A DNA stretch of 64,000 nt, from positions 1,753-65,752 of the forward strand of contig JBIKNF010000010.1 in NCBI GenBank assembly GCA_044358835.1, read 5' to 3'. The notes beneath the pieces were generated by a model. That model saw nothing but the letters and a program-made list of their open reading frames with translations, ran no database searches and had not been told where the DNA came from. How positions within the stretch are numbered: the stretch's first letter is position 1; the number at the start of each line of letters is the position of its first letter. The translations under genes and the position numbers were made by a program. Source of the stretch: Vampirovibrionales bacterium. GTDB lineage: Bacteria; Cyanobacteriota; Vampirovibrionia; Vampirovibrionales; JAJTHC01. Of the stretch, positions 1 through 64,000 are shown one piece after another.

Positions 1-1371
1 TCACGAAAGGCATCGACTTGAATGAACCACTGTTCAGTGGCCCTAAAAATGACAGGGGCGTGGCTCCGCCAGCTATGGGGGAAACTATGCTTAAAGGTGC
101 CGTTCCACACCAAGGCATTGGCGGATTTCAGTGTTTCCAGCAAAACCCAGTTGGCCTTTTCGTAAAACATGCCGACGACTTCCGTAGGCACGCCGTCTTC
201 ATCTTTAAACTTGCCTTGCCCGTCGACAGGGGAAATAATCGGTAACGGATGCTCTTTGAGCTCGTTGCGGTTATAGGCTTTCACCGCAAAAAAGTCATCA
301 GGCCCGTGACCCCCTGCGATATGCACCAAGCCTGTGCCTGTTTCAGTGGTGACAAAATCGGCTGAAATCACCACCGAATCTCGCTCAATAAAGGGATGCT
401 TGGCCACAAGGCCTCTCAAAACAGCGCCTTTAAACGTCACCAAAGGGGTGAAGCCCTGTGCGTCTTCCACTCCGAACTTGGGGGCAAGCGCGCTCAGTAA
501 GTCCACCGCCACCACCACTTTGCCGTGTTTGGGGGTTTTTACCACGGCGTATTCCACCTGTTCATGAACGGCAATGGCGACGTTGGCTGGTAGCGTCCAA
601 GGGGTGGTCGTCCAAATCACAAGCGATGCTCCACTTAAGTGGGTGGCGAGTTCCGCAGGGACGGACGCATCGTAGCGTTTTTCAAGGCTGGGCAAGCCAA
701 AGGCGACATAAATGCTATGACTTTCATGATCTTCGTACTCAATTTCAGCTTCCGCCATCGCCGATTCACTAATCGGGCACCAATGCACAGGCTTTAAGCC
801 TTTGTACACATAGCCTTTTTCAACCATTTCGGCAAACAATTCAATTTGCGTGGCTTCAAAATGCCCGTCAATGGTGACATACGGGGCGTTCCAATTGCCC
901 ATAACGCCCAAGCGTTTGAAGTTTTCTTCTTGCCCTTTGAGGTTGCCGTAGGCAAAGGTACGGCATTTTTCACGCAATTCTAAGGCGGTAATGGATTTAC
1001 GTCCGCCTTTGATTTTCTTTTCGACAGCCGCTTCAATGGGCAAGCCATGACCGTCATACCCCGGCACATAAGGAGCGTAAAAGCCTTGAAGCGTTTTATA
1101 ACGCACCACAATATCTTTAAGGATTTTATTTAAGGCTGTACCGATATGGATTTTGTCGCTAGACAAATACGGCGGGCCATCATGCAAAACGAATCGCTTT
1201 TGCTTGGATTTCGTGGCGAGATTGGTTTCATAAATATGGTGATCTTCCCAAAAGGCTTGGATTTCGGGTTCGCGAGTCGCTGCACCTGCTCGCATAGGAA
1301 AGCTGGTTTGAGGCAGGCGAAGGCTGTCTTTATAGTTGATTTCTTCAGTTTGAGGATTTTGACTTGTCACA
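1..1371 (-). CDS. ileS: Isoleucyl-tRNA synthetase, N-terminal part (partial; gene continues past the window start). It is missing from the ORF track, which appears to keep only ORFs beginning with Met, because the likely start is GTG at 1371-1369.
   Basis: Hand translation of the reverse strand gives VTSQNPQTEEINYKDSLRLPQTSFPMRAGAATREPEIQAFWE...HDGPPYLSSDKIHIGTALNKILKD (HIGH-type motif)...PGYDGHGLPIE...WCPISESAMAEAEIEYED...WTTTPWTLPAN, a typical class I IleRS N-terminus. The plus-strand ORFs 18-245, 334-567, 458-772 and 1146-1430 are antisense artefacts. Confidence 0.8.
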
Positions 1372-1732
1372 ATAGAAGGTCCTTACCTAGTTTGAATGCT
1401 TGTGTATCCCTTCAATATCTCATAAAATGAACGTCAAGACAAGTGATAGAACGCTTCGAGAGTGCTGATTTATAACTAAATAGGTACTACTATGAGTTAT
1501 TCATTAAGGAAGGAGTCACTCATTCCATTTCACATGAACTGCCCACAGTGACAAGGAAACTGTATTACGCGTCACAGTTTGGCGCGCAAAACAAGGAAAA
1601 CGATTGCGTTTAGTTAAAAATTAGGCATTGGTGATTTAGCAGAGTTGTGTTTCGGGTGAAACTCTGCTAGAATTGCTGGTGTAATCAAGTGTTCTTTTTT
1701 AAGTTAAACGCCTCAAAATAAAAAGTGTCTGT

Positions 1733-2470
1733 ATGAACCTTCATAAAAATCTTCTTCTGTTTATGCTTAGTGTCGCCTTGCTGAATGCTGTTAGCATGCC
1801 TGTGCTATTTTCCGCCACTCAGAACAAGACGACTTCAAAAGCGCTTGTGCCTGTAACGGTAGCAACTCCTGTGGTGACTTTAACCCCTCAAGAAGACATG
1901 CACCGCTTGTTACATCGCTTAATTGATGAAAACAATCTAAACATTCCTGATTCTGTGGTGGAAGATTCTGATATTAAAGAAACCAGCGTCATCAACGCCT
2001 ATACAGATGGCTCTAAAATCATCATCACTTCCGCTTTGTGGAACAAGCTTAAAAATGACGATGCTCGTGCCTTTGTATTGGGGCACGAGCTCGGTCATAT
2101 CACCCACAATCACTTGGCCAAAGGTTTAGCGAAACGGGTGGGCTTAAATGTAGTTGGAGCGGTTCTCTCTGCCGTCATCCAAAATCCATTAGGAAACTAC
2201 GGTGCGCAATTAGGCACACAATTGCTGGGTTTAAAGTTTGATCGTAAACAAGAATACCAGGCGGATGATTCAGGAATACAATTTCTTATTAACGCCAAGT
2301 ATAATAAGAATGCCGCCATTGAAGTCTTCAAAGTGCTTCGGGCTTCAGGTTCGGGTCAAGAAGTGGAGTTTTTAGTCACGCATCCCTTACCCAATTCACG
2401 GATCAAGAAGCTGACTGAGCAATATGGGCTTGATCCGATGGGAAGCACCGAAGCTTCTACTAAAAAGTAG
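1733..2470 (+). CDS. Secreted M48-family zinc metallopeptidase (HExxH)
   Basis: N-terminal signal peptide, then the HExxH motif in AFVLGHELGHITHNH. The size and motif context resemble BepA/HtpX-like periplasmic M48 peptidases. Confidence 0.6.
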   Translation: MNLHKNLLLFMLSVALLNAVSMPVLFSATQNKTTSKALVPVTVATPVVTLTPQEDMHRLLHRLIDENNLNIPDSVVEDSDIKETSVINAYTDGSKIIITSALWNKLKNDDARAFVLGHELGHITHNHLAKGLAKRVGLNVVGAVLSAVIQNPLGNYGAQLGTQLLGLKFDRKQEYQADDSGIQFLINAKYNKNAAIEVFKVLRASGSGQEVEFLVTHPLPNSRIKKLTEQYGLDPMGSTEASTKK

Positions 2471-2487
2471 TCAATCTTGTCTTAAAC

Positions 2488-2814
2488 TTAGCTTAAGTAC
2501 TTAAATTGTTCTACACCTTTGTCAAGAAGTGATTTGAGCGAGTCTCTTTCTTTTTCAAGGGCTTTGTATTGTTGTTCAATACGTTGCTTTTGCAAACTTA
2601 AAGATTTTTCAATCATTTGAATGCCATTTAAACGAGTCATGATGGACTGATAAGTCGGTGATTCTGGCTCTAAGTCTGCCGACAAGGTAAATAAGGCCCC
2701 CGTCGTGTTGCTCATTTGCATGAGCGATTGTGTAATAAGTTGGATCTGCCATTCCAAATCAGAAGTTCTGGCGATGGCGGCCATGTAACGTGCTTGTACT
2801 GTTGCGACTAACAT
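2488..2814 (-). CDS. Small alpha-helical (coiled-coil) protein, member 1 of a three-gene paralogous family in this window
   Basis: 108 aa. It aligns along its whole length with the products of 22964-23299 and 23612-23944 (shared AR-YM N-terminus, a central D/EP-xSP motif, and a Q/E-rich C-terminal helix). Confidence 0.5.
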   Translation of the reverse strand: MLVATVQARYMAAIARTSDLEWQIQLITQSLMQMSNTTGALFTLSADLEPESPTYQSIMTRLNGIQMIEKSLSLQKQRIEQQYKALEKERDSLKSLLDKGVEQFKYLS

Positions 2815-3118
2815 TTTCTCTATTGTCCCTTATGTATTTATGCCAAAAAATTGTATGAAGTCTTTAAAGGTGAGGGGTAAATTCGATTTTTTACCGTTCT
2901 TACCGTTCTGTATTGGGTTAGATTGCTTTGAAGTGGTGCAATCTCTTTACTGTCTCGCTTTAATAAACAATGCCCAATCCTTAAAATTGCCTAAATTTTT
3001 TTGTTTTGTTACAAGTTGTTACAGTGTAAAAAATGCCTGCACCGCTTTAGTCAGGGCAAGGCAATACCAATCAAACGACTAAATAGCATATTTAAACGTC
3101 TTTAAACCAAAAGCCTGT

Positions 3119-4252
3119 TCATAAATCCGTGGGGAATTGAAAAAATACTTTAATCGCTTCCGCATTGCTATAAATGCGTAAGCCTTCATTAAACTGTTCA
3201 ATGGGCATGGGGTGAGTGATGAGGGGATTGACCACCACTTCCCGCAAAAATAAGGCTTGACTCGCATGGTGTAAATCTTCTAAGGCGGGGGAATAACTGG
3301 TGATTAAGTTGATTTCTCTGTAGTACAAGTCTTTGGGATCTAAAATATCACCTTCTGGATTTCCCGCCAAAAGCGTTAGACTTCCCCCAGCACGCACAAG
3401 AGACAAGGCTAAAGCCAGCGTATGACGGTTGACCACACTTAAAAATACGGCATCCACCGCTTGGGTGGGGAGCGTTTTAAGCCAGTTTTGCCATTCATTT
3501 TCTTGTTCAGTGGGATGCACCGCCACATCCACCCAGTCCATCGTCCGCGCCAAGCCCAAGCGTTGAGGGTTTAGATCTAAGCCAAGCACCTTCTGCCCCT
3601 GCTGGTGGAGTGCTTGTGCGCTTAATAAGCCTATAAACCCTAAGCCAATAACAGCCACACTCCCCTGATGCGACGCCAAAGGCGTGCGACGAATGGCGCG
3701 TAACACGCAGGCCAATGGCTCCATGCACGCTGCTTCACGATCCGAAATGTGAGACGGGATTTTAAAAGTCGTCTGTGCCAAATGCTTTGCAGAAGCCGAA
3801 AAATAGGGGGCAAAGCCCCCTGGCAAAAGATTGCTGGCTTTAAACTCGGCACACATACTAGGCGAAGCATTCACGCAATAATGACAAACCCCACACGGCA
3901 CATGGTGAGCAAGGACTACACGATCCCCCACGACAAAATCGCCTTTGTACTGGGCATCTAGCTGGTGAATACGTGCCACCACTTCATGCCCAAGGACGCT
4001 TGAGACAGGCACTTTATGCTGTTGTATTTTTTCGGCATCCGTACCGCAAAGGCCACAGCCCAGTGTTTTGAGAATCGCACCACCTTGAAGCATCGGGGGC
4101 ATCGGGATCCATTGCGCTTCGGTGGCTTCAGGCGTGTAAGTCACCACGGGTGCACGTTGACGTGTGGGGGAGTCGTATTCAGGCATGGGGTTTCCCTTAT
4201 GGCTTATGAAAGCGATTTTAGCATAAAGTGGTTCAACTTGTGAAGGCGTCAT
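3119..4252 (-). CDS. Zinc-dependent alcohol/polyol dehydrogenase, MDR superfamily (threonine or sorbitol dehydrogenase-like)
   Basis: GHEVVARI (catalytic zinc), a Cys cluster CGVCHYCVNASPSMC (structural zinc), and a Rossmann motif VAVIGLGFIGLLSA. The annotated N-terminus carries about 50 extra residues, so the true start may be an internal Met (MPPMLQGG...). Confidence 0.7.
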   Translation of the reverse strand: MTPSQVEPLYAKIAFISHKGNPMPEYDSPTRQRAPVVTYTPEATEAQWIPMPPMLQGGAILKTLGCGLCGTDAEKIQQHKVPVSSVLGHEVVARIHQLDAQYKGDFVVGDRVVLAHHVPCGVCHYCVNASPSMCAEFKASNLLPGGFAPYFSASAKHLAQTTFKIPSHISDREAACMEPLACVLRAIRRTPLASHQGSVAVIGLGFIGLLSAQALHQQGQKVLGLDLNPQRLGLARTMDWVDVAVHPTEQENEWQNWLKTLPTQAVDAVFLSVVNRHTLALALSLVRAGGSLTLLAGNPEGDILDPKDLYYREINLITSYSPALEDLHHASQALFLREVVVNPLITHPMPIEQFNEGLRIYSNAEAIKVFFQFPTDL

Positions 4253-4322
4253 GTTTCTGGTAATTTTTAAAATAACGAAAAATCCACGCCCAGTGTGAAC
4301 AACAGAAAGAGTCCAGCGCCTA

Positions 4323-5309
4323 ATGAAAAAACGCCTTTGTTTATTTGCAGGGTTTGATAAAACAGCCCAAATCCAAGAATACGTTCGTTTTTACGTGCAA
4401 AGTTTGTCTGAATTTTGCGATGTGTATTATTATGCAGATTGTCCTATAGCGGAAGAAGAACTAGGCAAGTTGTCACCCTATGTGAAACAGGCCTTTGCTT
4501 CACGACATGCCAAGTACGATTTTGGTTCATGGCAAGCTTTAATCCAACACCTCGGGTGGGATGTGATTCAACAATACGATGAGCTTATTTTAGCCAATGA
4601 CAGTTGCTACGGCCCCTTGTATGAGTGGGCGCCTGTTTTTGAAAAAATGGATGAAACTCCTTGCGATTTTTGGGGGTTGACCTCTGGCAAAGAGATCAAC
4701 TGGCATTTACAAAGTTATTTTTTAGTGTTTAAGCAGCAAGTATTGCAAAACAACGCCTTTCAACATTTTTGGCAGTCCATACAAAAGCAACCCAACGTTT
4801 CTAAGGTTATTAAGGCCTATGAATTAACTTTGGCGCCCTTATTGCTGAAAGAAAATTTTAAAGCGGGGGCTTATATTGCCCATGAACAAAAAACGACTAA
4901 AATTAAAAACATGACAAGGCTACCTTTTTCTTTGATAAAAGAATTTCAAATGCCTCTTCTGAAAGTAAAAACCTTTACGGAACCTGAACATCATTTAGCC
5001 GAAATGTGCGACGATTGGCAGGCTTTTTTAGCGCGATATACGGACTACCCTGCTCAATTAATTCATCAACATCTCCAAAATTTGAACATAGATTGTGAAA
5101 AAATCAATCAAGAAGCCTTGCTGAGTTGTTGTAAAAAACATCTTTTTGTTCAGTGGGGCTGGTTGTTACTCGTCAAAATAACTAAGCAGGAAAAACTATT
5201 GGTAAAAGTGTGTAAAATTCCGGTTTTAAGTGTACGCCTTTCTAAAGCCTTTATTCTTAAATGTTGTTCTTTGTTGGGCATCACTCAAGAACGTTTAAAT
5301 GTCGTATAA
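4323..5309 (+). CDS. Hypothetical protein, possibly a rhamnan-synthesis-F (RgpF)-like glycosyltransferase-associated protein
   Basis: Uninterrupted 328-aa ORF. The WGLTSGKEINWHLQSYFLVFK region is reminiscent of the RgpF family. The functional call is weak. Confidence 0.4.
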   Translation: MKKRLCLFAGFDKTAQIQEYVRFYVQSLSEFCDVYYYADCPIAEEELGKLSPYVKQAFASRHAKYDFGSWQALIQHLGWDVIQQYDELILANDSCYGPLYEWAPVFEKMDETPCDFWGLTSGKEINWHLQSYFLVFKQQVLQNNAFQHFWQSIQKQPNVSKVIKAYELTLAPLLLKENFKAGAYIAHEQKTTKIKNMTRLPFSLIKEFQMPLLKVKTFTEPEHHLAEMCDDWQAFLARYTDYPAQLIHQHLQNLNIDCEKINQEALLSCCKKHLFVQWGWLLLVKITKQEKLLVKVCKIPVLSVRLSKAFILKCCSLLGITQERLNVV

Positions 5310-5518
5310 AATACACACCTAACCTAGAACGTGCCTACTTTTAGGGGGCCTCCTTTCACAAATAATTTTCTAAACTCCTCAAATCCCTCACAAAGGCAGA
5401 TGCCCTTTAGCAAGCCATTGTTCCGCTGCATTATGCGAAGGTGGCCTGCGAAATGGATGAAATTATGAAACCGTAGGGCGTCTTCGAAGACCGTTTCATC
5501 TATTGAACACTATACCTG

Positions 5519-6376
5519 TTGTTAGATCCACTTGAAGTACGTTCCGCCTTTATTGAGTGTTTTAAAGCCCATGACATTAGGAGCATGTTTCACTATATTG
5601 CGTTGCCTAATTTGCCAGCAGGCCTAAAATGTGACTTGCCCTTAGATGCTTTAAATGCTATTATTTACCATGGTTTTAGAAGCGGTGTTTTAGTGCCTAA
5701 CCCCAGTTCAATGAAAGCGTTTTGTGTGATTAGTTTCATTTCTTTTACAAACACTGGGAGCTCTCAAAGGGCTTTGAATGCTTCTAAACCTGCCCCCCCC
5801 CCCCCGCCAACTGCATCGATCATTTGGGGTAAGCCAACCGTTACAGCTTTTTTATATAAGGTGGAAATGAATAAGGCCTGCCATCAAACCAGCCTATTTT
5901 ATAGTATTCTAAAACAAATTGATGATCAAAAAACAGCACTTTACATTGACGGTTTTGAAAGTCAAACGTCTGTTCCCTATTCAAGACTATTCGGACCAGT
6001 TCTTAAATCATTAAATGTCTCCGCAGACGACTTCCAAGCTTTTGCACAGTATTATATCTCTCTAAAAGAAGAATCACTTAAAGATGGTGCGCTTCGGCAA
6101 GAACTCGTTAGGCAATATCTTAAAATCTCTGGGCGCCTACAACGCCGAATCGGTGATGAACGATATAGCACTTTAAAAAATCATGCGGGTATTTTAAAAC
6201 GTGTTGTTTTAAATTTAATGAATGTCCAAATGCGGACGAGAGTGATTGCTTTTACCCCTCAACTTTTAGATCTTCTGTTAGAAGGCGTAGATCTCACCCT
6301 TTTAAAAAAACAAGTCCAGTTAATAGATGCAATGAAACAAAGAGTTGCCTCTATCGTAGATGCTATGCGGGCTTAA
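5519..6376 (+). CDS. Hypothetical protein containing a poly-proline stretch encoded by a C13 homopolymer
   Basis: 285-aa ORF. Nucleotides 5793-5805 are thirteen consecutive C residues inside the frame (APPPPPTAS). The start and the reality of the N-terminal part are uncertain. Confidence 0.4.
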   Translation: MLDPLEVRSAFIECFKAHDIRSMFHYIALPNLPAGLKCDLPLDALNAIIYHGFRSGVLVPNPSSMKAFCVISFISFTNTGSSQRALNASKPAPPPPPTASIIWGKPTVTAFLYKVEMNKACHQTSLFYSILKQIDDQKTALYIDGFESQTSVPYSRLFGPVLKSLNVSADDFQAFAQYYISLKEESLKDGALRQELVRQYLKISGRLQRRIGDERYSTLKNHAGILKRVVLNLMNVQMRTRVIAFTPQLLDLLLEGVDLTLLKKQVQLIDAMKQRVASIVDAMRA

Positions 6377-7505
6377 ACCCCGTTTCAATATACTTTAAAA
6401 TGGCGTGATTGGCTTTGGGAAACGGCAGGGCCTTCATCTCTTCTAAAGTCGCCCACTGAAAGGCTTGAGCCGCCTTGAGTTCTAGTTGCGCCATGGGGCT
6501 TTTTAGTGTGCAGTGGTACACATGAAGCGTCACTTTTAAATGCGTGTAGGCATGATCAATGCTCAAGGCATGGCGCCCGACCGCCACATCGACATTCAAT
6601 TCTTCCCTCAGTTCTCGACGCACGGTGTCTTCCAACGATTCTTGCCCTTCTCGTTTTCCTCCGGGGAACTCCCACAAACTAGCCAGCAAGCCTGTTTTAG
6701 GGCGTTTTTGAATAAAATATAAGCCGTCGACATTTTGAATTAACGCCACGCCAATGTGTTTATGGGGAACGGTTTTGGCGGGGGTTTTAATGGGTAAGGT
6801 TTCGACTCGCCCCGCTTTAAAGGCTTGGCATAGTTCGTGCACTGGGCATAGCAAGCATTTGGTGAGTTTTGGGGTACATACGGTGGCTCCCAATTCCATA
6901 ATGGCTTGATTGAAAACATAGGGATTTTCGCTTGTTTCAAGCAATTCGCTAATCCAAGCCCAGTGTTTTTTTTCGGTGGCGGGGAGGTTGATGGGGGCGT
7001 CGTCGTTTAAAAGGCGCGCTAAAATACGCTTGACGTTGCCGTCTAACAATGCCACGCGCTGGCCGTAAGCAAAACTTAGAATGGCGCCTGCGGTGTAGCG
7101 CCCCACGCCTTCTAGGCTTAAAATCCCTTCTTGCGTATCAGGCACCACCCCACCAAAGTCCCGCACGACTCTTTGAGCCGCTTGGTGGAGATGTTTGGCA
7201 CGAGAATAATAGCCCAAGCCTTCCCATGCTTTTAGCACCTCTTCTAAAGAAGCCTTTGCCAAGTCTTCAACCGTGGCAAAACGTTTTAGGAAGCGTTCGT
7301 AATAAGGCATCACGGTGGCTACTTGGGTTTGTTGTAGCATGATTTCAGAAACCCAAATAGCGTAAGGATCTTGCGTTCTTCGCCACGGTAAATCTCGGGC
7401 GTGTTGCACATACCAAGCTTCTAACGCTGGAGCAAAACGGGTTTTGAGTCCTGCTAAAACAGAGGGTGCTTCCGCATATTCACTGGTGGAAGGGGACACA
7501 GGCAT
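6363..7505 (-). CDS. mutY: A/G-specific adenine DNA glycosylase MutY with C-terminal NUDIX-like domain
   Basis: HhH-GPD region IWVSEIMLQQTQV...LGYYSRAKHLHQAA, the 4Fe-4S cysteine cluster CTPKLTKCLLCPVHELC, and a C-terminal MutT-like domain. Its start shares one base with the ndh stop codon. Confidence 0.85.
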   Translation of the reverse strand: MPVSPSTSEYAEAPSVLAGLKTRFAPALEAWYVQHARDLPWRRTQDPYAIWVSEIMLQQTQVATVMPYYERFLKRFATVEDLAKASLEEVLKAWEGLGYYSRAKHLHQAAQRVVRDFGGVVPDTQEGILSLEGVGRYTAGAILSFAYGQRVALLDGNVKRILARLLNDDAPINLPATEKKHWAWISELLETSENPYVFNQAIMELGATVCTPKLTKCLLCPVHELCQAFKAGRVETLPIKTPAKTVPHKHIGVALIQNVDGLYFIQKRPKTGLLASLWEFPGGKREGQESLEDTVRRELREELNVDVAVGRHALSIDHAYTHLKVTLHVYHCTLKSPMAQLELKAAQAFQWATLEEMKALPFPKANHAILKYIETGFKPA

Positions 7506-8845
7506 TAGTCTTGCGTGGTCTTAAAGAACGGCAGCAAATCTTTGGCGATGATGCGGGTGGAACGTTTGCCTGTGACGTAATTCACCCACCAGTTAAAGGT
7601 GACCACGACTCGGTTGTCATGTTCTACTAAGAACATGACATGCACCACTAACCATAAGAACCACGCCATAAAACCGTCAAATTCTAAGCCTTTTACGCTG
7701 GCAACAGCCTTGTTATTGCCAATAATTGCCATGCTTCCCTTGTCTTGGTAAGTAAATTCGGGGACTTCATAGCCATACACTTTGGCTTTAAGCACTTTGG
7801 CCACATGTAACCCACCTTGTGTCGCTGCAGGCGCCACCCCTGGAATAGGATCCCCTGTTTGGGTACCATGCACTTGGTGAGCCAAATCACCCACGACGTA
7901 GATATTGGGGTATTTTTCAGTGGAAAATTCAGGGGTTACGATGACTCGTCCCATGCGGTCACTTTCAGCACCCGTTTTTTCGGCAATTAACTTACCTAAG
8001 GGAGAAGCCCCCACGCCTGCCCCCCATAAAACGGTGTAGGTATCTACATGACGCAATTGTCCGTCACGATCTTTAAGAACCGCGTGTGAATCGGAAAGTT
8101 CTGTCACCATCGTTTTCGTGAGTACTTCAATATTGAGGGATTCTAACGCGTCTTGTGCGGATGCAGACAACACGTCTGAAAAAACCGGTAAGACGCGATC
8201 TAGACCTTCAACCAACATGATTTTAAAGTCGTTTAAGTTGGCGCGTCTGAACTGTCCTTTTAAGGTACGTTGCACCAGCTCGGCTACTGAACCTGCCAGT
8301 TCCACCCCTGTGGGTCCTCCACCTACAACAACAAACGTTAAGTACGCACGACGCAAGGCCTCATCTTCCGTGCGTTCAGCCATTTCAAAGGCTTTTAAGA
8401 TTTTTTCACGAATGCCCAGCGCATCTTCAACACTTTTAAGGCCAGGGGCAAAAGCGGCCCATTCATTTCGGCCAAAATAATGATGCAAACTTCCTGTGGC
8501 GATGACCAAGCTGTCATAGGTCAAATGCCCATCCGTCAATTGGAGTTGTTGAGTCTCTACATCAACGTCTTGAACGTCTGCCATGAATACTGCGGTATTT
8601 TGTTGTTTACGCAAAACGTAACGCAAGGGCGAAGCAACATCAGAAGGAGACAGCATGCCTGTGGCGACTTGGTACAACAACGGTTGAAAGAGGTGGTGAT
8701 TGCGTCTGTCTACCAACGTAACTTTTATTTTAGGGTCATTCGCTAGGGCTTTTACGCAATTTAGGCCTGCAAATCCGCCACCTATGACAACGACGTGATG
8801 ACGAGAATCCTTGTGTTGAGGGTCGTGTGAATGAGTTGTCGTCAT
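7505..8845 (-). CDS. ndh: Type II NADH:quinone oxidoreductase (NDH-2)
   Basis: N-terminal FAD fold VVVIGGGFAGLNCVKAL, a second dinucleotide fold FVVVGGGPTGVELAG, and a C-terminal membrane-anchoring helix. Confidence 0.85.
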   Translation of the reverse strand: MTTTHSHDPQHKDSRHHVVVIGGGFAGLNCVKALANDPKIKVTLVDRRNHHLFQPLLYQVATGMLSPSDVASPLRYVLRKQQNTAVFMADVQDVDVETQQLQLTDGHLTYDSLVIATGSLHHYFGRNEWAAFAPGLKSVEDALGIREKILKAFEMAERTEDEALRRAYLTFVVVGGGPTGVELAGSVAELVQRTLKGQFRRANLNDFKIMLVEGLDRVLPVFSDVLSASAQDALESLNIEVLTKTMVTELSDSHAVLKDRDGQLRHVDTYTVLWGAGVGASPLGKLIAEKTGAESDRMGRVIVTPEFSTEKYPNIYVVGDLAHQVHGTQTGDPIPGVAPAATQGGLHVAKVLKAKVYGYEVPEFTYQDKGSMAIIGNNKAVASVKGLEFDGFMAWFLWLVVHVMFLVEHDNRVVVTFNWWVNYVTGKRSTRIIAKDLLPFFKTTQD

Positions 8846-8901
8846 GAGAATAAGATGCTCCTTACCACTTTACCAGTTATTTTATAGGGATATTGTTTTA
8901 T

Positions 8902-8911
8902 GGGGGGGGGG
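8902..8911. repeat. G10 homopolymeric tract in the divergent intergenic region between ndh (-) and the gtrA-like gene (+)
   Basis: tggggggggggt read directly, about 55 bp upstream of the ndh start codon. Confidence 0.9.
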
Positions 8912-9081
8912 TATTTGCGAAGGCAAACGTTTGTTAAGGGTATATTTTAATAAGGCGTTAGAACTAAAGTTTAGCATGAACAAAAAAGGAAAGAGAAGCT
9001 TCTTCTTATTTTTTGTTCGTGTTAGCATGCTTCCATAAATAAAACGTCTTTTTTCAAGTCAATGGAAAGGGTTTTCTGTAG

Positions 9082-9567
9082 ATGCATCGTCATATCCCCA
9101 AAAGAAAACTCTTTACCCGTTTTATTTGCATCGGTTTAATGGCCACCCTTATTGACGGGATTGTTTACCACCAGTTGGCTATGTATTGGCAAGCACAAGC
9201 ATGGCATGCCAACGTGGCTCATGCCCTTTCTTTTGAAGATTGGCATATTGTAGCATCTAAGGCCGTTGCCTTTGAAGTGAGTGTATTGTTGAATTTTGTG
9301 GTTTCGGCGATGTGGAACTTTAAAGTCAAGTGGAAAGACTTACCGTCACGACTGATAAACTTCCTAAAATTGTATGCCTTTTCTGGGGTAGTGAATGTGT
9401 CTTCCAACTTTGCCTTGTTTCGCTTATTGCTTGTCACGCATTGGGTGCCTTCTTCCAAAATAAGTGTGGTGGCATGGTTGTTGGCAACCAGTTTAACGGT
9501 GGCTTTAAATTACACAGGGCAAACCTTTTGGGTATTTAAAGCCAAGTCTGTCCCCCCTGTTATTTAG
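9082..9567 (+). CDS. GtrA-family small membrane protein (polyprenol-linked sugar translocation)
   Basis: 161 aa with four predicted TM helices and GtrA-like C-terminal segments (YAFSGVVNVSSNFALFRLLL). It precedes two glycosyltransferases. Confidence 0.6.
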   Translation: MHRHIPKRKLFTRFICIGLMATLIDGIVYHQLAMYWQAQAWHANVAHALSFEDWHIVASKAVAFEVSVLLNFVVSAMWNFKVKWKDLPSRLINFLKLYAFSGVVNVSSNFALFRLLLVTHWVPSSKISVVAWLLATSLTVALNYTGQTFWVFKAKSVPPVI

Positions 9568-9610
9568 GCGGATTTAGTATTGCCCCTGTTTGTCATAGGA
9601 ATGAGTATCA

Positions 9611-11311
9611 ATGATGACCCAGCCCCCTGAAACCGTCCAAAACCCAAAGGAAGATTCCCCGTGGTGGGTAAAGACGAGCCTTGTTTTTTTTATAGGGGCA
9701 GTCTTACTGCGGCTGGTGAGCTTTGGCGTAGCCCCCTTGTTTGACACTACAGAATCTCGTTATGCGAACATGATTCAGCACCTGCTGTTACGGAATGATT
9801 GGCTGGTGCCTTATAGCCCTACATTTCATCAACCCTTTTTTGGCAAGCCCCCCTTTAGCTTTTGGGTGGGAGGCTTAAGCGTCCTAAGTTTTGGTTCAAA
9901 TGAATGGGCCTTTCGTTTCCCTAATTTTATTGCCATGCTATTAACGTTATGGGCCACCTTTGCACTTGCAAAGAAAGTGGCCAATACCCAGGTCGGGATT
10001 TTGGCGGTTTTACTGCTTATTTCGTGTGGGTTTTTTAATGCGATTGGAATGACCGTTTCCATGGATATGTGGGTCTGTGCCAGTGTGATGATCGCCTTAT
10101 TGAGCTTGTTTCATTTGCTTGAAATAAAAGATGCTTCTTCAACGGTGAAGACTATTGAAGAAGGCCGTTTGACTGCTTCCTGTTCTCACCCCGTGTTTTG
10201 GCATGTTTTGTTGACGCTGGCCCTTGCCATGGGAGTGATGACCAAAGGCTTACTGCCCTTAATTATGACCCTGACCCCTTTAGGGATTTGGGTGATTTTG
10301 GCACAAGAAGTCCCTTCCCTTAAAAAAGTGGCGTGGCATTGGGTAATTTTAGGTGTGTTGCTTCTTTGCGTTCCCTGGTTTTGGCGAGTCCAGGTAAAGT
10401 TCCCTGATTTTCTATATTACTTCTTTGTGCAGGAACACTTGTTAAGGTACATCACCCCCAATTACGGAGACCGTTACGGCAGTGGGCATCTTCGTCCTTA
10501 TGGCACCAGCCTTTGGTATTTTTTGGTCGCGTTGTTACCGTGTTCCGTGTTTCCTCTTTTTGGGTTGCCCTCTTTGATGAAAGACGTCTTTAAACGCCCC
10601 AAAGAACGGATTCAACGCTCTTTCCAGCAGGGGGTTGTAAGGTTACACACTCATTCAGCAACCACGTTTTTGTGGGTGTGTATGCTCTTTCCCGCCTTGT
10701 TTTTCTCGGTGGCCAAATCCATTCTTATGACCTATGTGATGACAGGCTTGCCTCCAGCGACGATTCTTTTGGCGCGATTATGGCATCGTAAAATGCCTTG
10801 GATTTACGCAAAAAGTGCAGGTTTATTTTTAGCGGGCTTGGTGACGCTTGGGATTGCCTTATGGTTTGGGGGATGGGGCTTTGATGCCGTGATTCAGCAA
10901 CCTCAATTTGGGGCGAAAGTCTTTCCTGACTACCGCAGTATGCGGAGCGTGGTGACACGCCTCAAGCAAGAAAATCCTGAGTTACTGGATCGCCCTGTGG
11001 TTGGATGGTTTAACAATGTGCCATTTTCTTGGTTGTGTTACCTTCAGCAAGATGAAACCAATACCGCAAGACGCCTTTGGTGGAAAGGCCTACCTTACAC
11101 GCCTTCGTTTAAAAGTCGTTATGAACCCCGAGAAATTCAAACCATTGAAGCCCTTAAATCTCAAGCGGTGCCATTTTTACTCATGACTTGGGAGCGGGAT
11201 AAAGAACACACCCCCTTTTTAAATGCCCATTGGCCCAAGCGCCTCGTTCGTAAAGCCCTTCACAAATCAAAAAAAGGTGTTACACTATATTTAGTGACTT
11301 CTTCTCGGTAA
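9611..11311 (+). CDS. GT-C fold membrane glycosyltransferase, ArnT/PMT-like (family GT83/GT39)
   Basis: 566 aa, polytopic. N-terminal loop FDTTESRYANMIQHLL, followed by multiple TM helices and a soluble C-terminal domain, as in ArnT-type undecaprenyl-phosphate sugar transferases. Confidence 0.7.
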   Translation: MMTQPPETVQNPKEDSPWWVKTSLVFFIGAVLLRLVSFGVAPLFDTTESRYANMIQHLLLRNDWLVPYSPTFHQPFFGKPPFSFWVGGLSVLSFGSNEWAFRFPNFIAMLLTLWATFALAKKVANTQVGILAVLLLISCGFFNAIGMTVSMDMWVCASVMIALLSLFHLLEIKDASSTVKTIEEGRLTASCSHPVFWHVLLTLALAMGVMTKGLLPLIMTLTPLGIWVILAQEVPSLKKVAWHWVILGVLLLCVPWFWRVQVKFPDFLYYFFVQEHLLRYITPNYGDRYGSGHLRPYGTSLWYFLVALLPCSVFPLFGLPSLMKDVFKRPKERIQRSFQQGVVRLHTHSATTFLWVCMLFPALFFSVAKSILMTYVMTGLPPATILLARLWHRKMPWIYAKSAGLFLAGLVTLGIALWFGGWGFDAVIQQPQFGAKVFPDYRSMRSVVTRLKQENPELLDRPVVGWFNNVPFSWLCYLQQDETNTARRLWWKGLPYTPSFKSRYEPREIQTIEALKSQAVPFLLMTWERDKEHTPFLNAHWPKRLVRKALHKSKKGVTLYLVTSSR

Positions 11312-11359
11312 CGACTCTGCTTACCACAGCTTTCCTAGCCCTTAAATGAGATTATAATC

Positions 11360-12166
11360 ATGCTGTATTCCACCCAAGTTCAAGAAGAACGCCATATTTC
11401 GCCTTTTGTGAGTAATCCAGCTTCTCACCTTAAGGAAATTTTTTTGTCGGTCGTGATTCCTGCTTACAATGAAGCCCTTCGCTTGCCAAGCACCTTAGAA
11501 CACCTGATCCAGTACTTCGATTCACAAGCGTATTCGGTGGAAGTCATTATCGTTAATGACGGCAGTACGGATGCCACCGCTGAAATCGTCCAAACGTTTC
11601 AAGCCCAATGCCCCTATTTGCGACTGTTGAACTTGTCTGCAAACCAAGGGAAGGGGGCTGCGTTACAGGCGGGATTTAAGTTCGCCAAAGGGCGTTATGC
11701 CCTGATGTACGACGCCGATCGTGCTGTGCCGATTGATACGCTTGAAGACTGGCTAAATGCAGAAGTGCCTAATGCGATAGAACATATTATTATTGGGTCT
11801 CGTTCTGTGGAAGAAGAAGGTGTCGTGCGTCGATTCAATCCCTTTCGGCGAGTCATTAGTTTGATTTTTCAAAAGGCGTCTCAGTGGTTGATTCCTGATG
11901 TTGAAGACACCCAATGTGGGTTTAAACTGTTTCCTGCTCAGGCTTATCAATTATTTGCGGAATTACAACTGGAAAAAGGGTTTGCAGCTGATTTAGAATA
12001 TCTGATGATGGCTGAAATGCATGGATTTTACGTGGAAGAACGCGGTGTTTCTTGGACGAATATGGTGGGTTCTAAAGTCAATGTGTGGATCGATTCGTGG
12101 AAGATGCTTTTTGCCATGTTTCGCATTAAGTACCGTACCTTCAAAGGCACGTATAAAATTGCCTAA
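11360..12166 (+). CDS. GT2 polyprenyl-phosphate glycosyltransferase (ArnC/dolichyl-phosphate mannose synthase-like)
   Basis: VVIPAYNEA...VNDGSTDAT...DAD motifs of GT-A family 2 enzymes. It sits in an operon-like arrangement with the ArnT-like gene. Confidence 0.75.
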   Translation: MLYSTQVQEERHISPFVSNPASHLKEIFLSVVIPAYNEALRLPSTLEHLIQYFDSQAYSVEVIIVNDGSTDATAEIVQTFQAQCPYLRLLNLSANQGKGAALQAGFKFAKGRYALMYDADRAVPIDTLEDWLNAEVPNAIEHIIIGSRSVEEEGVVRRFNPFRRVISLIFQKASQWLIPDVEDTQCGFKLFPAQAYQLFAELQLEKGFAADLEYLMMAEMHGFYVEERGVSWTNMVGSKVNVWIDSWKMLFAMFRIKYRTFKGTYKIA

Positions 12167-12172
12167 TAAACG

Positions 12173-12384
12173 CTTCTATAGAAGGCTCTGCAAAAGTCCC
12201 ATTCGGCGAATCTTCTGTGCACGAAGCGTGAGTGATTGCAAGCAATCAACAAAACAAGCCGTTGTTCGCTTTGCGAGTGATTGCAAGCAATCAGCGTTAT
12301 GTAGTAGGTCTACACGCATCAAAAGCCGTTTATTTTTCCTTGAATATTCATCCGGCTTGAACTTTTGCAGAGCCTTCTATATAG
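12173..12384. repeat. Inverted-repeat (hairpin or MITE-like) element between convergent genes
   Basis: Perfect 21-bp inverted repeats at 12177-12197 and 12361-12381 (cttctatagaaggctctgcaaaagt / acttttgcagagccttctata), 163 bp apart. Inside, the near-palindromic gagtgattgcaagcaatca occurs twice as a direct repeat. Confidence 0.8.
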
Positions 12385-12431
12385 TATTCGATAGATGAAA
12401 CGGTACAGCCTGTACTTGGTTAAGTCTTGGC

Positions 12432-13352
12432 TTAACAATGTTGCGCATAAAGGGCTAAACTATAAGCACATTGAATGCTTTGGTAGACGTTTTGTATTTT
12501 TATAGCCAGTGGGGTGTTTTCATTAAAGCACAAGGGCAATTGAATCGTGGTACCATTGACGCGTTCTGAATGAGGAAGTAAAGCACAAGCATCTGCCATT
12601 AAAGGGGAATGGAACTGTATCTGAACTTCAAAATCGTTAAGGGGACGCGCTTCAGAGAAATGGGCTAAGGCTTCTTTGGCTTGCTTGTTTTGAGCGGGCG
12701 TTCGTTCGCACAAGGCTTTAAATACGGTGGCTAAATGTTCTTCTGCTTGAGGCACCCCTTGAACGCATTGCCAACCTCGTCCAAGCTTAGAAACCACATG
12801 AGTCCCCTGACCAAGGTACAGGCAATTGTCTTGTAACGCCTCTAGTTCATGGCCTAGAATGTCGTCTCCGTATATTAAGGCCACAGGCACCCCAAAGCCC
12901 AATTCAGCCAGTAAAATGCTCAATCCCGCTTCCCCTAAGGAAAGGCCATTAAAGCGAATGTCTGCGACATCTTCTGTAAAGGTATGCGCTAATGGAGCAT
13001 GTAAAGTCCCAGCTTTAGCATGATACCCCAGTAAAAGGCAGGCGTCAAAGGTCTCATCAAGTCCTGCCATCATACCAAAGCGTTTGGGTTTGCCTGAAAT
13101 TACTTCTACACAGGCTGGGAAGCCCACGTCCGCCAAGAAAAGGTTTGTCATGCTGGCGTGGGCATCGTTAATGACGATGCGGTGGCTTGCAATGGATGTG
13201 ATGTCTTGAAAAAGACGGTCAAGCGTTCGCTTGACTTGTTGAAGTGCCACTTGATAGCCTTGAAAATCTTGCGGTTGTTGAGGAAAAACCTGCTTGGCAT
13301 GACTAATCCCTGAAAAGCCTTCAAAATCAAGTGAAATATAAAATGAACTCAT
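12432..13352 (-). CDS. Peptidase M55 family (D-aminopeptidase DppA-like)
   Basis: The N-terminus MSSFYISLDFEGFSGIS matches the MKxYISxDxEGxxG opening of the DppA/M55 family. 306 aa. Confidence 0.5.
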   Translation of the reverse strand: MSSFYISLDFEGFSGISHAKQVFPQQPQDFQGYQVALQQVKRTLDRLFQDITSIASHRIVINDAHASMTNLFLADVGFPACVEVISGKPKRFGMMAGLDETFDACLLLGYHAKAGTLHAPLAHTFTEDVADIRFNGLSLGEAGLSILLAELGFGVPVALIYGDDILGHELEALQDNCLYLGQGTHVVSKLGRGWQCVQGVPQAEEHLATVFKALCERTPAQNKQAKEALAHFSEARPLNDFEVQIQFHSPLMADACALLPHSERVNGTTIQLPLCFNENTPLAIKIQNVYQSIQCAYSLALYAQHC

Positions 13353-13525
13353 GGGTCTTTCTTATTTCCCCTAAAGATAGTGGATATATGTACCTAATTA
13401 TACACGACACTCTAAGAATAACGTTATTATATCATCATATAGCTGAGTTTCTAGCTTTTTTAGGACACTTGTCAAGAGAGAAACAGAATTCCCCAACACT
13501 ATGCGTCAAACAGGAGTATTAATTT

Positions 13526-14464
13526 GTGTCTCATTACCCACTTTTTTTGCCCAATCGTTTAACTGCCTATACGCTAGTTCTAGTTTTTTTAGGCTTTGCT
13601 TCTTTGACGATGCTAAGTGGATGTGGTAATAGTTTGCCTCCAAAGTCTTCAAAACCCTCCACTTCAAGCCCTTCAACAGAAGCGACTGTTCCCGTAACAG
13701 AACCCCCTACGGGTCAAGGGAAAGCGGCCTCTCCCGAAGGGGATTCTACTTCGAGTACTCAACCCACAGAACCTAAAAGTGGTGAAACCGCCGTTTTAAG
13801 TGAAAGTCAGTTGGTTGAACAAGACATTATTACGCTTGCCAGTAATGGTGTAGATCCCTTTTCCATTGCGATGAATGTACAACCCATTGAAGTGAAAGAA
13901 GACGATCTTCAAGCTCTTTCTCCTTACTATCAATCGCTTATAGGCATTTCTCCCTTAGTCACTGTGAAAGTGATTAAAGTTGAAAAACCTGTTATAGATC
14001 CTGTGTCTGGAATGCTTTCAGTTCCAATGGCAGACCCTACAATCGCTATGCAGGAGGCTTTGTCAACCATTAACGTCAATGGAATTTCTTACAAAAAAAG
14101 TTCCCCCATGGCGATTTTAGCCCTTTCAGGCAAAGACCAAGCGAGTTCTACCACTTTATTTGTGAAAAAAGGCTCCCGCCTTTTCGTTAATGGTTATAGC
14201 GTGCTTGTTGAAGACATTACCACAAGTACCGTTAAAGTTAGTACAACCCAAGGTCACACCAAAGTATCACAAACCTTAATGATTCAAGATATTTTTGGAT
14301 TCGCCAGATCTGGATCTGCGGGTGCGGTGGGGTCCTCTTCATCGACCGAAGCCACTGGTGGTGGGCCTTCTTCAGGAGGGACCTCCCCTGCTAGTCCTTC
14401 GGGGACTTCTAAAAATGTTTCTTCCCAAGATATTGACAAAATTATTAAAGATTTATTGAACTAA
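13526..14464 (+). CDS. Lipoprotein with Ser/Thr/Pro-rich linker, a T2SS-associated candidate by position
   Basis: Signal peptide with the lipobox LSGCGNS and a long low-complexity STP-rich region. It lies immediately upstream of gspD in the same orientation. Confidence 0.5.
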   Translation: MSHYPLFLPNRLTAYTLVLVFLGFASLTMLSGCGNSLPPKSSKPSTSSPSTEATVPVTEPPTGQGKAASPEGDSTSSTQPTEPKSGETAVLSESQLVEQDIITLASNGVDPFSIAMNVQPIEVKEDDLQALSPYYQSLIGISPLVTVKVIKVEKPVIDPVSGMLSVPMADPTIAMQEALSTINVNGISYKKSSPMAILALSGKDQASSTTLFVKKGSRLFVNGYSVLVEDITTSTVKVSTTQGHTKVSQTLMIQDIFGFARSGSAGAVGSSSSTEATGGGPSSGGTSPASPSGTSKNVSSQDIDKIIKDLLN

Positions 14465-14485
14465 AGCTATGAAAGGTCTTTTATT

Positions 14486-16771
14486 ATGACGTTTTCTTTC
14501 CCTTCCTTTCCCAATCCTCGTTCTATTCAAAAGCATCTATCTTTCAAAGGGTTTCACTATGGTTGGGTGCCTTTCGTTGCAATGGCACTCACTCTAGGCC
14601 TCTTTAATCCTTTTATGAACTTGCTATTGCCTCAGGCTTCAGCAACCAATTACCCTGTTTCTATTTTACCGACTGAAAATATAGCACGCCCAGCGGTGAG
14701 TATCTTTAAGGGTATTAAGGTGGCTCCAGATTATGCTCGCGTGGATTTAAACTTGAGAAATACTAGTATTGTTGATATTTTACAATTACTGGCGGAACAA
14801 GGACATTTTAATATCATTGTGGACGAATCAGTCACAGGAGTCATGACAGTCGATATTAAAAATATCAGTGTCAATAAAGCCTTGGAATACATTTTTATTA
14901 CAGGTGGATTGAGCTATACCCAAGAAGGGAATACCCTTGTTGTGGCGAATACGGCGACGACCAATGCCCGTTCTTTAAATGCAAAAATCTTTAAAGTGAT
15001 TCCGATTAAATATAGAGATGCGGGGCAGGTTTCCACCCAACTGAATCAAACCATTTTTGCGGCGAATAAACCGGGTACGAATAATATGGCGGTAGCCACC
15101 TTTGACCCGAATACCAATAGCTTATTAGTGGTGGCGACGGATCGTGAAGTGGCGTTGATTGAAGAGCTTTTGCCACAACTAGATTTGCCTCGTAACCGTA
15201 AAGTTTTTAAAATTATGCATGGTAATGAAACAGCAATTGCTCTTTCTGTTTTTACGACCCTTACCGCTGGCTGGGCAAGTAATTCAGCTGGTGGTGCAGC
15301 AGGCGGTGCAGCTGGTGGTGCAGCTGGTGGTGCAGCTGGTGGTGCAGCTGGTGGTGCAGCAGGCGGTGCAGCTGGTGGTGCAGCAGGCGGTGCAGCTGGT
15401 GGCGCAGCAGGCGGTGCAGCTGGTGGTGCAGCAGGCGGAGCAGCAGGCGGTGCAGCTGGTGGTGCAGCAGGCGGAGCAGCTGGTGGTGCAGCAGGCGGAG
15501 CGGCTGGTGGCGCAGCAGGAGGAGCGGCTGGCGGAGCAGCAGGAGGAGCGGCTGGCGGAGCAGCAGGAGGAGCGGCTGGCGGTGGGCAGTCTTTTCAAAG
15601 AGGTGGTTTTTCAATGGTGCCAAACCATGCCACAGGTACGGTAACGGTGTATGGCACCCCTGAACAATTACAATTGGTGGAAGAATTGATTCATGAACTA
15701 GATGTGGCTCGTCCCCAAGTAATGATTGAACTTTCTTTGATCGAACTGAGCAAATCCAACACAAAAGTCATCCAACCCATTACGAGTGGTCCGATTGGGT
15801 TTGGCGAGTTTCAAATCGCCACATTTACAGGTTCACCTTTTACATATGGAGGTAGAGCCTTAGGTATTTTAGGGGGTGGATCTAATAACGGATCGGTCGG
15901 TAAGTTTCGACTACCAGGGATAGGGTTTAACTTTAACAATAACGACACCAAAGCAAAAATTTTAGCGAATCCCACCCTTATTGCGGTGGATGGCACCACT
16001 TCTTCGGTTAGCATTACTGATACGATTGTATACTTTACGTCAACAACGACCGTGCCTGCCGCTGGAGTACCTACGGTAACGTGGCAAGCCAATAACCAAG
16101 AAGTCGGAATTAAACTTGAATTAACCCCAGTGATTACCAATGATGGTAATGTGACCATGGCACTCAAACCTTCAGTAACTCAACTGATCTCGCTGAAAGA
16201 AGGGGGAGGTGGTGCGGTAAGTGCTCCTGAAATTGCCACACGTGAGTTTACGATTGCGTCTGCTCGAGTAAAAGATGGGCAAACTCTTGCCATTGGGGGC
16301 TTGTTAAGAGATACGCGCAATGAATCATGGGACAAAATACCAGGACTCGCTAACTTACCCATTGTAGGAGCCATGTTCCGTTCCACGACTTCTGCGGGTA
16401 ACACGACCCAACGAACGGAACTCGTCGTTTTGGTCACGCCTCACATTCTAAAAGAAGAAGTGAACTCGCCTTACTTTGACGGTGACCCCAAACCCGCTTC
16501 CGATTCTGATGCGTTAACGGTGCCTCAACATGGAAGAACTGGTACACCCCTCGCTCCTTCAGAAGTAAAAGTGATGGGCGAAAAAGGTGGGGAACTTAAG
16601 ATAGAAACCGGTCGTTTGGTCATGCCCGAACCCCAAGCCCCTAAAAGTAGTGAAAAACTGGAAAGATCTGTCAAACGTAAGCAGGCAAAAATGGAAGACC
16701 CTTATAGTGTGACGCCTTATAATGACTACATAGGTGGCCTCAATCGTAACTTTGGTAGTAATTTCAAGTAA
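14486..16771 (+). CDS. gspD: Type II secretion system secretin GspD containing a 105-aa (AGGA)n low-complexity insert
   Basis: N-terminal secretin N domains, then the conserved C-terminal secretin domain (ANPTLIAVDG...VTPHI). The insert is encoded by the tandem DNA repeat at about 15284-15598. Confidence 0.8.
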   Translation: MTFSFPSFPNPRSIQKHLSFKGFHYGWVPFVAMALTLGLFNPFMNLLLPQASATNYPVSILPTENIARPAVSIFKGIKVAPDYARVDLNLRNTSIVDILQLLAEQGHFNIIVDESVTGVMTVDIKNISVNKALEYIFITGGLSYTQEGNTLVVANTATTNARSLNAKIFKVIPIKYRDAGQVSTQLNQTIFAANKPGTNNMAVATFDPNTNSLLVVATDREVALIEELLPQLDLPRNRKVFKIMHGNETAIALSVFTTLTAGWASNSAGGAAGGAAGGAAGGAAGGAAGGAAGGAAGGAAGGAAGGAAGGAAGGAAGGAAGGAAGGAAGGAAGGAAGGAAGGAAGGAAGGAAGGAAGGAAGGAAGGGQSFQRGGFSMVPNHATGTVTVYGTPEQLQLVEELIHELDVARPQVMIELSLIELSKSNTKVIQPITSGPIGFGEFQIATFTGSPFTYGGRALGILGGGSNNGSVGKFRLPGIGFNFNNNDTKAKILANPTLIAVDGTTSSVSITDTIVYFTSTTTVPAAGVPTVTWQANNQEVGIKLELTPVITNDGNVTMALKPSVTQLISLKEGGGGAVSAPEIATREFTIASARVKDGQTLAIGGLLRDTRNESWDKIPGLANLPIVGAMFRSTTSAGNTTQRTELVVLVTPHILKEEVNSPYFDGDPKPASDSDALTVPQHGRTGTPLAPSEVKVMGEKGGELKIETGRLVMPEPQAPKSSEKLERSVKRKQAKMEDPYSVTPYNDYIGGLNRNFGSNFK
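15284..15598 (+). repeat. Tandem 12/24-nt repeat array (gctggtggtgca gcaggcggtgca)n, about 26 x 12 nt, in frame inside gspD
   Basis: Read directly. The repeat encodes AGGAAGGA... and produces the three overlapping artefactual ORFs on both strands in the track. Confidence 0.9.
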
Positions 16772-16804
16772 TGTTTGGCAATTCCCCGGTGGATTTAAAA
16801 GGAG

Positions 16805-18610
16805 GTGAGTGTTTTGTCCCTAGGTGTCGTTGAAGGAAGCGCCAGTCTTATTCTTCAAAGCGTGATTAAGTATGTACGAGATGTCAAAAAAATAAGTCCC
16901 GATGTACTAATTGCCATTATGGAGCGTTCCGAAAAGAATAAACTCTCTCTAGATGAACAGTTTCTTAAAGAAGGTGTTTTGACTCGAGAAGAGTTGGTCC
17001 AAATCGTGACCAAGTGCTTCCCTGTCAAGTATTATTCTTTAGAAAACGTCCAACCTACGGCGGAATTACTGGAACTGATTCCTGAAGAAATTATTGAAGA
17101 AAAATATCTAGTGCCTGTTTCTAATATACATGGGCGCTTGGTTATTGCCATGATTGATCCAACCGATACGGCAGCAATTGAAGAAGTGACTGTTTTAAAA
17201 GGTATGCGTCCACAGATTGTGTCTATCTTGCCTATGGACTACCGCCAATGGATGCTGAAATTTGAAGCTCAACAGTCCTTAAGAGCCAGAGGGAACAAAG
17301 AAGCGACTCGAGATTTATTGGATCAACTTGCCAATGCAAGCCAAGTAAAACTTTCTGCCCAAGCCCAAAGACTAGACAACATTCGCGCGATGGGTGAAGC
17401 AGAAATCCAAGACACTTCAGACCCTCTCGTACGTTTTGTAAACTCAATGTTGATTCAAGGCGTCGTGCAAGGCGCTTCAGATATTCACATCGAACCGCGA
17501 GAAGGCCATTATGTCGTACGTTTCCGTTCGGACGGGGTGTTGAAAGAAATTTTAGATATTCCGCAAAACATGGAAGGTGCTGTCATTACCCGCTTAAAGG
17601 TTATGGCAAAAATGGATATTTCTGATCGTCGTCGGCCGCAAGATGGTCGGATGTCGATTCACTATAAAAAAGTTGAATATAACTTTCGAGTCAACACGCT
17701 TCCTGTGACAGAAGGGCGTGAAAAAATGGTTATGCGGATTTTGCGTCCGTCCGCCACGGTGACGGATTTCACCAAACTAGGCTTTACGCAAGAAGATGCC
17801 ACTAAAATTGAACTGCTCTATAAAGCTCCGTATGGTATTGTACTGGTGTGTGGACCAACAGGTTCAGGTAAATCTACCACGTTGTATACTATTATGAACA
17901 AAATCAATAGTGAACTCATTAATGTTTCGACTGTTGAAGACCCTGTGGAATTAAAAATTGAAGGCTTAAACCAATCCCAAGTCAATGCCAAAGCCGATTT
18001 TACGTTTGCTAGTTCGATGCGAGCCTTATTGCGTCAAGACCCTGATGTTATTATGGTGGGTGAAATTAGAGATTACGAAACCCTTGAAGCAGGGATTCAT
18101 GCTGCGTTGACGGGTCACTTAGTGTTTTCAACCATTCACGCCAACTCAACAGCAACCACCATTACCCGCATGCTTGAAATGGGGGCATCCAGTAGTTTGA
18201 TTTCTGCGGCGATCAATGGCGTGATTGCTCAGCGTTTAACGCGAGCTTTATGTCCCCATTGTAAAGAAGCCCATGAAGCGACGGATGAACAAAAAGAAAT
18301 TTTATATGAGTTCTATGAAACGGCCCCCGATATGAAGGAGCCTTTGACGATTTACAAGGCCAAAGGCTGTGAAATGTGTAAAGATTCTGGCTATTTTGGA
18401 CGTACTGGCCTTTATGAAATTATGATGATTGACCGAGAATTACGTCACTTAATTGCTTCTCAAGTCAATGAACTAGAAATTGAAGACACTGCCATGAAAC
18501 GTGGCATGATTACTCTAGGAATGTGTGCCAGAACCAAAATTATCGAAGGCAAAGTGGATTTTGCTGAAATTGAACGAGTTTTAGGTCCTTTTAGAGGAGG
18601 CAGTCGATGA
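16805..18610 (+). CDS. gspE: Type II secretion or type IV pilus assembly ATPase GspE
   Basis: Walker A box GPTGSGKST, Asp and His boxes, and a C-terminal tetracysteine motif CPHC...CEMC. The true start is probably TTG at 16814, nine nt after the aaaggagg ribosome-binding site. Confidence 0.85.
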   Translation: MSVLSLGVVEGSASLILQSVIKYVRDVKKISPDVLIAIMERSEKNKLSLDEQFLKEGVLTREELVQIVTKCFPVKYYSLENVQPTAELLELIPEEIIEEKYLVPVSNIHGRLVIAMIDPTDTAAIEEVTVLKGMRPQIVSILPMDYRQWMLKFEAQQSLRARGNKEATRDLLDQLANASQVKLSAQAQRLDNIRAMGEAEIQDTSDPLVRFVNSMLIQGVVQGASDIHIEPREGHYVVRFRSDGVLKEILDIPQNMEGAVITRLKVMAKMDISDRRRPQDGRMSIHYKKVEYNFRVNTLPVTEGREKMVMRILRPSATVTDFTKLGFTQEDATKIELLYKAPYGIVLVCGPTGSGKSTTLYTIMNKINSELINVSTVEDPVELKIEGLNQSQVNAKADFTFASSMRALLRQDPDVIMVGEIRDYETLEAGIHAALTGHLVFSTIHANSTATTITRMLEMGASSSLISAAINGVIAQRLTRALCPHCKEAHEATDEQKEILYEFYETAPDMKEPLTIYKAKGCEMCKDSGYFGRTGLYEIMMIDRELRHLIASQVNELEIEDTAMKRGMITLGMCARTKIIEGKVDFAEIERVLGPFRGGSR

Positions 18611-18666
18611 CAAAGCCAGTTACCGATTATTTAATAGGCATAAAAATATAGATAGGAGCTTAAGCA

Positions 18667-19899
18667 ATGGCAAACTACGCTTATAAAGCCGTGAATTTGG
18701 TTAGTCGTAAAAAGCAAGAAGGGGTCATCCCCGCTTCCAATGAAATGGAAGCACGTTCTAAATTAAGGGAAATGCAACTTTCAACGCTTTCTTTAGAAGA
18801 AGTCACGGGGTATCAAGACGGGTCAGGCACTCTCGTTAAAAAGGGATTTAAATTTGGCTTTAAAAGTAAAGTCAGTAGCAAAGAAGTCATGGCTTTTTCT
18901 CGAAACTTGGCGATTATGATTCGTGGGGGGATCCCTATTACAGAATCTTTACTTTATTTTGAAAACTTTTCAGAAAAGATTACCTATAAAGCCATGGTAC
19001 AATCCGTACGTCGAGACATTCTTGGCGGTATGCCCTTTTCAGAAGCCTTAGGTAAGTTTCCTGAAGTGTTTAGTACTATTTTTATTAACATTACCCGAGC
19101 AGGAGAAAGTTCAGGGGAGCTGGATGTTACGATGGAACGTATGGCAGACCTCATGGAACGCACCGAAAAAATTAAAGCCAAAGTGATTTCAACAGCCATT
19201 TACCCTGCCATTGTGTTGGGCTTAGTGGGCATCGTTTTACTGGTTATTTTTTACTTTGTGTTGCCGTCTTTTGAAAAAATCTATACCCAAATGGGGGTGG
19301 ACTTACCGTTAATCACCAAAGTTATGATTTTTATTTCCAACTGCTTGCGAAGTGGTTGGTTTATTACGCTTCCTGCGGTGGCTTGTGCAGTGTGGGGGTT
19401 CATGAAATTTATTTCTACTAATTTAGGTAAACGCTTGATTGACCAATATGTGATTTATATTCCAGTTCTCAAACAAGTCATTCGATTTACAAACGTGTCA
19501 AGCTTTATTTCTACCTTGAGTGTTTGTTTTGGAGCGGGTATTCCGATTACAGAAGGGTTGGATTATGCGGTTTCAACGGTAGGGAATGCCACCTATCGAA
19601 CCACACTGATGAATGTCAATACGCAAGTGCAGACAGGACGACGTTTGGGGGTAGCCTTAGCTGAAACAGGTATTATTCCTGAACTGGTTTTGCTGATTGT
19701 GGCAACGGGCGAAGAGTCGGGGAGCTTGGATCAATCTTTGGGCACTGCCCAAGAATATTTGGAAAAAGAAATTGATCAACGGATTGGGGTGTTGATGTCT
19801 TTTATGGAACCTATACTTTTGATGTTTTTGGGGATTATTGTTGGAATTGTAGCCTTATCCATCTACATGCCGCTCTTTAGTATGTATGAAAATATGTAG
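18667..19899 (+). CDS. gspF: Type II secretion inner-membrane platform protein GspF
   Basis: 410 aa with two GspF/PilC-type cytoplasmic domains and three TM segments. It directly follows gspE. Confidence 0.8.
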   Translation: MANYAYKAVNLVSRKKQEGVIPASNEMEARSKLREMQLSTLSLEEVTGYQDGSGTLVKKGFKFGFKSKVSSKEVMAFSRNLAIMIRGGIPITESLLYFENFSEKITYKAMVQSVRRDILGGMPFSEALGKFPEVFSTIFINITRAGESSGELDVTMERMADLMERTEKIKAKVISTAIYPAIVLGLVGIVLLVIFYFVLPSFEKIYTQMGVDLPLITKVMIFISNCLRSGWFITLPAVACAVWGFMKFISTNLGKRLIDQYVIYIPVLKQVIRFTNVSSFISTLSVCFGAGIPITEGLDYAVSTVGNATYRTTLMNVNTQVQTGRRLGVALAETGIIPELVLLIVATGEESGSLDQSLGTAQEYLEKEIDQRIGVLMSFMEPILLMFLGIIVGIVALSIYMPLFSMYENM

Positions 19900-19924
19900 T
19901 AATACCAATTTAACGATTAAATAG

Positions 19925-20040
19925 CGTCTGGCGTCTTCGTTGTCGCTCAGGTTCTCGATGTACTTATGTACGTTTATGTACACTTCACCCATCTGCGAGT
20001 CTAGGCACCTAGAATCCACCTATACGCTATTCAGTCGTTT
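19925..20040 (-). repeat. Degenerate copy (D) of the ~150-nt 5'-region repeat family, upstream of dnaK
   Basis: Shares ggcgtcttcgttgtcgct, ttatgtacgtttatgtaca, ctaggcacctagaat and atacgctattca blocks with copies at 22600-22730, 54069-54218 and 60709-60858. Confidence 0.6.
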
Positions 20041-20382
20041 AAATGGTATAAGCACTTTTTCGCAAAGTTCGTTTTTACCATATTCCCGTCCTTTTCAGGG
20101 GCGGGAATATGGTATTTTCTGATCTTTTTTCTATGAACCCCCCATAAAACTTAAGAAATGATGATAAAAAAACTAAAAAAACCTTATGACTAAAGGGGTT
20201 ATAACTTTTTTTGACTACAATGAAATAGATGTAAATAATCGCAAGGGTGTAAAAAACTAAATAAAATCTAAAGAATGCAAGCCTTACTATACATACCTGT
20301 ATCTTTCATTTAGAATAGTCGTATCTTAATTTTATTTTTGATGAAAAAGTTATTACATTTAAACAATAAGGAACACATCCCC

Positions 20383-22224
20383 ATGGCAAAAGTCGTCGGT
20401 ATCGATTTAGGTACAACCAACTCCGTTGTTTCCGTAATGGAAGGCGGTCAACCCGTTGTAATTGCAAATGCAGAAGGCAACCGTACTACGCCTTCTGTTG
20501 TGGCATTTAGCAAAAATGGTGATCGCTTGGTTGGGCAACATGCCAAACGTCAAGCGGTTGTCAACCCTGATCGTACCATTGCTTCAAACAAGCGTTACAT
20601 GGGTAGTGACAAAACATGGTCCATTGACGCTAAAGAATGGACGCCCCAAGAAATTTCGGCTCAAATTTTACGTAAACTTGCGGATGACGCGTCTACTTAC
20701 TTAGGTGAAAAAGTCACGCAAGCCGTCATTACCGTGCCTGCTTACTTCAACGATGCTCAGCGTCAAGCCACCAAAGATGCTGGACGCATTGCGGGTTTAG
20801 AAGTGTTACGTATCGTCAATGAACCGACTGCGGCCGCTTTTGCCTACGGCTTAGACAAAAAAGATCACGAAGAAACCATTTTGGTTTTTGACTTAGGGGG
20901 CGGTACTTTTGACGTAACCATTCTTGAAATGGGCGAAGGCGTTTACGAAGTTAAAGCCACTAGTGGAGACACTCACTTGGGTGGAGATGACTTTGATGAA
21001 GCGGTGATGGAATGGATTATGGCCGAATTCAAAAAAGTCGAAGGTATGGATCTTAAAAATGACAAGCAAGCCTTGCAACGGGTCCGTGAAGCCGCAGAAA
21101 AAGCAAAGTGCGAGTTATCTTCCTTAGAATCCACCAACATTAACTTGCCCTTTATTACGGCTACAGCAGAAGGCCCCAAGCACTTGGATGTCTCCTTGTC
21201 TCGTGCCACGTTCAACCAAATCACCAAAGAACTGGTTGAACGTTGCCGTATTCCCGTTGAAGCCGCCATTAAAGACGCGGGCTTAAGCAAAGAAAACATT
21301 GATGAAATCGTTTTAGTCGGCGGTTCCACGCGTATTCCTGCGGTTCAAAAATTGGTGGAATCCATTACAGGCAAAGCGGCTAATCAAGGCGTCAACCCTG
21401 ACGAAGTGGTCGCCGTGGGTGCTGCCCTTCAAGGGGGCGTCCTTGCGGGGGATGTCAAGGACATCGTGTTGTTGGATGTTACGCCACTGTCCTTAGGCGT
21501 TGAAACCATGGGTTCTGTAATGACGAAACTTATTGAACGTAACACCACCATTCCCACCAAGCGTAGCGAAGTCTTCTCCACCGCTGCGGACAATCAAACC
21601 AGTGTGGATGTTCATGTGCTTCAAGGTGAACGTCAATTCGCCAAAGACAATAAGTCCTTGGGTGTGTTCCGCCTAGAAGGTATTGGGCCTGCCCCTCGTG
21701 GTATTCCTAAGGTGGAAGTCACCTTTGATATTGATGCCAACGGTATTTTGAGCGTTTCGGCGAAAGATCAAGCCACAGGCAAGCAACAATCCATTACGAT
21801 TAACGACAGTTCCAATTTGAGCGATGCTGAAGTGGATCGCATGGTTGAAGAGGCAGAGAAGTTCAAAGCTGAAGATGAAGCCAAGAAAAAGCAAGTAGAA
21901 GCCAAAAATCAAGCGGAACAGCTTTGCTATTCTGTAGAACACCAGATCAAAGATTTGGGTGACAAGGTGGAAGCGTCTGAAAAAGAAAAAGCCGAAGGAC
22001 TGATCACACAACTGCGTGACGCCATTTCGGCAGACCAGCATGACGATATTCAACGCTTGCATGACGAACTTCAAGAAGTGGCTTACGCCATTAGCACCAA
22101 AGCGTATGAAGCCGCAGGGTCTGCTCCCACGGCGGCGGATGCTGGCTCAGTTCAAGCAAACGCAGAAGACGATGATGTGATTGATGCGGATTACACGCCA
22201 AGTGATGACGCTGCGAAAGTCTAA
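20383..22224 (+). CDS. dnaK: Molecular chaperone DnaK (Hsp70)
   Basis: [14 protein letters not shown]...DLGGGTFD...; full-length Hsp70. The ORF in the track extends 15 codons upstream from a TTG, but ATG at 20383 has the aagga ribosome-binding site. Confidence 0.95.
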
Positions 22225-22243
22225 TCAAACGCTATATTTCTAA

Positions 22244-22277
22244 AAATCAGGGGGACGACGATCCCTCTGATTTTTTA
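22244..22277 (+). terminator. Rho-independent terminator of dnaK
   Basis: Hairpin aatcaggggg-acgacg-atccctctgatt followed by TTTTTT. Confidence 0.6.
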
Positions 22278-22301
22278 TGTTATAATTCACGCGTATAACA
22301 T
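22278..22301 (+). promoter_or_regulatory. Extended -10 promoter element (TGnTATAAT) overlapping an 8-bp inverted repeat, atgttata-N9-tataacat, upstream of yggT
   Basis: tgttataat at 22278-22286; palindrome halves at 22277-22284 and 22294-22301. Confidence 0.35.
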
Positions 22302-22321
22302 AAAAAAAAGGATGCTTCCCT

Positions 22322-22576
22322 ATGCTTTCATTATTTGCTCATTTTTTGGCCACTTTAGTGAATCTTTATAAAATTATGATCTTTATTCGCATTCTCCTAA
22401 CGTGGATCCCTTCGTTGGATTGGCGTTATCCTCTTTTTCGTTTTTTAGAAGAGGCCACAGAACCTGTGCTTCGTTATGCTCGAAATCTCATTCCGCCTGT
22501 AGGAATGTTTGATCTTTCCCCGATTGTCGTTTTTTTAGGGCTAAATGTGTTGGAATACCTGCTGAAAAGCTTGTAA
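22322..22576 (+). CDS. YggT-family small membrane protein
   Basis: 84 aa with two TM helices. LTWIPSLDWRYP...L.PVGMFDLSPIV resembles YggT/Ycf19. Confidence 0.6.
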   Translation: MLSLFAHFLATLVNLYKIMIFIRILLTWIPSLDWRYPLFRFLEEATEPVLRYARNLIPPVGMFDLSPIVVFLGLNVLEYLLKSL

Positions 22577-22599
22577 GACCCATTAAACGATTAAATGTC

Positions 22600-22730
22600 G
22601 TGTGGTCTCTTGGTTAAGGCTACGATTTTTTTGTTTGGTTATGTATGTTTATGTTCCCGCCCGCACAAAAAATATAGGCGCCTACAATAGCCTAATACGC
22701 TATTCATCCGTCTTCTGGCTTCACTTGTGA
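22600..22730 (-). repeat. Copy (C) of the ~150-nt 5'-region repeat family, upstream of the small-protein gene at 22964
   Basis: ggctacgatttttttgtttggttatgtatgtttatgtt cccgcccgcacaaaaaa taggcgcctacaatagcct is the reverse complement of the core of copies A and B. Confidence 0.7.
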
Positions 22731-22963
22731 TTCGCAAAAAAGTACCAAAACCGCTGGTTTTGGGCGGACGTGCGTGAATGACTTTTTCATGCTGATGAAG
22801 TCATTGGTTATTTATATATGTTTTGTTACAATTTAAAAACACTAGCACAAAAGTTTCGTCTTTCTGCCTTTATGCCCTTGGATATAGAATTAGCAATCAA
22901 TCAAACCATCGATGTAAATCGTGGATTCAAACAAAAATACTTAGGACAAAGAGGAACACAGAC

Positions 22964-23299
22964 ATGGGACTAGCCGCTACAAGCGCCCGCAAGTATATGC
23001 TAATGGCATACAAAATGAATTTGCAGTTCGATTTGCAACAAATTGCACAAGCGCGCTTAAGATTAATGAGTATTATTGACAAGGTATACGCTGCCAGTAG
23101 CTCCATGGACCCTAGCAGTCCAGTGGCACAACAACATGATCAATTTGTCGCACGGTTACAAACTCAAGACAAACGCATTGCGCTGATGCAAGAAAAAATG
23201 AAACAGCAGGCTTCTGCGATTGATCAAGAAATGCAAAGCTTAGATAAAATCATTGAAGGTGGTATTAAGCAGAACTTTAACTACATAGGCAATGCCTAA
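22964..23299 (+). CDS. Small alpha-helical protein, paralogous family member 2
   Basis: 111 aa from the ATG at 22964 with an aagagga ribosome-binding site. The longer track ORF 22823-23299 has an implausible N-terminal extension. Confidence 0.5.
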   Translation: MGLAATSARKYMLMAYKMNLQFDLQQIAQARLRLMSIIDKVYAASSSMDPSSPVAQQHDQFVARLQTQDKRIALMQEKMKQQASAIDQEMQSLDKIIEGGIKQNFNYIGNA

Positions 23300-23611
23300 G
23301 CGAGCGCATTGAAAAGCAAATATAGGGGGAACGCACGGTTGCCTTTCCTTGAATAGACCAACGCGACGCTTCTGTAACGGCTTATTACAGGGTGACGCAC
23401 AAAATATCGTTAAGATTGTTTTTATGCCAATAGACAATCTCTTTTGACGTTGTAAACCCAGTTAAACGCCCCATTCCAGTCAATGCCTTATTTTAACCCT
23501 TTTATGAACTTGACCCTTATTTGACCTACTTCTTATTGACTCACCCTTGACTGACCACTCAACACAATCCCTCGATGACCAACCCCCAACCTATAAATAC
23601 CCTAGGAGTGC

Positions 23612-23944
23612 ATGCTTATGTTTCTGACGCCAGGTGCCCGTTCGAGCTATTTGTTAGACCGTGAAATTTCGCTACAATTTGAGCTACAAACCATCTCTTC
23701 TGCTCAATATCGCATTCAAGCCGCTTTAGACAAAGTCTATAACGTAGGGGATTTAGACCCTAATAATCCGAATTTAGTTGCATCGCATGATCGCTTAGTT
23801 CAACAACTTAAAGAATGGCAACTACGAATCAATTCCACTCAAATGCGTTTGGGTCAGGAACTGGCGATGGTACAAGCTGAAAAACCCAAGCAAGAAGAAC
23901 TCTTTAAATCTGGCGTAAAAAGCTTTTACGACATGATCGTCTAA
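23612..23944 (+). CDS. Small alpha-helical protein, paralogous family member 3
   Basis: 110 aa with a taggagtg ribosome-binding site. It shares LQF(D/E)LQ, DKVY and DP-N/S-P motifs with the 22964 gene. Confidence 0.5.
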   Translation: MLMFLTPGARSSYLLDREISLQFELQTISSAQYRIQAALDKVYNVGDLDPNNPNLVASHDRLVQQLKEWQLRINSTQMRLGQELAMVQAEKPKQEELFKSGVKSFYDMIV

Positions 23945-24621
23945 AAGGGGGGTATAGCTTTTGAGCGAGCCTGGAGGCGAAGACGCCTACCCCTGCTTGG
24001 GAAACACACACGCCTTGTTGGTGAGTGACTCTCCTTACTATTCGGATTGGATTGCTGTAATGCTTTCAGATCAATTTAGCATAGAGATTAGGTTTCTTCT
24101 TAATCTATCTACTGTTCTAGATTCCATTATGATAGCATGAGCTGTTTGGTTAAAAGGAGTTCGTGTAGAAGGGTTTTGTCGCACTTGAAGAATAGCCTTT
24201 AAAGTTTTACCCTCAAGATCTAAAGCAATTTCTTCAACTAGTCTGCAGGGGTTTACTCCCCCATTACGCTGAATCGAAGTCGCTTGCGGTTGTATAGCGT
24301 GGGGGGGTAAATGAAGTACGAGAAACATTAAACATAGGGGATTCCTTATTTTTTAGACGAAGCAAGGGTCACACGACGTGGACACCCGCCTAACACGATT
24401 CACACACAAGGCGTTTCTTACGCGTGGTGTACACACTGGTATAAAACCACTGGCACGCGCTGGTGGGAACCGTCGCTTCACAAATCGTTACATCCTGTAA
24501 CATCTCACCAAAAGGCATTGCTGATGTTTCGAACGCTTTAAAAAAAAATCAGAAAGCGAGTCATCGCCTCTGGTTTTTCGGCTATACTGAAGAAGTGTTC
24601 AAAAAAAGAGGGAGTGCGTTT

Positions 24622-25122
24622 GTGACGTTGCACTGGAAGTCCCCCCGCCTAAAAGCCCTTACGCGTGTTGAAACCCTCGTGAGCCTGACGATGTTGGTGA
24701 CGTTGCTGGCCTTTGCGTGGGTGACTTATGAACGTGCTTTTGAAGAAGCCGATGCCCAAGCCCTGCAAGCACAACTGCTGAACTTTCAACAGGCGTTCAT
24801 TGAAGGCAGTCAACGTGCTCAACTGAAACCTAAAGATCTAGACCTGAACATGGTGGTGGAAGCCTTGCCCCTTGCCACCCCTTACCACTGGAAACACGTG
24901 GATGCCTTAGGAAGTGACCAACGGGTTGAATTAAGTGTAACCCCTTCTTCTCGTCTTTCTTTAACGCCCCTGCGCGCCGTGACGTTTCGGGTCAATGATT
25001 GTGGGGATGTTTGCCTGTTGGCGTTGACGAACTTTAGCTACTATCACTTGCGTCCCAATTTGAAGGCCAGTTGCCCTGAAGATCCGGTGGCTACCGTGTG
25101 TCAGTACTTGTCGAATGAATAG
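24622..25122 (+). CDS. Candidate pseudopilin-like protein (class III signal peptide); start re-assigned to GTG
   Basis: With a GTG start at 24622 (ribosome-binding site gagggag), the product begins with a basic leader MTLHWKSPRLKA, then LTRVETLVSLTMLVTLLAFAW: Thr at +2, Glu at +5, and a hydrophobic helix. This is a prepilin-like pattern with Leu in place of Phe. The track ORF starting at 24463 adds 53 unlikely residues. Confidence 0.35.
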   Translation: MTLHWKSPRLKALTRVETLVSLTMLVTLLAFAWVTYERAFEEADAQALQAQLLNFQQAFIEGSQRAQLKPKDLDLNMVVEALPLATPYHWKHVDALGSDQRVELSVTPSSRLSLTPLRAVTFRVNDCGDVCLLALTNFSYYHLRPNLKASCPEDPVATVCQYLSNE

Positions 25123-25130
25123 GAAGTCCC

Positions 25131-27155
25131 ATGTTTGATCCTTCAATTGCAAGTGTTTTACTGGTTGCCAGCGTCGTTGCCACGATTTTTCATACCCTTA
25201 AGCTCCCGCCTGTTTTAGGCTTTATGTTGGTGGGGGCGTTGACGGGTCCTTATGGCCTTAAATGGATGCAAGATCAAGCCACGGTCAATGGAATGGCTGA
25301 ACTGGGCTTGATTTTCTTGCTCTTTATGGTGGGGTTAGAACTTTCGCCTGCCAAACTAAAACGCATGAAGTATACTGCCTTAAATGTCGGTATTCGCTAT
25401 ATGGCACTAGGCACTGTGGTGTTAGGAACGGTATTGCTTGCCTTACACGCCCCGCCTTTACTGGCGTATGTGTTAGGGGGTGTCTTAAGTCTAAGTTCAA
25501 CGGCTTTGGTGATTAAATGCATTGAAGAGGCTCAAGCCACGGCAAGCACTGTAGGCCGAGTCACCGTAGGCACCCTTATTGTGCAAGATCTTGCCGTGAT
25601 TCCCCTTTTACTGCTGGTGCCTGTTCTGCTTCAAGTCTATGAAGGGGGGGATGTTCACTTGCCGTTGCTCCTGGTAGATTTAGGCAAGGCGCTTTTGGTT
25701 TTAGTGGCCACTGTGGCCTTGAGTTTTTATTTAATCCCCACGTGGGTGGACAAACTTGCTCAAGCGCGAAACCGTGAACTCTTTACGCTTTCTGTGTTTA
25801 GTTTGGGCATAGGCATGGCCTTTTTTACACACTGGTTGGGCTTAAGCCTTGAAGCAGGGGCATTTGTGGGGGGCTTGGCTTTAAGCGGTAGCCTGTATAG
25901 CAAGCAAGTCTTAAGTGACAGCCGGCCTTTTCGAGACGTTTTTGCGTCCGTTTTTTTTGTGTCACTCGGGGCTTTACTTAATTGGGAAGTCATGACAACC
26001 CAGTGGCAACACATTTTAGGCTTAAGCGTGGTGTTGTTGGTGCTTAAAACCCTTATTGGGATTATAGTGGCCAAACAAGCCAAGCTTTCATGGAAGGTGG
26101 CCATATCATCTGCCTTACTTCTATGTCAAGTGGGGGAACTTTCTTTCATGGTGCTTCGTCACCTGCAAGACGGCGTACAAAACGCCCCCTTGATTTTAGC
26201 GTGGGTTCAACAATGGATGGACGCCCTCATTCACGCCATTATTTTAACGCTATGGGTGACGCCCCTACTGAGCCGTTTTTTGTTTGGCGTAGGGCAAGCG
26301 TGGCTTTCAAAATGGACAGATCCATGGGATTACGCGAGTCTTATTGAAGAACAACGTCGTGATTTAATGGAACCTAAAAGACACAAAGCCCTTGGCGTCC
26401 CCCCCGTTTTAATCGTGGGTTATGGCCCTGTGGCGCAACAACTTGCTGAAGCCTTGCGTTCTGAACAAATGGCGTACCAAGTGCTAGAACATAACGCTGT
26501 TACGGTCAAAAGCCTAAAAGAAGAGGGCGTTTCTGCTCTTTATGGGGATGCGACTTCGCCCCACGTGCTAGAATCGGCGGGGGTGAAATCCGTCCAGTTA
26601 TTGGTGGTAACGGTGCCTATGGTGAAAGTGGCCACGACGATTTTGTTTCATGCGCGCCAACTCAACCCTGAATTAACCATTGTGGCACGGGCCAAATACC
26701 GCACGGATGTTGACCCCCTGTACGAAGCGGGTGCCGATGCCGTGATTTACGACGAACTTGAATCGGGGCATCGTTTCATTCATTACAGCCTACTTCAATT
26801 AGGCTTTTCACTGCAAGAATCGCATAGCAGGAGCTTGATGTTACGGCATCAATTTGAAGGAGAGTTTCACCCGCCTGAACGTAGCGCGAGCCTGCCCGAA
26901 CTGTCTAGTCGCTTGCCTTTAGTGGGGGATACATTACTAGAATGGGTACCTGTTCCTGAAGGTTCGCCCTTGCTGTGCCAAAGCCTTGAAGGGGCAAAAC
27001 TTAGGCAACGAACAGGCGTGACAATTGTGTCTATTATTGAAAGCCATACGTTAAAGCGACGGGATGCCGTTGCCAAAAGCGTCTTAAATGCGGGGGATGT
27101 GTTGATTGCGCTAGGTACGGCGGGGCAGTTAGACGCTTTGCGTGAAGCGTTATAA
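25131..27155 (+). CDS. kefB: CPA2-family K+/H+ antiporter (KefB/KefC-like) with C-terminal RCK (TrkA-N/TrkA-C) domains
   Basis: About 12 TM helices, then the Rossmann motif VGYGPVAQQLAEAL and a TrkA-C-like C-terminus. Confidence 0.8.
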   Translation: MFDPSIASVLLVASVVATIFHTLKLPPVLGFMLVGALTGPYGLKWMQDQATVNGMAELGLIFLLFMVGLELSPAKLKRMKYTALNVGIRYMALGTVVLGTVLLALHAPPLLAYVLGGVLSLSSTALVIKCIEEAQATASTVGRVTVGTLIVQDLAVIPLLLLVPVLLQVYEGGDVHLPLLLVDLGKALLVLVATVALSFYLIPTWVDKLAQARNRELFTLSVFSLGIGMAFFTHWLGLSLEAGAFVGGLALSGSLYSKQVLSDSRPFRDVFASVFFVSLGALLNWEVMTTQWQHILGLSVVLLVLKTLIGIIVAKQAKLSWKVAISSALLLCQVGELSFMVLRHLQDGVQNAPLILAWVQQWMDALIHAIILTLWVTPLLSRFLFGVGQAWLSKWTDPWDYASLIEEQRRDLMEPKRHKALGVPPVLIVGYGPVAQQLAEALRSEQMAYQVLEHNAVTVKSLKEEGVSALYGDATSPHVLESAGVKSVQLLVVTVPMVKVATTILFHARQLNPELTIVARAKYRTDVDPLYEAGADAVIYDELESGHRFIHYSLLQLGFSLQESHSRSLMLRHQFEGEFHPPERSASLPELSSRLPLVGDTLLEWVPVPEGSPLLCQSLEGAKLRQRTGVTIVSIIESHTLKRRDAVAKSVLNAGDVLIALGTAGQLDALREAL

Positions 27156-27244
27156 AAACGGGATTCCTCAGTGTCAAAATACTTTTTTAAGAAATAGCGC
27201 CAAAACACGACATTGAGTAAACGAGTGAAACGTTGGTAAAAAAA

Positions 27245-27318
27245 TGCGCAGCGAGGGATTCGAACCCCCGACCTCATGGTTCGTAGCCATGCACTCTATC
27301 CAACTGAGCTAGCCGCGC
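27245..27318 (-). tRNA. tRNA-Arg (anticodon ACG)
   Basis: The reverse complement folds as a cloverleaf: acceptor GCGCGGC/GCTGCGC, D-arm GCTCAGTTGGATAGAGT, anticodon loop CTACGAA, T-arm GGTTCGAATCC. Confidence 0.85.
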
Positions 27319-27437
27319 AAAGGGTTGTAATACAAGTCAATATAAACTGAACATATCTTCAACGCAAGCCTTTTCACAAAATCGATTTTACTGTTATAAT
27401 AGAAAAACGTTGCCCCTTTAGGAAAGGATTCCTTCCC

Positions 27438-27824
27438 ATGACCACTGAAGACACCGTGGCTACTACGCCTCCATCAAACGAAGTTGTTCTTGAAATACCT
27501 GTTGAAGCCCCTTCTTTTGACCCCCGCCCCAAAAACGTGGATGCCCTAACACAAAGCACCGCTCGCTTTAGCCGTAAAGCGTGGGATGTCTTTTTGAGTC
27601 TAAAAGAAGACCTTGAAAAAATTACTTATAAACGTATTGCGCTTCAATTGCTGGCGCGTTCTGAAGCGGGAGCCATCACCCTAGGCCAGGCTCTTGAAGC
27701 GATTTCTGTTCCTGCGGTGAAAGTCAACGGCGTAAACATTAGCACAATCACCACGTTTGCAAAATTGCAAGAAGTCATTAAGCATCCTGATTTGTTGAGC
27801 GTTGATTTAACGCTATTGGACTAA
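27438..27824 (+). CDS. Hypothetical protein
   Basis: 128-aa ORF immediately upstream of, and co-oriented with, the next ORF and radA. Confidence 0.4.
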   Translation: MTTEDTVATTPPSNEVVLEIPVEAPSFDPRPKNVDALTQSTARFSRKAWDVFLSLKEDLEKITYKRIALQLLARSEAGAITLGQALEAISVPAVKVNGVNISTITTFAKLQEVIKHPDLLSVDLTLLD

Positions 27825-27827
27825 GCC

Positions 27828-28169
27828 GTGAGCCTACCTCGACTCAACAGCGAAGACTGGGACAAGTTGACTTGGCAGATCTGTGAACTGCTTTATGTAA
27901 AAGCCATGCAAGACAAGTTGAACGAAGTGGAATCTGACGGGTTTGCCACACAAGAGTTGAAGCCTTACTTGCATAAGCGGGATGTGGATCGTTTGAAAAA
28001 ACGGCTTCACGAATTGGTGATGTTAGAATTGGTTCAGGCCAAAGAAGATGCTCATGGGCAGAAACGCTATGTGTTTGATCTGTACCAGTTGAATCGCTAT
28101 GGGGACCGTGACGACGTCGTGCCTGTCTTTGAACGGCTTGGTTGCTTGATCGGGGATGATGAAAATTAA
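27828..28169 (+). CDS. Hypothetical protein
   Basis: 113-aa ORF, 3 nt after the previous stop codon and 20 nt before radA. Confidence 0.4.
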   Translation: MSLPRLNSEDWDKLTWQICELLYVKAMQDKLNEVESDGFATQELKPYLHKRDVDRLKKRLHELVMLELVQAKEDAHGQKRYVFDLYQLNRYGDRDDVVPVFERLGCLIGDDEN

Positions 28170-28189
28170 CGACACGGGAGGAACATCCA

Positions 28190-29701
28190 TTGATGGCCAA
28201 AGTAAAACGTAAGTATGTCTGTCAGTCCTGTGAATATGAATCGGCGGTGCATGTGGGGCGCTGCCATAATTGTGGTGCGTGGAATAGCTTTCAAGAAGTC
28301 GTCGAAGCCCCTGCTTCGCTCACACAAGTGCCAGCCTACGCCAGCTTAAGCCGTGGGGATTTAGATCTAGAAAGTGAAGCCTCATGGAGCGGGAACATCC
28401 CCACGCCGTCTTTCAGCGGCTCACCCCTTTCAACGGTTCCGCTTTTTAGCACCGATAAAATTCAGCTCATGCCGTTGTCAGATGTGGATATGACCACAGC
28501 ACCACGATTTTCAACCTTAATGCCTGAATTGGATCGTGTCTTGGGCGGAGGTTTACTACAAGGGGCATACATCTTGGTGGGGGGCGACCCTGGTATTGGA
28601 AAATCCACTTTGATGATTCAAGCAGCAGCGAACTTAGCGGATTCTGGCAAAAAAGTGGTGTATGTGACAGGTGAAGAATCAGGTGTGCAGATTAAGCATC
28701 GTGCGGAACGCTTACAGTTAAAAGGGGCATGCCAAATCTTGCTTCTGGCAGAAGTGAAGCTTCAAAACATTTTACAAGCCATTGTGGCCGAAAAGCCCGA
28801 TGTCCTCATTGTTGATTCTATTCAGTCGCTGATGGATGTTAATGTGTCTGGTACACCGGGTGCTAACAACCAAGTGAAAGCCTGTGCAAACGCTCTTATG
28901 CAAGTGGCGAAAGGCTTAAACATCACCACGTTTTTAATCGGTCATGTCACCAAAGACGGACAACTTTCAGGCCCTAAATTGCTAGAACACATGGTGGATG
29001 CTGTTTTGTACTTTGAAGGCGAGCGTTACAAGGATTTAAGGCTCTTGCGTTCGGTGAAAAATCGTTTTGGTTCTACCCAAGAAATGGGCGTGTTTGAAAT
29101 GCAGGAAAGTGGTTTGAAAGACGTCTTGAATCCTTCAGAAGTCTTTTTGTCGGATGCGGCGTTACATCCAGTCCCTGGGTGTGTGAGCGTCTGTTGTTTA
29201 GAAGGGAGTCGCCCTTTATTGATCGAGTTGCAGGCTTTAGCAGGGCAAAGCGTGTATGCGTCGCCTAGGCGTGTGGTCAATGGGGTAGAGACCAATCGAT
29301 TGCATCAGGTAATTGCGGTATTGGAGCGTCGGGTGGGGTTGAGCTTTGCGGATCTAGACTTGTACATCAATGTGGTAGGGGGTATGAAAATTGATGAACC
29401 TGCTGTTGATTTAGGCATGGCCTTGGCATTGGTGACCAGTTTGCGAGACGTAAGCGTCAAATCAGGCACGGTGCTGATGGGGGAAATTGGGCTGACAGGG
29501 GAAATTCGTCGCGTGCGTCGTTGGAGAGAACGACTAATAGAAGCCATAAAAATTGGATTTACCCGCATTGTGTTGCCTTGGCCACAAGGCCGAACACAAG
29601 CCGAAGATGTAGAGGCCTTGAAAAAAGAGTTGCCTGTGGGTGTAGAACTTTACTTTGTGCGTAATATCCGAGAAGCCATTACCGCCTGTTTAGACGCTTG
29701 A
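28190..29701 (+). CDS. radA: DNA repair protein RadA/Sms
   Basis: N-terminal zinc ribbon CQSCEYES...CHNCGAWNSF, Walker A box GGDPGIGKSTL, a KNRFG motif, and a Lon-protease-like C-terminal domain. A roughly 60-aa Ser/Pro-rich insert follows the zinc finger. Confidence 0.9.
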   Translation: MMAKVKRKYVCQSCEYESAVHVGRCHNCGAWNSFQEVVEAPASLTQVPAYASLSRGDLDLESEASWSGNIPTPSFSGSPLSTVPLFSTDKIQLMPLSDVDMTTAPRFSTLMPELDRVLGGGLLQGAYILVGGDPGIGKSTLMIQAAANLADSGKKVVYVTGEESGVQIKHRAERLQLKGACQILLLAEVKLQNILQAIVAEKPDVLIVDSIQSLMDVNVSGTPGANNQVKACANALMQVAKGLNITTFLIGHVTKDGQLSGPKLLEHMVDAVLYFEGERYKDLRLLRSVKNRFGSTQEMGVFEMQESGLKDVLNPSEVFLSDAALHPVPGCVSVCCLEGSRPLLIELQALAGQSVYASPRRVVNGVETNRLHQVIAVLERRVGLSFADLDLYINVVGGMKIDEPAVDLGMALALVTSLRDVSVKSGTVLMGEIGLTGEIRRVRRWRERLIEAIKIGFTRIVLPWPQGRTQAEDVEALKKELPVGVELYFVRNIREAITACLDA

Positions 29702-30482
29702 GCGTATAGGCTTTTTTACCATCCCTGTTACATTGTTTACAATAAAGGCAATTTTAAGATTTATTTTATCTTTATTAAAGCACAGAGGAAAGAGTCCTTC
29801 ACTCCTGTGCCTCTTCTACAAAACTCCTATTGTTGAATCCCCCTGATGTTTTACCCCCCTCCTTGTTCAAGCGTCGCTGATGTATGACGTGCTTCTACAC
29901 GTGATCTTTTTGTACGCACCATGGTTCAGATTCCCCGTTGCTTGTGTATCGAGCGACTTGTGTATCTGTTTCGGGTCTTATTCCCCTTTTTTGTTTCTAC
30001 CTGTTCCCCCCTATTAAATAAAGAGAAATAATCACTGCTATGTCGTTAACTGAACCTCAAATTTCGTCCTTATTAGGTTACATTGCTGAACCTGTTCAAA
30101 ACAAAGTGTCTCAAAAAAATCATGTAAACTTAAAAGAACTGATGGTAGTTTTTAAAGAAGTCGATGCCCAAAGAAACTTGCAAATGCCTTCAAGCATTGA
30201 GCAACGCTGGATCGATTTTTTGCCTTGGCATTCATTTAATTAATCAACGTTCACGGAACAAATGTTCTTCTAGCACTTTAAACGTCAAATGTTTTGCGGC
30301 AGGCGTTTTATTGAGACGCTTTATGTAACAAAATAAAACATTTAGCAATAAAATAGGTGTCAAAATATATCCCCCCTTGCAAGACAAGACAACTATTGAT
30401 ATTGTGAAGAATACCGTCACATTCAATCCTTATTTTATACGTCTTATTTGTACTCAAATAGTCAAAGAGAACCCCTTTATCT

Positions 30483-31550
30483 ATGGTTCGTCAAACTTTA
30501 AAGAATACTTACCATACGAGTTCATTGTACCTGCTAAAGTTCTTGGCATTTTTAGAATTGAATCCGTTGAAACGTGCTGAGCTGCAGGCTCTCTTTGAGC
30601 AGGATGCTGACTGTCTTTCCCCGCTTTCCACAGACACGTTACGTCTGTATGCCAATGCTCTTGAAGACCTGGGTTGCTTGTTGCAACGCCCTGACAAAAG
30701 CAACGATTTTCAATACAAGCTTAACTATTCCCCGTTTTGGGTGCAGTTTTCTTCTGAAGAATGGAAACTCCTTTTGCATAGTTTGGACAGCAAATTGAGG
30801 ACCTGCCATATCCAAAGTTTTGTGCGTGTTTATGAAATGGCCGAACATTTGCTGGCACAAAAATTTCTGACCCCCCAAGCCCAGAAAGACTTACAAGCAT
30901 TATTGAATCGCTATATTCAGCCCTTTCAGCTTAAGAATGTGAAAATTTTGGAACGTGCTACGGAATTAAATAGCTGGTTTTTGGTGCAGTATCAAGGAAA
31001 GGATGCCGTTTATGAATGGCAGGTATTACATGACGCACTGATTCTAGATCATCGTCGCTTGTATTGGCTTTGCTATCAGGTCAATCCTGAAACAGGCGAT
31101 ATTTCCCCTCTAATGCTGCGGCTAGATCGTTGTCGAAACATTTTTCCGATTCCTGCTGTGAAGGCTGACGTCTATGAGCCGACACGGCGCCGTATTTTAA
31201 GCTATATAGAAGAAGAACCTGTGTTAAGTTGTACGGTGGTATTGCCTAAAGGAATGAACTTTCTTTCCCCACGTTTACGGGGTGAACGGCTTGTGTTTTT
31301 AAGTCAAGACTCACAGCAAGCCTTACCTTTCTGGCAAGATATTACGGATTTTTATGGTGTAGAAACCTATGCAATACAGTACACCGTAAAAACAACCCAT
31401 TTGTTTTACCTCCTTCAGTGTTTAAAGTCCTCAGGTGGTTTCCTGATTCCTTTAACTTCTGCTTTTTCAAAAGCATTTGCCAACAGCCAAGAAAATAGGG
31501 CGTTTGAAAAGAAAAAAAGATCCGTAGAAGAAAGGGTAATGAGCGTATGA
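30483..31550 (+). CDS. Putative HTH plus WYL-domain-like transcriptional regulator (PafB/PafC/YafY-like), first of a tandem pair
   Basis: N-terminal HTH-like segment, a central HRRLYWLCYQVNPETGDISPLMLRLDRCRNI that resembles the WYL domain core (W-Y-L ... FRLDRI), and a C-terminal extension. Overlaps the next gene by 4 nt. Confidence 0.45.
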   Translation: MVRQTLKNTYHTSSLYLLKFLAFLELNPLKRAELQALFEQDADCLSPLSTDTLRLYANALEDLGCLLQRPDKSNDFQYKLNYSPFWVQFSSEEWKLLLHSLDSKLRTCHIQSFVRVYEMAEHLLAQKFLTPQAQKDLQALLNRYIQPFQLKNVKILERATELNSWFLVQYQGKDAVYEWQVLHDALILDHRRLYWLCYQVNPETGDISPLMLRLDRCRNIFPIPAVKADVYEPTRRRILSYIEEEPVLSCTVVLPKGMNFLSPRLRGERLVFLSQDSQQALPFWQDITDFYGVETYAIQYTVKTTHLFYLLQCLKSSGGFLIPLTSAFSKAFANSQENRAFEKKKRSVEERVMSV

Positions 31551-32533
31551 CCTTCTCAGGCGTTTCAGATCCTTTTAAGAAAACTCCTCCCCTGGTGATT
31601 CCTGCAGATTTGCATAGCACAGCAAAAAGGGTGCTCAGTATTATTTTAATTTTACTTGACGGCCTCAAGGTCGAAGAATCTGCTTTAATGGAAACCTTAA
31701 GCCCAAATGGCGAAGAACCCATTCCTTATAATACCTTGCGTAAATACATACGTACCTTGCGTTATGCGGGTTTTGACATTGTCAGAAAACGCTTTGAAGG
31801 TTCGGTTGTTTACTTTTTAAATGACACCAAATTTCATTTGGACTTAAGTGTTCAGCATGCCCAAGGCTTTGAAGAGTGGGTGAGCTATTTATCTAAATCA
31901 AGCTTGCTTTACCGTAAGTTGATGATGCTGGTGTCGCCACCTTTTCGGATTGGCTTTTGGGAACCCCATTTTGCGTATAATCAAGCTTCGAGTCTTACGA
32001 TGTTTGAGGGCAAGGAACATTTAAAACTTTTACAAGACGCCATCGCTTCTAAGGAGCTTTTAGAGTTTCAGTTGTATGACGATGTGCAAACTCAAACCCA
32101 AGTGGCTAGATTTTGGGCCAGACCTTATGCGCTTACCCAGTTTCGACAAAGAGATGCTGTTATTTCCGCTATTCATCCTTATAATCGCCAAGTGTTTTAT
32201 GTTAGGTTGAGTAATGTGAGGCAGTTACGTCAGGTGCCAAAACAGTGGTTGGCTTCTGAATGGCTTAAAACAATGGACTTTCAACTGGTGTTAGCCCCCC
32301 ATTTTTCTAAACGTTATGAACTCAAACCCCATGAAACACGGGTAGCCACTTCCCCAACGGGCGAAACCTGCATACAGGTTTCAAAGGAATTGCAATATAA
32401 AGCACTGTCTCGATGCATTAAATATGATACACTAACACAAGTGCGTGGCGCAGATGCCTTGAGTGAAAAAGTCCAAGCATTTCAAAACTTACAAACACGC
32501 ATTGCGGAAGAAGCCAAAATACCTTTCGCTTAG
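31547..32533 (+). CDS. Putative HTH plus WYL-domain-like transcriptional regulator, second of the tandem pair
   Basis: N-terminal AKRVLSIILILLDG...NTLRKYIRTLRYAGFDIVRKR (DeoR/YafY-type HTH) and a central LEFQLYDDVQTQTQVARFWARPYALTQFRQRDAVISAIHPYNRQVFYVRLSNVRQL, which follows the WYL pattern. Confidence 0.45.
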   Translation: MTFSGVSDPFKKTPPLVIPADLHSTAKRVLSIILILLDGLKVEESALMETLSPNGEEPIPYNTLRKYIRTLRYAGFDIVRKRFEGSVVYFLNDTKFHLDLSVQHAQGFEEWVSYLSKSSLLYRKLMMLVSPPFRIGFWEPHFAYNQASSLTMFEGKEHLKLLQDAIASKELLEFQLYDDVQTQTQVARFWARPYALTQFRQRDAVISAIHPYNRQVFYVRLSNVRQLRQVPKQWLASEWLKTMDFQLVLAPHFSKRYELKPHETRVATSPTGETCIQVSKELQYKALSRCIKYDTLTQVRGADALSEKVQAFQNLQTRIAEEAKIPFA

Positions 32534-32551
32534 AAGGTAGGCCGCAGGGAG

Positions 32552-33025
32552 ATGAATCTGATGCAAGTGTATGTGTTTTTCGGTAGTTTGGCGAGTTCCT
32601 TACTTATTTATGGGATTGTGTATTGGCAATTAAGGTCTTCTTTTTCTAATTTACTGAGCAATACGTTTCGTAAAAAATCAATGCCCTTATCTACAACGCA
32701 GAACCTTGCAGACCCAGTCAAACCTTCCAACCCTTCTTCACCAGTGACCCTTCATATAGAAGAACAAGGGTATTTAAGGCTTTTAAATGTGGTGTACTTT
32801 TTGTTTGTAGTCAATGGCTTGGTAACTGTGGCCAAAAAAGTGACTTCGTTACAAATTAAAAATTTTACTCAAGCTATTCAGATTTGGGCCGATATAACAA
32901 GTAGTCAACTTTTTTGGTTGGGATGCTTTGCCGTTTTGTACGTGGTGGCTTTATTGGTGATTAAAGATCGCTTGCAGGATTCGTTAGAAAATTCAGCGCA
33001 TAGCGATTCGCCACAACCTTGGTAA
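32552..33025 (+). CDS. Hypothetical integral membrane protein
   Basis: 157 aa with 3-4 hydrophobic helices. It is in the same operon-like string as the WYL-like pair and the pseudopilin. Confidence 0.4.
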   Translation: MNLMQVYVFFGSLASSLLIYGIVYWQLRSSFSNLLSNTFRKKSMPLSTTQNLADPVKPSNPSSPVTLHIEEQGYLRLLNVVYFLFVVNGLVTVAKKVTSLQIKNFTQAIQIWADITSSQLFWLGCFAVLYVVALLVIKDRLQDSLENSAHSDSPQPW

Positions 33026-33049
33026 ACTAAAATACAAGGAACTCGATGA

Positions 33050-33673
33050 ATGAAATTTTCCTGCTTTAATCGTTTTACTCAAGCGTTTACTTTGTCTGAA
33101 GTTTTAATTGTGTTGGGTATTATGGGCTTATTGACTACGATGTTTTTGCCATCTTTTATTGAAAATCAAACACGAAATAACTGTGCTTATCTAATCAAAT
33201 CGAGCATTTTGGCGTCTAATAGTCTCTTAGAAGACGCTTTTGCGTTTTCTCGAACCAATTTAATGAATGAAGCCGTTGAGCGCTTGACAACGATTCGTAA
33301 TTGTGGAGGCACCACGAATACGGCTACTACAGGAGGGTGTTGGAACACAACATCGCAACAAGCCTTACCCGCCAATGTGGCAAACGAAGGGGTGTTATTA
33401 AAGAATAACGCCGCCATCATTGGTTTTGATTCTACGGTACAGGCCACTGATGAACTCTTACGTTTTGTTATTGATGCCAACGGGCTAGCGGGTCCTAATG
33501 CTGTAGGGGTGGATCAAATCAATTTAGTCACTTGTACGACCGTCGCGTTTTGTCAAGCCAATACGACGATGCAAGGCCTCGCTGGGCAAGGATTCAAGGT
33601 GGTGCCAGGGCAATTGCTGCCTGTGGATGCTGCATCTGTGGCGCTTTACAACAGGGCTTTTCAACAAACGTAG
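33050..33673 (+). CDS. Type IV pilin-like or pseudopilin protein (prepilin-type N-terminus)
   Basis: Short basic leader MKFSCFNRFTQA, then FTLSEVLIVLGIMGLLTTMFLPSF: Phe at +1 and Glu at +5 followed by a hydrophobic helix, the canonical PilD substrate motif (Ala rather than Gly at -1). Confidence 0.55.
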   Translation: MKFSCFNRFTQAFTLSEVLIVLGIMGLLTTMFLPSFIENQTRNNCAYLIKSSILASNSLLEDAFAFSRTNLMNEAVERLTTIRNCGGTTNTATTGGCWNTTSQQALPANVANEGVLLKNNAAIIGFDSTVQATDELLRFVIDANGLAGPNAVGVDQINLVTCTTVAFCQANTTMQGLAGQGFKVVPGQLLPVDAASVALYNRAFQQT

Positions 33674-33796
33674 CGAACACTATATAAAAATAGCATCCGA
33701 ATACAACAACAAGGAGTCCTCATCAGAATAGACCGCAATTGTTCTAGGATGCTATTTCATCACATGAATACGAATTTCTTTCTTGAAGAGAAAAGA

Positions 33797-34447
33797 CTAA
33801 GAAATTGTACCTGCGTTGTAGGCCTGCATTAAACTGGGGTGATACCCAAAGGACGCTTTTTGTTGCTTGGCAGCCAGGGCTTTCGCCATAGCGGGTTTTT
33901 GAGACTCCACTTGTGAGGCTTGAGCCAAGTTGGCCCTTCCTATCGCCGCGACGTTGCGATCCGCCTTAGACATTTCGCCATAACCGCCAATACCTGCATT
34001 TTCAGGGGCGTGTGCAGAATCAACCAAGCCTTCACTTTGACGCTTAAAGTTCGACAAATACGAAGGGTTCATCATCGCTTGTTGAACGTCGAGCTGAGGC
34101 ACGGATAAACTCACATGCCCTGCAACAGTTAAGCCGTCTTGTGTTTCAAGCACAGGGCCAGAAGTAGACAACCCCGCTGCCTTGGCCTTGCTGTCATGCG
34201 CGCGTTCATGGGCCAATACGCCTTGTCGCGAATGTTCAGCCGCCGTGACCCCACTACTGTTCTTAAATTGAGACTTTGGGGTGTTTTCGTCGCCTACAAA
34301 GGTATTGCCAAACATCGTTAGGCGGTATTGTTTTTGTTGAGTCTTAGGCGCACCAGCACTCAGCGATTGAGCAGGGGTAAAAGGGGTTAAAGCACTTGAA
34401 AATCCAGACAAAGCGGAAAGAGCCATGATGTAACGTTTCCTTAGCAC
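33797..34447 (-). CDS. Hypothetical secreted protein (signal peptide; Ala/Gly/Ser-rich)
   Basis: N-terminal signal sequence MALSALSGFSSALTPFTPAQS. No recognisable domain. Confidence 0.4.
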   Translation of the reverse strand: MLRKRYIMALSALSGFSSALTPFTPAQSLSAGAPKTQQKQYRLTMFGNTFVGDENTPKSQFKNSSGVTAAEHSRQGVLAHERAHDSKAKAAGLSTSGPVLETQDGLTVAGHVSLSVPQLDVQQAMMNPSYLSNFKRQSEGLVDSAHAPENAGIGGYGEMSKADRNVAAIGRANLAQASQVESQKPAMAKALAAKQQKASFGYHPSLMQAYNAGTIS

Positions 34448-34863
34448 ACGTAACGATTAGAAGGGGATTGATAACGCGACAAAAAGGAAAAACCTTTTGC
34501 AACTCAATTCTACCTAAATTGTAGTAGATTAGCAAGCATTTTTTTCACAGTAGGGTGAAAACGTTAAAAAATCGTTACATTGTGATATTTTCAAGCAAAA
34601 TAGTCAAGAAAAAAGGGGTCTTGATGGTGAACCCCCTTGCAAACATTCTGACTATACCAAGGGAAACACGTGGCGTGTTCATGGTTGTTCATACGAGTGG
34701 TCTGTTCGGTAAACGAAACACACCGTGTATGAAAGAACCCCCTTGCTAAAGGGGTATCGTCCGTTGGGGTAAAAAACTTGAGCGACTGTTACAGGAGATT
34801 ACAAACCAGTCAAACCCCCACGAATTCAGCAAGTACGGTTGGGGAAAAGTGACACGAAACGAT

Positions 34864-35715
34864 TTAGTTGGCCGACGGCTTATTTAAAGGGCTAAAGTAC
34901 TCGGGAAAGTTTTCTTTGGCTTGGCGTAGGGTAAGGTCTCGACCCGCTTGGTTTAAAATAGCGCGGTTGCGTCGATTGGTTTCGACTTGACGTTTTTCCG
35001 CTTCTGGCGAATGACGATATGCGGAATACACGATCCCTGCAGCTGAACCTAGTCCCATTAAGAGCGGGAACCACTTAGAAAATAACGGTCGTTCGCCTTC
35101 AAGAACTGCACGTGCTTGTAGGTGTTTGAAGCCCGCCAAGGCATGATGTAAATCAGCCACAGACGCATTCGTATTGGCTCGAATACGGGTCAGTATGGCT
35201 TTGGCTTCGTTCGACAAGGATTTATCCTTCAAAGCGGTGGTGATTTCACCCCACAACTCATTTTTTGATGTTTCTTCGGGTATGGAGGCTAAATTGGTAT
35301 GGCTATGGGCTTCGGCACTTAATCTTTGATAGTCATACCTATTGGTGAATCTTTGATAGGCATTGTCAAGCAGTGTGAAAACTCCCGCAAGCAACATTCC
35401 ATCAATAAAAGCGAACACAAAGCTTTGTTTTTCAACAAGTTCTTTCGCTTTTTGAGGGTTGCCGACCTGTTCAGACAAGAACATATCAGCAGATAAATAC
35501 GGCTTGCCCACTTGTGTGGCTTCTCGTTGGGTTAAGGCTTCGTTCAAGCGTTTTTGGGCATCCCGCTGGGGGCTGTGGATGGATTCAACTGGTGAAGAGG
35601 GTTCAAGCATCACAAACACGGTGGTTTCTTCTTCGCTAAAGGCATTTGGGGCGCGATCTGCGGAAGGTAAAGCCGTAGACGGTTGAACGCGAGAAGCAAC
35701 AGCGGGAAACAACAT
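34864..35715 (-). CDS. Hypothetical membrane-associated protein
   Basis: 283-aa ORF with internal hydrophobic helices (FAFIDGMLLAGVFTLL; WFPLLMGLGSAAGIVYSAY). Confidence 0.4.
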   Translation of the reverse strand: MLFPAVASRVQPSTALPSADRAPNAFSEEETTVFVMLEPSSPVESIHSPQRDAQKRLNEALTQREATQVGKPYLSADMFLSEQVGNPQKAKELVEKQSFVFAFIDGMLLAGVFTLLDNAYQRFTNRYDYQRLSAEAHSHTNLASIPEETSKNELWGEITTALKDKSLSNEAKAILTRIRANTNASVADLHHALAGFKHLQARAVLEGERPLFSKWFPLLMGLGSAAGIVYSAYRHSPEAEKRQVETNRRNRAILNQAGRDLTLRQAKENFPEYFSPLNKPSAN

Positions 35716-35805
35716 GGGGGCGAATCCTTTGGAGTTGAAAGAGAAAAGCGCAGTCTAAATCTACCATACCCCCCTGGCCAAGTCAAGCCTGACGGCGGGG
35801 GCCAT

Positions 35806-37095
35806 CTAGTCAAGTAGATCAAAGATTCCTCCGAGGTTTCTTTGGGTGTAACGCAACTTGCGCAAGGCCAGGTTTTCAGTTAGACTAATTTTGTCTTTAC
35901 CACAGTTCATTTCTTTCGCTATTTGTTCAAGCGTCTTTGGATCCTCTCCATCTAGTCCAAAACGCTTTTTTAAAACAACCTGCTCTTTTTCTGATAAAGA
36001 CTCCAGGGCTTTTGCTAGCTTTTCCTTCAATTCAAGCATTGACAAGGGTTCAACCTCATCTGGCATTGTTGCACGAATTAATTCCAAAAGGGGCGTTTCG
36101 CTACCAGCCATTGGTGCATCTAACGAGACGGTTTTAAGACTAAAAGCTTCTCCCACCTCTTCTAGCCCCTTTGCGTTCCATCTACCCTTTGGGTCTGTCT
36201 GCTGTAAATGTTCAAGCAGTTCGCTAGGAGTAGGAGCTTGACCAAGTTCCTTCCGTAATGTAGTTGTTGCTTTGCAGATTTTAGACCATTTTGCGGGCAT
36301 ATGAACAGGAAGCCGAATCGTACGGGCTTGATTCGCAATGCCACGCGTAATGCCTTGTCGGATCCACCAATAGGCATAGGTTGAAAACTTATAGCCCATT
36401 GTGGCGTTAAACTTTTCCGCGGCACGGCTTAGGCCTAAATTACCTTCTTGAATCAGGTCTAGGTAGTCTAGCCCCTTACCCCGATATTCTTTTGCGACAG
36501 ACACCACCAAGCGTAAATTGGCCTTTATCATGCGAACATGCGCCCGCTTGGCGGCTCGAACTATTCTAGCCTGTTTTTGGCTTAACGTTGGACGACTAGA
36601 TACATTATTGTTCGCACGGTATGCTTTAAGTATATCGTCTAATTCTGGATTTTTGATTACTTTACCTTTAGAGTCCAGAATTTCGCCTAATTCCGTTTTA
36701 AGTTCGTCAAGGTATGCTTTAAGTAAAGCAGTAAATCCTGGATTTTCGATTTCTCCTTTCTCGGAGCTTAGATTTGGGCTTATTTGCGTTCTAAGATCTA
36801 GGAGGATTTTCTCCCCCGCCTGGATTTGGTGAGCCAACTCAATTTCTTCGGCAGGCGTAAGCAACGGCACACGCCCTATTTCTCTGAGAAAGTCTCCAAC
36901 ATTCTCACCCCAAGTTCTTTTATTCCCAGTTCTTTGGGTGGGGGTAAAACAATCCGTCGCAGGATTTTTAAAGCCCCCTTGAGATCTACTGGTCAGTTGG
37001 GTTGGGTTGGGTTGGGTTGGGTTGGGTTGGGTTGGGTTGACTGGACTGGACTGGACTGGGGAAACACCCCACCTATAAAGTAGTTGTAGCATCAT
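35806..37095 (-). CDS. Sigma-70 family RNA polymerase sigma factor, a divergent paralogue with an N-terminal repeat region and an insertion between regions 1.2 and 2
   Basis: Region 1.2 (FLREIGRVPLLTPAEEIELA), region 2 ([51 protein letters not shown]) and region 4 (LSEKEQVVLKKRFGL...LRKL). Strong similarity to the adjacent sigma gene. The N-terminus, VNPTQPNPTQPNPTQ, is encoded by pentanucleotide repeats. Confidence 0.75.
   Translation of the reverse strand: MMLQLLYRWGVSPVQSSPVNPTQPNPTQPNPTQLTSRSQGGFKNPATDCFTPTQRTGNKRTWGENVGDFLREIGRVPLLTPAEEIELAHQIQAGEKILLDLRTQISPNLSSEKGEIENPGFTALLKAYLDELKTELGEILDSKGKVIKNPELDDILKAYRANNNVSSRPTLSQKQARIVRAAKRAHVRMIKANLRLVVSVAKEYRGKGLDYLDLIQEGNLGLSRAAEKFNATMGYKFSTYAYWWIRQGITRGIANQARTIRLPVHMPAKWSKICKATTTLRKELGQAPTPSELLEHLQQTDPKGRWNAKGLEEVGEAFSLKTVSLDAPMAGSETPLLELIRATMPDEVEPLSMLELKEKLAKALESLSEKEQVVLKKRFGLDGEDPKTLEQIAKEMNCGKDKISLTENLALRKLRYTQRNLGGIFDLLD
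36997..37059 (-). repeat. Two adjacent pentanucleotide microsatellites, (TTGGG)8.6 followed by (ACTGG)4 on the plus strand, i.e. (CCCAA)n(CCAGT)n in the coding sense, inside codons 12-33 of the sigma-factor ORF
   Basis: Counted directly: eight full TTGGG units at 36997-37036 plus a partial ttg; four ACTGG units at 37040-37059. Confidence 0.95.
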
Positions 37096-37220
37096 GAAAA
37101 AAGCACCTATATTTCATCAAGAGAAAAGTAACACGCCTTGTAAAAATAACAAGCCTACATATGCTAGCACCCACCCTCTTTCAAGACAAGCCAGACTTTG
37201 CCAAGGGTGGGTGTGTTTTT

Positions 37221-38270
37221 TTATTCAATATATTCCCGAAGGCGACGACTTCGGTTGGGGTGACGCAACTTACGCAAGGCCTTGGCTTCAATCTGACGAA
37301 TGCGTTCACGCGTGACGCCAAACAATTGCCCCACTTCTTCAAGCGTGCGTTGACGGCCGTCATCCAGTCCAAAACGCAAACGCAACACATCTCGCTCCCG
37401 CAAGGAAAGTCCTGCCAAGACTTCGGTTAAATCTTCACGCAACAATTCATGAGCCACGCTTTGAGCGGGGGCTTCAGCTTCACGATCTTCAATAAAATCA
37501 CCCAAACGCGAATCTTCTTCTTTACCAATCGGTGTTTCAAGCGACAATGGTTCTTGAGCGACTTTGATAATTTCACGCAACTTGTTAATCGAAATCGTCA
37601 TGCTGGCAGCGAGCTCTTCTTCACTCGGCTTACGACCGAGTTCTTGCGCCAGTTGACGGGTTTTTTTGCGGAGCTTGTTAATCGTTTCCACCATGTGAAC
37701 AGGAATGCGAATCGTACGGGCTTGATCCGCAATGGCGCGGGTAATGGCTTGACGAATCCACCACGTGGCATAGGTTGAAAACTTATAGCCCCGTTCGTGG
37801 TCAAACTTTTCAGCCGCACGAATCAACCCCAAGTTCCCTTCTTGAATTAAATCCAGGAACAACATGCCTCTTCCCACGTATTTTTTCGCAATGGAAACCA
37901 CCAAGCGTAAGTTGGCTTGTACCAATTTCTTTTTGGCTCGTAAGCCACCTTCGCCACCTTCAGCGATTTTACGCGCAAACTCAATTTCTTCGTCCGCCGT
38001 AAGCAGGTTGATTCGCCCAATTTCACGCAGATACATGCGAACAGGGTCGTCTACCACCACGCCTTTGGTGTCTACAGAAAAGTCCACAGTGTCATCATCG
38101 GTATTGGCGAGCATGCTGTTAATCACCACAGGGTTGCCGTGATTAAACAACGAAGCACTTTCATCCTTCATAAAATCATCTAAGCCAACATCATCATGCG
38201 TACTTCGCTCAGAACGATCGATGAGATCAATGAGGGCATCATCACTTTTGGTAGATCGTCGTTTCATCAT
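37221..38270 (-). CDS. Sigma-70 family sigma factor (RpoD/RpoS-like, regions 1.2-4; no region 1.1)
   Basis: [80 protein letters not shown], and a C-terminal [15 protein letters not shown]. 349 aa. Confidence 0.85.
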
Positions 38271-38610
38271 AGAAAGCGTACATCCTTTAAATTTAAGGGG
38301 GGTAATTACAGAAATCGGGCATCACTCGTTGCCAATATAGGGGTGGCAAGAATTGGGTAAGTGGACCCATGGACTTGCTATATTTGTTTAAAAGAGCCTC
38401 AATCTCATCTTGTGCTAGTGCGGGGTTTGTCCATGTAAAATTCTTTACAATTCTAGCAATTTATTTTTTTATGTGAGTGGACCTTTTTACAAATCATTTG
38501 GAAATCCATCATAACACAAATTTTTAAAAGGCGAGTACTTTTGTTTAAAGATTTTTTGGATTATAATTTAAATCCGTTCTACTTTCTACAACAGTTCCCC
38601 AAGGAAGCTT

Positions 38611-40560
38611 ATGCCTCAATCCCTTTCTTTCCAAGACGCCGCTGAACAAGTCAAACAACAACTCAATGTGTTAGACACCATTGGTCGTTTTGTTTCGCTT
38701 AAAAAGCGAGGCCGTTCACATTTAGGGCTGTGCCCGTTTCACAATGAACGAACGCCGTCTTTTAACGTTTCTGCTGAAAAAGGCTTTTTTAAATGCTTTG
38801 GCTGTGGTGAAAGTGGCGATGCTATTAGCTTTTTAATGAAAATTGAACATAAAACGTATGGCGAAGTCATTCGTGAACAAGCTGAAGAAATGGGCTTAGA
38901 AATTCGTTACAATAACGCTGTTGAAGATCAAGCCCAATACGCCCAAAAAACAGAAGAACGTGAACGCTTGTGGGATGTGTTGCACAATGCGGGCCAATGG
39001 TTTCACATGCAAATACAAAGCCCCCAACACCAAGCGATTCGTGAGTATTTACTCGGAAGAGGGACTTCTCAGGAAGCCGTTAAACGCTTTCAACTGGGGT
39101 ATGCGCCAGAAACGTGGGAAGCCCTCAATAGTTACTTACAGACGGCGTGCCCTCATGTGGCGAGTGATGCATCCATTTTAGAACGTGCCAGTGTCGCTGG
39201 GGTGCGCGACAACGGCAAGGGCTATTATGACAAGTTTCGCCACCGTTTAATGGTGCCGATTCACGATCTAAAGGGTCACATCGTGGGTTTTGGGGGGCGT
39301 GCGTTGGGAAACGATCAACAGCCCAAGTACCTCAATTCAAGTGAATCGATGATTTATCAAAAAAGCCAGATCTTGTATGGTTTATTTCAAGCCAAAGACG
39401 CCATTCGTAAACGCAAACGGGCGGTTGTGATGGAAGGCTACTTTGATGTGATTGCTTCACACATGGCGGGCTTGCAAGAAGCGGTAGCCACTTGCGGTAC
39501 GGCCTTAACGGAAGCCCACATTCCCTTGTTGATTAAATCCGGAGTCGAAGCACTGTACCTGTGTTTTGACAGCGATTTGGCAGGAAGAAATGCTGCCCTA
39601 AACGCTTTAGAGCGTTTGGATCCGTGGATTCAACGACAAACCCTTAAAATCAGGGTGTTAAGCATTCCTAGTGGCAAAGACCCTGACGATTACTTCAAAA
39701 CCCATACGCTTACTGAGTTTGAAACGCTTATGGCTAACGCCCCAGATGGCTTGAGTTTTCGTTTAGATTGTGTGCTTGAAGGGGTCAATACGCACCATGC
39801 GGAAGGACAACTAGAGGCGAGTCATCGATTGTTGCCTTTACTGTCGAAGGTGAAGCATCCGATTTTAAGGGCTCAATTGCTGGCCAAATATGCGGAACGT
39901 CTGCATTTGCCAGAAGAAACCTTGCGTCAAAGCTTGGCCTTGTTTGAAGGTAAGTCCTCTTCACAATCAAGCTATACCAATTCAGCCAAGTACACCAAAT
40001 CCCATGACAAAAACAAACGTTACACGGCTAAAACCTCTATGCCTCCCGAAGATTTTAACCGTTTACGTCAGCCCCTTCTAAAACAGCAAACGTTACCTAT
40101 GATTGAGCAAAACCTCTTAAGCATGGCGCTTTCGCATGGCGCTATTTTTGAAGGGTTGCAAAAATCTTTGGTGAACTTTTCCTGGCAAAGTCCAACCTTG
40201 AATTGGGTATGGCAACAAGTTCAAGGTCTTCCCTTTAGTGAAGCGCAACCCTATGTACAGCACTTGTGGCTTGAAGCCCAACGTCAAAATAAGTTAGGCC
40301 TTTCTCAAGCGCTCGAAGCGGTTCTTATTGGGCAGGATGCCCTACTTGAACAGTTGAACAATGAAACGTTAAGCTCGCTTCAACTGCTTCAAATGGTTAA
40401 TGAAAGTTTAGTGCAATGGCAAAAACGCAAGCAACAAAGTCAATTATACGTCCGCAATAAGGCGTTTCGAACCAAAGAGCAAGGCGCCGTTCTGGCAGAA
40501 GACCTAGAGGCAGAAGCCATTATGTTACATTATGATGTTTTAGATGCCCATAGCTCCTAA
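38611..40560 (+). CDS. dnaG: DNA primase DnaG
   Basis: Zinc-binding domain CPFHNERTPSF...CFGCGESGDAISF, a TOPRIM core (VVMEGYFDV), and a C-terminal helicase-interaction region. Confidence 0.9.
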   Translation: MPQSLSFQDAAEQVKQQLNVLDTIGRFVSLKKRGRSHLGLCPFHNERTPSFNVSAEKGFFKCFGCGESGDAISFLMKIEHKTYGEVIREQAEEMGLEIRYNNAVEDQAQYAQKTEERERLWDVLHNAGQWFHMQIQSPQHQAIREYLLGRGTSQEAVKRFQLGYAPETWEALNSYLQTACPHVASDASILERASVAGVRDNGKGYYDKFRHRLMVPIHDLKGHIVGFGGRALGNDQQPKYLNSSESMIYQKSQILYGLFQAKDAIRKRKRAVVMEGYFDVIASHMAGLQEAVATCGTALTEAHIPLLIKSGVEALYLCFDSDLAGRNAALNALERLDPWIQRQTLKIRVLSIPSGKDPDDYFKTHTLTEFETLMANAPDGLSFRLDCVLEGVNTHHAEGQLEASHRLLPLLSKVKHPILRAQLLAKYAERLHLPEETLRQSLALFEGKSSSQSSYTNSAKYTKSHDKNKRYTAKTSMPPEDFNRLRQPLLKQQTLPMIEQNLLSMALSHGAIFEGLQKSLVNFSWQSPTLNWVWQQVQGLPFSEAQPYVQHLWLEAQRQNKLGLSQALEAVLIGQDALLEQLNNETLSSLQLLQMVNESLVQWQKRKQQSQLYVRNKAFRTKEQGAVLAEDLEAEAIMLHYDVLDAHSS

Positions 40561-40583
40561 GTGATTTAAACCCTAAAGTGTGT

Positions 40584-41912
40584 CTAAATATAGTCTAAGG
40601 GGCTGGGCTTGTGGAGCGGGGGACGTTCAAAAGGACGCTTTAAACGAGTTCCTTCATCTTGGCTGTGTTGTTCCACATAATGGCGGGGCAGTAAATCCCC
40701 TAAAATACGACGACGGCACCGTTGCAATTGGCGCTGTTTATAACGACTATGAGCAATATCACCCTCTTGATTCGCGATGTAATGGGCTTTGTCGATGAAT
40801 TGAATTTCATAAGGGAAAAAAAGTCGTTGCATGGTGCCCCCTTCATCCCCACGAGCGGGCACCTTGATTAATTGGCGTGTGGTAATGTGTAAGGCTCTGT
40901 AATTGTTGTCACTATGAGGGTTGTGTTTTGAAAAGCTATTGTGAGGAAGTTTTGCATCAAGCTGTTGTAAGGTGCTTAGTAAGTCCATCCAAGACGGTAG
41001 CATCGCATGAGGGTGTGGTTTTTCACTATGAAGCGACGGATAATCTTCTGGATGATGTTGTTGCCATAGGCTTTGGAATTCATCTAAAGCAATGAGTGTA
41101 TTACGAGATCGTTCTGCTTTTACATTGCTAAAGACGAGTAATTGTGATTCCATTAAAATATCCAAGGCCACCAAGACATCCGGAATACTTTCCGTAATAA
41201 TGCGAATGCCAATGAAGTCGTCAATCAATTCAATACTATTTTCTTTTTTGGAAAGAAGTTTGATTAAAAGGCTTTCTCGACTTTTTTGTTCTTTAATTTC
41301 TAAACCGTATAGGGCGAGTTGTTTGTCACTGCCTGTTCGACCAATAATGACTTTTTCACTTTCAAGGTCATAACGCATAATTTCCCCATAACCTTTTAAA
41401 ATCTGTTGACGCGCAGGTTCAATAATCTGCAAGCGAGGGGCATGTTCAATATGCGTTAACGTATGTACGACTTTTAATATGGCACACGCCCATCGGCTTT
41501 GATCGGTGCGAGGCAATGTAGAAGCCAAACAAAGTAAATCTACAATGTTGGGTTGTTTTAAGAAAGTATCTGGCACATGAAGATGCAAGCGGGCAAACGC
41601 TGTTTCGCCTTCTCCCGCTTCAAGCAAACGGTTTTCAATAAAACTGACGGCTTCTTGCACCAAGTGACTAAGACGTTGAACATCTTGAAGATCGCTTAAA
41701 TCATAGCCATACGTCATTAAAAAACGGTGGGCTTCTTCAGCGGTGCGAACTTGAATGGTGTTTTGTTCAATGATGGAAAGCCCTTGCACCAAACCGCTTA
41801 ATAATTGCCACGGCAGGGGGCGCGCCACATGAGGGGGTTGAGGATCAAAAACAATTTGTAAGTAAGGGAAGTCCTGCTGTGTTTGTGGGCTTTGGGGCGT
41901 GTTGATGTCCAT
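40584..41912 (-). CDS. RelA/SpoT-homologue (RSH) synthetase-domain protein: a small-alarmone-synthetase-like C-terminus with an N-terminal ~230 aa of unknown function and no HD hydrolase domain
   Basis: The C-terminal half carries all four synthetase motifs: IGRTGSDKQ...KEQKSRESLLIKLLSK (Syn1), ELIDDFIGIRIIT (DxxGxR), NYRALHITT (YxSxH) and YEIQFIDKAHYIANQEGDIAHSRYK (ExQ/HxxYK). Start chosen at Met-34 of the track ORF (ATG at 41912, aggaaa ribosome-binding site), because residues 1-33 overlap the upstream terminator and promoter. Confidence 0.6.
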   Translation of the reverse strand: MDINTPQSPQTQQDFPYLQIVFDPQPPHVARPLPWQLLSGLVQGLSIIEQNTIQVRTAEEAHRFLMTYGYDLSDLQDVQRLSHLVQEAVSFIENRLLEAGEGETAFARLHLHVPDTFLKQPNIVDLLCLASTLPRTDQSRWACAILKVVHTLTHIEHAPRLQIIEPARQQILKGYGEIMRYDLESEKVIIGRTGSDKQLALYGLEIKEQKSRESLLIKLLSKKENSIELIDDFIGIRIITESIPDVLVALDILMESQLLVFSNVKAERSRNTLIALDEFQSLWQQHHPEDYPSLHSEKPHPHAMLPSWMDLLSTLQQLDAKLPHNSFSKHNPHSDNNYRALHITTRQLIKVPARGDEGGTMQRLFFPYEIQFIDKAHYIANQEGDIAHSRYKQRQLQRCRRRILGDLLPRHYVEQHSQDEGTRLKRPFERPPLHKPSPLDYI

Positions 41913-41954
41913 TAAAGTGGTTTCCTGCTTATTAAAGAAAAGCCTTTCTTTAGT

Positions 41955-41963
41955 ATTATAACA
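41955..41963 (-). promoter_or_regulatory. Extended -10 promoter (TGTTATAAT) for the RSH-like gene
   Basis: Read on the minus strand about 42 nt upstream of the ATG at 41912. It lies immediately downstream of the cheY terminator. Confidence 0.4.
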
Positions 41964-41975
41964 CTTTTTCATCTT

Positions 41976-42019
41976 AAAAACACTATAAAAGCAGGAGGGT
42001 ACTTGAATCACCCTCCTGC
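41976..42019 (-). terminator. Rho-independent terminator after the che operon
   Basis: Minus strand: perfect 10-bp stem gcaggagggt / accctcctgc with a 9-nt loop, followed by ttttatagtgttttt. Confidence 0.7.
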
Positions 42020-42046
42020 TTCAATTCTTAAAAATGCACAGGGAAA

Positions 42047-42415
42047 CTAGGCCTTTACCGCACGCAGTTGTTCGATTTTTTGGGAAAAATCTTCAGAACT
42101 AAAGGGTTTGACTAAATAGTTGTTCGCACCTGCTTGAATGGCAATGACGACATTATTGCGTTCGCCTTCTGTGGTTACCATCATAATCGGGGTGGTGATT
42201 TGAGCTTCTCGCAATTTACGGACGACATCAATGCCCAATAAACCTGGCATATTCCAATCCATTAGAATCAAATCAAATTTTTCTTTTGAAGCTGCTTCTA
42301 ACCCTTCAAGGCCGTCGGTGGCTTCGGTTACGTCTTCAATTCCACATTGTTTTAATTCACGAATAATTACTTTACGCATGACAGCGGAATCATCTACAAC
42401 TAAAACGTTTATCAT
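42047..42415 (-). CDS. cheY: Chemotaxis response regulator CheY (single REC domain)
   Basis: VLVVDDS...DLILMDWNMPG...KP: the acidic pocket, phospho-acceptor Asp and conserved Lys of receiver domains. 122 aa. Confidence 0.8.
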   Translation of the reverse strand: MINVLVVDDSAVMRKVIIRELKQCGIEDVTEATDGLEGLEAASKEKFDLILMDWNMPGLLGIDVVRKLREAQITTPIMMVTTEGERNNVVIAIQAGANNYLVKPFSSEDFSQKIEQLRAVKA

Positions 42416-42482
42416 TATTAGAACCTTTACCTAAACATTGAGGGATGCTAAATTACCGAAAACCAAACAAGAATTCCTTTAT

Positions 42483-42983
42483 TTAATAGGTTTGGAAGTT
42501 TACTTGAAGATGAAAAAGTTCACCTTCAATATCAAAAGACAAGAGCAAGTAAGATGTTTCAGGGTTTCCTGTTTCAAGTTCATTGCCTTCCCCTAAAACC
42601 ACGCTTGGCAAAGAAAGGCTATATAAGGTGTTGTCTTCTTGAGACAAGGCCACTTTCGTACGGCCTGAAATCATGTTAATGAGTTCGCCCATACCATCAA
42701 TCATATCTTCACGTTGAACGTCTTCTATGGGAATGCCGAGCAAACGACTTACCATAAGTTTAGTCAACATTTCACTAAAGGAAAGGGCGAAGAGGCCTTC
42801 TCCATGGTCGCCTGAAATACCTATGACGCTGGAAATATCGCCTTTAAACTTGAATGTTTTAACAGGCTTGACGTCTTGTAAGGTTACGGAAGTTCCTGCC
42901 ATAATGCCTAAAACATCAGTGACAGAATCCATGAGGTTATGTACCAGTTTGGCATCTAACGCATTACGAAATTGGGTGTGCAT
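42483..42983 (-). CDS. cheX: CheC/CheX-family CheY-P phosphatase
   Basis: 166 aa. The ELINMISGR segment matches the CheC/CheX/FliY active-site consensus (E-x2-N). Positioned between two cheY genes. Confidence 0.6.
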   Translation of the reverse strand: MHTQFRNALDAKLVHNLMDSVTDVLGIMAGTSVTLQDVKPVKTFKFKGDISSVIGISGDHGEGLFALSFSEMLTKLMVSRLLGIPIEDVQREDMIDGMGELINMISGRTKVALSQEDNTLYSLSLPSVVLGEGNELETGNPETSYLLLSFDIEGELFHLQVNFQTY

Positions 42984-43095
42984 AAGGTAAACTCACTTTA
43001 TTACTGGGGGTTGGTTGTGCGTTGTACTTGTACATTCGTCAAAGACAAGGAAAGACTAAAGGGATTGTTAGAGTTTGTTACATTTTAAAAGAACA

Positions 43096-43485
43096 CTAAC
43101 TAAAGTCCAGCATTTCTTGCGGGAGGCATTCCATCATTTTGGTAAGTAGTTCATCTTCTGTAAAGGGTTTAGTCAAGTATTGAGCCGCCCCTGCTTTGAT
43201 GGCTCCGATCATTTTTTCACGTTCGCCTTCTGTGGTTACAATCATGACGGGGATATTAGATAAAGCGGGATCTGCTTTGATGGACTTTAGCGTTTCTATG
43301 CCGTCCAAATTCGGCATATTACAATCGAGCAAAACGAGTTCTACATCCGTACAATGGGCCTTGAGTTGTTCCAAGCCTTGAAGACCATCTTCAGCTTCAA
43401 GCATTTCATAGCCGAGTGCTTGGATAGGACCTCTCATAATTTTACGAATGAGACGAGAATCATCAACAGATAAGATGTAAGGCAT
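43096..43485 (-). CDS. cheY: Chemotaxis response regulator CheY (second copy)
   Basis: ILSVDDS...ELVLLDCNMP...TKP receiver domain. 129 aa. Confidence 0.8.
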   Translation of the reverse strand: MPYILSVDDSRLIRKIMRGPIQALGYEMLEAEDGLQGLEQLKAHCTDVELVLLDCNMPNLDGIETLKSIKADPALSNIPVMIVTTEGEREKMIGAIKAGAAQYLTKPFTEDELLTKMMECLPQEMLDFS

Positions 43486-43518
43486 AATTGAAAAATCCTT
43501 CTGATTATTAAAAAGGGT

Positions 43519-44388
43519 CTAACCTCTTATTCTAAAAACGGTCGTTTTACCGATGCTTTGAGGAATAAAAGGGGTTTGTAAACCGGTGAGGTTTTCTGTG
43601 GCTCCTAAAACAAGGTATCCATTAGGCTTAAGCATTTTTGCGAGCCTATTAAAGAGGACTTGTCTAAATTCGGGACTAAAATAAATGGCCACGTTTCTCA
43701 GGCAAATAAGATCAAAGTTTCGGCCTACGCTATTGGTTAAGTCTTCACCTAAATTAGCGATCTTAAACTCGCATAAGGCTTTGACTTCATCTCGAACGAC
43801 GTGAACTCTGCCTTGTGATTCAAAGAACTTGTTCTTACGTTCAGGACTAATGCCACGACCCATGGCCAAAATGTCATAACGCGCAAGCTTAGAAAGTGCA
43901 ATTGAAGAAGAAGCAACGTCCGTCCCTAAAATATGGACCCGCTGCTTTGGAATGATTTCAAGGTGAGGATGGGCTTCTGCATATTCATGCACCAGCATGG
44001 CTAAGGAATAAGGTTCTTGCCCTGTAGAACAGGCAGCGCTCCAAAGTTTAATAGAACCGATAGGATTCTGCTTAAGTAAATCAGGCAGGATAGTGGAGGC
44101 GATGGTTTCATAGGGGTGTACATCCCTAAACCACAAGGTTTCTTTTGTGGTCATCGCGTCAATTACAAGGGGTTTAAGTTTAACTTGAGCAGACGTTTTC
44201 ATTAACTGAATAAAATCACTATAACTGGCACAATTGTATTCAATTAAAGTTTTCAATAAACGGGTTTCTAAAAGGTATTGCTTACTCGCGTCAAGCTGAA
44301 TACCACATAGGTCTTCAACCAATTGGCACAACTGAACCAATTCATTTGCTGTCATGGGGTGAATATCGGCGTTAATGACGGAACACAT
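43519..44388 (-). CDS. cheR: Chemotaxis protein methyltransferase CheR
   Basis: N-terminal all-helical domain plus SAM-methyltransferase WSAACSTGQEPYSLAML. Start moved to the ATG at 44388 (aagga ribosome-binding site), which removes the 59-nt overlap with cheB present in the track ORF. Confidence 0.8.
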   Translation of the reverse strand: MCSVINADIHPMTANELVQLCQLVEDLCGIQLDASKQYLLETRLLKTLIEYNCASYSDFIQLMKTSAQVKLKPLVIDAMTTKETLWFRDVHPYETIASTILPDLLKQNPIGSIKLWSAACSTGQEPYSLAMLVHEYAEAHPHLEIIPKQRVHILGTDVASSSIALSKLARYDILAMGRGISPERKNKFFESQGRVHVVRDEVKALCEFKIANLGEDLTNSVGRNFDLICLRNVAIYFSPEFRQVLFNRLAKMLKPNGYLVLGATENLTGLQTPFIPQSIGKTTVFRIRG

Positions 44389-44401
44389 AGGGGGAATCCT
44401 T

Positions 44402-45058
44402 TTACTGACTCGCAAGTTCACTAATACGGTGGGCAAGTCCTTCAAGTGAAAGAGCTTCATCGCTTAGGTGGGCTTCTACGACCGCTTTGGGCATACCATA
44501 CACCACACAGGAAGAGGCTTCTTGCGTTAAACAATAGGTGGGGATACGTTGCTTTAAGTGGCTAACACCGTCGCAACCGTCTCTGCCCATGCCTGTCATC
44601 ACAACAGCAAGAACACCGTTTTTATAAGTTTGACTCGCGGATTGAAAAAGTACATCCACCGAAGGGCGACAAGAACGCACTGGGGCATCATCACTCAGAA
44701 CGATATGGACCCCCGTCTTTGGCTGACGTTCAAACTTTGTGTGTACGCCTCCAGGTGCTAAATAGACGGTGCCTACTTGAAGTTTTTCACCGTCTTCCGC
44801 TTCTTTTACTTTAAGGCGACTTACTTCATTAAGGCGTTCTGCAAGCCACGCCGTAAAATGAGTCGGCATATGTTGCACAATCACAATAGGGGACTTGATA
44901 TTAGGTGAAAGTTTTTCAAGCAACACTGTCAAGGCAACAGGCCCTCCTGTTGAAATGCCAATCACCACGACTTCAAAACGAGAGGGTACGGCTTGCTGAC
45001 CCCTGCTGCGAAGTGAGGTTCGTACATGGGTAGATGATGAAGGAAATGTAGTCAACAC
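44402..45058 (-). CDS. cheB: Protein-glutamate methylesterase CheB, catalytic domain only (no receiver domain)
   Basis: GISTGGP (nucleophile Ser), IVQHMP (His), and a downstream Asp. 218 aa. Confidence 0.75.
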   Translation of the reverse strand: MLTTFPSSSTHVRTSLRSRGQQAVPSRFEVVVIGISTGGPVALTVLLEKLSPNIKSPIVIVQHMPTHFTAWLAERLNEVSRLKVKEAEDGEKLQVGTVYLAPGGVHTKFERQPKTGVHIVLSDDAPVRSCRPSVDVLFQSASQTYKNGVLAVVMTGMGRDGCDGVSHLKQRIPTYCLTQEASSCVVYGMPKAVVEAHLSDEALSLEGLAHRISELASQ

Positions 45059-45092
45059 TTGAACCTCTTTTTACAGAATCGGTTACGTTGTA

Positions 45093-45569
45093 CTAAACAG
45101 TCGTCAAGGAAGCGCTGAGGGCTTCTTTTAATATGTTCGACATGTTCAGGATCGTCACAATCCCTTCAGGTCTTTTTAATACCGCCTCAATCCAACGGGC
45201 GTCTAATTCATTGAGATTGGCAGGGGGGGCATCCAGTTCGGATTCAACATAAGGTAATACATCTCCAATCGCATCGACGCTAAAGCCAATGCGATCCGCT
45301 GGGGAAAGCCCTTCTTGGGCGTAGGCTTCATTCCGTAAAAGAATGTTATATTTGCCGTGTTGTAGTTTTAAAGAAGTTTGCTTGAAAATTTTGGTTAAAT
45401 CCACCAGCGTTACAATTTGACCACGTAAATTGATTAAGCCTTGAACATAGGGCATGGCCAAAGGCACAGGGGTATGTTCCATTTGTGGAATAATTTCACG
45501 TACATCCAGCAGTGGGATTCCACAGATGACTTCACCAAATTTAAACGTAATAAGTTTTTGTTCTAACAT
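45093..45569 (-). CDS. cheW: Chemotaxis coupling protein CheW
   Basis: 158-aa single CheW-like domain (KLITFKFGEVICGIPL...GLINLRGQIVTLVDL). Confidence 0.8.
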   Translation of the reverse strand: MLEQKLITFKFGEVICGIPLLDVREIIPQMEHTPVPLAMPYVQGLINLRGQIVTLVDLTKIFKQTSLKLQHGKYNILLRNEAYAQEGLSPADRIGFSVDAIGDVLPYVESELDAPPANLNELDARWIEAVLKRPEGIVTILNMSNILKEALSASLTTV

Positions 45570-45614
45570 AAAAGAAAAGTTCCTGTTTATTTATAAGAAT
45601 AGGCTAAATAACGA

Positions 45615-48320
45615 TTAAAAAGCACCTGCTAAACTAGGGTGTACTTCTACGCCGGCACGTTTTAATAGGGCATTGATATTGAGTAGTAAGGTAACCCGTT
45701 CTTGAATCAAGGCCGAACCATACAAGCACGGCTCTTCAATAAGATCAGTGTCTAAACGATAATCTACTTCAAGGCTGTCAATAATTTCAGCCACCCAAAT
45801 GCCGACCTTCCCTTTGCCTGCCAAAGGTAAAATAAGGTATCCATTTTCGTCTTCTGGGTTTGGAGTTCTTATGTTTAAATACTGTTCTAAGCGAATGATG
45901 GAAATGGTTTCATTGTGCATACGAACAAATTCACGATTCCCAACGGACTCAATATGCTTGGCCTTAATGTATTCTAAACGCAAGACTTCCGCTAAAGGTA
46001 CGGCAAAAGGTTCTTGAGGGTTATTTTGAAAGAGTAAAACCGATTGCTTTTCAAGTAAGGGAGATAATAAATTACCCGCGGGGTCAAATTCAAACCCATC
46101 GACAATGGACGTGCCAGTCCGTTGTTTTTCTAATTCTTGCCGACGTAAGTGTTCTGTTTGTACGCCACTAAAGTCCAGTTCACTTTGTGTGGCAATACCC
46201 ACCACGTCGCAAATCATGGCCACACTACCATCCCCCATAATGGTTGTACCACTAAAGGCATGCACATTTTTAATCAGTGTTGACAAGGGTTTTACGACAA
46301 TATCTTCAATGTCATAGGCTTCATCTACAATTAAACCGTATTGATTAATCCCAACGCTTAAGACCAATAAAGTGTAATCGCTTTCGGGCGATTGACGTCT
46401 AATTTCGGGGATTTGTTCAATGGCAACGGGGTCGTTAAAGCGTGCATCTTCAATCGTGCGACGCGCTTCGTTAGGCTTTCTAAGGTTCAACACATCATCG
46501 AGCTTGACTAAGGGAAGCCAATTGCCTCTTAATCGTAAGACAGACGCTTGCCCAATACGTTCAATACGTTGATGCACTTCATTGGCTTTTACACGCACCA
46601 GTTCCAGTAAGTTCACTCGAGGCACCGCAAAGCGTTCTTCACCCACCCCAACCACTAAACAAGGAATAATGGCCAAAGTTAAAGGCAATTGTAAGATGAC
46701 GGCCGATCCCTTCCCTAAGGTGGATTCCAAATACACATGCCCGCCTAGGGCTTCAATGTTAGCGCGAACTACATCCATTCCTACACCCCGGCCAGAAAGA
46801 TCCGTCACGGCTTCGGCGGTGGAAAGGCCAGCATGAAAAATAAGGTTTAATTTTTCTTGATGGCTTAAATCATCAAATTCAGCTTGGCTCATTACGCCAT
46901 TAGCAATTGCTTTGCGTCCCAAGGCTTCGGTGTCAATGCCTTTACCATCGTCTTCAATACGTAAGTGAATTTGCCCCGCTTCATGAAACGCATGCAAGGT
47001 AATGGTACCAGAAGGAGATTTGCCTGCTGCTTTTCGTTGTTCTGGGGATTCAATGCCGTGATCACAAGCATTACGGATCATATGCGTCAAGGGGTCACTT
47101 AAGCCTTCTAAAATGCTTTTGTCTAGTTCTACATCTTGCCCAATCATTTGTAACTGGATTTTTTTGTTTAATTGCTTAGCAAGATCACGCACAACACGAG
47201 GGAAACGCCGAAATACGTTTTCAATGGGTTGCATGCGGGTTTGCATAATGTGATCTTGTAACTGATTGGTGACGGTGTTAATACTTTCTAACACTTGAAC
47301 GAAGCTTTCGTTTTTGGTGCTAAGTTGTTTGTCAGACTGAACGGCACGCATCAGTTGATTGCGAGCCAGTACCAGTTCGCCCGCAAAATCCATAAGGGTA
47401 TTCAACAAATCCACACGCACTCGAAGGGTGTCATAACTCACTTCGGCAGTTGAAGTACTAGGGGCTTCGACTTTAATTTCAGCCGTTTTATTGTAAACTT
47501 CAGCGTCCGATTGTTCTACATAGACGCCTTCATCCACAACAGGGACTTCATAATCATCTAACTGTGATTCTGCTAAGTCTAAGGCATGCAACACCAAGTC
47601 TTTTTCTAAAACGGTTGCAAATAGCACATGAAAATTCGGGGGTGGCGCATCGCTTTCCAGTTCAGAAACAGTAGATGCCAGAACGGCACCAATGGAGTCG
47701 ATCGTACCAATAAAATCCTTATAGCTCCGGTGCATGTCAAATAAATGTAGGTTTGTGTCCAATTTAGCCACATAGACAAACTGACCCAAACGTTTCGCTT
47801 TTTCGATGCAGTCGCGTTCAACATAAAGAGAAGGATTCACTTTGTCATTATGTACACGGACTTTTGATTCATCGGTGCTTTCAACGGGTTGAGCCAAGGT
47901 AAGGGAAGCAGGGCCAGCTAGGTAGGGGGTGTCTGCCTTGGTGTAGTGTGTAAGGGCTTCTTCTAAAGCAGAAGTATCTAGTCGCTCACTCCGCTGAATA
48001 TCTTCTACCATCACATTTAGCAAATCTACACCCATTAGTAAGGGTTCAACGACATGGGGATGAGGAATCAATACGCCGTCTCTTACTCGCATTAAGACGC
48101 TTTCCATCAGGTGAGACACTTGCTTTAAGCGTTCAAAACCAAAGAAGCCAGAAGCCCCTTTAATACTATGAATGGCTCTAAAAATACGGTTCACGATTTC
48201 TTGGCTGACTTCGGGGGCTTGTTTTTCAAGGGCCAATAAGTCAGGTTCAATGGATTCAAGATGCTCGGCACTTTCGCTTAGGAAGTCTTGTAATAGGGAA
48301 TCGTCTTGATGTTCACTCAT
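45615..48320 (-). CDS. cheA: Chemotaxis histidine kinase CheA (HPt, dimerisation and HATPase domains, plus two C-terminal CheW-like domains)
   Basis: HPt His in AIHSIKGASGFFG. HATPase N, G1 and G2 boxes (HMIRNACDHGIE, DDGKGID, GRGVGMDVV). Two P5/CheW-like modules at the C-terminus. 901 aa. Confidence 0.9.
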   Translation of the reverse strand: MSEHQDDSLLQDFLSESAEHLESIEPDLLALEKQAPEVSQEIVNRIFRAIHSIKGASGFFGFERLKQVSHLMESVLMRVRDGVLIPHPHVVEPLLMGVDLLNVMVEDIQRSERLDTSALEEALTHYTKADTPYLAGPASLTLAQPVESTDESKVRVHNDKVNPSLYVERDCIEKAKRLGQFVYVAKLDTNLHLFDMHRSYKDFIGTIDSIGAVLASTVSELESDAPPPNFHVLFATVLEKDLVLHALDLAESQLDDYEVPVVDEGVYVEQSDAEVYNKTAEIKVEAPSTSTAEVSYDTLRVRVDLLNTLMDFAGELVLARNQLMRAVQSDKQLSTKNESFVQVLESINTVTNQLQDHIMQTRMQPIENVFRRFPRVVRDLAKQLNKKIQLQMIGQDVELDKSILEGLSDPLTHMIRNACDHGIESPEQRKAAGKSPSGTITLHAFHEAGQIHLRIEDDGKGIDTEALGRKAIANGVMSQAEFDDLSHQEKLNLIFHAGLSTAEAVTDLSGRGVGMDVVRANIEALGGHVYLESTLGKGSAVILQLPLTLAIIPCLVVGVGEERFAVPRVNLLELVRVKANEVHQRIERIGQASVLRLRGNWLPLVKLDDVLNLRKPNEARRTIEDARFNDPVAIEQIPEIRRQSPESDYTLLVLSVGINQYGLIVDEAYDIEDIVVKPLSTLIKNVHAFSGTTIMGDGSVAMICDVVGIATQSELDFSGVQTEHLRRQELEKQRTGTSIVDGFEFDPAGNLLSPLLEKQSVLLFQNNPQEPFAVPLAEVLRLEYIKAKHIESVGNREFVRMHNETISIIRLEQYLNIRTPNPEDENGYLILPLAGKGKVGIWVAEIIDSLEVDYRLDTDLIEEPCLYGSALIQERVTLLLNINALLKRAGVEVHPSLAGAF

Positions 48321-48684
48321 TTTTTTGGGGGTCCTTATACTGATCCGTTAAAAGGTTAATGTCTTATGGGGTTTTTGAAGTCTGTAGAATGGATTCCTTG
48401 TTTACAGGGTTCGTATAGTAAGCTGTACTTGCGATACATCTGTCAACGTCGGTTCTGAGAAGGCAGGGGTCTGTGCTTAATTCATAAAATAAGGTGTTAA
48501 AACGACACGTTTATAACTAGATGATTAGAACTTCATAATCAGACCTAAGCGATAAACGTTACGCGAGCCTAAACGGCCACTTATAATCATTGTAAAGGGG
48601 TGCCACTTCATTATGGAACGTCGCCCAGCCTTTTCAATCATTCAGGGGATGAATGTTCTCTATATATTTTCAATGATTTTAAAA

Positions 48685-49374
48685 TCATCCATTCAAAGGA
48701 AGCTTCCACAATCCGCGTTTTTCAGATTGAGCCTTTTTTTCTAGGTGTTTCATTTCGTCTTGATGAGCGTAATTGGGGGCATAAATCATTACTTTGGCCA
48801 GCCCCGATTTCAATAAACCTTCATTAACACTTAGGCCACCTGTTGGCTGTAAATAAACCCATGCTAGGGTTCGACCATAACGGTCTCTTATTTTTTTGTC
48901 AAATTCTAAGTAAACAACCTTATTTTGGGTCAACCCTTGGGTATATGCCTTGGCTTCTAAACCAAAGGGTTGAGCTTTCCCACTAGGGTTTCGCTTAGAA
49001 CGCTTGGTTTCTGGGGTATCTACTTGTAAGAAACGAATGTTTTCGTTGGGAGGTTCTAGCAAGCCGTTGCCGTTTAGATCACACGAAATGGTGTCTCCGT
49101 CAATGATTTTGAGTACTTTGCATGGTTTTCGATCACTAGATTCCAGCTGGGGGCTTAACTGTTTTGTAGGGGCTTGATTCGGCGTTTGAGCCTGAGGCGT
49201 TGAGCTTGGCAGCTGTGTTTGCTTTTTCATAGATGTAGAGCGTTGTTCAAGGGAAGGGGAGAGAGGAGGCGATGTTAAATTCATCCATTCATTGGGGATC
49301 AGTAGAATCCCAATAAACACCACAAGTATTAAGATAAATCGTTTGCGCAAAAAGCGAAAAACAGTTTTTTTCAT
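48685..49374 (-). CDS. Secreted or membrane-anchored thermonuclease (staphylococcal-nuclease, SNase-like)
   Basis: N-terminal hydrophobic anchor. SNase fold motifs IDGDTISC...FLQVDTPETK...GRTLAWVY. Confidence 0.65.
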   Translation of the reverse strand: MKKTVFRFLRKRFILILVVFIGILLIPNEWMNLTSPPLSPSLEQRSTSMKKQTQLPSSTPQAQTPNQAPTKQLSPQLESSDRKPCKVLKIIDGDTISCDLNGNGLLEPPNENIRFLQVDTPETKRSKRNPSGKAQPFGLEAKAYTQGLTQNKVVYLEFDKKIRDRYGRTLAWVYLQPTGGLSVNEGLLKSGLAKVMIYAPNYAHQDEMKHLEKKAQSEKRGLWKLPLNG

Positions 49375-49475
49375 CAGTCACCCTTCTTTTGCGTCATTAA
49401 TGTACATAAGAAAAGATACAAAAGCCCTTATTTTTAAAAATAAGGGCTTTTACGGTATTCGATGCTTGACACGAT

Positions 49476-50486
49476 TTAGACGACAAACTCTTCACAAGCG
49501 GACGTTAAATCCGTATTAGCAATAAAGTTTTCATTGTGAAAAGGTACATCCATGGGAGCGTATTCACGCAACAATGGAATGTTTGTTTTCAAACGATCGG
49601 CATAGGTGGGTAAGTTCACTTTCCAATAAGTGCCTAACACCACACGATCCGTTAAACGATACGCTTCCGCAATAGCGGCGATTTTCTTGGCTTGGTAGGC
49701 TTCTAAATCATCGGGGTCTTCTACGAAACCAGTATAGCCCGTTTCTTCCAAGTACTGTAAACGGGGCAACTCGCTTTGACCTGAATTCACCGTTTCCGTA
49801 TAGTATTCTTTAGGGTGTAAGTCATTGTAAGTCGGGCAAGGCTGATGAACATCTACCAAGCTAACCCCACGATGATTGATTGCATCCATAATTGTTTGCT
49901 TGAGATGCTTGGCATCAAAAGCGTAAGAACGCGCCACAAAGGTAAAGCCTGAAGCAATGGCTAAGGCCAAGGGGTTAATGGCTTGTGAAATATGAGGTAA
50001 TGCCAAGCTCTTAGGTTGCATGCCTACTTCTAAAGTCGGAGAAGCCTGCCCTTTGGTCAGCCCATAGACTTCGTTGTCAAAAACAATGTAGGTAATATCT
50101 ACATTACGACGACCCGCGTGTATAAAGTGCCCAGCCCCAATTCCGTAACCGTCTCCATCGCCCCCTGTGGCGATGACCACGTTATTGGGATTGGCGATTT
50201 TAGCGCCTAAAGCGTAAGGCAACACACGCCCATGAAGGGTGTGAATACCGTAGGCTTGAAGATATTGAGCGGATTTGCCTGAACAACCGATTCCTGCAAA
50301 AAACTCCACTTTCCAAGGTTGAAGTTGCAGTTCAGAAACGGCTTGCTGAATCGCATTAACGATGCCAAAATCCCCACATCCCGGGCACCAGTCAGGGTTC
50401 TTGTCTGAACGCAATTGAAAGGGCTTCAATTTAACGTCCAACGTTGGGAAGGATTGTTCGGTTTGTTGTTTAGTGGCCATTGACAA
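49476..50486 (-). CDS. korB: 2-oxoacid:ferredoxin oxidoreductase beta subunit (TPP-binding), KorB/OorB-like
   Basis: The CPGCGDFGI motif, the TPP-binding GDG...N region, and overlap or coupling with the alpha-subunit gene. Confidence 0.8.
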   Translation of the reverse strand: MSMATKQQTEQSFPTLDVKLKPFQLRSDKNPDWCPGCGDFGIVNAIQQAVSELQLQPWKVEFFAGIGCSGKSAQYLQAYGIHTLHGRVLPYALGAKIANPNNVVIATGGDGDGYGIGAGHFIHAGRRNVDITYIVFDNEVYGLTKGQASPTLEVGMQPKSLALPHISQAINPLALAIASGFTFVARSYAFDAKHLKQTIMDAINHRGVSLVDVHQPCPTYNDLHPKEYYTETVNSGQSELPRLQYLEETGYTGFVEDPDDLEAYQAKKIAAIAEAYRLTDRVVLGTYWKVNLPTYADRLKTNIPLLREYAPMDVPFHNENFIANTDLTSACEEFVV

Positions 50487-52314
50487 GCACCACCTTTCTT
50501 GATTGCTTTTCTTTCACTTCTGTAACGGCTTGTATAATTTCACATTGTGAAAATGGACGCCCCGTGTATTTGACAGCTTTATGTTCAATGTCAATACCCG
50601 TTTCTTGACGAATCAACTTAGCCAACTGATTGGTGAAATTGCTCTCAATAATCAAACGTTGCTTGGCATTGTTTAAAATACGTGTAATGGCTTCAACTGG
50701 GAAGGGAGACATCAAACGAATATGCAGATAATTAACGGATTGACCTTGTTCTTTGAAGCGATCCAGTGCATCAAGCGCAGATCCTTTGGTAGATCCCCAG
50801 CCCACAATCGTGAGGTCAGCATTTTCTGGACCGTACAATTTAAACTGTAGGTGTTCAGGAATTTCTTTGGAGGCGGTAACCAGTTTTCGGGCTCGCTTTT
50901 CCATCATTTGCATACGAATAGCGGGCTCTTCTGTAATAAAGCCGTATTCTGTATGTTCATCTCCTGTTAAGAAGTGAATTCCACCAGGTGTACCCGGAAT
51001 AGTCCGAGGGGAAATACCGTCTTCTGTTATTTGAAAGCGTGGGAACTTGGGCAGTCCAGTGGAAGGGTCCGCCGGATCGTAGGAATCCACTTTAGTGATT
51101 TGCTTACCACGATCAATAAGCAAGCCTTGATCCGCAAACTTTTTAATGCTTTGTGTGGAATTGGCTAAAGCCTTGTCCACCAAAACAATCACAGGGGTTT
51201 GGTAACGTTCTGCGAAGTTAAAGCAGTTAAAGCCGTCTTCAAAGCACTCTTCCATATCTCCAGGAGACAAAACAATTTTGGGGAAGTCCCCATGCCCAAT
51301 GTTTACCGCAAACAACAAGTCGCCTTGTTCACTACGAGTAGGCAGACCTGTGGAAGGGCCTCCACGCATGTAGTTAAAGATAACGGTAGGCACTTCGTTC
51401 ATGCCAGCCCAGCCGATGCCTTCTGCTTTTAAGCAGAACCCAGGGCCAGACGTTGCAGTGGCAACTCGAGCACCCGTTACAGCAGCACCATTGGCCATGT
51501 TGATTGAAGCAATTTCATCTTCGGCTTGATACACCACAATGCCGTATTCGCTATGTTGTTCTAGGTAAATACATTCATCAACCGCAGGGGTGATGGAATA
51601 GTAGGTTTGAAAACGCATCCCTGCTTTTAATTTACCAATCCCACAAGCGGCAGCTCCGTTCATGAGTAAGCGTGATTCAGGTTCAGGCTTATGGGACTGT
51701 TCTTGCATTTGATATTTGAAGTCTTTGGCCTCCGCAATGGCTTGAATGGCTTCATAGGCCTTCACCCCTGCTTTAAGGTTAATGGCCACCAGCTTGGATT
51801 TTTTGCCACGAAACAAGCCTTTAAGGGCTTCTTCAAGGACTTCAACACCCACACCGTACAAAGCAAGAGAAGCCGCCACTGAAATGGTGTTTTTAACAAT
51901 GGCCAGCTTTGCAGCGGGCTTGCCTTCTTCTTCAGCCAATTCACGAATAATGCCTTCATAATCTAAAGGGAACAGCTTGACGCTGGCATCCATTTCAAGC
52001 ACTTCAGGCTTGGTTAAACCTGGATCGTAAATCAAGGCGCCTTCGGGTAAAATTTCGTGGGCATGAATAACGGCCGTGGAATCTTCAAAGGTCGCCAGCA
52101 TATGAATGGGGTCAATATGCGAACGCACCACATCGTGACTGGCACGTATTTGAAAGTAACTATGCTTTCCCTTAATGTTTGAGTGATACTCCCGTTTCCC
52201 GTAGACCCAAAATCCAGCAACCGCCATTGCACGGGCAAATAAGGTTGCTGAAGAATCGACACCACTGCCTTGCGGGCCACCGATCATCCAGCTTGTTTCA
52301 GTTATTCGGCTCAT
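50470..52314 (-). CDS. korA: 2-oxoacid:ferredoxin oxidoreductase alpha subunit (fused gamma/alpha domains), KorA-like
   Basis: 614 aa. N-terminal gamma-like domain MIGGPQGSGVDSSATLFARA, then pyrimidine-binding and transketolase-C-like domains (GHGDFPKIVLSPGD). Confidence 0.8.
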   Translation of the reverse strand: MSRITETSWMIGGPQGSGVDSSATLFARAMAVAGFWVYGKREYHSNIKGKHSYFQIRASHDVVRSHIDPIHMLATFEDSTAVIHAHEILPEGALIYDPGLTKPEVLEMDASVKLFPLDYEGIIRELAEEEGKPAAKLAIVKNTISVAASLALYGVGVEVLEEALKGLFRGKKSKLVAINLKAGVKAYEAIQAIAEAKDFKYQMQEQSHKPEPESRLLMNGAAACGIGKLKAGMRFQTYYSITPAVDECIYLEQHSEYGIVVYQAEDEIASINMANGAAVTGARVATATSGPGFCLKAEGIGWAGMNEVPTVIFNYMRGGPSTGLPTRSEQGDLLFAVNIGHGDFPKIVLSPGDMEECFEDGFNCFNFAERYQTPVIVLVDKALANSTQSIKKFADQGLLIDRGKQITKVDSYDPADPSTGLPKFPRFQITEDGISPRTIPGTPGGIHFLTGDEHTEYGFITEEPAIRMQMMEKRARKLVTASKEIPEHLQFKLYGPENADLTIVGWGSTKGSALDALDRFKEQGQSVNYLHIRLMSPFPVEAITRILNNAKQRLIIESNFTNQLAKLIRQETGIDIEHKAVKYTGRPFSQCEIIQAVTEVKEKQSRKVVLVNGH

Positions 52315-52513
52315 AGAACAACATCCTTGGGCTTAAAGCCACCGTCTTAAAATCCTCAAAATGAGGATGAGACACGTTTGTAACTGTCATAATAGGACTT
52401 GGGCACCACCTTCTTTTTCTGCACGAAAGCATTTTAAAGCAAGTAAGAGACAAAATACCTATTTTTAACAATTCTAGTTTAGCACACCCTGAAAATAGAG
52501 CAAACCTTTTTCT

Positions 52514-52550
52514 ATAAAAAAAATCCCATGCCTTCACAAAAAAGCATGGG
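52514..52550 (-). terminator. Rho-independent terminator of the 52621-53988 gene
   Basis: Minus strand: cccatgc-ttttttgtgaagg-gcatggg followed by TTTTTTTT. Confidence 0.65.
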
Positions 52551-52620
52551 AACTAACACTGCTTTGAAAAATCCGTTTTTCAGTGGTATTTGTTTACCTT
52601 AGGGACTTTATAGGAAAGTC

Positions 52621-53988
52621 CTAATACTGTGGCTTACTTTGCTGTATGGCTTTAGCGATATTTTCTTTTCCTTCGGTGTCCATGTGTTGTGCCATGGCAT
52701 GTAAGAAGGCATTGCCTGTTACGGAAGGATTCTTAAGAGGGGTTGTGGGATTTTTAGCAACCACAGGGGTTGGGGCCTGGGTGATTTTACCGTAGCGTTG
52801 GGCTTGCTTGCGAGCGATCGCTTCTTTGACTCTAAGATTGACGCCTTCTTCAGTAATTAATTCGGACTGTTGAGGAGCATCAGGGGCTGAGACAAATCCC
52901 GTATGCTTCATTCTTTCACGCACCCGATGCAGGGTGTTTTGATGGGTAGGCTTTGGGGGGGGCTTTAAACGACTCGCGTAAGAATCACGGATTGCTTCAG
53001 AAGGTGTGAGTCCCAAGGGCATGCTCGCTTCTGGAATAATAAAGCGTTTATTTGAGTCCAAGGGGTAAGCTTCTAAAGCGTGTGACTTTTTTAATTTACT
53101 CAAGAAAAAGAAACCTATTGTGCTAACGAACAAAAACCCCAAAAGTAAGTTGCTATGTGCTTTTGCCCATTGAACCAGCAACACAAAAAGGGTTTGAAGC
53201 GTTTGACGAATGCTCGTGTCTTCAAGGGTTTCATTTTCTTCATCATCTAGCTCATCAAGGGCATCACTTTCAATGGCAATGGGCATATTGGCAAGGTTTG
53301 GATCATTTTCAAGCAATGAAGACACGCGAGGATGCTTGAGGCTATTGGTGTTTGGATTTAATTCAACAGAAAGATCATCAGTGGCGGGTTGAGACTTTAT
53401 TGAGTGGCTTGTAGAAGTTGAGGGGGTAGTGGGGGGAACTTCAATAGGTGTGGGGATTTTTTTAATTTCGCCACTTTCTATGGCCAAAAACACATCACCC
53501 GCTGAAGCTTTTGACGACTGAAGGGGTTTACTAACTGGGCGAAGCAGTCTTGAGTGCTGTTTAACTAACGTTGCTTGCTTAAACGTATTGGGCGAACGAG
53601 ACTTATTGAGTTCCCGAAAGCCTACAACAGGAAGGGTTAATCCTCTGCCTTCAATCATGAGTTGAAGATGCCCATTGTCTAAATGTTTTACACGAACGTT
53701 GTCAATAGAAGGGGCTTTTTCGTATTGAATGGCAAAGACATTGGAGGTAAGGGTTGTCTCATACAAGTCTAAAACAATTGCTTTACCTTGTTGTTTAGCT
53801 TCATGGCGTAAGGGCGAATCGGTGTGAATGTATAGATTTAAGGTGCCTTGTTCTTCTCGTAAATCCACCCCATTGATATGGCTAATAGCCTGCGCTGAAA
53901 GTGTTGTTGAAATACATATAATGTTCAGTAATACCCAAGCCAAAAATAGAATGGGGTGTTGGCCAAAGAAGATCTTAGGAAAGTTCAT
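52621..53988 (-). CDS. Hypothetical membrane protein with an N-terminal AMIN-like beta domain and long disordered regions
   Basis: Signal or TM segment, a roughly 100-aa beta-rich domain (VDLREEQGTLNLYIHTDSPL...IVLDLYETTL), a second TM helix, and Pro/Lys-rich low-complexity stretches. Confidence 0.4.
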   Translation of the reverse strand: MNFPKIFFGQHPILFLAWVLLNIICISTTLSAQAISHINGVDLREEQGTLNLYIHTDSPLRHEAKQQGKAIVLDLYETTLTSNVFAIQYEKAPSIDNVRVKHLDNGHLQLMIEGRGLTLPVVGFRELNKSRSPNTFKQATLVKQHSRLLRPVSKPLQSSKASAGDVFLAIESGEIKKIPTPIEVPPTTPSTSTSHSIKSQPATDDLSVELNPNTNSLKHPRVSSLLENDPNLANMPIAIESDALDELDDEENETLEDTSIRQTLQTLFVLLVQWAKAHSNLLLGFLFVSTIGFFFLSKLKKSHALEAYPLDSNKRFIIPEASMPLGLTPSEAIRDSYASRLKPPPKPTHQNTLHRVRERMKHTGFVSAPDAPQQSELITEEGVNLRVKEAIARKQAQRYGKITQAPTPVVAKNPTTPLKNPSVTGNAFLHAMAQHMDTEGKENIAKAIQQSKPQY

Positions 53989-54068
53989 CGTTTTTGTCTC
54001 TCTCTATATCATCAAGCAGTGAAATTATTGAAAAGTGTTAGTTGAATCCGTTGGTCTTTCAGTACGGT

Positions 54069-54218
54069 TATAGTGTTTGAAAGATGAAACAGGCGATGAG
54101 GCTATTCTAGGAGCCTCGGTTTTTTTGTGCGGGCGTGTAGGCAGAACTACATAACCAAACAAAAAAATCGTAGCGACAACGAAGAGATCAAAGACCCTTT
54201 TATCTATCGCTTACTATA
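54069..54218 (+). repeat. Copy (A) of the ~150-nt 5'-region repeat family
   Basis: tatagtgtttgaaagatgaaacaggcgatgaggctattctaggagcc...tttttttgtgcgggcgtg...cataaccaaacaaaaaaatcgtagcgacaacgaagaga...actata. About 90 % identical to copy B at 60709-60858. Confidence 0.85.
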
Positions 54219-54429
54219 AAATCAGTTTGACACAGTGCCAGAGGCTTGACCTTATACCTTGGGATGAAAGCTCTCTAATCCCAAAGGTGTATCTCCTCCA
54301 TTAAAAGCTCTACATTTAGGGAACTCCCACTCTAAGCCAAGTAAATACGATACAATAGCGAATATCTTTACAGAACAACGTAATATCTAGAAAATCTGCA
54401 ATGATTTTGACTAGCACAGGTTTTCCTTT

Positions 54430-55107
54430 ATGTCTACATCTTTACGAAAATACGATGAAGAATTTAACTGGTACGCGCCTTTGGACGATTCCCCAAGGGC
54501 ATGGACGATGCTAAAGCATTTGGGATTATTGCTGTGGCAGCGTTTGCTTACGCCGTCTGAAAAAAAATGTATGGTTGCCTCCGTCGAAATAAAAGGGAAG
54601 AAAGAACCCCCCCCGCGTCGTTTTGAAACACCGTTAAAACGCTTGCCTTTAATAGTTCCCCCAAGCATAGCCACTTACTCGTCAACCCTTGCCTCTTGGA
54701 ATCCTTATGACCTGACTTCTTTACCAGAAGAAGAGATGCCTGCTTTCGTCGCGGATTCAAAGGGTCTTTACAAAAATAGTGGTTTTGAAAAAGAACGCGG
54801 AAGAGAACTTTCTCAAGAGCGTCCCGTCACAGAAACCCACTCTATTTCAGTTTTACCACTCGAACCACCTAAAACTTTAGAATCTATTGACGACATTAAC
54901 ACCTGGATTTTATTGAACATTGATGAAACAGCGAAAGACACTGGGCAAGAAACCCCGACTGTAGAAGAAGAGACGTTGCCTGTTTTATTCAATGGTTCTC
55001 AAAATAAGGTATCCTCTCTTAAATCGACGCCCTTAGAACAACATGTTGCACAAACGAAAGCGTCTATTGATGCCTTGGTGAATGCGTATTTTTCTCAAAC
55101 CCGGTAA
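54430..55107 (+). CDS. Hypothetical protein (predicted largely disordered)
   Basis: 225-aa ORF. No recognisable domain. Confidence 0.35.
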   Translation: MSTSLRKYDEEFNWYAPLDDSPRAWTMLKHLGLLLWQRLLTPSEKKCMVASVEIKGKKEPPPRRFETPLKRLPLIVPPSIATYSSTLASWNPYDLTSLPEEEMPAFVADSKGLYKNSGFEKERGRELSQERPVTETHSISVLPLEPPKTLESIDDINTWILLNIDETAKDTGQETPTVEEETLPVLFNGSQNKVSSLKSTPLEQHVAQTKASIDALVNAYFSQTR

Positions 55108-55197
55108 TCTCTGATGAGGCTTCCTGTAGTTGGCTTTTTAGATAGTTGGGTGTAGAATAAAGCTATATTTATGCAACCCCCCTTGAGACTTTACCTC

Positions 55198-56955
55198 ATG
55201 ATGAGCCTTCGTGAATTGAGCTTAACGCATCTTGCCGTCTTTGATTCGCAATGCATCGATGTGCCACAAGGCATGACCGTCATTGCAGGAGAAGCCGGTG
55301 CTGGTAAAAGTTTAATGATTGATGCCATGGATTGGATTTTTGGGGGGCATGCTTCGGCTAAAGAAATTTTGCGAAAAGATTGTAACAAAGGCAGTGCGGG
55401 CCTTTTGTATGAAATTACCCCTGAGCATGATGCCGTTATTTGGCATGCTTTAGACGCAGAAGGGATTGATCTTGAGCGAAATGACCAAAACCATGTGTTG
55501 TTGGACATCACACGAGACTTCACCCCTAGCGGGAGTCGTTTCCGCATCAATGGTACGTCTGTGTCCCGTGCCTTTATGCAAAGCTTACGTCCCTATATGC
55601 TTGAATTACAAAGTCAACACAGTACTATTACTCTTATGCAACAAACGCATCAACAGCATCTGCTAGATGCCTATGGAGGAGTGGCACATCGAACTTGCCT
55701 TGAAGCGGTGGAAGGTGTTTTTCAGCAATGGAAGGAAGCGGTTGCTTGCTTAAACGCCTATGAAGTAGAAGAGCAACAAGCTAGTCATCGCTTACATGTG
55801 TTACGTTTACAAGTTGAAGAACTCGAGCGTTTTCAATTGAGCGATCTTCAAGAAGATTTAGAATTAGAAGAAGAAATCAATCGATTGGCTCATGCTGAAC
55901 AGTTACAATCCGCTTATGCTCAAGGTTTAGAGCTCATGGGCTTGGGGGAGGTGTCTCCTGATGCCCTTAACGTGTTGGATGTGTTGAGTGGCTTAAGTAA
56001 GCGACTCTCTTCCGTGGAAGCGTCAGAAAAGCGGTTGACTCCTATTTTAGAACAGTTAGACGCTATTCGTGAACAGTTAAGAGAAATGGGACATCAGCTT
56101 AATGCACTGAATGACGAAGTAGGGTTAAACCCCAAGCGTTTGGATGATTTACAAAGTCGTTTGAATGATCTTCAAAAACTCAAACGACTTTACGGCCCCA
56201 CTTTGGCGGACGTGATTCGCTACTATGAAAACAGTAGCCAAGAATTGGCGGAGTTAGAGTTTAGACACCGCAATCCAGACGCCTTAAAAACCCAAGTGGC
56301 AAGCGTAAGCCAGCATTTAACATCTGCTTGCCAAGCGTTGACGCAAGCCCGTCAACGCTTGGCGTTTGATTTAGAAGCCCAAGTGCAAGCGTCCTTAAGC
56401 GATTTGGCGATGCCTCATGCGCGCTTTAAAATTATTTTAGATCCTGTAGATCCCTACGCTCAAGGGCAAGAACGTGTGCAGTTTGCCTTTTCTGCAAACG
56501 TGGGCGATGAACTTAAACCCCTGGGCAAAGTCGCCAGTGGTGGTGAGTTGTCTCGCGTATTACTCGCCCTAACGGTGGCAAGCCTTCTTCCCGAAGCGGG
56601 TGAAACTCAAGCCAAAAAGCTTTATGTGTTTGACGAAATAGACACAGGCACCAGCGGGCAAGCCGCCAAAACCATTGGCCTTCAGCTACAGCGACTCGCT
56701 CAAGCGGGGCATCAAGTCTTGGTGGTGACCCACCAAGCGGTGGTGGCCGCGGCGGCACATCATCATTGGTGGGTCCATAAGCATGTGAATAATGGGGTGA
56801 CCGTTTCTTCGGTTAAAACCTTATTGAATCGTGCGGATGTGGCGGATTTATTGACGCATCTCGCCAGTGGGGAAGATGCACAAACACACCTGGCGTCTCG
56901 TCAATTTGCCGAAGCCTTGTTGAATCAAATGCAACCTGCTTTAAGTGTGGTATAA
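55198..56955 (+). CDS. recN: DNA repair protein RecN
   Basis: Walker A box GEAGAGKSLMIDAM, a long coiled-coil, ABC signature GGELSRVLLAL, and a D-loop. Start placed at MMSLRELSL (the RecN-type N-terminus) rather than the upstream ATG at 55171. Confidence 0.85.
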   Translation: MMSLRELSLTHLAVFDSQCIDVPQGMTVIAGEAGAGKSLMIDAMDWIFGGHASAKEILRKDCNKGSAGLLYEITPEHDAVIWHALDAEGIDLERNDQNHVLLDITRDFTPSGSRFRINGTSVSRAFMQSLRPYMLELQSQHSTITLMQQTHQQHLLDAYGGVAHRTCLEAVEGVFQQWKEAVACLNAYEVEEQQASHRLHVLRLQVEELERFQLSDLQEDLELEEEINRLAHAEQLQSAYAQGLELMGLGEVSPDALNVLDVLSGLSKRLSSVEASEKRLTPILEQLDAIREQLREMGHQLNALNDEVGLNPKRLDDLQSRLNDLQKLKRLYGPTLADVIRYYENSSQELAELEFRHRNPDALKTQVASVSQHLTSACQALTQARQRLAFDLEAQVQASLSDLAMPHARFKIILDPVDPYAQGQERVQFAFSANVGDELKPLGKVASGGELSRVLLALTVASLLPEAGETQAKKLYVFDEIDTGTSGQAAKTIGLQLQRLAQAGHQVLVVTHQAVVAAAAHHHWWVHKHVNNGVTVSSVKTLLNRADVADLLTHLASGEDAQTHLASRQFAEALLNQMQPALSVV

Positions 56956-57086
56956 TCGTAAAGTTCACGTGTTAAACTAACAGTGCTCAAGTGCTTCAAC
57001 AAGTACGCGTTTGACTTTCATACAAAAAACGCTGCCCACTAGGGCTATAACGTTTCGCTTAAACTCCTTCGCTCAAGCCTGATTGC

Positions 57087-58052
57087 TTGAACAGATCTTC
57101 AGTTCAGCATAACAAAATAGGAATCCCCCCTTGTATGACGCCCCCCTTTGAACATGAAAAGACCAAGCATTTGTTTAAAAAAGCCTTGATTGTCGTCAAA
57201 GAAAGTACGGATCCTGATGGGGAATATGTGGCCCGCACAGAACGCTTTCTTTCTATGGCAGGACTAGAGGTTCATATTGCCAAAGCCAGTTTTGATGACG
57301 GATGTGCCGCGTTGTGGGAAGAACGTAAGCAATGGTCGCCTGATTTGATCATCGTCGTAGGGGGAGACGGTACCTTCTTACGAACCGCTCAATGTTACGC
57401 CCCCGCTGAAATTCCCATGATTGGTATTAATCGCGGGAACTTGGGATTCTTAACACGTATTGAAACCGAAGCCATCGAAAAATACTTGGCCCAATTATTA
57501 GCAGGCGATTTTCATCGAGAAGAACGTATGTTACTTGAAGTGCAATGTGCCACGTTGAGAGAAGAGGACGCCCCACGGATTGCCCTGAATGATGTGGTGG
57601 TTAAAACCGCAAACCCTAGTCAAATGGCACGTTTGGATCTTTTTATAGATGAATTTCCTGTGGCTTGTTATGACGCGGATGGGCTGATTGTCTCTACCCC
57701 TACAGGGTCTACCGCCTATAATCTGGCAGCAGGAGGTCCCGTCTTGGTGCCTGATGTAGCGGCACTGGTCATTACACCGATTTGTCCGCATAGTCTTTCA
57801 GCAAAACCTATTGTGGTACCCGCTTCTTCAAGCATTCGTATTGAAGCTGTTAAACGTAATATCCACCCAATTATGTTTAGCCTCGATGGCCAAGACCCCT
57901 TGCCCGTCGCCAATGGGGAAAGTATTTACATAAAAGAATCTAACAGTGCTTTACAACTCTTGGGCTTTGATCAACCTGAAGACAATTTCTATTGGCTGTT
58001 GCGAAAAAAATTACAGTGGGGCAGCAACCCCCGAACTGAAATACAAGTGTGA
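57087..58052 (+). CDS. nadK: NAD+ kinase
   Basis: GGDGTFL motif (IVVGGDGTFLRTAQ), NDVVV, and DGLIVSTPTGSTAYNLAAGGP. The start may be the internal Met at 57135. Confidence 0.8.
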   Translation: MNRSSVQHNKIGIPPCMTPPFEHEKTKHLFKKALIVVKESTDPDGEYVARTERFLSMAGLEVHIAKASFDDGCAALWEERKQWSPDLIIVVGGDGTFLRTAQCYAPAEIPMIGINRGNLGFLTRIETEAIEKYLAQLLAGDFHREERMLLEVQCATLREEDAPRIALNDVVVKTANPSQMARLDLFIDEFPVACYDADGLIVSTPTGSTAYNLAAGGPVLVPDVAALVITPICPHSLSAKPIVVPASSSIRIEAVKRNIHPIMFSLDGQDPLPVANGESIYIKESNSALQLLGFDQPEDNFYWLLRKKLQWGSNPRTEIQV

Positions 58053-58067
58053 AATACAAGTGTACAT

Positions 58068-58862
58068 ATGGCTCGACTGGCACAAACGGTTACAGGCATT
58101 TGCTTAAGAAGTATCGAATATACTGAACGGTCTCGCATTGCCACCTATTTAAGTAAAGAATTAGGCAAAGTAGACGTCTTACTTGCTCAAGCCAAGGGGG
58201 CTAAAGCGAAGCATGGGGGGGCAAGTGAACTAGGCGGTATTTTTAACCTTCATCTTAGGCGCTCAACGTCTGCTTCATCGTTATGTCGATTAGAGCAGTA
58301 TGAGGTGCATACCGCTCTGGATTTTGCAAAGGGGCTTGAGTATGAAGCCTATGAAGCCCTCATGCCCTGCTTAGAACTCATGAGGCTTTTTGCTATTTCC
58401 TTTGATGAAGACGCCCACAAGCGACAACGCCTTTTTGCCCAATATGAAGCCTTGCTTGCCTTGTGGCAACAAGCCACAGAGGCTTGTTTTTTGCAGTGGT
58501 CCAAACTTTGGTTTTGGCAAGGCCTTTTAGGCTTAAGTGGGCAATTGCCTTCATGGGGATGGGATGTTGTGCATCAACAGCCAGTTGTTTGGCAGGGTGA
58601 AGCGGAAGTTCGCTTAGTGTTTCAACCTAATGCAGGAGGACTCTCTTTAATTCCTGCTTCACAACTGATGAAAGAAGATCTGGAACAATGGGGGGTGTCT
58701 TATGGCGTGTGGAAGAGTCTAAGTGTTTTAGAAGCGTTACAAAACGAGCCCTTTAAAGCCTTATTAGAAGTGCCTCAACCGCCTTTAAGTACCTTAAAAA
58801 AAGTCGAAGCCTTTTATGTGGCAGTCCTTAAAACGCAGGAACTTCACTTGAAAAGCTGTTAA
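58068..58862 (+). CDS. recO: Probable DNA repair protein RecO
   Basis: 264 aa. N-terminal OB-fold-like region (GICLRSIEYTERSRIATYLSKELGKVDVLLAQAKG). The recN-nadK-recO neighbourhood is consistent. No zinc-finger Cys pattern is visible, so confidence is moderate. Confidence 0.5.
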   Translation: MARLAQTVTGICLRSIEYTERSRIATYLSKELGKVDVLLAQAKGAKAKHGGASELGGIFNLHLRRSTSASSLCRLEQYEVHTALDFAKGLEYEAYEALMPCLELMRLFAISFDEDAHKRQRLFAQYEALLALWQQATEACFLQWSKLWFWQGLLGLSGQLPSWGWDVVHQQPVVWQGEAEVRLVFQPNAGGLSLIPASQLMKEDLEQWGVSYGVWKSLSVLEALQNEPFKALLEVPQPPLSTLKKVEAFYVAVLKTQELHLKSC

Positions 58863-59045
58863 TACCAATTATAGTGTTTTATACATAAGAAGTGGTAGAC
58901 TTGAGAATTATTGTATTTTGGATTTTTATCTCCGTTTAACGCTGGTGCTTGGGGGTCTTTGTGCCGCCAAACCGCCATAGGCGGTCTACATGTTAGCTTG
59001 TCTGATAAATAAGGAGATTGCTCACAACCCCCAAAGGCGGTTCAA

Positions 59046-59100
59046 GGAGGGGGAAATGAGGGAGGACGTATTGCGTTTCTCCTCCCTCATTTCCCCCTCC
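59046..59100. other. Perfect 21-bp inverted repeat with a 13-nt loop (GC-rich hairpin) in a 450-bp convergent intergenic region
   Basis: ggagggggaaatgagggagga at 59046-59066 pairs exactly with tcctccctcatttccccctcc at 59080-59100. No U-tract on either side. Confidence 0.85.
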
Positions 59101-59314
59101 TTGAAAATCCACCCCCTTTTGACCCACCTCGTCGCATCATTCTCGTTGCACGACGTCCGCAAAATCGCTCGGGGATTCGCAGTGCGCTCACCCGCTCGGA
59201 TTTAGTGCTTGGACGCCTGCTTGTGCAACGAGTTTAAACATACCACTTTTTAGGTAAAAAATACTATATATAGTATTCGAAAGACAGAGGTAGGCATGGG
59301 CATCTCGACTTATT

Positions 59315-60670
59315 TTAGAAGCCTTGGTTTTCTGTGGTACTTATATGTTGCAACAGTTCATAACAATTGCGTACTTCTTCGCTCAACTGGGTGGGGATTA
59401 GAATTGACACCCGCAATAAGTATGTTTCGTTGTGGTGGGTAATCCGCAACAATTGATTGGGTTTAATCCCTGCTGGGATGCTGATATGACCCAAGCTCTG
59501 TTCTTGAGTCCCCTGCTGGGGGAGTAACACGTCTTTTTCAGTCCCCAGCACCGCTTCCCAGACTTCTAGCATTAACGGGAGTTCAGGGGGTTGAGCAGTC
59601 GTTTTTTCAACCGTGGATTTCGCTGAAGCAGACGAAGACGTTCGCCGTGTTTGAGAAGAAGCTTGCTTTGAAACAAAAGAGTTTGCTTGCTTAGCCCCCT
59701 CTTCATTGGGCGACTTGTGCTGAAAAGACGACACGGTAGAATCTTGCCCTTCAACAGCATTGGCACAGTCCTCTTCCCGATCCTGTTCAATAAGGTCTTC
59801 CCCTTCCGTGTTGGTTTCGTTTGAAAGGTCATCGTCTTCTGTAGAAGTCTGCACTTGTGGAGGTCGATTTGGTTTTGGGGAATCCCCCACGCTGAACCAG
59901 CTTATTCCACTGGGGTTTACTTTTTCAACCTGTAGATTAAGTAAAATGCTATTGTTAATGGCCAGTTTTAAAACGCACGCATTACTGTGATCAGGGATGA
60001 CTCCAAAGGGTACCTGCACATGTTGTAAAATAGTTCCCGTGTAATAATTCACACACTTAAATAAAACCCCTTTTTGTGCCGCTTGCTGCCGTTGTTTTGC
60101 GGTGGGTTCCCACGTGGCATGCCACGTATTGGGCTTGGATTCCACGACATAAAGCGTGTACCATTTTTTCCAAAACATGGGTTTAGAAGGCACTGCAATA
60201 AAAGGTTCGCTTGTTTCAAGGGGCTTACTCGGGTGATTCTTCCCCGTGTGATGCGTGTTTCTGTGCTTGGGGTTTGAAACTTGCACGGCTTTTTCGCCAT
60301 GTGTAGTTTTACTGGGGGAAGTGTGAGGGTGACGCTCTTTGCCCCCTTCTTTAGAAGCGGCTTTTTTTGTTTTGGCCTGATGCGTACTCACCCGTTGCTT
60401 AACGGCGTCAATCACGCTTTGCAACTGTTCGTCATAGTACTGCTTTTTACCGGGGTGATTCAAAATCGTATAGGCCAAAAGGACGCTTTTAAAAATTTCC
60501 GTGGCTTCTTCACGTAATTCAGGCGCCACCACGTCAGGATGCGTCGTTTTCACTAAGCCTCTATACGCCTTACGCACTTCGCTCAGCGAGGCATAATTTT
60601 CAAGCCCAAGTACCTTGTAGTAGTTGACAAGCGTTCCTGAATTAAAAACGGTATCCTTTTGACGAGCCAT
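59315..60670 (-). CDS. J-domain (DnaJ-like) protein with a long low-complexity or disordered central region
   Basis: N-terminal J domain YYKVLGLENYASLSEVRKAYRGLVKTTHPDV (HPD motif). There is no Gly/Phe or zinc-finger region of canonical DnaJ. 451 aa. Confidence 0.7.
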   Translation of the reverse strand: MARQKDTVFNSGTLVNYYKVLGLENYASLSEVRKAYRGLVKTTHPDVVAPELREEATEIFKSVLLAYTILNHPGKKQYYDEQLQSVIDAVKQRVSTHQAKTKKAASKEGGKERHPHTSPSKTTHGEKAVQVSNPKHRNTHHTGKNHPSKPLETSEPFIAVPSKPMFWKKWYTLYVVESKPNTWHATWEPTAKQRQQAAQKGVLFKCVNYYTGTILQHVQVPFGVIPDHSNACVLKLAINNSILLNLQVEKVNPSGISWFSVGDSPKPNRPPQVQTSTEDDDLSNETNTEGEDLIEQDREEDCANAVEGQDSTVSSFQHKSPNEEGAKQANSFVSKQASSQTRRTSSSASAKSTVEKTTAQPPELPLMLEVWEAVLGTEKDVLLPQQGTQEQSLGHISIPAGIKPNQLLRITHHNETYLLRVSILIPTQLSEEVRNCYELLQHISTTENQGF

Positions 60671-60708
60671 TGTTCGTTGTCCTTAGAGTCGTCTACATTT
60701 CTAAAATA

Positions 60709-60858
60709 TATAGTGTTCGAAAGATGAAACAGGCGATGAGGCTATTCTAGGAGCCTAGATTTTTTTGTGCGGGCGTGTACATAAACGTACATAACCAAGC
60801 AAAAAAATCGTAGCGACAACGAAGAGACCATAGACCGTTTTATCTAGCGGATACTATA
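60709..60858 (+). repeat. Copy (B) of the ~150-nt 5'-region repeat family, 38 bp upstream of the J-domain gene start
   Basis: tatagtgttcgaaagatgaaacaggcgatgaggctattctaggagcc...aaaaaaatcgtagcgacaacgaagagacc...actatag. Confidence 0.85.
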
Positions 60859-60930
60859 GTATGTTGGATGGCATAACAACAGAGCTAGCCATCACCTTGA
60901 AAATTCGTCCAAATAAAGTGCTTTAAAAAC

Positions 60931-61716
60931 TTACTTCATGGGCAGAATCGGAAAAAGCATTAACCATACACCCATCAACAATAAAAGCCACCCACTGGCT
61001 TGCTGTAATCGTTCCAACCACAATGATTCTAGGCGTTGTTGTAAAACAGGTAAAATAAACGGCAACACTAAAAACAAGACCCCTTGGCCAACGCTGTACA
61101 TCACAATACTGAATAGACTCACCGCAGGGTGGGGGCTATGTAATAAAAGTACCGTCAATGCCAATAAAAACGGCGTACTACAAGGTGAAAGAATAAAAGC
61201 GTAACTGACGCCTAATAGCAAGGGCTTTAGTGCTTCAAGCCAAGGGATTTGACTCAATTTAAAAAGCCCTTGCGTCGCATTTTGAAACTGAAAAGACGCT
61301 TGCCATTTCTGAAGGATAGACAATCCCAAAAGAAAGGTGAAGGCGCCTGCAAGCACCCATACCCACGGTTGATTCCATGCCCCAAACATCACCCAACGTA
61401 ACTGCAACGCCATAAAACCCAATACAGTCAACGCGAGCACCATGCCTGTGGTAAATAAAAGACTTAAGTGCAAATAGCGACGAAACCCCTTTAAGCGTTC
61501 TTGAAAATCAGGCGAAGCGTGCGTGCGTTCATTTAAAGGCGATTCCCCAAATAGGTAGAGCCCCCACAACGGTAGAATACTTACGGTGCAAGGATTTAAC
61601 GTATTCAGCACACCTAACAAAAATGCAAACAAAGGCGACCACCACCCCAAGGGATGCCCCTGCACCCAGCTCATGGCTTCATGCCCCACCCCTTCTAAAA
61701 AAGAAAGGAACATCAT
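60931..61716 (-). CDS. ccdA: Cytochrome c-type biogenesis / thiol-disulfide transporter CcdA (DsbD-family transmembrane domain)
   Basis: Polytopic. Conserved Cys in TM helices (LNTLNPCTVSILP and ILSPCSTPFLLAL). Confidence 0.7.
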   Translation of the reverse strand: MMFLSFLEGVGHEAMSWVQGHPLGWWSPLFAFLLGVLNTLNPCTVSILPLWGLYLFGESPLNERTHASPDFQERLKGFRRYLHLSLLFTTGMVLALTVLGFMALQLRWVMFGAWNQPWVWVLAGAFTFLLGLSILQKWQASFQFQNATQGLFKLSQIPWLEALKPLLLGVSYAFILSPCSTPFLLALTVLLLHSPHPAVSLFSIVMYSVGQGVLFLVLPFILPVLQQRLESLWLERLQQASGWLLLLMGVWLMLFPILPMK

Positions 61717-62255
61717 TACTGGCAGCCTAATAGGCTATTGGGATTCGGCATGACTTTAGGCCGTTGTTCGGGTGCAAGCTGTATTTTTTTGAATGCTTCA
61801 TGTAAGTACTCCACTTTCTGATTCCCTGCCAGAACAGAAGAAACCGACCCGCCTTTGGCAATAAAAATTAAAGTAGGGGTAACTACAGGAGCGTAGGCCG
61901 ACATTAGGGCATCGTAATGTTTAAGGCCTAAAGAGCATTGCGGTTTATGGTTAAGGTTTAAATCCAAAACGGGGATTTCAAGATACGTTTTTCTCACTTG
62001 CGCCAAAATAGGTTTTAAGACTTGACATTCCGCACATAAATCAGCGGTAACGGTTAAAAGCAAAGGGCTTTCACTTAAAAAGGGTATTAAGCTTACGGCT
62101 TGTGCGGGGAGCACATTTTGAGCGAAGGTGATTTTTTCTTCACCAGGGCGAGTCACCGATTCGCTATGCTCAAGGGGAGGCGGTGTGCATCCGCCGAGAG
62201 GGGTCATTGCTAGTGCTACGCAAGCAATGCTCAAAATCTTGAAAGGCTTTTTCAT
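61716..62255 (-). CDS. Thioredoxin-fold lipoprotein (TlpA/ResA-like thiol-disulfide oxidoreductase)
   Basis: Signal peptide with the lipobox LGGC, and a CxxC motif (CAECQVLKP). Translationally coupled to ccdA by a one-base overlap. Confidence 0.6.
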   Translation of the reverse strand: MKKPFKILSIACVALAMTPLGGCTPPPLEHSESVTRPGEEKITFAQNVLPAQAVSLIPFLSESPLLLTVTADLCAECQVLKPILAQVRKTYLEIPVLDLNLNHKPQCSLGLKHYDALMSAYAPVVTPTLIFIAKGGSVSSVLAGNQKVEYLHEAFKKIQLAPEQRPKVMPNPNSLLGCQ

Positions 62256-62334
62256 GGAGGAGTCTCTTATGGATAAATGAATTTAGTGGCTTAACTGTTG
62301 TATTATACCATTATTTCAGAAGAACGGAATACCC

Positions 62335-63702
62335 TTAAACCACCAAGGTAAACACATTCCCTGAACGACGTTCCACACGCCCCGTAATTTCTAAAAGACT
62401 CAATTCTCCCAACACATCGTGCGGTTTCATGCCTGACAACAAGGCCATCGAATCCACATGAAGTTCTTTGGATTTACTTTGTCTTAACAGAGACAACAAC
62501 ACGTTGTCGTCTTCGGCAGGGCCTTCTACTTCTGACGTATCCGCTTCTTTAGGCACTTCTATGGCGTCTGACGTTTTGGAGACGTCTTTGTTCAAGGGGT
62601 CTTCTATCACGTTGGGACTGGCTGTTTTACGCTGAATCGTGTCCAGCAAATTGGTTCGTTTTTCTTCAGAAATTTCTTTAATGGTAGAAACAAGCTTTTC
62701 GGCCCCCACAATGCCCAGTAAATCAGCGAGATCTTGACCGCAACTAATGGGCATGGCCCCTTCTTTTAACAGTTTTAAAGGGCCTGCGGCGCCTTCACGG
62801 GTAATATCCATCGGCAACACGCCCACATCTCGACTTTCTTCTAACGCAATTCGAGCGGACACCATCGTTCCGCTTAACAAGCTACCTTCCACCACCCACA
62901 AGGCAGGACTCAGACCCACAATCAGGCGGTTGCGTCGCGGAAAAGATTTTGGAATAGGAGGAACGCCCAACGGCATTTCACTCAAAAGCAAGCCCTGTCC
63001 TTCTAAAATGGCCTTGGCCAAGTACTCATTACACGGAGGCGTCATATAATCTAAGCCCCCTGCCAGTACGGCAATGGTGGGGATCCCCTCGTTCAAAGCA
63101 CTTTGGTGAGCCACCGCATCAATGCCCATGGCTAGCCCGCTGACGATGCACGGCTTTAGGGGGACCGCTTCTTCTAAAATACGCATTAATTGTTCACACG
63201 CGTAATCGCTGGCATGACGCGTACCCACCACCGACAAAAACGGGTGTTCGGATTGTAATAACTCTACATTGCCTTGGTAAAATAAGATCGCAGGCGATTC
63301 ATGGATCTGTGCCAAGCGTTCAGGGAATCGTTCATCATGGCATCCCATCCATCCAACCTCTTGGGTTTGGTAATGGTGTAACACGCTTTTAAGGTGTTCC
63401 TTAAAATAAACTTGTTTTTCTTTCCAAGCGTTTAACAAGGTGGGTGGAAAGGAGGCAAAGCTTTCGCCAAAATGTTCTGCTCCCCATTCAGGTGGCACCC
63501 AAAACAATTGCCACAACAATTCGCCCCCAAAAGACTGAAACAACTGCTTTTGGCGCTTTAGCCCAAGTTTTGGAATGTGCCCCCATAACAGCACAGCCAG
63601 TGCGTTTGCATCCAGTGTGGGGAAGTCTTTTGAAAGGGCTTCAAGGTGGGGCGCGTAATTACGGCTGACGGCTTCAAGGGCGTGAAACTTGAGATGAAGC
63701 AT
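62335..63702 (-). CDS. dprA: DNA processing protein DprA (Smf) with extended N- and C-terminal domains
   Basis: Rossmann-like DprA core VVGTRHASDYACEQLMRIL...IVSGLAMGIDAVAHQSAL...IAVLAGGLD...RNRLIVGLS. 455 aa. Confidence 0.8.
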   Translation of the reverse strand: MLHLKFHALEAVSRNYAPHLEALSKDFPTLDANALAVLLWGHIPKLGLKRQKQLFQSFGGELLWQLFWVPPEWGAEHFGESFASFPPTLLNAWKEKQVYFKEHLKSVLHHYQTQEVGWMGCHDERFPERLAQIHESPAILFYQGNVELLQSEHPFLSVVGTRHASDYACEQLMRILEEAVPLKPCIVSGLAMGIDAVAHQSALNEGIPTIAVLAGGLDYMTPPCNEYLAKAILEGQGLLLSEMPLGVPPIPKSFPRRNRLIVGLSPALWVVEGSLLSGTMVSARIALEESRDVGVLPMDITREGAAGPLKLLKEGAMPISCGQDLADLLGIVGAEKLVSTIKEISEEKRTNLLDTIQRKTASPNVIEDPLNKDVSKTSDAIEVPKEADTSEVEGPAEDDNVLLSLLRQSKSKELHVDSMALLSGMKPHDVLGELSLLEITGRVERRSGNVFTLVV

Positions 63703-63888
63703 GGAAAGGCATCCTTTAAGGGTTGCGTTTTATTTTACGCCATCCACACGCCAAAAACAAGGGAAAGTCTTTAGGCTCACAAAAACACCAAGACGCGTAT
63801 CAAAAAATTTTAACTTTCCTTGAACGCCACCGTAACACAATAAACAGTGCCTTGCAAAACGCCGTGTTTCGCCTAAAATAAAACCAAT

Positions 63889-63971
63889 GCCTAAGTGGCG
63901 AAATGGTAGACGCGCATGTTTCAGGGACATGTGGGGGCAACCCTGTGGAAGTTCGAGTCTTCTCTTAGGCA
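63889..63971 (+). tRNA. tRNA-Leu (anticodon CAG), with long variable arm
   Basis: Acceptor GCCTAAG/CTTAGGC, D-arm GCGAAATGGTAGACGC, anticodon loop TTCAGGG, variable stem-loop TGGGGGCAACCCTGT, T-arm GGAAGTTCGAGTCTTCT. Confidence 0.8.
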
Positions 63972-64000
63972 GTTTGTGGTATACTTATGGCTGAGCGTCT

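Follow-up and report, generated by a model that had tools for sequence, protein, structure and literature searches.

Gene order and flanking elements of the locus

Within a 64-kb stretch of DNA from a Vampirovibrionales bacterium, referred to here in its entirety as the window, four open reading frames (ORFs) occupy positions 30483 to 33673 on the forward strand: those for protein A (30483..31550, 355 aa), protein B (31547..32533, 328 aa), protein C (32552..33025, 157 aa), and protein D (33050..33673, 207 aa). This layout is exactly the one given by an earlier reading of the DNA made from the sequence alone. The junctions are also borne out: A and B meet at gtATGAcc, a 4-nt ATGA overlap, and the coordinates leave 18 nt between B and C and 24 nt between C and D. 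Since the A-to-D order and protein identity (39 to 94%) are kept in related genomes, these are real genes and not chance ORFs. The G+C content of the module (0.40 to 0.43) is slightly lower than that of its surroundings (about 0.47). Vampirovibrionales are predatory, non-photosynthetic cyanobacterial relatives, and Vampirovibrio-like bacteria attack algae and bear type IV pili.

A putative σ70-type operon promoter (TTGCAA, 17 nt, TATTGT, with TGA before the −10) precedes A at 30377..30405 on the forward strand. CTTGC(A/T)A and a −10-like hexamer are conserved in the clade of the window, in loci L019/L018, and in L005/L020 (L numbers denote loci of related genomes). The two hexamers agree with the consensus at 8 of 12 positions and were not listed by a consensus scan, so that the promoter assignment draws its support from conservation, not from match quality. 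Two elements lie farther upstream on the same strand. Box 1, TGTAACAAAA (30324..30333), is a candidate operator; the exact 10-mer was found 143 to 160 nt before the A ATG in 18 of 20 loci, including clades of 51% and 56% identity, the exceptions being L016, with a one-mismatch version, and L004, where it is absent. With one mismatch allowed, TGTAACAAAA showed no enrichment in the window. Box 2, AATAAAATAGGTGTCAAAA (30347..30365; AATA-AG-CAAA), keeps a fixed distance from the −35-like hexamer: as read from the sequences, its ATAG core lies 24 to 25 nt upstream of the hexamer in three clades, and the related AAGAATATAGAGAACAAA occurs in L019 and L005. L004 is without both boxes.

In the clade of the window only, a gene for a 67-aa protein (30040..30243, forward strand) stands ahead of the module. 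Its product shows 82 to 100% amino acid identity in 12 loci, above that of A, and its substitutions by codon position (39:13:120) point to purifying selection; the gene is absent from more distant clades, and the protein has no Pfam or PADLOC match. Upstream of it, at 29726..29780 on the forward strand, is a promoter-like composite, TGTTACA-N3-TTTACAA ... GGCAATTTTAAG ... TTTATTAAAG, which is kept in all close relatives despite a differing upstream gene. Two occurrences of the composite pattern were counted in the window (0 expected), and L018 and L019 carry a copy on the opposite side of the module. At the other end, a long hairpin with an 11-bp outer stem (33688..33757) separates D from a convergent downstream gene. 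The predicted folding energy of the 151-nt hairpin region is −27.9 kcal/mol (z = −2.73), a value that none of 200 shuffles reached. The hairpin has no canonical T-run; it likely marks the 3′ end of the operon, where it may act as a terminator.

A and B resemble very divergent WYL regulators

Both A and B had been read as carrying an HTH and a WYL segment in the arrangement of PafB/PafC, and they were tested as members of the wHTH-WYL-WCX transcription factors, the "class A" of PMC6789036. Direct domain matching did not recover this architecture: searches of Pfam and NCBIfam with A, B, and the 22 family members yielded no WYL (PF13280), WCX (PF25583), or HTH_11 match up to E 10, and a weak PADLOC WYL match of B (E 0.011) is the sole direct domain-model trace. 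Structure prediction, on the other hand, supported it. The AlphaFold2 model of A (pLDDT 84.5) displays a wHTH (about residues 14 to 82), a helical linker (91 to 158), a five-strand, Sm-like WYL β-domain (165 to 222), and an α/β, ferredoxin-like WCX domain with a long C-terminal helix (225 to 354). The model of B, of moderate confidence (pLDDT 65, pTM 0.33), has its structural elements ordered as in A. When the models were compared with the PDB by Foldseek, every match at E ≤ 1e-3 was a WYL regulator (28/28 for A and 27/27 for B), with E values down to 1e-9 over about 280 to 375 columns. PafBC (9fnd, 6sj9) was among the top matches of both proteins, and DriD of Caulobacter, CapW, and BrxR (8tp8, 9c5g, 7qfz, and others) share their domain order and fold. 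TM-scores against these regulators were low (0.2 to 0.33), probably reflecting differing domain orientations, and the fold evidence is one of local fold and element order, not of a rigid global match.

Profile searches point the same way, through a link to recognized WYL members that is transitive, not direct. The family A profile retrieved about 200 remote relatives at E ≤ 1e-3; among 64 of these sampled, PF13280 was present in 44 and PF25583 in 29. The nearest (E 1e-26 to 1e-10) are annotated as "WYL domain-containing protein [Vampirovibrionales]," "YafY," and "HTH transcriptional regulator [Melainabacteria]." Family B aligned over its full length with the extended WYL alignment in hhalign (98.2% probability, E 4.6e-14, 289 columns), and the extended profile matches PafBC, PafB, PafC, DriD, and BrxR in the PDB by sequence. 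Moreover, a proline before the C-terminal helix is a described feature of WCX domains (PMC6789036); P323 of A, just before model helix 326 to 354, never varies within family A and is conserved to at least 90% across the extended alignment, and no equivalent was evident in B. Judged by profiles and models, A and B are very divergent members of the wHTH-WYL-WCX superfamily. Their nearest sequence relatives are the ordinary WYL/YafY-like regulators of Melainabacteria and Vampirovibrionales, which Pfam WYL and WCX models recognize, whereas families A and B have diverged too far for Pfam and NCBIfam to detect. The sequence-only reading had further called A and B paralogues. This holds only at the level of the superfamily that they share; direct comparison of the two is weak (BLASTP E 0.028; hhalign probability 3.8%; about 12% identity).

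A and B are constant neighbors with an asymmetric ligand motif

The A-B pair was seen only in Vampirovibrionales/Melainabacteria-type genomes, its hosts all being Vampirovibrionales, and A and B are neighbors in 25 of 25 loci long enough to show both. In five clades, the junction is ATGA, GTGA, TAATG, or a zero-nucleotide gap; the deepest pairs (L023 and L025) have gaps of 36 to 42 nt and no overlap.

The two proteins differ at the site where characterized WYL domains bind their ligand, residue equivalence being taken from PMC11804915 and from HMM alignments of the extended profile. In the A motif (LYWLCY...MLRLDRC), Y194 and R213 do not vary, and R216 is conserved to at least 90%, giving R213-x-x-R216. 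In the B motif (DAVISAIH...KLSN/D), V205 stands in place of the WYL tyrosine, and K/R220 is followed by N/D223, which replaces the second arginine. The deeper pair L023 shows the same asymmetry. In PafBC, Y196 and R211/R214 of PafB are essential for single-stranded DNA (ssDNA) binding, the PafB WYL domain alone is essential for ligand binding, and the arginines of PafC are dispensable (PMC11804915). As in PafBC, only one partner, A, would thus be equipped for ligand binding; PafC nevertheless keeps its dispensable arginines, whereas B has lost the equivalents. By analogy, the asymmetry suggests a heterodimer of a sensor and a degenerate partner.

Alternatively, A and B could each act as a homodimeric WYL regulator in its own right, differing in ligand or target and having no more than the operon in common; one might, for example, be a repressor and the other an anti-repressor, or both might feed into one promoter. 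According to a 2025 study, no heterodimeric WYL members are known besides PafBC and its orthologues, all other characterized WYL regulators being homodimers (PMC11804915); the low A/B identity and the open gaps of L023 and L025 also fit two independent proteins. However, A and B are found together at all loci without exception, their start/stop coupling is kept in five clades, and B, having lost the ligand tyrosine and the second arginine, is a better fit to a non-sensing partner than to an independent sensor. We therefore regard two homodimers as unlikely and favor a heterodimer.

Protein D has a pilin-class N terminus, and C is a small membrane protein

The N terminus of D reads MKFSCFNRFTQA up to the predicted cleavage point and FTLSEVLIVLGIMGLL after it, and D is the sole ORF with a prepilin-type motif in the window. 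It scored above the cutoff of TIGR02532 (16.7 versus 16.3 bits) and just below that of Pfam N_methyl (20.8 versus 21.2 bits), while the D family profile matched 21 solved pilins and pseudopilins through α1-N, with a best E of 2.5e-6. E17, at +5, is invariant, residues 9 to 38 form a hydrophobic stretch, and the family alignment contains four invariant cysteines. Thus, D shares with PilA, GspG, MshA, and ComGC a short leader, a hydrophobic α1-N helix, and Glu at +5, and its cysteines are consistent with the disulfide-stabilized heads of type IV pilins. The prepilin-type N terminus proposed in the sequence-only reading is confirmed, albeit with an atypical −1 residue: Gly is canonical there in type IV pilins but absent here, and Ala is invariant in 11 of 11 aligned family members and in L021. 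PilD-type peptidases tolerate Ala at −1. Because an unrelated pilin-like ORF of L019 also has Ala at this position, the substitution looks like a habit of the lineage. By these sequence features, D is a type IV pilin-class protein. A major pilin, a minor pilin, and a type II secretion (T2SS) pseudopilin are indistinguishable from sequence. The globular part of D had no detectable sequence relative outside the Vampirovibrionales lineage, and Peptidase_A24 was not seen among the window ORFs scanned.

C, read as a small polytopic membrane protein, has by hydropathy three hydrophobic, predicted transmembrane segments (residues 5 to 24, 73 to 95, and 115 to 141), in agreement with that description. 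It matched nothing in Pfam, NCBIfam, or PADLOC. Homologues occupy the same position in close relatives and in L004, two clades in all, and the C family is limited to the A-B-D module.

D follows the A-B pair in four of five clades (that of the window, L004, L018/L019, and L021), with unrelated flanks. In the fifth (L005/L006/L020), the pair occurs without C or D, and no pilin gene adjoins the deepest pairs, L023 and L025; D is therefore not an obligatory partner. The regulator-pilin link suggested by the original gene order is strengthened insofar as the pair and D stay together while their flanks change; regulation of D by the pair is what we infer from this linkage.

Repair, competence, and defense genes in the neighborhood

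The window also contains, as had been listed, radA (28190-29701), the secretin, ATPase, and platform genes (14486-19899), recN (55171-56955), recO (58068-58862), and dprA (62335-63702, reverse strand), and from these neighbors a competence or DNA damage connection had been hinted at. In this light, the pair could do the work of PafBC or DriD and, activated by ssDNA, govern a DNA damage or transformation regulon globally, with C and D as co-transcribed passengers or one of many targets, and a minor one. Several observations are in keeping with such a role: PafBC and DriD are the closest structural matches, the Tyr and Arg-x-x-Arg through which ssDNA is bound are present in A, and radA sits immediately upstream both in the window and in the closest relatives. 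In addition, the window contains four copies (0.19 expected) of a tandem TWACAA motif that is akin to Box 1 and might be the signature of a regulon. Nonetheless, the repair genes are not conserved neighbors of the module. radA adjoins it in the closest relatives only and is lost from this position in every other clade; recN, recO, and dprA are 22 to 30 kb away, with unrelated housekeeping genes between; and from clade to clade it is the pilin-like gene that recurs beside the pair, and no repair gene does. The genes that follow the tandem motif are unrelated (chemotaxis cheX, a fasciclin gene, and a DUF808 gene), and the motif could belong to a different factor. Furthermore, A has no equivalents of the PafB basic patch (R181/R204/R208) but carries W179 and a neutral or acidic loop at 199 to 209; its ligand therefore need not be ssDNA. 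A competence or DNA damage connection is thus not supported, and we consider a global damage regulator quite improbable.

WYL regulators had likewise been associated with defense islands, and a further reading would have the pair control an anti-phage or other mobile island in the manner of BrxR or CapW, C and D being the effectors of a defense system not yet described. BrxR and CapW are indeed among the structural matches, and the slightly lower G+C content of the module and the change of its neighborhood between clades could be taken as signs of an island. Yet PADLOC found no defense protein among A to D, the 67-aa gene product, and the products of two downstream genes; no relatives were found on viral contigs, and no integrase or other mobility gene lies near the module. 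Moreover, D is clearly pilin class, and vertical inheritance has kept the family within one order. A defense role is thus very improbable, and a defense link is not supported at this locus.

Discussion

The reading that we prefer, to which as a whole we assign a probability of about 0.6, is that the promoter and A-B-C-D constitute one operon, specific to Vampirovibrionales, in which a heterodimeric sensor regulates a pilin-class gene. A and B would be made in a fixed ratio via start/stop coupling and would most likely form a heterodimer joined via their WCX domains, as PafB and PafC do. A is proposed as the sensing subunit because it keeps the ligand-binding residues of characterized WYL domains, that is, the WYL-motif Tyr and the Arg-x-x-Arg of the β4/β5 loop; B, its ligand residues lost, would serve as the structural and DNA-binding partner. 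Binding of the ligand, whatever its identity and the direction of the response, would change the activity of the dimer at the promoter upstream of A (TGTAACAAAA, AATA-AG-CAAA, TTGCAA-17-TATTGT), whose boxes A and B are presumed to bind. The dimer would thereby set its own level and those of the co-transcribed C and D. D may then be cut by a prepilin peptidase after the unusual Ala at −1 and take its place in a type IV pilus or pseudopilus fiber, assembled by machinery such as that of the secretin/ATPase/platform genes at 14.5 to 19.9 kb.

Among known systems, PafBC of Mycobacterium and Arthrobacter, a heterodimeric WYL activator of the DNA damage response, is the closest parallel, since it too is encoded by two adjacent wHTH-WYL-WCX genes. 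The differences are nonetheless considerable. Identity between A/B and PafB/PafC is 11 to 15%, without orthology; the hosts are Actinobacteria in one case and Cyanobacteriota/Vampirovibrionales in the other; PafB has the basic patch that A is without; and no Pup-proteasome genes, which belong to the PafBC context, were found in the window. The operon partner of A/B is instead a pilin-like gene, and for A/B heterodimer formation, ssDNA binding, and σ adaptation at −26 promoters are hypothetical. DriD, CapW, and BrxR are single-gene homodimers, whereas A and B would be two diverged subunits. BrxR and CapW are encoded beside the genes they control, as A/B stand beside their putative targets C and D; however, the targets of DriD, CapW, and BrxR are damage response or defense genes, none of which was found at the A/B locus (PADLOC for defense), and their ligand, ssDNA, need not be that of A/B.

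A bolder version of our reading, tentative at best, is that an obligate heterodimeric WYL regulator evolved independently in Vampirovibrionales, the second after PafBC, combining a nucleic acid or nucleotide sensor with a non-sensing partner and dedicated to switching on a specialized pilin and its small membrane partner. If true, signals from inside the cell, for example, ssDNA entering during uptake or a prey contact cue, would be linked to remodeling of type IV fibers in a predator.

WYL regulators, ligand-sensing transcription factors that form a large class, have come to be understood only recently, and so far their known roles lie in DNA damage responses and phage defense. The locus described here is a candidate for a second two-subunit WYL regulator, in another phylum and with a clearer division between a sensing and a degenerate subunit, and a pilin-class surface protein would be a different kind of WYL output. 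A and B are also a clear case of WYL proteins missed by standard domain libraries, implying that the spread of the family is underestimated. The functions proposed for A to D are drawn from sequence and predicted structure, and the present practical value of the locus lies in a well-defined hypothesis and in constructs to test it. A pilin-linked regulator would offer a testable way into the control of surface fibers in Vampirovibrio-like bacteria.

Organization of the A-D gene string

The module comprises four open reading frames on the forward strand of the window, two encoding WYL-type regulators (A, 30483-31550, 355 aa; B, 31547-32533, 328 aa), one a small membrane protein (C, 32552-33025, 157 aa), and one a pilin-like protein (D, 33050-33673, 207 aa). 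A and B share an ATGA overlap, and the intergenic gaps further on are 18 and 24 nt. The order A to D is kept in related genomes at 39-94% identity; because the four recur in this order, they are genes rather than chance ORFs. The ORF list, junction, gaps, and conserved order thus bear out the anatomy described in the sequence-only reading, and C, with three hydrophobic segments, fits the small polytopic membrane protein proposed there. A long hairpin (33688-33757, z = -2.7) lies at the likely operon end, between D and the convergent downstream gene. Our confidence in the identity of the parts is high.

A and B belong to the WYL regulator family

The same reading had assigned both regulators to the WYL family, an assignment that proved right but could be shown only via fold and transitive profiles; the direct domain searches that this reading had suggested came back empty. 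In A and B, Pfam and NCBIfam detected none of the WYL, WCX, or HTH domains, and neither Pfam run on all 22 family members at E ≤ 10 nor a PADLOC search of A and B gave a usable WYL or HTH match. Likewise, family profiles built from A only or B only matched no PDB sequence even at E ≤ 10. Structure prediction, in contrast, gave a model of A (pLDDT 84.5, pTM 0.67) laid out as a winged helix (residues 14-82), a helical linker (91-158), a five-strand beta-domain (165-222), and a C-terminal alpha/beta domain closing with a long helix. B was modeled less well (pLDDT 65), with the same order of elements, so that both AlphaFold models display the wHTH-WYL-WCX (winged helix, WYL domain, C-terminal WCX) arrangement. 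In a fold search, all 28 PDB matches of A with E ≤ 1e-3 were WYL regulators (PafBC, CapW, DriD, BrxR, and WYL1), as were 27 of 27 for B. The alignments spanned about 280-375 columns with low TM-scores (0.2-0.33), as expected for flexible multidomain proteins; hence, it is the local fold and the order of domains that carry the match.

Sequence homology led to the same family by a transitive route. Searched against 1.84 billion representatives, the family A profile retrieved 200 proteins with E ≤ 1e-3, including entries annotated "WYL domain-containing protein [Vampirovibrionales]" and "YafY"; among 64 sampled relatives, 44 carried Pfam WYL and 29 WCX. Family B aligned to this extended alignment with an hhalign probability of 98.2% (E = 4.6e-14, 289 columns), and the extended profile matched PafBC, PafB, PafC, DriD, and BrxR by sequence. 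Direct comparison of A with B (BLASTP E = 0.028; hhalign probability 3.8%) is by itself too weak for the paralogy claimed earlier, but the extended alignment makes their homology evident at the superfamily level, at about 12% identity. Thus, three independent lines, namely, predicted structure, fold search, and transitive sequence homology, place A and B in the wHTH-WYL-WCX family.

The regulator pair is asymmetric

A and B sit side by side in all loci examined, among them two deeper clades, one represented by L021 (L numbers denote loci of related genomes) and one by L023 and L025, whose relationship to A stands at about E = 1e-26. In five clades the A stop codon overlaps or directly adjoins the B start codon (ATGA, GTGA, TAATG, TAA+TTG, and TAA+ATG), gaps of 36-42 nt being confined to the deepest relatives. 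A retains the motifs LYWLCY and MLRLDRC, in which Y194 and R213 are invariant and R216 is almost invariant. The B counterparts read DAVISAIH and K/R-L-S-N/D, and the WYL tyrosine and second arginine are gone; in L023, too, the downstream partner shows this kind of degeneration. PafBC and its orthologues are the sole heterodimeric WYL proteins reported (PMC11804915), and our literature search for others returned only irrelevant papers. In PafB, Y196 and R211/R214, the equivalents of the A motif residues, are essential for single-stranded DNA (ssDNA) binding, while arginine mutations in PafC have little effect (PMC11804915). The likeness is that the motif needed in PafB is kept in A and the arginines dispensable in PafC are degenerate in B. 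However, A differs from PafB in that the basic patch residue R181 is replaced by W179 and R204/R208 by a neutral or acidic loop, and since A lacks this patch, ssDNA is not to be assumed as the ligand. The simplest reading, which we consider probable, is that A and B form a heterodimer in which A is the sensing subunit and B a nonsensing partner.

The pairs of L023 and L025 have no pilin gene alongside. Upstream of them lies a conserved, divergently transcribed gene for a TPR protein of about 580 aa (L023, 3012-4754, minus strand; L025, 144-1847, minus strand), which suggests that the partner coupled to the pair varies among clades.

Pilin-class features of D

The D N terminus reads MKFSCFNRFTQA/FTLSEVLIV (slash, cleavage site), and D is the only ORF in the window with a prepilin motif. 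It passes TIGR02532 (16.7 bits; cutoff, 16.3) and narrowly misses Pfam N_methyl (20.8 bits; cutoff, 21.2). Moreover, the profile of the family aligns through alpha1-N with 21 solved pilins or pseudopilins, profile position 13 (+1) falling on residue 1 of the mature proteins, and within the family a Glu at +5 and four Cys never vary. These data uphold the earlier call of a prepilin-type protein and identify D as a type IV pilin-class protein. Vampirovibrio chlorellavorus is reported to possess the complete gene set for type IV pilus formation, and bundles of pili were seen on its cells (PMC4451040).

Residue -1, where Gly is usual, is an invariant Ala in the D family, and an unrelated pilin-like ORF in L019 has Ala there too. 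Pilin-class proteins of the lineage with this feature (ECA/FTLIE, TQA/FTLSE, ARA/LTLAE, and VNA/FSLSE) are encoded at L019 16066-16719 (minus strand), window 33050-33673, L004 8424-9062, and L021 about 5950-6564. Judged from these sequences, Ala at -1 seems to be a habit of the lineage and points tentatively to a prepilin peptidase whose specificity is altered.

Distribution and linkage of the module

Homologues of A, B, and D were few, forming 12, 9, and 14 clusters, respectively, among 5.8 billion. A scan of reference genomes had matches only in Vampirovibrionales MAGs, including the complete Vampirovibrio sp. OL03a chromosome CP050876.1, and in one bin labeled Gammaproteobacteria. The window thus belongs to the predatory, non-photosynthetic lineage that is sister to cyanobacteria. 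The contig from the bin with the Gammaproteobacteria label (L014, JBEISK010000040.1) carries the complete module at 81% identity and is probably misbinned. A mobile or viral origin was rejected, as the family was absent from viral contigs.

D follows the pair in the window clade (the window and its closest relatives), L004, L018/L019, and L021 and is missing from L005/L006/L020; C is found in the window clade and L004. The flanks differ completely from clade to clade, which argues that the A-B-(C)-D linkage is kept by something beyond inertia. In L004, the large B-C gap is explained by insertion of a repeat, about 235 nt long and bounded by terminal inverted repeats (AGACCTCTTTCGAAAC). This MITE-like repeat has three copies in 13.5 kb (about 5440-5560, 7725-7960, and 10240-10400), one of them between B and C.

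Three clades have a metallophosphoesterase gene close to the pair (L004, 9130-10059; L005, 5694-6593; L021, 1926-2993, minus strand); the copies are orthologous, at 46-51% identity, and a UPP synthase gene lies upstream in L004 and L021. The metallophosphoesterase was rejected as a module member, since it has no fixed side or strand and does not occur near the pair in the window or in L019; its proximity is probably residual synteny but may reflect a functional link.

Conserved DNA upstream of A

Phylogenetic footprinting revealed two boxes and promoter-like hexamers upstream of A that are common to three clades. Box 1, TGTAACAAAA (window 30324-30333), occurs without mismatch in 18 of 20 loci, at 143-160 nt 5' of the A start codon. 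Box 2, AATA-AG-CAAA (30347-30365), stands a constant 24-25 nt before CTTGC(A/T)A, which is followed about 17 nt on by a -10-like hexamer; the promoter-like hexamers (30377-30405) match the consensus weakly, at 8 of 12 positions. Consensus scans for promoters and terminators gave no excess of sites over shuffled sequence and did not pick up the conserved A promoter. By their conservation, boxes 1 and 2 are candidate binding sites for the A/B pair. As a regulon marker, box 1 was rejected: allowing one mismatch, the window held 10 occurrences against 12 expected. Rfam reported no riboswitch or known RNA in the region at the gathering threshold or E ≤ 1, and the fold of the 261-nt leader is no more stable than that of shuffled sequences (z = -1.6).

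Further upstream, and in the window clade only, lies a 67-aa gene (30040-30243, plus strand) with its own conserved promoter-like element; its substitutions by codon position (39:13:120) indicate purifying selection. The protein has an invariant C terminus (MPSSIEQRWIDFLPWHSFN), is more conserved than the regulators, and matches no known family. In several relatives a terminator-like hairpin comes after the gene.

A composite promoter-like element, TGTWACA-N3-5-TWACAA followed by GGCAATTTTAAG and TTTATTAAAG, occurs twice in the window (2958-3023, minus strand; 29726-29780, plus strand), with none expected, and also in L019 (13225-13278, minus strand) and L018 (6149-6202, minus strand). The window copies precede a 108-aa coiled-coil ORF (2488-2814, minus strand) and the 67-aa gene. 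Either an alternative sigma factor or a lineage-specific regulator could recognize the element. In L019, a complete Vampirovibrio genome, it sits on the opposite strand downstream of D and is followed by about 400 nt lacking a convincing ORF (about 12830-13225, minus strand) that end in a clear stem-loop and T-run (cctgtag...ctacagg TTTTTTT), a candidate noncoding RNA convergent with the pilin gene. The tandem repeat GTWACA-N3-5-TWACAA, whose half-sites are spaced by roughly one turn of the helix, is present four times in the window (3006-3022 and 43065-43081, minus strand; 29727-29742 and 34788-34804, plus strand), versus 0.19 in mononucleotide shuffles, and in L002 (4641-4657) and L004 (10226-10240). 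It precedes unrelated genes, namely, cheX, one with a fasciclin domain, and one for a DUF808 protein.

Genomic surroundings and overall reading

The window contains radA, recN, recO, dprA, mutY, and a secretin/ATPase/platform cluster, and its wealth of such genes had hinted at a link to competence or DNA damage. This link was not supported: radA adjoins the module in the closest relatives only, and the other repair genes lie 22-30 kb off amid chemotaxis, primase, PFOR, and other housekeeping genes. PADLOC found no defense system among A-D and their neighbors, and our literature search found no paper connecting WYL regulators with pilins or with Melainabacteria. Shortly downstream of the module are two tandem sigma-70-family genes (35806-37095 and 37221-38270, minus strand), the first bearing a NPTQPNPTQPNPTQ repeat at its N terminus and lacking a region-3 match.

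Altogether, we put at roughly 60% the probability that the module is a Vampirovibrionales-specific operon in which an asymmetric, probably heterodimeric WYL regulator would be co-expressed with, and likely control, the small membrane protein C and the specialized pilin-class protein D; for control of D by the pair in particular, we see about even odds. While not categorically new, such an operon would be of interest to specialists on WYL regulators and to those working on predatory Melainabacteria.

Follow-up and report, generated by a model that had tools for sequence, protein, structure and literature searches.

Repeat-number variation in a second sigma factor gene of Vampirovibrionales suggests that a master regulator is switched at random

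Introduction

Can a bacterium place a sigma factor, the promoter-recognition subunit itself, under a random genetic switch written into its own coding sequence? Microsatellite switches are textbook material for the surface antigens and restriction-modification methyltransferases of host-adapted pathogens. Phase-variable sigma factors described in the literature depend on DNA inversion or rearrangement (PMC7241687, PMC7911514), and our literature search found no microsatellite within a sigma factor gene. The question is raised by a 64-kb stretch of Vampirovibrionales DNA, analysed here as a whole and called the window, in which two adjacent pentanucleotide repeats lie at the 5' end of a gene for a second sigma factor, sigma2.

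Results

Sigma2 is encoded on the minus strand (35806..37095, 429 aa), and its translation agrees with the one given in an earlier note on this DNA (MMLQLLYRWGVSPVQSSPVNPTQPNPTQPNPTQLTSRS...). On the coding strand, a perfect (CCAGT)4 tract (37040..37059, encoding PVQSS) adjoins a perfect (CAACC)8 tract (37000..37039, encoding NPTQP repeats) with a single CAACT unit directly 3' of it (36999-36995); the two tracts together form codons 13-33 of the 429-aa protein. Tandem Repeats Finder reported period 5 and 100% matches for both, with 8.8 copies of GTTGG at 36996-37039 and 4.2 copies of GACTG at 37039-37059, which bears out the two adjacent microsatellites that the note had placed near 36997-37059. 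The longest perfect period-5 run of the window measures 44 nt, against a maximum of 17 nt over 50 shuffles, and a regular-expression census of the whole window (unit length 2-8 bases, at least 4 copies) returned no other microsatellite, only four 8-nt dinucleotide runs. As is typical of simple-sequence contingency loci, the repeat is perfect, its unit length is not divisible by three and it sits 5' in an open reading frame.

Folded as single-stranded DNA, the repeat tract forms no hairpin or cruciform (MFE 0 kcal/mol). The plus strand of the (CAACC)8 tract reads (GGTTG)n, that is, runs of GGG-TT, and the (GGGTT)8 template strand has candidate G-quadruplex potential. A role of the repeat as a promoter-spacer element was rejected, since some 100 nt separate the -10 element from the tract downstream, and the tract falls within the reading frame.

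The product is a group-2-like sigma-70 paralogue. Pfam gathering scores are passed for region 1.2 (aa 66-96, 49.5 bits), region 2 (aa 189-259, 71.1 bits) and region 4 (aa 363-415, 35.1 bits). The best NCBIfam match is TIGR02997 (Sig70-cyanoRpoD), at 283.5 against a cut-off of 384.5; sigma2 stays below the curated cut-offs of all RpoD, SigB/C/D and RpoS models, and the sole NCBIfam model that it passes is the generic sigma70-ECF superfamily. JGI names a protein of this type 'nonessential primary-like sigma factor'. Membership of the MZA anti-phage system was also considered and discarded, with sigma2 scoring 236 bits for MzaA against a cut-off of 800, and rpoD scoring higher (349). Residues 1-67, which precede the conserved regions, have pLDDT values below 50 in AlphaFold; this N-terminal extension is probably disordered, and an in-frame change in its length should therefore be tolerated.

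The family is very small: an exhaustive representative search found 7 representatives among 1.84 billion and added a single allele, P0172. A scan of genome_contigs yielded only cyanobacterial sigma factors of 33-47% identity, while the left flank, used as an exact pattern, had no match in metagenome_contigs. A peptide-pattern scan with a leader alignment, run on a collection without this clade, found generic sigma factors only. Word-indexed protein searches with the 69-aa leader and the 186-aa N-terminus added no alleles and missed even P0001, which is 96-97% identical.

Immediately upstream, on the same strand, lies a housekeeping-type rpoD (37221..38270, 349 aa; RpoD_Cterm 389.7 bits, cut-off 354). 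Directly after sigma2 follows a gene for a 283-aa predicted membrane protein (34864..35715, minus strand), which has neither a Pfam nor a PADLOC match and is found 3' of sigma2 at every locus, including a relocated one. PADLOC reported no defence systems among the neighbours of sigma2.

How would a change in unit number affect translation? The tandem ATG-ATG at 37090..37095 (minus strand), which we infer to be the main start of sigma2, is kept at all repeat-bearing loci, the relocated copy L173 among them, and no other canonical in-frame start precedes codon 76. An AGGTG ribosome-binding motif (37104..37108, minus strand) begins 13 nt before the ATG, and (A/T)AGG(A/T) from about -13 is the commonest motif upstream of the other ATG-start reading frames of the window. 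The note had also held that no alternative start separates the repeat from region 1.2, and rightly so: there is no in-frame ATG, GTG or TTG between codons 2 and 76, and codon 76, a GTG at 36870, already lies within region 1.2. Downstream of the tract, a TGA (36995-36993) and a TAG (36988-36986), together spanning 36986..36995 on the minus strand, close the two wrong frames within 14 nt. When one or two units were added or removed in simulation, the ATG products shrank to 30-39 aa, as expected from the claim that a single-unit change shifts the frame and truncates the ATG-started protein; with three units added or removed the frame was kept.

About 60 nt upstream of the ATG, a promoter-like site (37161..37189, minus strand) comprises a -35 element TTGTCT (37189-37184), a 17-nt spacer, a TG and a -10 element TAGCAT (37166-37161). 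It is conserved, also at the relocated locus L173; the -35 element is TTGACT in other strains, and the repeat-less relatives L175/L178 carry a promoter-like TTGACT-17-TATACT. A consensus scan did not list the window's site because its hexamers match at 8 of 12 positions and the scan needs 9. The -35 element and the spacer lie in the loop and 3' arm of a hairpin with an 11-bp stem (37168..37213, minus strand, MFE fold) that follows the rpoD stop codon in the rpoD-sigma2 spacer; in L175/L178 the equivalent position is taken by a hairpin of another sequence. A search of the sigma2 leader for known RNA elements gave a single Rfam match, to a snoRNA model with E = 0.6.

To see natural variation at this site, the window was compared with 11 further alleles from metagenomes and metagenome-assembled genomes (MAGs) of one Vampirovibrionales-like clade, at the syntenic locus in which dnaG and rpoD precede sigma2 and, for L173, at the relocated copy. 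These came from JGI (metagenomes 3300059473, 3300043575, 3300045505, 3300050337, 3300042958, 3300034103 and 3300043340), ENA (ERZ28594011, ERZ28593729, ERZ28593266 and ERZ19527687), Logan and NCBI, with runs ERR4869742 and ERR2848570 among the source data; P0004, P0147 and P0172 were available as protein only.

The invariant repeat number that the earlier note had named as counting against a switch is not what the rpoD-linked loci display. Unit totals differ among strains (7, 9, 10, 12 and 13), including by non-multiples of three. Seven of the 11 further alleles keep sigma2 in the ATG-ATG frame, with totals of 7, 10 or 13 units at rpoD-linked loci: next to the 4+9 units of the window stand 4+6 in L081-83, 5+2 in L167/L169 and 6+7 in L172, and L173/L174, P0004 and P0147 are likewise in frame. 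The other four are shifted, namely L084-86 (3+6 units), L168/L170 (10+2), L171 (10+2) and P0172, the three read as DNA having 9, 12 and 12 units. ATG-initiated products in the natural shifted alleles would be 29-34 aa long, yet all shifted alleles have a full-length sigma reading frame (349-441 aa as called). Unit-number polymorphism that includes frame shifts while the rest of the gene stays intact is a further mark of a contingency locus.

Both tracts take part in this variation. CAACC occurs in 8 copies in the window and in L173 and in 5 in L081-86; L172 has (CAACT)6 in its place, and L167-171 have one CAACT plus one CAACC. Of CCAGT there are 4 units in the window, L081 and L167; L084-86 have 3, one of them impure, L172 has 6, and L168/L170/L171 have 9. 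In the most direct comparison, the 5,746-nt alignment of L167 with L168 contains 17 mismatches and one 25-nt gap, equal to 5 CCAGT units. From 783 to 5233 of L168 (about 4.4 kb with rpoD, the spacer, the entire sigma2 gene and more) there is not one substitution, and the 25-nt difference flips the reading frame. Similarly, an in-frame allele with 5+2 units (P0147) and a shifted allele with 10+2 units fall into one 90%-identity cluster, that of L171. Identical alleles were assembled independently from different samples (L081/82/83, L084/85/86, L167/169), and this constancy of the majority allele within one strain implies that switching is not extremely fast. Since dnaG-rpoD at the rpoD-linked loci is only 84-93% identical to the window, most comparisons are between species-level lineages.

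These alleles could also be read as a neutral low-complexity linker, with starts in all three frames (ATG-ATG, GTG1 and GTG2) giving sigma2 whatever the unit number. The earlier note had overlooked two GTG codons just 5' of the tract on the minus strand, GTG1 (37072-37070) and GTG2 (37067-37065), which occupy the other two frames; the tract is open in all three, and the predicted disorder of the N-terminus would suit such a linker. GTG2 is in frame with sigma2 in all four shifted alleles, the JGI and NCBI gene callers begin P0002, P0148 and P0172 there, and GTG1 is replaced by ATG at the relocated locus L173. Against this, the AGGTG-like motif read from the sequence before GTG2 starts just 7 nt ahead of the codon instead of at the usual -13, which probably makes GTG2 a poor start. 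GTG2 is moreover situated within the path read by ribosomes from the ATG, and GTG1 lacks such a motif altogether. A neutral linker should also populate all three frames, yet the third is found in none of the 11 alleles and the ATG frame in seven. Even with several starts in use, phase would still determine the N-terminus and probably the yield, much as happens in licA with its alpha/beta and gamma starts (PMC2212159). We consider the neutral linker unlikely.

What the GTG codons do change is the nature of the proposed switch. That all shifted alleles share the GTG2 frame suggests, weakly (P about 0.1-0.25, with 3-4 independent events), that this phase may retain expression, and the switch may thus be high/low rather than on/off. 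The phase-variable sigma factor of the earlier note gains from strain alleles that flip the frame, while its 'off' state may have to be read as 'low', by way of GTG2.

Frameshifted alleles might alternatively be early pseudogenes of a decaying, dispensable paralogue, with no reversible switch. Sigma2 does evolve fast: between strains, dN/dS is 0.4-1.2 for its N-terminal part and around 1 or higher for its C-terminal part, as against 0.01-0.03 for rpoD. In the window protein the region 4.2 helix is atypical (CGKDKISLTENLALRKLR) and region 3 (Sigma70_r3) has no Pfam match; region 3 is detected in homologues with the other C-terminal type. Decay, however, would hardly leave every allele open for 317-434 codons from region 1.2 at a synonymous divergence of 0.2-0.7, nor retain the region 2 invariants in every family member, nor keep the tracts perfect, and in L168 the 25-nt unit change is the sole lesion. 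In addition, the C-terminal halves of L084 and L171 differ by 38 nonsynonymous changes and 1 synonymous change (P = 2.8e-4), an excess that indicates positive selection and not neutrality. Taken together, decay appears a poor explanation with little chance of being right.

The same sigma3-sigma4 half has been swapped between strains. A diversity-generating retroelement was rejected as the source of the nonsynonymous excess: the window holds no template copy of the C-terminal half, and a search with that half matched only rpoD region 2 (77%) and, over a short stretch, rpoD region 1.2. The idea that the downstream membrane protein acts as an anti-sigma factor, co-varying with the sigma3-sigma4 type, was also dropped, as no co-variation was seen; the downstream gene of L084 is 89% identical to that of the window, yet its sigma2 C-terminus is of the other type.

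Slightly less probable again is a true start downstream of the repeat, at GTG 36870 or at a Met before region 1.2, the ATG-repeat segment then being a leader reading frame that tunes translation. Prodigal-type callers picked a downstream GTG for P0005 and P0007, NCBI picked a GTG before region 1.2 for P0008, and an AGGG motif begins 8 nt before GTG 36870. A start at 36870 would nevertheless leave region 1.2 (aa 66-96) without aa 66-75, roughly one third of its length. The stretch that links the repeat to region 1.2 is also conserved as protein: its motif TDCFTPTQRTG (aa 47-57; 36925..36957, minus strand) has D, F, P, T, Q, R and G invariant in all family members, including repeat-less ones, and is conserved in 45%-identical relatives with codon differences some of which are synonymous (CCC/CCA, ACC/ACA). 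In the repeat-less relatives L175-178 the same extension with this motif is encoded from an ATG at the equivalent place, as one reading frame with no alternative start, and its retention without the repeat in these more distant relatives argues that the tract is coding. The earlier note had allowed that a mapped downstream start would put the repeats in the 5' UTR; no start codon of this kind exists in the clade, and the ribosome-binding motif at -13, the conserved promoter and the retained extension speak against one. An in-frame Met just before region 1.2, absent from the window clade, could allow repeat-independent translation in the P0003/P0004 and L167-170 clades.

Finally, that the unit differences are assembly or sequencing artefacts is the least credible reading: the comparison sequences are all metagenome contigs or MAGs, in which co-occurring close strains can yield chimeric contigs, and L172 has a broken rpoD call, but the tracts (35-65 nt) probably fit within one read of current short-read platforms, identical alleles came from independent samples and assemblers (JGI, ENA, Logan, NCBI), and length differences are exact multiples of 5 nt.

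Discussion

The best explanation, and one that we hold to be probable on the strength of the compared alleles, is a hypermutable coding repeat that switches sigma2 between a high and an off or low state. Mechanistically, sigma2 would be a non-essential, group-2-like sigma factor whose disordered N-terminal extension contains both tracts, acting together as one such repeat. Slipped-strand gain or loss of units at replication, putatively frequent and reversible within a clone, would change the tract length in steps of 5 nt. ATG-ATG would share the frame of regions 1.2-4 only at totals equal to 1 modulo 3 (7, 10 and 13 at the rpoD-linked locus). With any other total, ribosomes started at the ATG would stop at the TGA or TAG within 14 nt of the tract, releasing a peptide of about 30 aa, and sigma2 would be absent or, in one of these two phases, made at a low level from the badly spaced in-frame GTG. 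A population would then be a mix of sigma2-high and sigma2-off/low cells, and the genes transcribed by sigma2 would be expected to vary accordingly.

Swapping and positive selection of the sigma3-sigma4 half make the locus resemble a phasevarion built on a sigma factor. Such a 'sigma-factor phasevarion', in which a pentanucleotide switch acts on a sigma2 whose sigma3-sigma4 half is recombined and positively selected, is an idea that we put forward only tentatively, at somewhat less than even chances. If it holds, each Vampirovibrionales-like lineage would be hedging its bets on a fast-evolving regulon of its own, and an arms race against phage, prey or an anti-sigma partner might lie behind this. 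More generally, a true switch would mean that nature has taken the most direct way to make a regulon phase-variable, which is to switch the subunit that recognizes promoters. Its setting would be uncultured, non-photosynthetic environmental relatives of cyanobacteria and not a pathogen, and it would be coupled to rapid diversification of DNA-recognition domains, much like modA/modB alleles.

Among its relatives, sigma2 shares regions 1.2, 2 and 4 with the cyanobacterial group 2 sigma factors (RpoD/SigA-like, non-essential; TIGR02997). It differs from them in its disordered N-terminal extension of about 65 aa with the repeat, in an insert of about 90 aa between regions 1.2 and 2, and in a divergent, fast-evolving sigma3-sigma4 half.

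Among known switches, the opa genes of Neisseria use the unit number of a repeat to set the reading frame of the mature protein. As in sigma2, a pentanucleotide repeat lies within the first few dozen codons of diverse, mosaic alleles, in opa as CTCTT coding repeats in the leader-peptide region (PMC13183285). Opa, however, is a surface adhesin with a signal peptide in a host-restricted pathogen, whereas sigma2 is a cytoplasmic transcription factor in which two different units adjoin each other.

In the licA gene of Haemophilus influenzae, CAAT repeats are combined with initiation codons in two frames, alpha/beta and gamma (PMC2212159). There, too, the repeats come right after several starts that differ in frame, two of them standing in tandem in a single frame, and the repeat count selects which start, if any, is in frame, so that three phases are possible, as for sigma2. 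The licA unit is a tetranucleotide and its target a choline kinase for LPS decoration; its switching has been measured at about 1e-2 to 1e-3 per generation, whereas that of sigma2 is predicted from alleles.

Sigma factors active in part of a clonal population, with a bimodal regulon as would hold for sigma2, are represented by C. difficile SigD, whose heterogeneity stems from the invertible flgB switch (PMC7241687), and by S. aureus SigH, through gene duplication or 5'UTR control (PMC7911514). These rely on site-specific inversion upstream of the operon or on rearrangement, and have no microsatellite inside the sigma reading frame.

Phasevarions, driven by phase-variable Type III mod genes such as Neisseria modB with its CCCAA repeats (PMC5149525, PMC5909438), come close in design. 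Sigma2 does not belong to this class, as its gene encodes a sigma factor and no methyltransferase or restriction partner is present; Mod is a DNA methyltransferase that acts epigenetically, whereas sigma2 acts on RNA polymerase. CCCAA is nonetheless CAACC by rotation and likewise lies within the reading frame of a global regulator, and in both cases it is the DNA-recognition part that differs between alleles, the remainder being conserved, and one switch is predicted to move many genes.

Two pentanucleotide tracts at the start of a second sigma-70 gene

Tandem Repeats Finder places two adjoining period-5 arrays at 36996-37039 (8.8 copies) and 37039-37059 (4.2 copies), both 100% pure, confirming the earlier note's description of two abutting pentanucleotide microsatellites in the 5' coding end of a sigma-70 paralogue. 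On the minus strand, which is the coding strand, they read (CCAGT)4 (37059-37040), followed by (CAACC)8 (37039-37000) and then CAACT. The 44 nt of perfect period-5 sequence form the longest such run in the window (at most 17 nt in 50 shuffles), and the 64 kb hold no further microsatellites (unit 2-8, at least 4 copies) except four 8-nt dinucleotide runs.

The repeat-bearing ORF (35806..37095, minus strand, 429 aa) carries Pfam matches to sigma-70 region 1.2 (aa 66-96), region 2 (aa 189-259) and region 4 (aa 363-415), while its top NCBIfam match, the cyanobacterial RpoD/SigA subfamily, stays under cut-off. Since the gene directly upstream (37221..38270, minus strand) is the better RpoD (RpoD_Cterm 389.7 bits versus a cut-off of 354), we assign the ORF to a second, group-2-like sigma factor, here sigma2. 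The insert between its regions 1.2 and 2 contains a 53-nt direct repeat (36610-36661 and 36702-36754, 79% identical; NPGFTALLKAYLDEL / NPELDDILKAYRANN), and so arose in part by duplication.

The ORF opens with ATG-ATG (37095-37090, minus strand), and an AGGTG motif starts 13 nt 5' of it; (A/T)AGG(A/T) at about -13 is the most frequent upstream motif among the window's other ATG-start ORFs. About 60 nt further upstream lies a promoter-like element (TTGTCT, 17-nt spacer, TG, TAGCAT; 37189-37161, minus strand), whose -35 element is TTGACT in other strains. A hairpin after the rpoD stop (37168-37213) encloses this -35 element.

Codons 13-33 are the pentanucleotide tracts. All three frames are open through the tract itself, and the two wrong ones close after it at TGA (36995-36993) and TAG (36988-36986), both on the minus strand. 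Between codon 2 and codon 76 there is no in-frame ATG, GTG or TTG, and codon 76, a GTG at 36870, is already within region 1.2. The earlier statement that no alternative start separates the repeat from region 1.2 is therefore right, but it overlooked a pair of GTGs lying shortly 5' of the tract, one in each other frame: GTG1 (37072-37070) and GTG2 (37067-37065), both on the minus strand.

Other repeats of the window were recorded alongside. A C13 homopolymer (5793-5805, encoding PAPPPPPT) lies inside ORF 5519..6376(+), whose 285-aa protein has no Pfam match and which adjoins an RgpF-type rhamnan synthesis gene (4323..5309); it is another candidate for switching by frameshift, in the context of surface polysaccharide. 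A minus-strand gene for an NDH-2-type oxidoreductase (7505..8845; ATG at 8845) has a G10 run (8902-8911) 57-66 nt 5' of its ATG, and other homopolymers are G8 at 52955 and C8 at 54607. A secretin (PilQ-like) gene (14486..16771) carries, in its N-terminal part, an in-frame, Gly/Ala-rich coding repeat of 24-nt period (15285-15584, 12.5 copies, 93% matches).

A narrow family in a rearranging neighbourhood

Among 5.8 billion clusters, the closest proteins to sigma2 number nine to ten, all from metagenomes and MAGs. Only seven representatives out of 1.84 billion came up when the N-terminal 186 aa were searched exhaustively, which makes this a narrow family. Among its members, P0012 belongs to a MAG that NCBI labels Vampirovibrionales, with 84% identity to the window in dnaG-rpoD. 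On these grounds we place the window in that order-level group of non-photosynthetic relatives of cyanobacteria.

All fetched contigs but one share the gene order dnaG (divergent), rpoD, sigma2 and a membrane protein of 283-308 aa. In one lineage (L173/L174; ERZ28593580, JGI 3300045040), a cassette of promoter, leader with pentanucleotide tracts, sigma2 and 283-aa membrane protein instead follows gidA/mnmG. The promoter-like element is retained in this relocated copy (L173), and the cassette's downstream flank matches that of the window. In the window and contig L171, what comes after the membrane protein also differs from the other strains. Together with the relocated cassette, these differing flanks mark the locus as a rearrangement hotspot. 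The predicted membrane protein itself (34864-35715 in the window, 283 aa) lies 3' of sigma2 at every locus and has no Pfam or PADLOC match; it is fast-evolving (dN/dS 0.3-0.7), and its type does not follow the sigma C-terminal type.

Unit number varies among strains and changes the reading frame

Alleles were described by their units in tract 1 (CCAGT-type) plus tract 2 (CAACC- or CAACT-type). The ATG is in phase with the sigma body in the window (4+9), L081/82/83 (4+6), L167/L169 (5+2) and L172 (6+7), in the proteins P0004 (4+6) and P0147 (5+2), and in the relocated L173/L174, which have a different left tract, (CAACT)3(CAACC)8. It is out of phase in L084/85/86 (3+6; ATG product 29 aa), L168/L170 (10+2; 34 aa), L171 (10+2; also P0148) and P0172, a protein with uncounted units that begins VFPSELNPTQ, in the GTG2 frame. 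Among rpoD-linked copies, the ATG frame thus goes with 7, 10 or 13 units in total, and not with 9 or 12. The comparison of repeat number among strains, proposed earlier as a check, therefore reveals variation that includes frame-shifting changes. In each shifted allele the downstream sigma ORF is intact. The L172 counts deserve slightly less trust, because the gene call split its rpoD (1839-2875) into pieces of 276 aa and 78 aa, which suggests a frameshift or an assembly error.

The simplest reading of these sequences is a classical translational switch. Slippage would alter the unit number, one phase in three would bring the sigma body into frame with the good ATG-ATG, and the two remaining phases would yield a peptide of about 30 aa. 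We consider it probable that sigma2 is truly switched, between high and off or low, and improbable that the variation is functionally neutral. GTG2 could serve one of the other phases: JGI and NCBI gene callers place the protein start there, and the four shifted alleles all share its frame, with none in the third, a bias that is not significant with four alleles. GTG1 is replaced by ATG at the relocated locus. The AGGTG-like motif of GTG2 starts just 7 nt upstream, versus 13, and the codon is located within the ATG-initiated reading path; GTG2 therefore looks weak, and its phase would be expected to give low expression at best.

Contigs L167 and L168 allow tract change to be compared with point mutation: their alignment of 5,746 nt shows 17 mismatches, confined to dnaG and far downstream, and one gap of 25 nt, which is five CCAGT units. 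Zero substitutions separate them across L168 783-5233, a stretch that takes in rpoD, the spacer, all of sigma2 and 0.9 kb past it. Likewise, the 90%-identity cluster of L171 holds 5+2-unit in-frame and 10+2-unit shifted alleles together. Assembly error is an unlikely source of such differences, because identical alleles were assembled independently from several samples by several pipelines and the tracts are 35-65 nt long.

Comparison of strain alleles supports the slipped-strand switch put forward in the earlier note, which is not proven for populations. Samples of one strain agree in their majority allele, so switching would be too slow for consensus sequences to drift.

The tract lies within an older coding extension

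Contigs L175-L178 share the synteny and about 84% identity with the window in dnaG-rpoD. At the homologous place they have no microsatellite, only a weak, degenerate CA-rich periodicity (L175 3051-3076: CAATCAACA, 2.8 copies, 83% matches), which is either a proto-repeat or a decayed repeat. They nonetheless encode a 56-60 aa extension from an upstream ATG. Between tract and region 1.2 sits the motif T(T)D[CH]F[TR]PTQR[TS]G, whose D, F, P, T, Q, R and G are invariant across the family, with some codon differences synonymous. In an AlphaFold model that is poor overall (mean pLDDT 62.6), residues 1-67 of the window protein have pLDDT below 50, which fits a disordered extension tolerating in-frame length change. 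Because the repeat-less relatives encode both extension and motif, the microsatellite is taken to have arisen in one sub-clade, within an ancestral coding extension. Their promoter-like element is TTGACT-17-TATACT. In L175 and L178 a hairpin of different sequence occupies the same place (about 2905-2945) with TTGAC in its loop; it is therefore the architecture of the hairpin, not its sequence, that is conserved.

The DNA-recognition half of sigma2 is diversified

Between the window sigma2 and P0001, identity is 96% over aa 66-265 and 33-36% over regions 3-4; the C-terminal half of the window protein is nearer P0003/P0004 (52-68%). L171 matches the window at 93% across dnaG, rpoD and the N-terminal part of sigma2 and at 97-99% further downstream, yet bears the other C-terminal type. 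The sigma3-sigma4 half (window 35806-36300) is thus exchanged between otherwise close strains. The loci concerned are L081, L084, L171, L172 and L173. No template-repeat copy of a diversity-generating retroelement was found within the window.

By Nei-Gojobori estimates, dN/dS is 0.01-0.03 for rpoD (all pairs except that with L172, whose rpoD call is broken), 0.4-1.2 for the sigma2 N-terminal part and about 0.8-2 for the C-terminal part in pairs with unsaturated dS, with L084/L171 as an outlier. From codon 181 to the end, 38 of the changes between these two are nonsynonymous and 1 is synonymous (P = 2.8e-4 under neutrality); they include R to C in the recognition helix of region 4.2. On this comparative evidence, the DNA-recognition part of sigma2 is probably recombining and positively selected.

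Comparison with known systems

Full-text literature searches returned many repeat-switched methyltransferases and surface genes. In open-access full texts they returned no microsatellite within a sigma factor gene, which does not imply absence elsewhere, and nothing on sigma factors of Vampirovibrionales. Sigma factors are known to vary by other means, by DNA inversion in C. difficile SigD (PMC7241687) and by rearrangement in S. aureus SigH (PMC7911514). The locus is a variation on a known type of switch and no novel type; its interest lies in the choice of target, the environmental lineage and the linked diversification of promoter-recognition domains. Sigma2 resembles H. influenzae licA, where alpha/beta and gamma start codons serve two of three phases, in that its repeat is preceded by start positions in three different frames (PMC2212159). 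Like phasevarion mod genes, it joins a conserved N-terminal part and a recombining, selected DNA-recognition part to a 5' pentanucleotide switch, and the CCCAA unit of Neisseria modB is, by rotation, the CAACC of sigma2 (PMC5149525).

Follow-up and report, generated by a model that had tools for sequence, protein, structure and literature searches.

Why do four genes in one stretch of a Vampirovibrionales genome, two of them Hsp70-system genes, have the same repeat of about 150 nt beside them? A preliminary description of the 64,000 nt analysed here (the window) had noted the repeat in at least four copies, each upstream of a gene and in the same orientation relative to it, and had proposed three readings: a shared cis-regulatory module, a structured 5' leader or small RNA, or a MITE that preferentially lands in promoters. 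We consider it very probable that the four repeats belong to a family of non-autonomous DNA transposons (MITEs) found in large numbers in a freshwater clade of the Vampirovibrionales (Melainabacteria). Here we report the structure of the repeat, the duplications of its target, its mobility, its distribution and its lack of association with genes. The family seems to be undescribed, and is of an ordinary kind.

Copies in the window

An nhmmer search of the window recovered four full copies, A to D, with E-values between 1e-51 and 1e-59, and no further full copy, in agreement with the count of at least four given before. Together with two remnants, they are as follows.

54069..54218, + strand: copy A, T3-end subfamily with a gamma-type centre; TA (54069-70), 146-bp element, TA (54217-18); in the divergent region between a 455-aa gene (start 53988, - strand) and a 225-aa gene (start 54430, + strand)
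60709..60858, + strand: copy B, T3-end subfamily; TA, 146-bp element, TA; between two - strand genes, a DsbD-like gene with its stop at 60931 and the J-domain gene with its start at 60670
22574..22723 (approximate), - strand: copy C, decayed; T1-type ends, gamma-type centre
19900..20051, - strand: copy D, T1-end with an alpha-type centre, near the family consensus; 146-bp element at 19903-20048, TAA target-site duplication at 19900-02 and 20049-51
3061..3103, - strand: remnant resembling a solo T1-type terminal repeat, starting GCAATACCAATCAAACGACTAAATAGC
12380..12402, + strand: remnant resembling a solo T3-type terminal repeat, TATAGTATTCGATAGATGAAAC

Copies A and B are direct repeats of 150 nt whose first coordinates hold and whose identity, previously put at about 90%, measures 89%. 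Copies C and D are indeed diverged and on the opposite strand, but their limits had to be redrawn, to about 22574-22723 and to 19900-20051. Copy C, the outer left terminal repeat of which has degenerated, is 81% identical to the copy of locus L024 (T1 ends, gamma core), and the TAA that flanks it at 22574-22576 is the stop codon of yggT. As for the remnants, the one at 3061..3103 is 70% identical to the ends of D and C and gives a weak nhmmer match, and the one at 12380..12402 adjoins a MITE of a second family.

Structure of the family

MITEs are generally shorter than 200 bp, contain no transposase ORF, and have terminal inverted repeats and a target-site duplication (PMC3184786). The repeats studied here share the size, the absence of a transposase ORF, the terminal inverted repeats and the duplicated target, and they also come as dispersed copies at sites that can be found filled or empty. 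The element has a fixed length of 146 bp, which becomes 150-152 bp when the duplicated target is included, and carries terminal inverted repeats of about 29-30 bp, its two ends being inverted copies of each other (CTTATACCAWTTAAACGATTRAATAGCGT). When 81 full copies were aligned, conservation ended entirely beyond a unit of about 152 nt, and the spacing between paired T1 terminal repeats (n=57) is 150 bp in almost all cases. There is no conserved ORF; judged by eye, a 27-codon ORF of the alpha core is missing from the gamma and beta cores.

Two elements of the preliminary description take on a different meaning in this architecture. The TATAGT and ACTATA termini are present, but they consist of the TA target duplication followed or preceded by the TAG...CTA ends of the element. 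The supposed direct repeat TGTACATAAACGTACATAA is really an apical hairpin, TGTAS-N6-STACA, in which C-G and G-C pairs covary.

Three subfamilies (T1, T2 and T3) can be told apart by their terminal repeats and central stem; the differences are compensatory, so that pairing is kept. Two near-invariant internal boxes, GATTCTAGGAGCCTAGA and AGCGACAACGAAGA, are common to all of them. Some copies are chimeric, with T1 at one end and T2 or T3 at the other, and a derivative of about 78 bp with a T1 left end and a T2 right end is seen in several copies. Such mismatched ends are awkward for a simple model in which there is one transposase for each terminal repeat.

Target sites and mobility

Among the matches listed for species-representative genomes there are at least 103 matching stretches, nearly all of them in seven Vampirovibrionales MAGs, and in about 0.72 Mb of sequence from these 7 MAGs nhmmer finds 198 hits, whether copies or fragments. 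Counting copies and looking for target-site duplications across relatives, a check suggested at the outset, has yielded many copies and TNA or TA duplications. Identical TNA trinucleotides flank 40 of 58 T1 copies, against 0/58 in a shifted control, and the middle base is variable (TTA 18, TAA 10, TCA 6, TGA 6). In the other subfamilies, TA is found on both sides of 19/26 T3 copies and 13/17 T2 copies. Copies are also nested in one another, and where one has been interrupted in this way, the consensus of the host copy shows TA just once (L093, L056).

Orthologous loci differ in their occupancy. The B site, occupied in L029, is empty in L072, where another copy lies some 70 bp beyond it at the J-domain gene. 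The orthologue of the A site in L086 carries a T1 copy at a different point, with a TCA duplication. In other species, the copies at the A and B sites are independent insertions at other points, in the orientation seen in the window (2/2). The proposal of a MITE is thus borne out by the terminal inverted repeats, the TA/TNA duplications, the nesting, the filled and empty sites, and the more than 100 copies in relatives.

A different kind of mobility could be imagined, in which a REP/BIME-like palindrome owes its spread to recombination or to a RAYT-type (IS200/IS605-like) enzyme, and not to a DDE transposase. The repeats are intergenic, palindromic and of high copy number, and their right box contains a GTAG tetranucleotide, all of which recalls REPs. 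But REPs are 20-40 bp long and make no target duplications (PMC3733652, PMC3184786), whereas the unit here is 146 bp long, with 30-bp terminal repeats and clear TNA/TA duplications. Such data already contradict a REP-like origin, to which we give practically no credence.

Placement relative to genes

All 159 scored copies are intergenic, with 0/159 inside ORFs. Among them, 31 lie between convergent, 27 between divergent and 51 between co-directional genes, figures near the rule of thumb of about 25/25/50%, which is a baseline not derived from these genomes. In co-directional regions the two orientations are found 32 and 19 times (p=0.09, not significant), and the 159 copies show no significant preference for the 5' ends of genes. 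A MITE that preferentially lands in promoters is accordingly not what we find, and the common orientation relative to the gene, which holds for all four copies in the window, does not extend to the family. Copies at random positions and orientations relative to genes had been named beforehand as the mark of a simple mobile element as opposed to a shared module, and this is the pattern seen family-wide.

The copies had also been placed 35-250 bp upstream of start codons. This is correct for A (80 bp from the nearest start codon), B (38 bp) and C (about 100 bp from the TTG start of an ORF), but not for D, which is separated from the probable dnaK ATG (20383) by about 330 bp and begins 1 nt past the stop codon of pilC. 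Because a terminator-like hairpin with an 18-bp stem (20076-20114) and a promoter-like site (20211-20239) stand between D and dnaK, this copy belongs to the 3' region of pilC, and not to the 5' region of dnaK. An orthologous, decayed copy follows pilC in L015, and the next gene there differs from that of the window.

Could the repeat still be a shared cis-regulatory module, for instance a heat-shock region that replaces CIRCE/HrcA for dnaK and the J-domain gene? As had been reported, CIRCE is absent: a search for TTAGCACTC-N9-GAGTGCTAA finds nothing in the window even when 3 mismatches are tolerated. The four copies of the window point the same end to the downstream start, two of the downstream genes are of the Hsp70 system, each copy has a conserved -10-like TAGAAT/TACAAT directed at its downstream gene, and the independent insertions at the A and B sites of other species keep the orientation of the window. 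However, the upstream regions of dnaK in L070 and L106, whose orthologues are 95-96% identical at the amino-acid level, are devoid of the element. The hairpin and promoter-like site that separate D from dnaK, the different gene that follows the L015 copy, the 31 copies lying between convergent genes and the non-significant orientation bias are all at odds with a common regulatory role. Also, the boxes are not maintained in the sole orthologous pair, D and its L015 counterpart, where they decay like the rest of the element (70-83% identity). We rejected TAGAAT as a promoter: on our reading of the sequence it has no -35 at a usable spacing, it is missing from the beta-core subfamily, and there is no enrichment at 5' ends. 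The comparative data already contradict a shared module, which we regard as hardly tenable, and the presence of window copies beside dnaK and the J-domain gene is a coincidence.

A local effect on expression is nevertheless possible, for example through copy B, a predicted hairpin of 150 nt located 38 bp upstream of the J-domain start. More generally, some copies of the MITE might have been co-opted and might alter the expression of their neighbours, as is reported for Correia elements, the J-domain gene being one candidate. Effects on neighbours are documented for Correia and other MITEs (PMC10969869), and co-option would be compatible with the MITE explanation; it could operate, after the Correia example, through an outward promoter, a hairpin cleaved by RNase III, or a site for a nucleoid protein. 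Copy B lies between the J-domain start and a sequence that in L072 directly adjoins the gene, so the transcript would either start in the element or read through it, and the -10-like TAGAAT faces outward. Against this, enrichment at 5' ends is absent family-wide, and the one orthologous pair has not preserved its boxes. We hold co-option to be unlikely, if conceivable.

Folding

The whole unit is predicted to be foldable as a single rod-like hairpin, with folding energies of -55 to -66 kcal/mol and z-scores of -7.6 to -10. Paired cells amount to 92.8%, against 30-49% in slid controls, and cells with a double change number 130, against 48 in shuffles. Across subfamilies, pairing in the outer helices is 88-91%, and 18 of 21 pairs there show double changes. 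One strand is predicted to fold better than the other by about 8-11 kcal/mol in 103 of 107 copies. A multicopy structured RNA, be it a 5' leader or a family of independent sRNA genes, would account for such a stable fold, for pairing maintained across many double changes, for the asymmetry between strands, and for conserved unpaired boxes between variable helices, the stem and internal loops being RNA features.

The covariance analysis that had been recommended does show pairing kept through double changes, but any transposon with terminal inverted repeats should have ends that are complementary. Neither can the copies be counted as independent evidence of strand asymmetry, because the asymmetry is largely caused by the core that they share. 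TA/TNA duplications, nesting and empty sites denote spread at the level of DNA, the orientation to flanking transcription is inconsistent and near random, and the unit has no conserved flanking promoter or terminator. Rfam 15 gave no match across the whole window at gathering thresholds, nor for copies B and D at E<=1. A structured RNA, as leader or as sRNA, is on these grounds very improbable.

Two possible signs of RNA function were rejected. A strand-specific excess of G-U pairs is not observed: when pairing is treated symmetrically, G-T pairs (602) do not exceed A-C pairs (763) overall. On the + strand of A and B, a hairpin followed by T7 is scored as a terminator; this T-run, which comes after the first hairpin, nevertheless forms one side of the central stem, and the commonest core (alpha) lacks it, so the terminator reading was dropped as a feature of the family. 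With duplicated targets, a placement that shows no significant preference relative to genes, dnaK orthologues without a copy, and D standing before the pilC terminator, both the regulatory and the sRNA readings therefore fail, and we return to the MITE.

Internal boxes

The two internal boxes are an unusual trait of this MITE. On copies chosen by their terminal repeats alone, the left box is off consensus at 0.6-0.7% of positions, compared with 5-9% in the terminal repeats and 7-10% in the centre. A MITE does not usually have interior boxes that vary less than its terminal repeats. We infer that they are cis-acting sites for propagation, bound for example by the transposase or by a host DNA-bending protein, and we do not think that they serve the neighbouring genes. 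Sigma-32, sigma-54, DnaA-box, IHF and hammerhead motifs were compared by eye, and none fits every copy.

Alternatively, the element may carry a cargo that the host uses, either a site bound by a regulatory or nucleoid protein or a structured RNA made from one strand. The argument for it is that the boxes have been kept while the ends and the central stem were swapped or compensated, and the strand asymmetry of the fold points in the same direction. We find such a cargo decidedly unlikely; were it real, dozens to hundreds of intergenic regions would share one response, among them those of the J-domain gene and of the pilC-dnaK junction. The conservation of the boxes, the strand asymmetry and the shared orientation of insertions (2/2) could hint at a function beyond selfish spread.

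Source of the transposase

How would the MITE move? A DDE transposase supplied in trans would bring it into TA or TNA sites through a cut-and-paste or copy-and-paste reaction, and its insertion would duplicate the target site. Copies would survive only between genes because selection would remove genic insertions. This transposase would most plausibly be of the IS5 family (PIF/Harbinger-like), and the IS5-family elements of related genomes are its likeliest source. TNA and TA duplications are typical of IS5 subgroups. In Vampirovibrio sp. CP050876, IS5-family elements (DUF4096 and DDE_Tnp_1, with a -1 frameshift at A7G) have TA flanks, or a ...GTA end followed by TAA. A MITE of 144 bp in L052 and L076 has the exact terminal repeats of one such family member, IS-A, and the same apical hairpin module as the 146-bp family. 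Also, in two viral contigs of identical sequence (L109 and L110), a T3 copy adjoins a fragment of an IS5-family transposase gene at the contig end. These contigs were found by searching viral contigs for the pattern of the right box; the left-box pattern had no match among them.

No autonomous partner bearing T1, T2 or T3 repeats appeared in the window or in the roughly 0.7 Mb of MAG loci, although MAG assemblies commonly recover IS poorly. Pairs of terminal repeats separated by 0.4-4 kb yielded two candidates, which are just neighbouring MITEs, the 586 proteins of the MAG loci include no multicopy ORF, and tblastx of IS-A and of a second element, IS-B, against the window and the MAG loci returned no match. 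In 80 metagenomic loci with relatives of the IS-A transposase, all ends are GGTAGTGTCGACAT and no MITE is found. The ends of IS-B (TACGGTAAGTTT) do not match T1 (TACCATTTAAACG), and the T3 end (TAGTGTTCGA) has only a partial resemblance (TAGTGT.CGA) to the IS-A repeat. With its TNA duplications of 3 bp in T1 and TA in the other subfamilies, the family resembles the 'Tourist-like' MITEs of the IS5 family/PIF-Harbinger, but it differs from IS5-derived MITEs in that the T1, T2 and T3 ends match none of the IS5-family terminal repeats tested (IS-A, IS-B and the 80 relatives).

Comparison with known elements

Correia elements duplicate TA, and their TATAG-type ends make -10-like boxes; they are not known to have a cognate transposase. 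Like the family described here, the Correia elements of Neisseria (CREE/NEMIS) are intergenic MITEs, of about 100-157 bp and with more than 100 copies per genome, that often lie just upstream of genes, contain a conserved internal feature, putatively protein-binding in our family and an IHF site in theirs, and form RNA hairpins, which are predicted in our family and in theirs are cleaved by RNase III (PMC10969869, PMC3184786). The hosts belong to different phyla, and the likeness is functional and architectural only. Our family also differs in having several terminal-repeat subfamilies on one core, TNA duplications in one subfamily, and a strict length of 146 bp.

Closer in terms of host are Nezha, MaeMITE and the MITEs of Anabaena, found in Cyanobacteria, the sister lineage: they measure 130-170 bp, have terminal inverted repeats, direct repeats and stable hairpins, and are known from filled and empty sites (PMC3184786). 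Compared by description, Nezha differs in sharing its terminal repeats with ISNpu3, whereas no matching IS was found here. RUP of Streptococcus pneumoniae and ERIC of enterobacteria are likewise intergenic MITEs, of 107-127 bp, with inverted repeats at their ends and RNA that folds stably (PMC3184786), but their hosts are unrelated, they lack an architecture of several subfamilies on a shared core, and the likeness is one of general form.

Recognizing this MITE family removes a false lead, the signal of a novel heat-shock regulon, and carries a warning for annotation: palindromic repeats of 150 bp, which are plentiful between the genes of Vampirovibrionales, can mimic promoters, terminators or sRNAs. 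It also provides an example of modular MITE evolution, in which several types of ends are combined with one core, duplications are of 2 or 3 bp, length is strict, and boxes are better conserved than ends. As such, it is a candidate for finding the cis requirements of an IS5-like transposition system. Its copies might serve as strain-level markers in time-series metagenomes from freshwater, and they can flag MAGs that are mis-binned or mislabelled.

As a separate observation, a MAG labelled 'Gammaproteobacteria' carries the family, and its pilB/pilC are 90-92% identical to those of the window.

A high-copy MITE family in Vampirovibrionales

The 150-bp repeat family that has four copies in the window is a MITE, as its terminal repeats, TA or TNA target duplications, nested insertions and filled or empty sites attest. 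The preliminary description had left the choice between a cis-regulatory module, a structured leader or sRNA and a MITE, and had rightly reported the four-copy repeat, its gene context and the absence of CIRCE, of which none is present in the window. A and B are 150-nt direct repeats with 89% identity, C and D lie on the opposite strand and have diverged, and a four-copy profile recovers them all at E-values of 1e-51 to 1e-59, with no further full copy in the 64-kb window. All four copies have one and the same end turned towards the closest start codon downstream.

54069-54218, + strand: copy A, flanked by divergent genes of 455 aa and 225 aa; T3 ends
60709-60858, + strand: copy B, between a DsbD-like gene and the J-domain gene; T3 ends
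~22574-22723, - strand: copy C, between yggT and a 158-aa ORF; decayed T1 ends
19900-20051, - strand: copy D, between pilC and dnaK; T1 ends

The window's J-domain protein has its gene on a freshwater metagenome contig of 229.6 kb. A degenerate pattern drawn from the four copies and scanned against one genome per species matched at least 103 stretches in species-representative genomes; among the matches listed, nearly all lie in seven MAGs assigned to Vampirovibrionales, one labelled 'Gammaproteobacteria'. Since nhmmer also finds 198 copies or fragments across ~0.72 Mb of fetched MAG sequence, the family is a dispersed repeat that occurs in high copy number in a single bacterial clade. The carrier labelled 'Gammaproteobacteria bacterium', JBEISK01 (comparison loci L015, L043 and L083), has pilB and pilC with 90-92% amino-acid identity to the window's, and is very probably a genome of Vampirovibrionales that was mislabelled or mis-binned.

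When 81 full-length matches are aligned with their flanks, conservation vanishes beyond a unit of ~152 nt whose two ends are inverted copies of one another, CTTATACCAWTTAAACGATTRAATAGCGT. Almost all pairs of terminal repeats are spaced 150 bp apart, and the element proper measures 146 bp in all three end subfamilies.

T1 end, TACCATTTAAACGATTGAATAGCG: window copies D and (decayed) C
T2 end, TAGCCAAGTTTAGAG... or TAGTGTTTTAAAGAG...: no window copy
T3 end, TAGTGTTCGAWAGATGAAAC: window copies A and B

The search for target-site duplications proposed in the preliminary description was fruitful. T1 elements duplicate a 3-bp TNA with a variable N; the two flanks agree in 40 of 58 copies (0/58 in a shifted control), and TA flanks 19 of 26 T3 and 13 of 17 T2 copies. 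Where one family member is nested in another, the consensus of the interrupted element shows one TA only. Chimeric copies with mixed end types exist, and a derivative of ~78 bp, in which a T1 or T3 left end and the left box are fused directly to a T2 right end, recurs in several copies (L073, L023, L071, L014, L011, L052, L066) despite its mismatched ends; together they show modular recombination inside the family.

The element has every feature that defines bacterial MITEs (PMC3184786): it is small, bounded by terminal inverted repeats and target duplications, lacks a transposase, can form a stable hairpin and shows filled and empty sites. In architecture it comes closest to the Correia elements of Neisseria, high-copy intergenic MITEs that often adjoin genes and contain promoters, RNase III substrates and an internal site for a host factor (PMC10969869). 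Full-text searches returned no paper pairing MITEs with Vampirovibrio or Vampirovibrionales, and nothing on such repeats in the Melainabacteria literature.

Pairing and conserved boxes

The whole unit is predicted to fold into a single rod-like hairpin (-55 to -66 kcal/mol, z-scores -7.6 to -10). Among 18 representatives selected for matching ends, 92.8% of cells are paired, against only 30-49% in slid controls, and double changes number 130, against 48 in shuffles. The central stem differs between core types (CTCG...CGAG in alpha, TTATTTTG...CAAAATAA in beta, TTTTTTTG...CAAAAAAA in gamma), and the apical hairpin alternates between TGTAC...GTACA and TGTAG...CTACA. The covariance analysis suggested at the outset thus finds compensatory pairing, but this does not on its own point to an RNA, because terminal repeats and palindromic MITEs yield the same pairing anyway. 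With complementarity expected of MITEs and no match for the repeat in Rfam, the sRNA option is unsupported. One strand does fold better by 8-11 kcal/mol in 103 of 107 copies; this asymmetry lies mostly in the core that the copies share, so they do not count as independent evidence of it.

Two internal boxes are common to all subfamilies, the left one GATTCTAGGAGCCTAGA (positions 36-53) and the right one AATCGTAGCGACAACGAAGA (positions 98-117). In copies selected by terminal repeats alone, mismatch to the consensus in T1 (n=51) is 0.7% in the left box, 4.6% in the right box -almost wholly at positions 101-103-, 5.6-6.4% in the terminal repeats and 10% in the centre; the T3 values (n=18) are 0.6%, 2.8%, 5-9% and 7%. 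In the single orthologous pair, D and its L015 counterpart, the boxes decay like the rest (left box 83% identical, right box 70%, terminal repeats 71-73%, whole element 76%). The simplest reading of these figures, with n=1 for the pair, is that constraint on the boxes would operate in propagating lineages, where they would serve transposition as cis-acting signals, rather than come from the host at individual loci.

Insertion sites and neighboring genes

The copies had been described as always 5' of a gene and always in the same orientation. On a simple ORF-based gene map, all 159 copies scored fall outside ORFs. Taken in model orientation, 32 copies lie between co-directional (-,-) genes, 19 between (+,+) genes, 31 between convergent and 27 between divergent genes. 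As a rule of thumb, intergenic regions are ~50% co-directional, 25% convergent and 25% divergent; the counts come near these proportions, which are a general baseline and not these genomes' own. The orientation bias in co-directional regions (32 versus 19) is not significant (p=0.09) for either core type, so the pattern seen in the window is a small-sample coincidence.

Orthologous sites also speak against regulation. In both L070 and L106 the dnaK orthologue (95-96% amino-acid identity) has no copy upstream, and in L015 the orthologous copy follows pilC while the next gene is other than dnaK. The B site is filled in L029 and empty in L072 (J-domain protein 65% identical), where a separate T3 copy lies ~70 bp further from the gene; the A site in L086 holds a T1 copy instead of a T3 one, inserted at another nucleotide and flanked by a TCA duplication. 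These copies entered the same intergenic regions by separate insertion events and do not represent conserved regulatory sequence, which leaves the regulatory option unsupported and the link to Hsp70-system genes coincidental.

Both T1-type window copies coincide with the end of a gene. The yggT stop codon is the TAA that flanks C (22574-22576), and at 19897-19902 the TAA duplication of D begins 1 nt past the pilC stop codon. A preference for TNA targets would be expected to favour the stop codons TAA and TGA. Downstream of pilC and D stands a strong terminator-like hairpin (20076-20114, 18-bp stem and T-run), followed by a promoter-like TTGACT-17-AATAAT (20211-20239) ahead of dnaK, whose start is likely the ATG at 20383 rather than the TTG at 20338.

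A candidate transposase

No autonomous element with T1, T2 or T3 terminal repeats was found in the window or the MAG loci. A search of viral contigs with the right box turned up a T3 copy that directly adjoins a DDE_Tnp_1 (IS5-family) transposase gene at that gene's 3' end. Two IMG/VR contigs, filed as 'viral', share this stretch identically (L109 10436-10769 and L110 1-334); their T3 copy is without its last ~11 nt, and both break within the transposase gene. Relatives of this transposase are fragments in Vampirovibrio sp. CP050876.1 (L112), which carries two IS5-family elements.

L112 6995-7840: IS-A, ends GGTAGTGTCGACAT, TA flanks; 253-aa transposase (DUF4096+DDE_Tnp_1), -1 frameshift at A7G
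L112 ~4349-5181: IS-B, ends TACGGTAAGTTT...ACCGTA, then TAA; transposase ORF interrupted by an in-frame stop

The IS-A ends are kept in 80 of 80 metagenomic relatives, among which T1, T2 or T3 ends number 0. A 144-bp MITE with TA flanks (L052 1660-1803, L076 5202-5345) has exactly the terminal repeats of IS-A and shares its apical hairpin module with the 150-bp family; the L112 positions that belong to this comparison are 6995-7840 and 9998 onwards. The T3 copy abutting an IS5-family gene and this IS-A-ended MITE make an IS5-family (PIF/Harbinger-like) candidate transposase, acting in trans, our best guess for what may move the 150-bp family. The TA and TNA duplications agree with such an enzyme.

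Other repeats in the window

Another MITE family is present at 12177-12381 (205 bp, TATAGAAGGCTCTGCAAAAGT... terminal repeats, TA flanks). Its 30-nt arms are 87% complementary, and its terminal repeat gives 41 matches in 28 of the sequences searched. The interiors vary from 86 to 207 bp, and some of them bear the apical hairpin module of the 150-bp family. In L074, a copy of the latter family occupies the orthologous intergenic region instead.

The 761-aa ORF at 14486-16771 contains a long array of 12-nt tandem repeats (15213-15632), which implies a 4-residue repeat in the protein; the array's 24 overlapping 144-nt registers are in register at 60-94% identity. Two pairs of direct repeats with 71-76% identity, 36298-36530 and 37692-37924 (inside adjacent genes 35806-37095 and 37221-38270) and 42100-42191 and 43161-43252 (inside adjacent genes 42047-42415 and 43096-43485), are tandem paralogues unrelated to the MITE.
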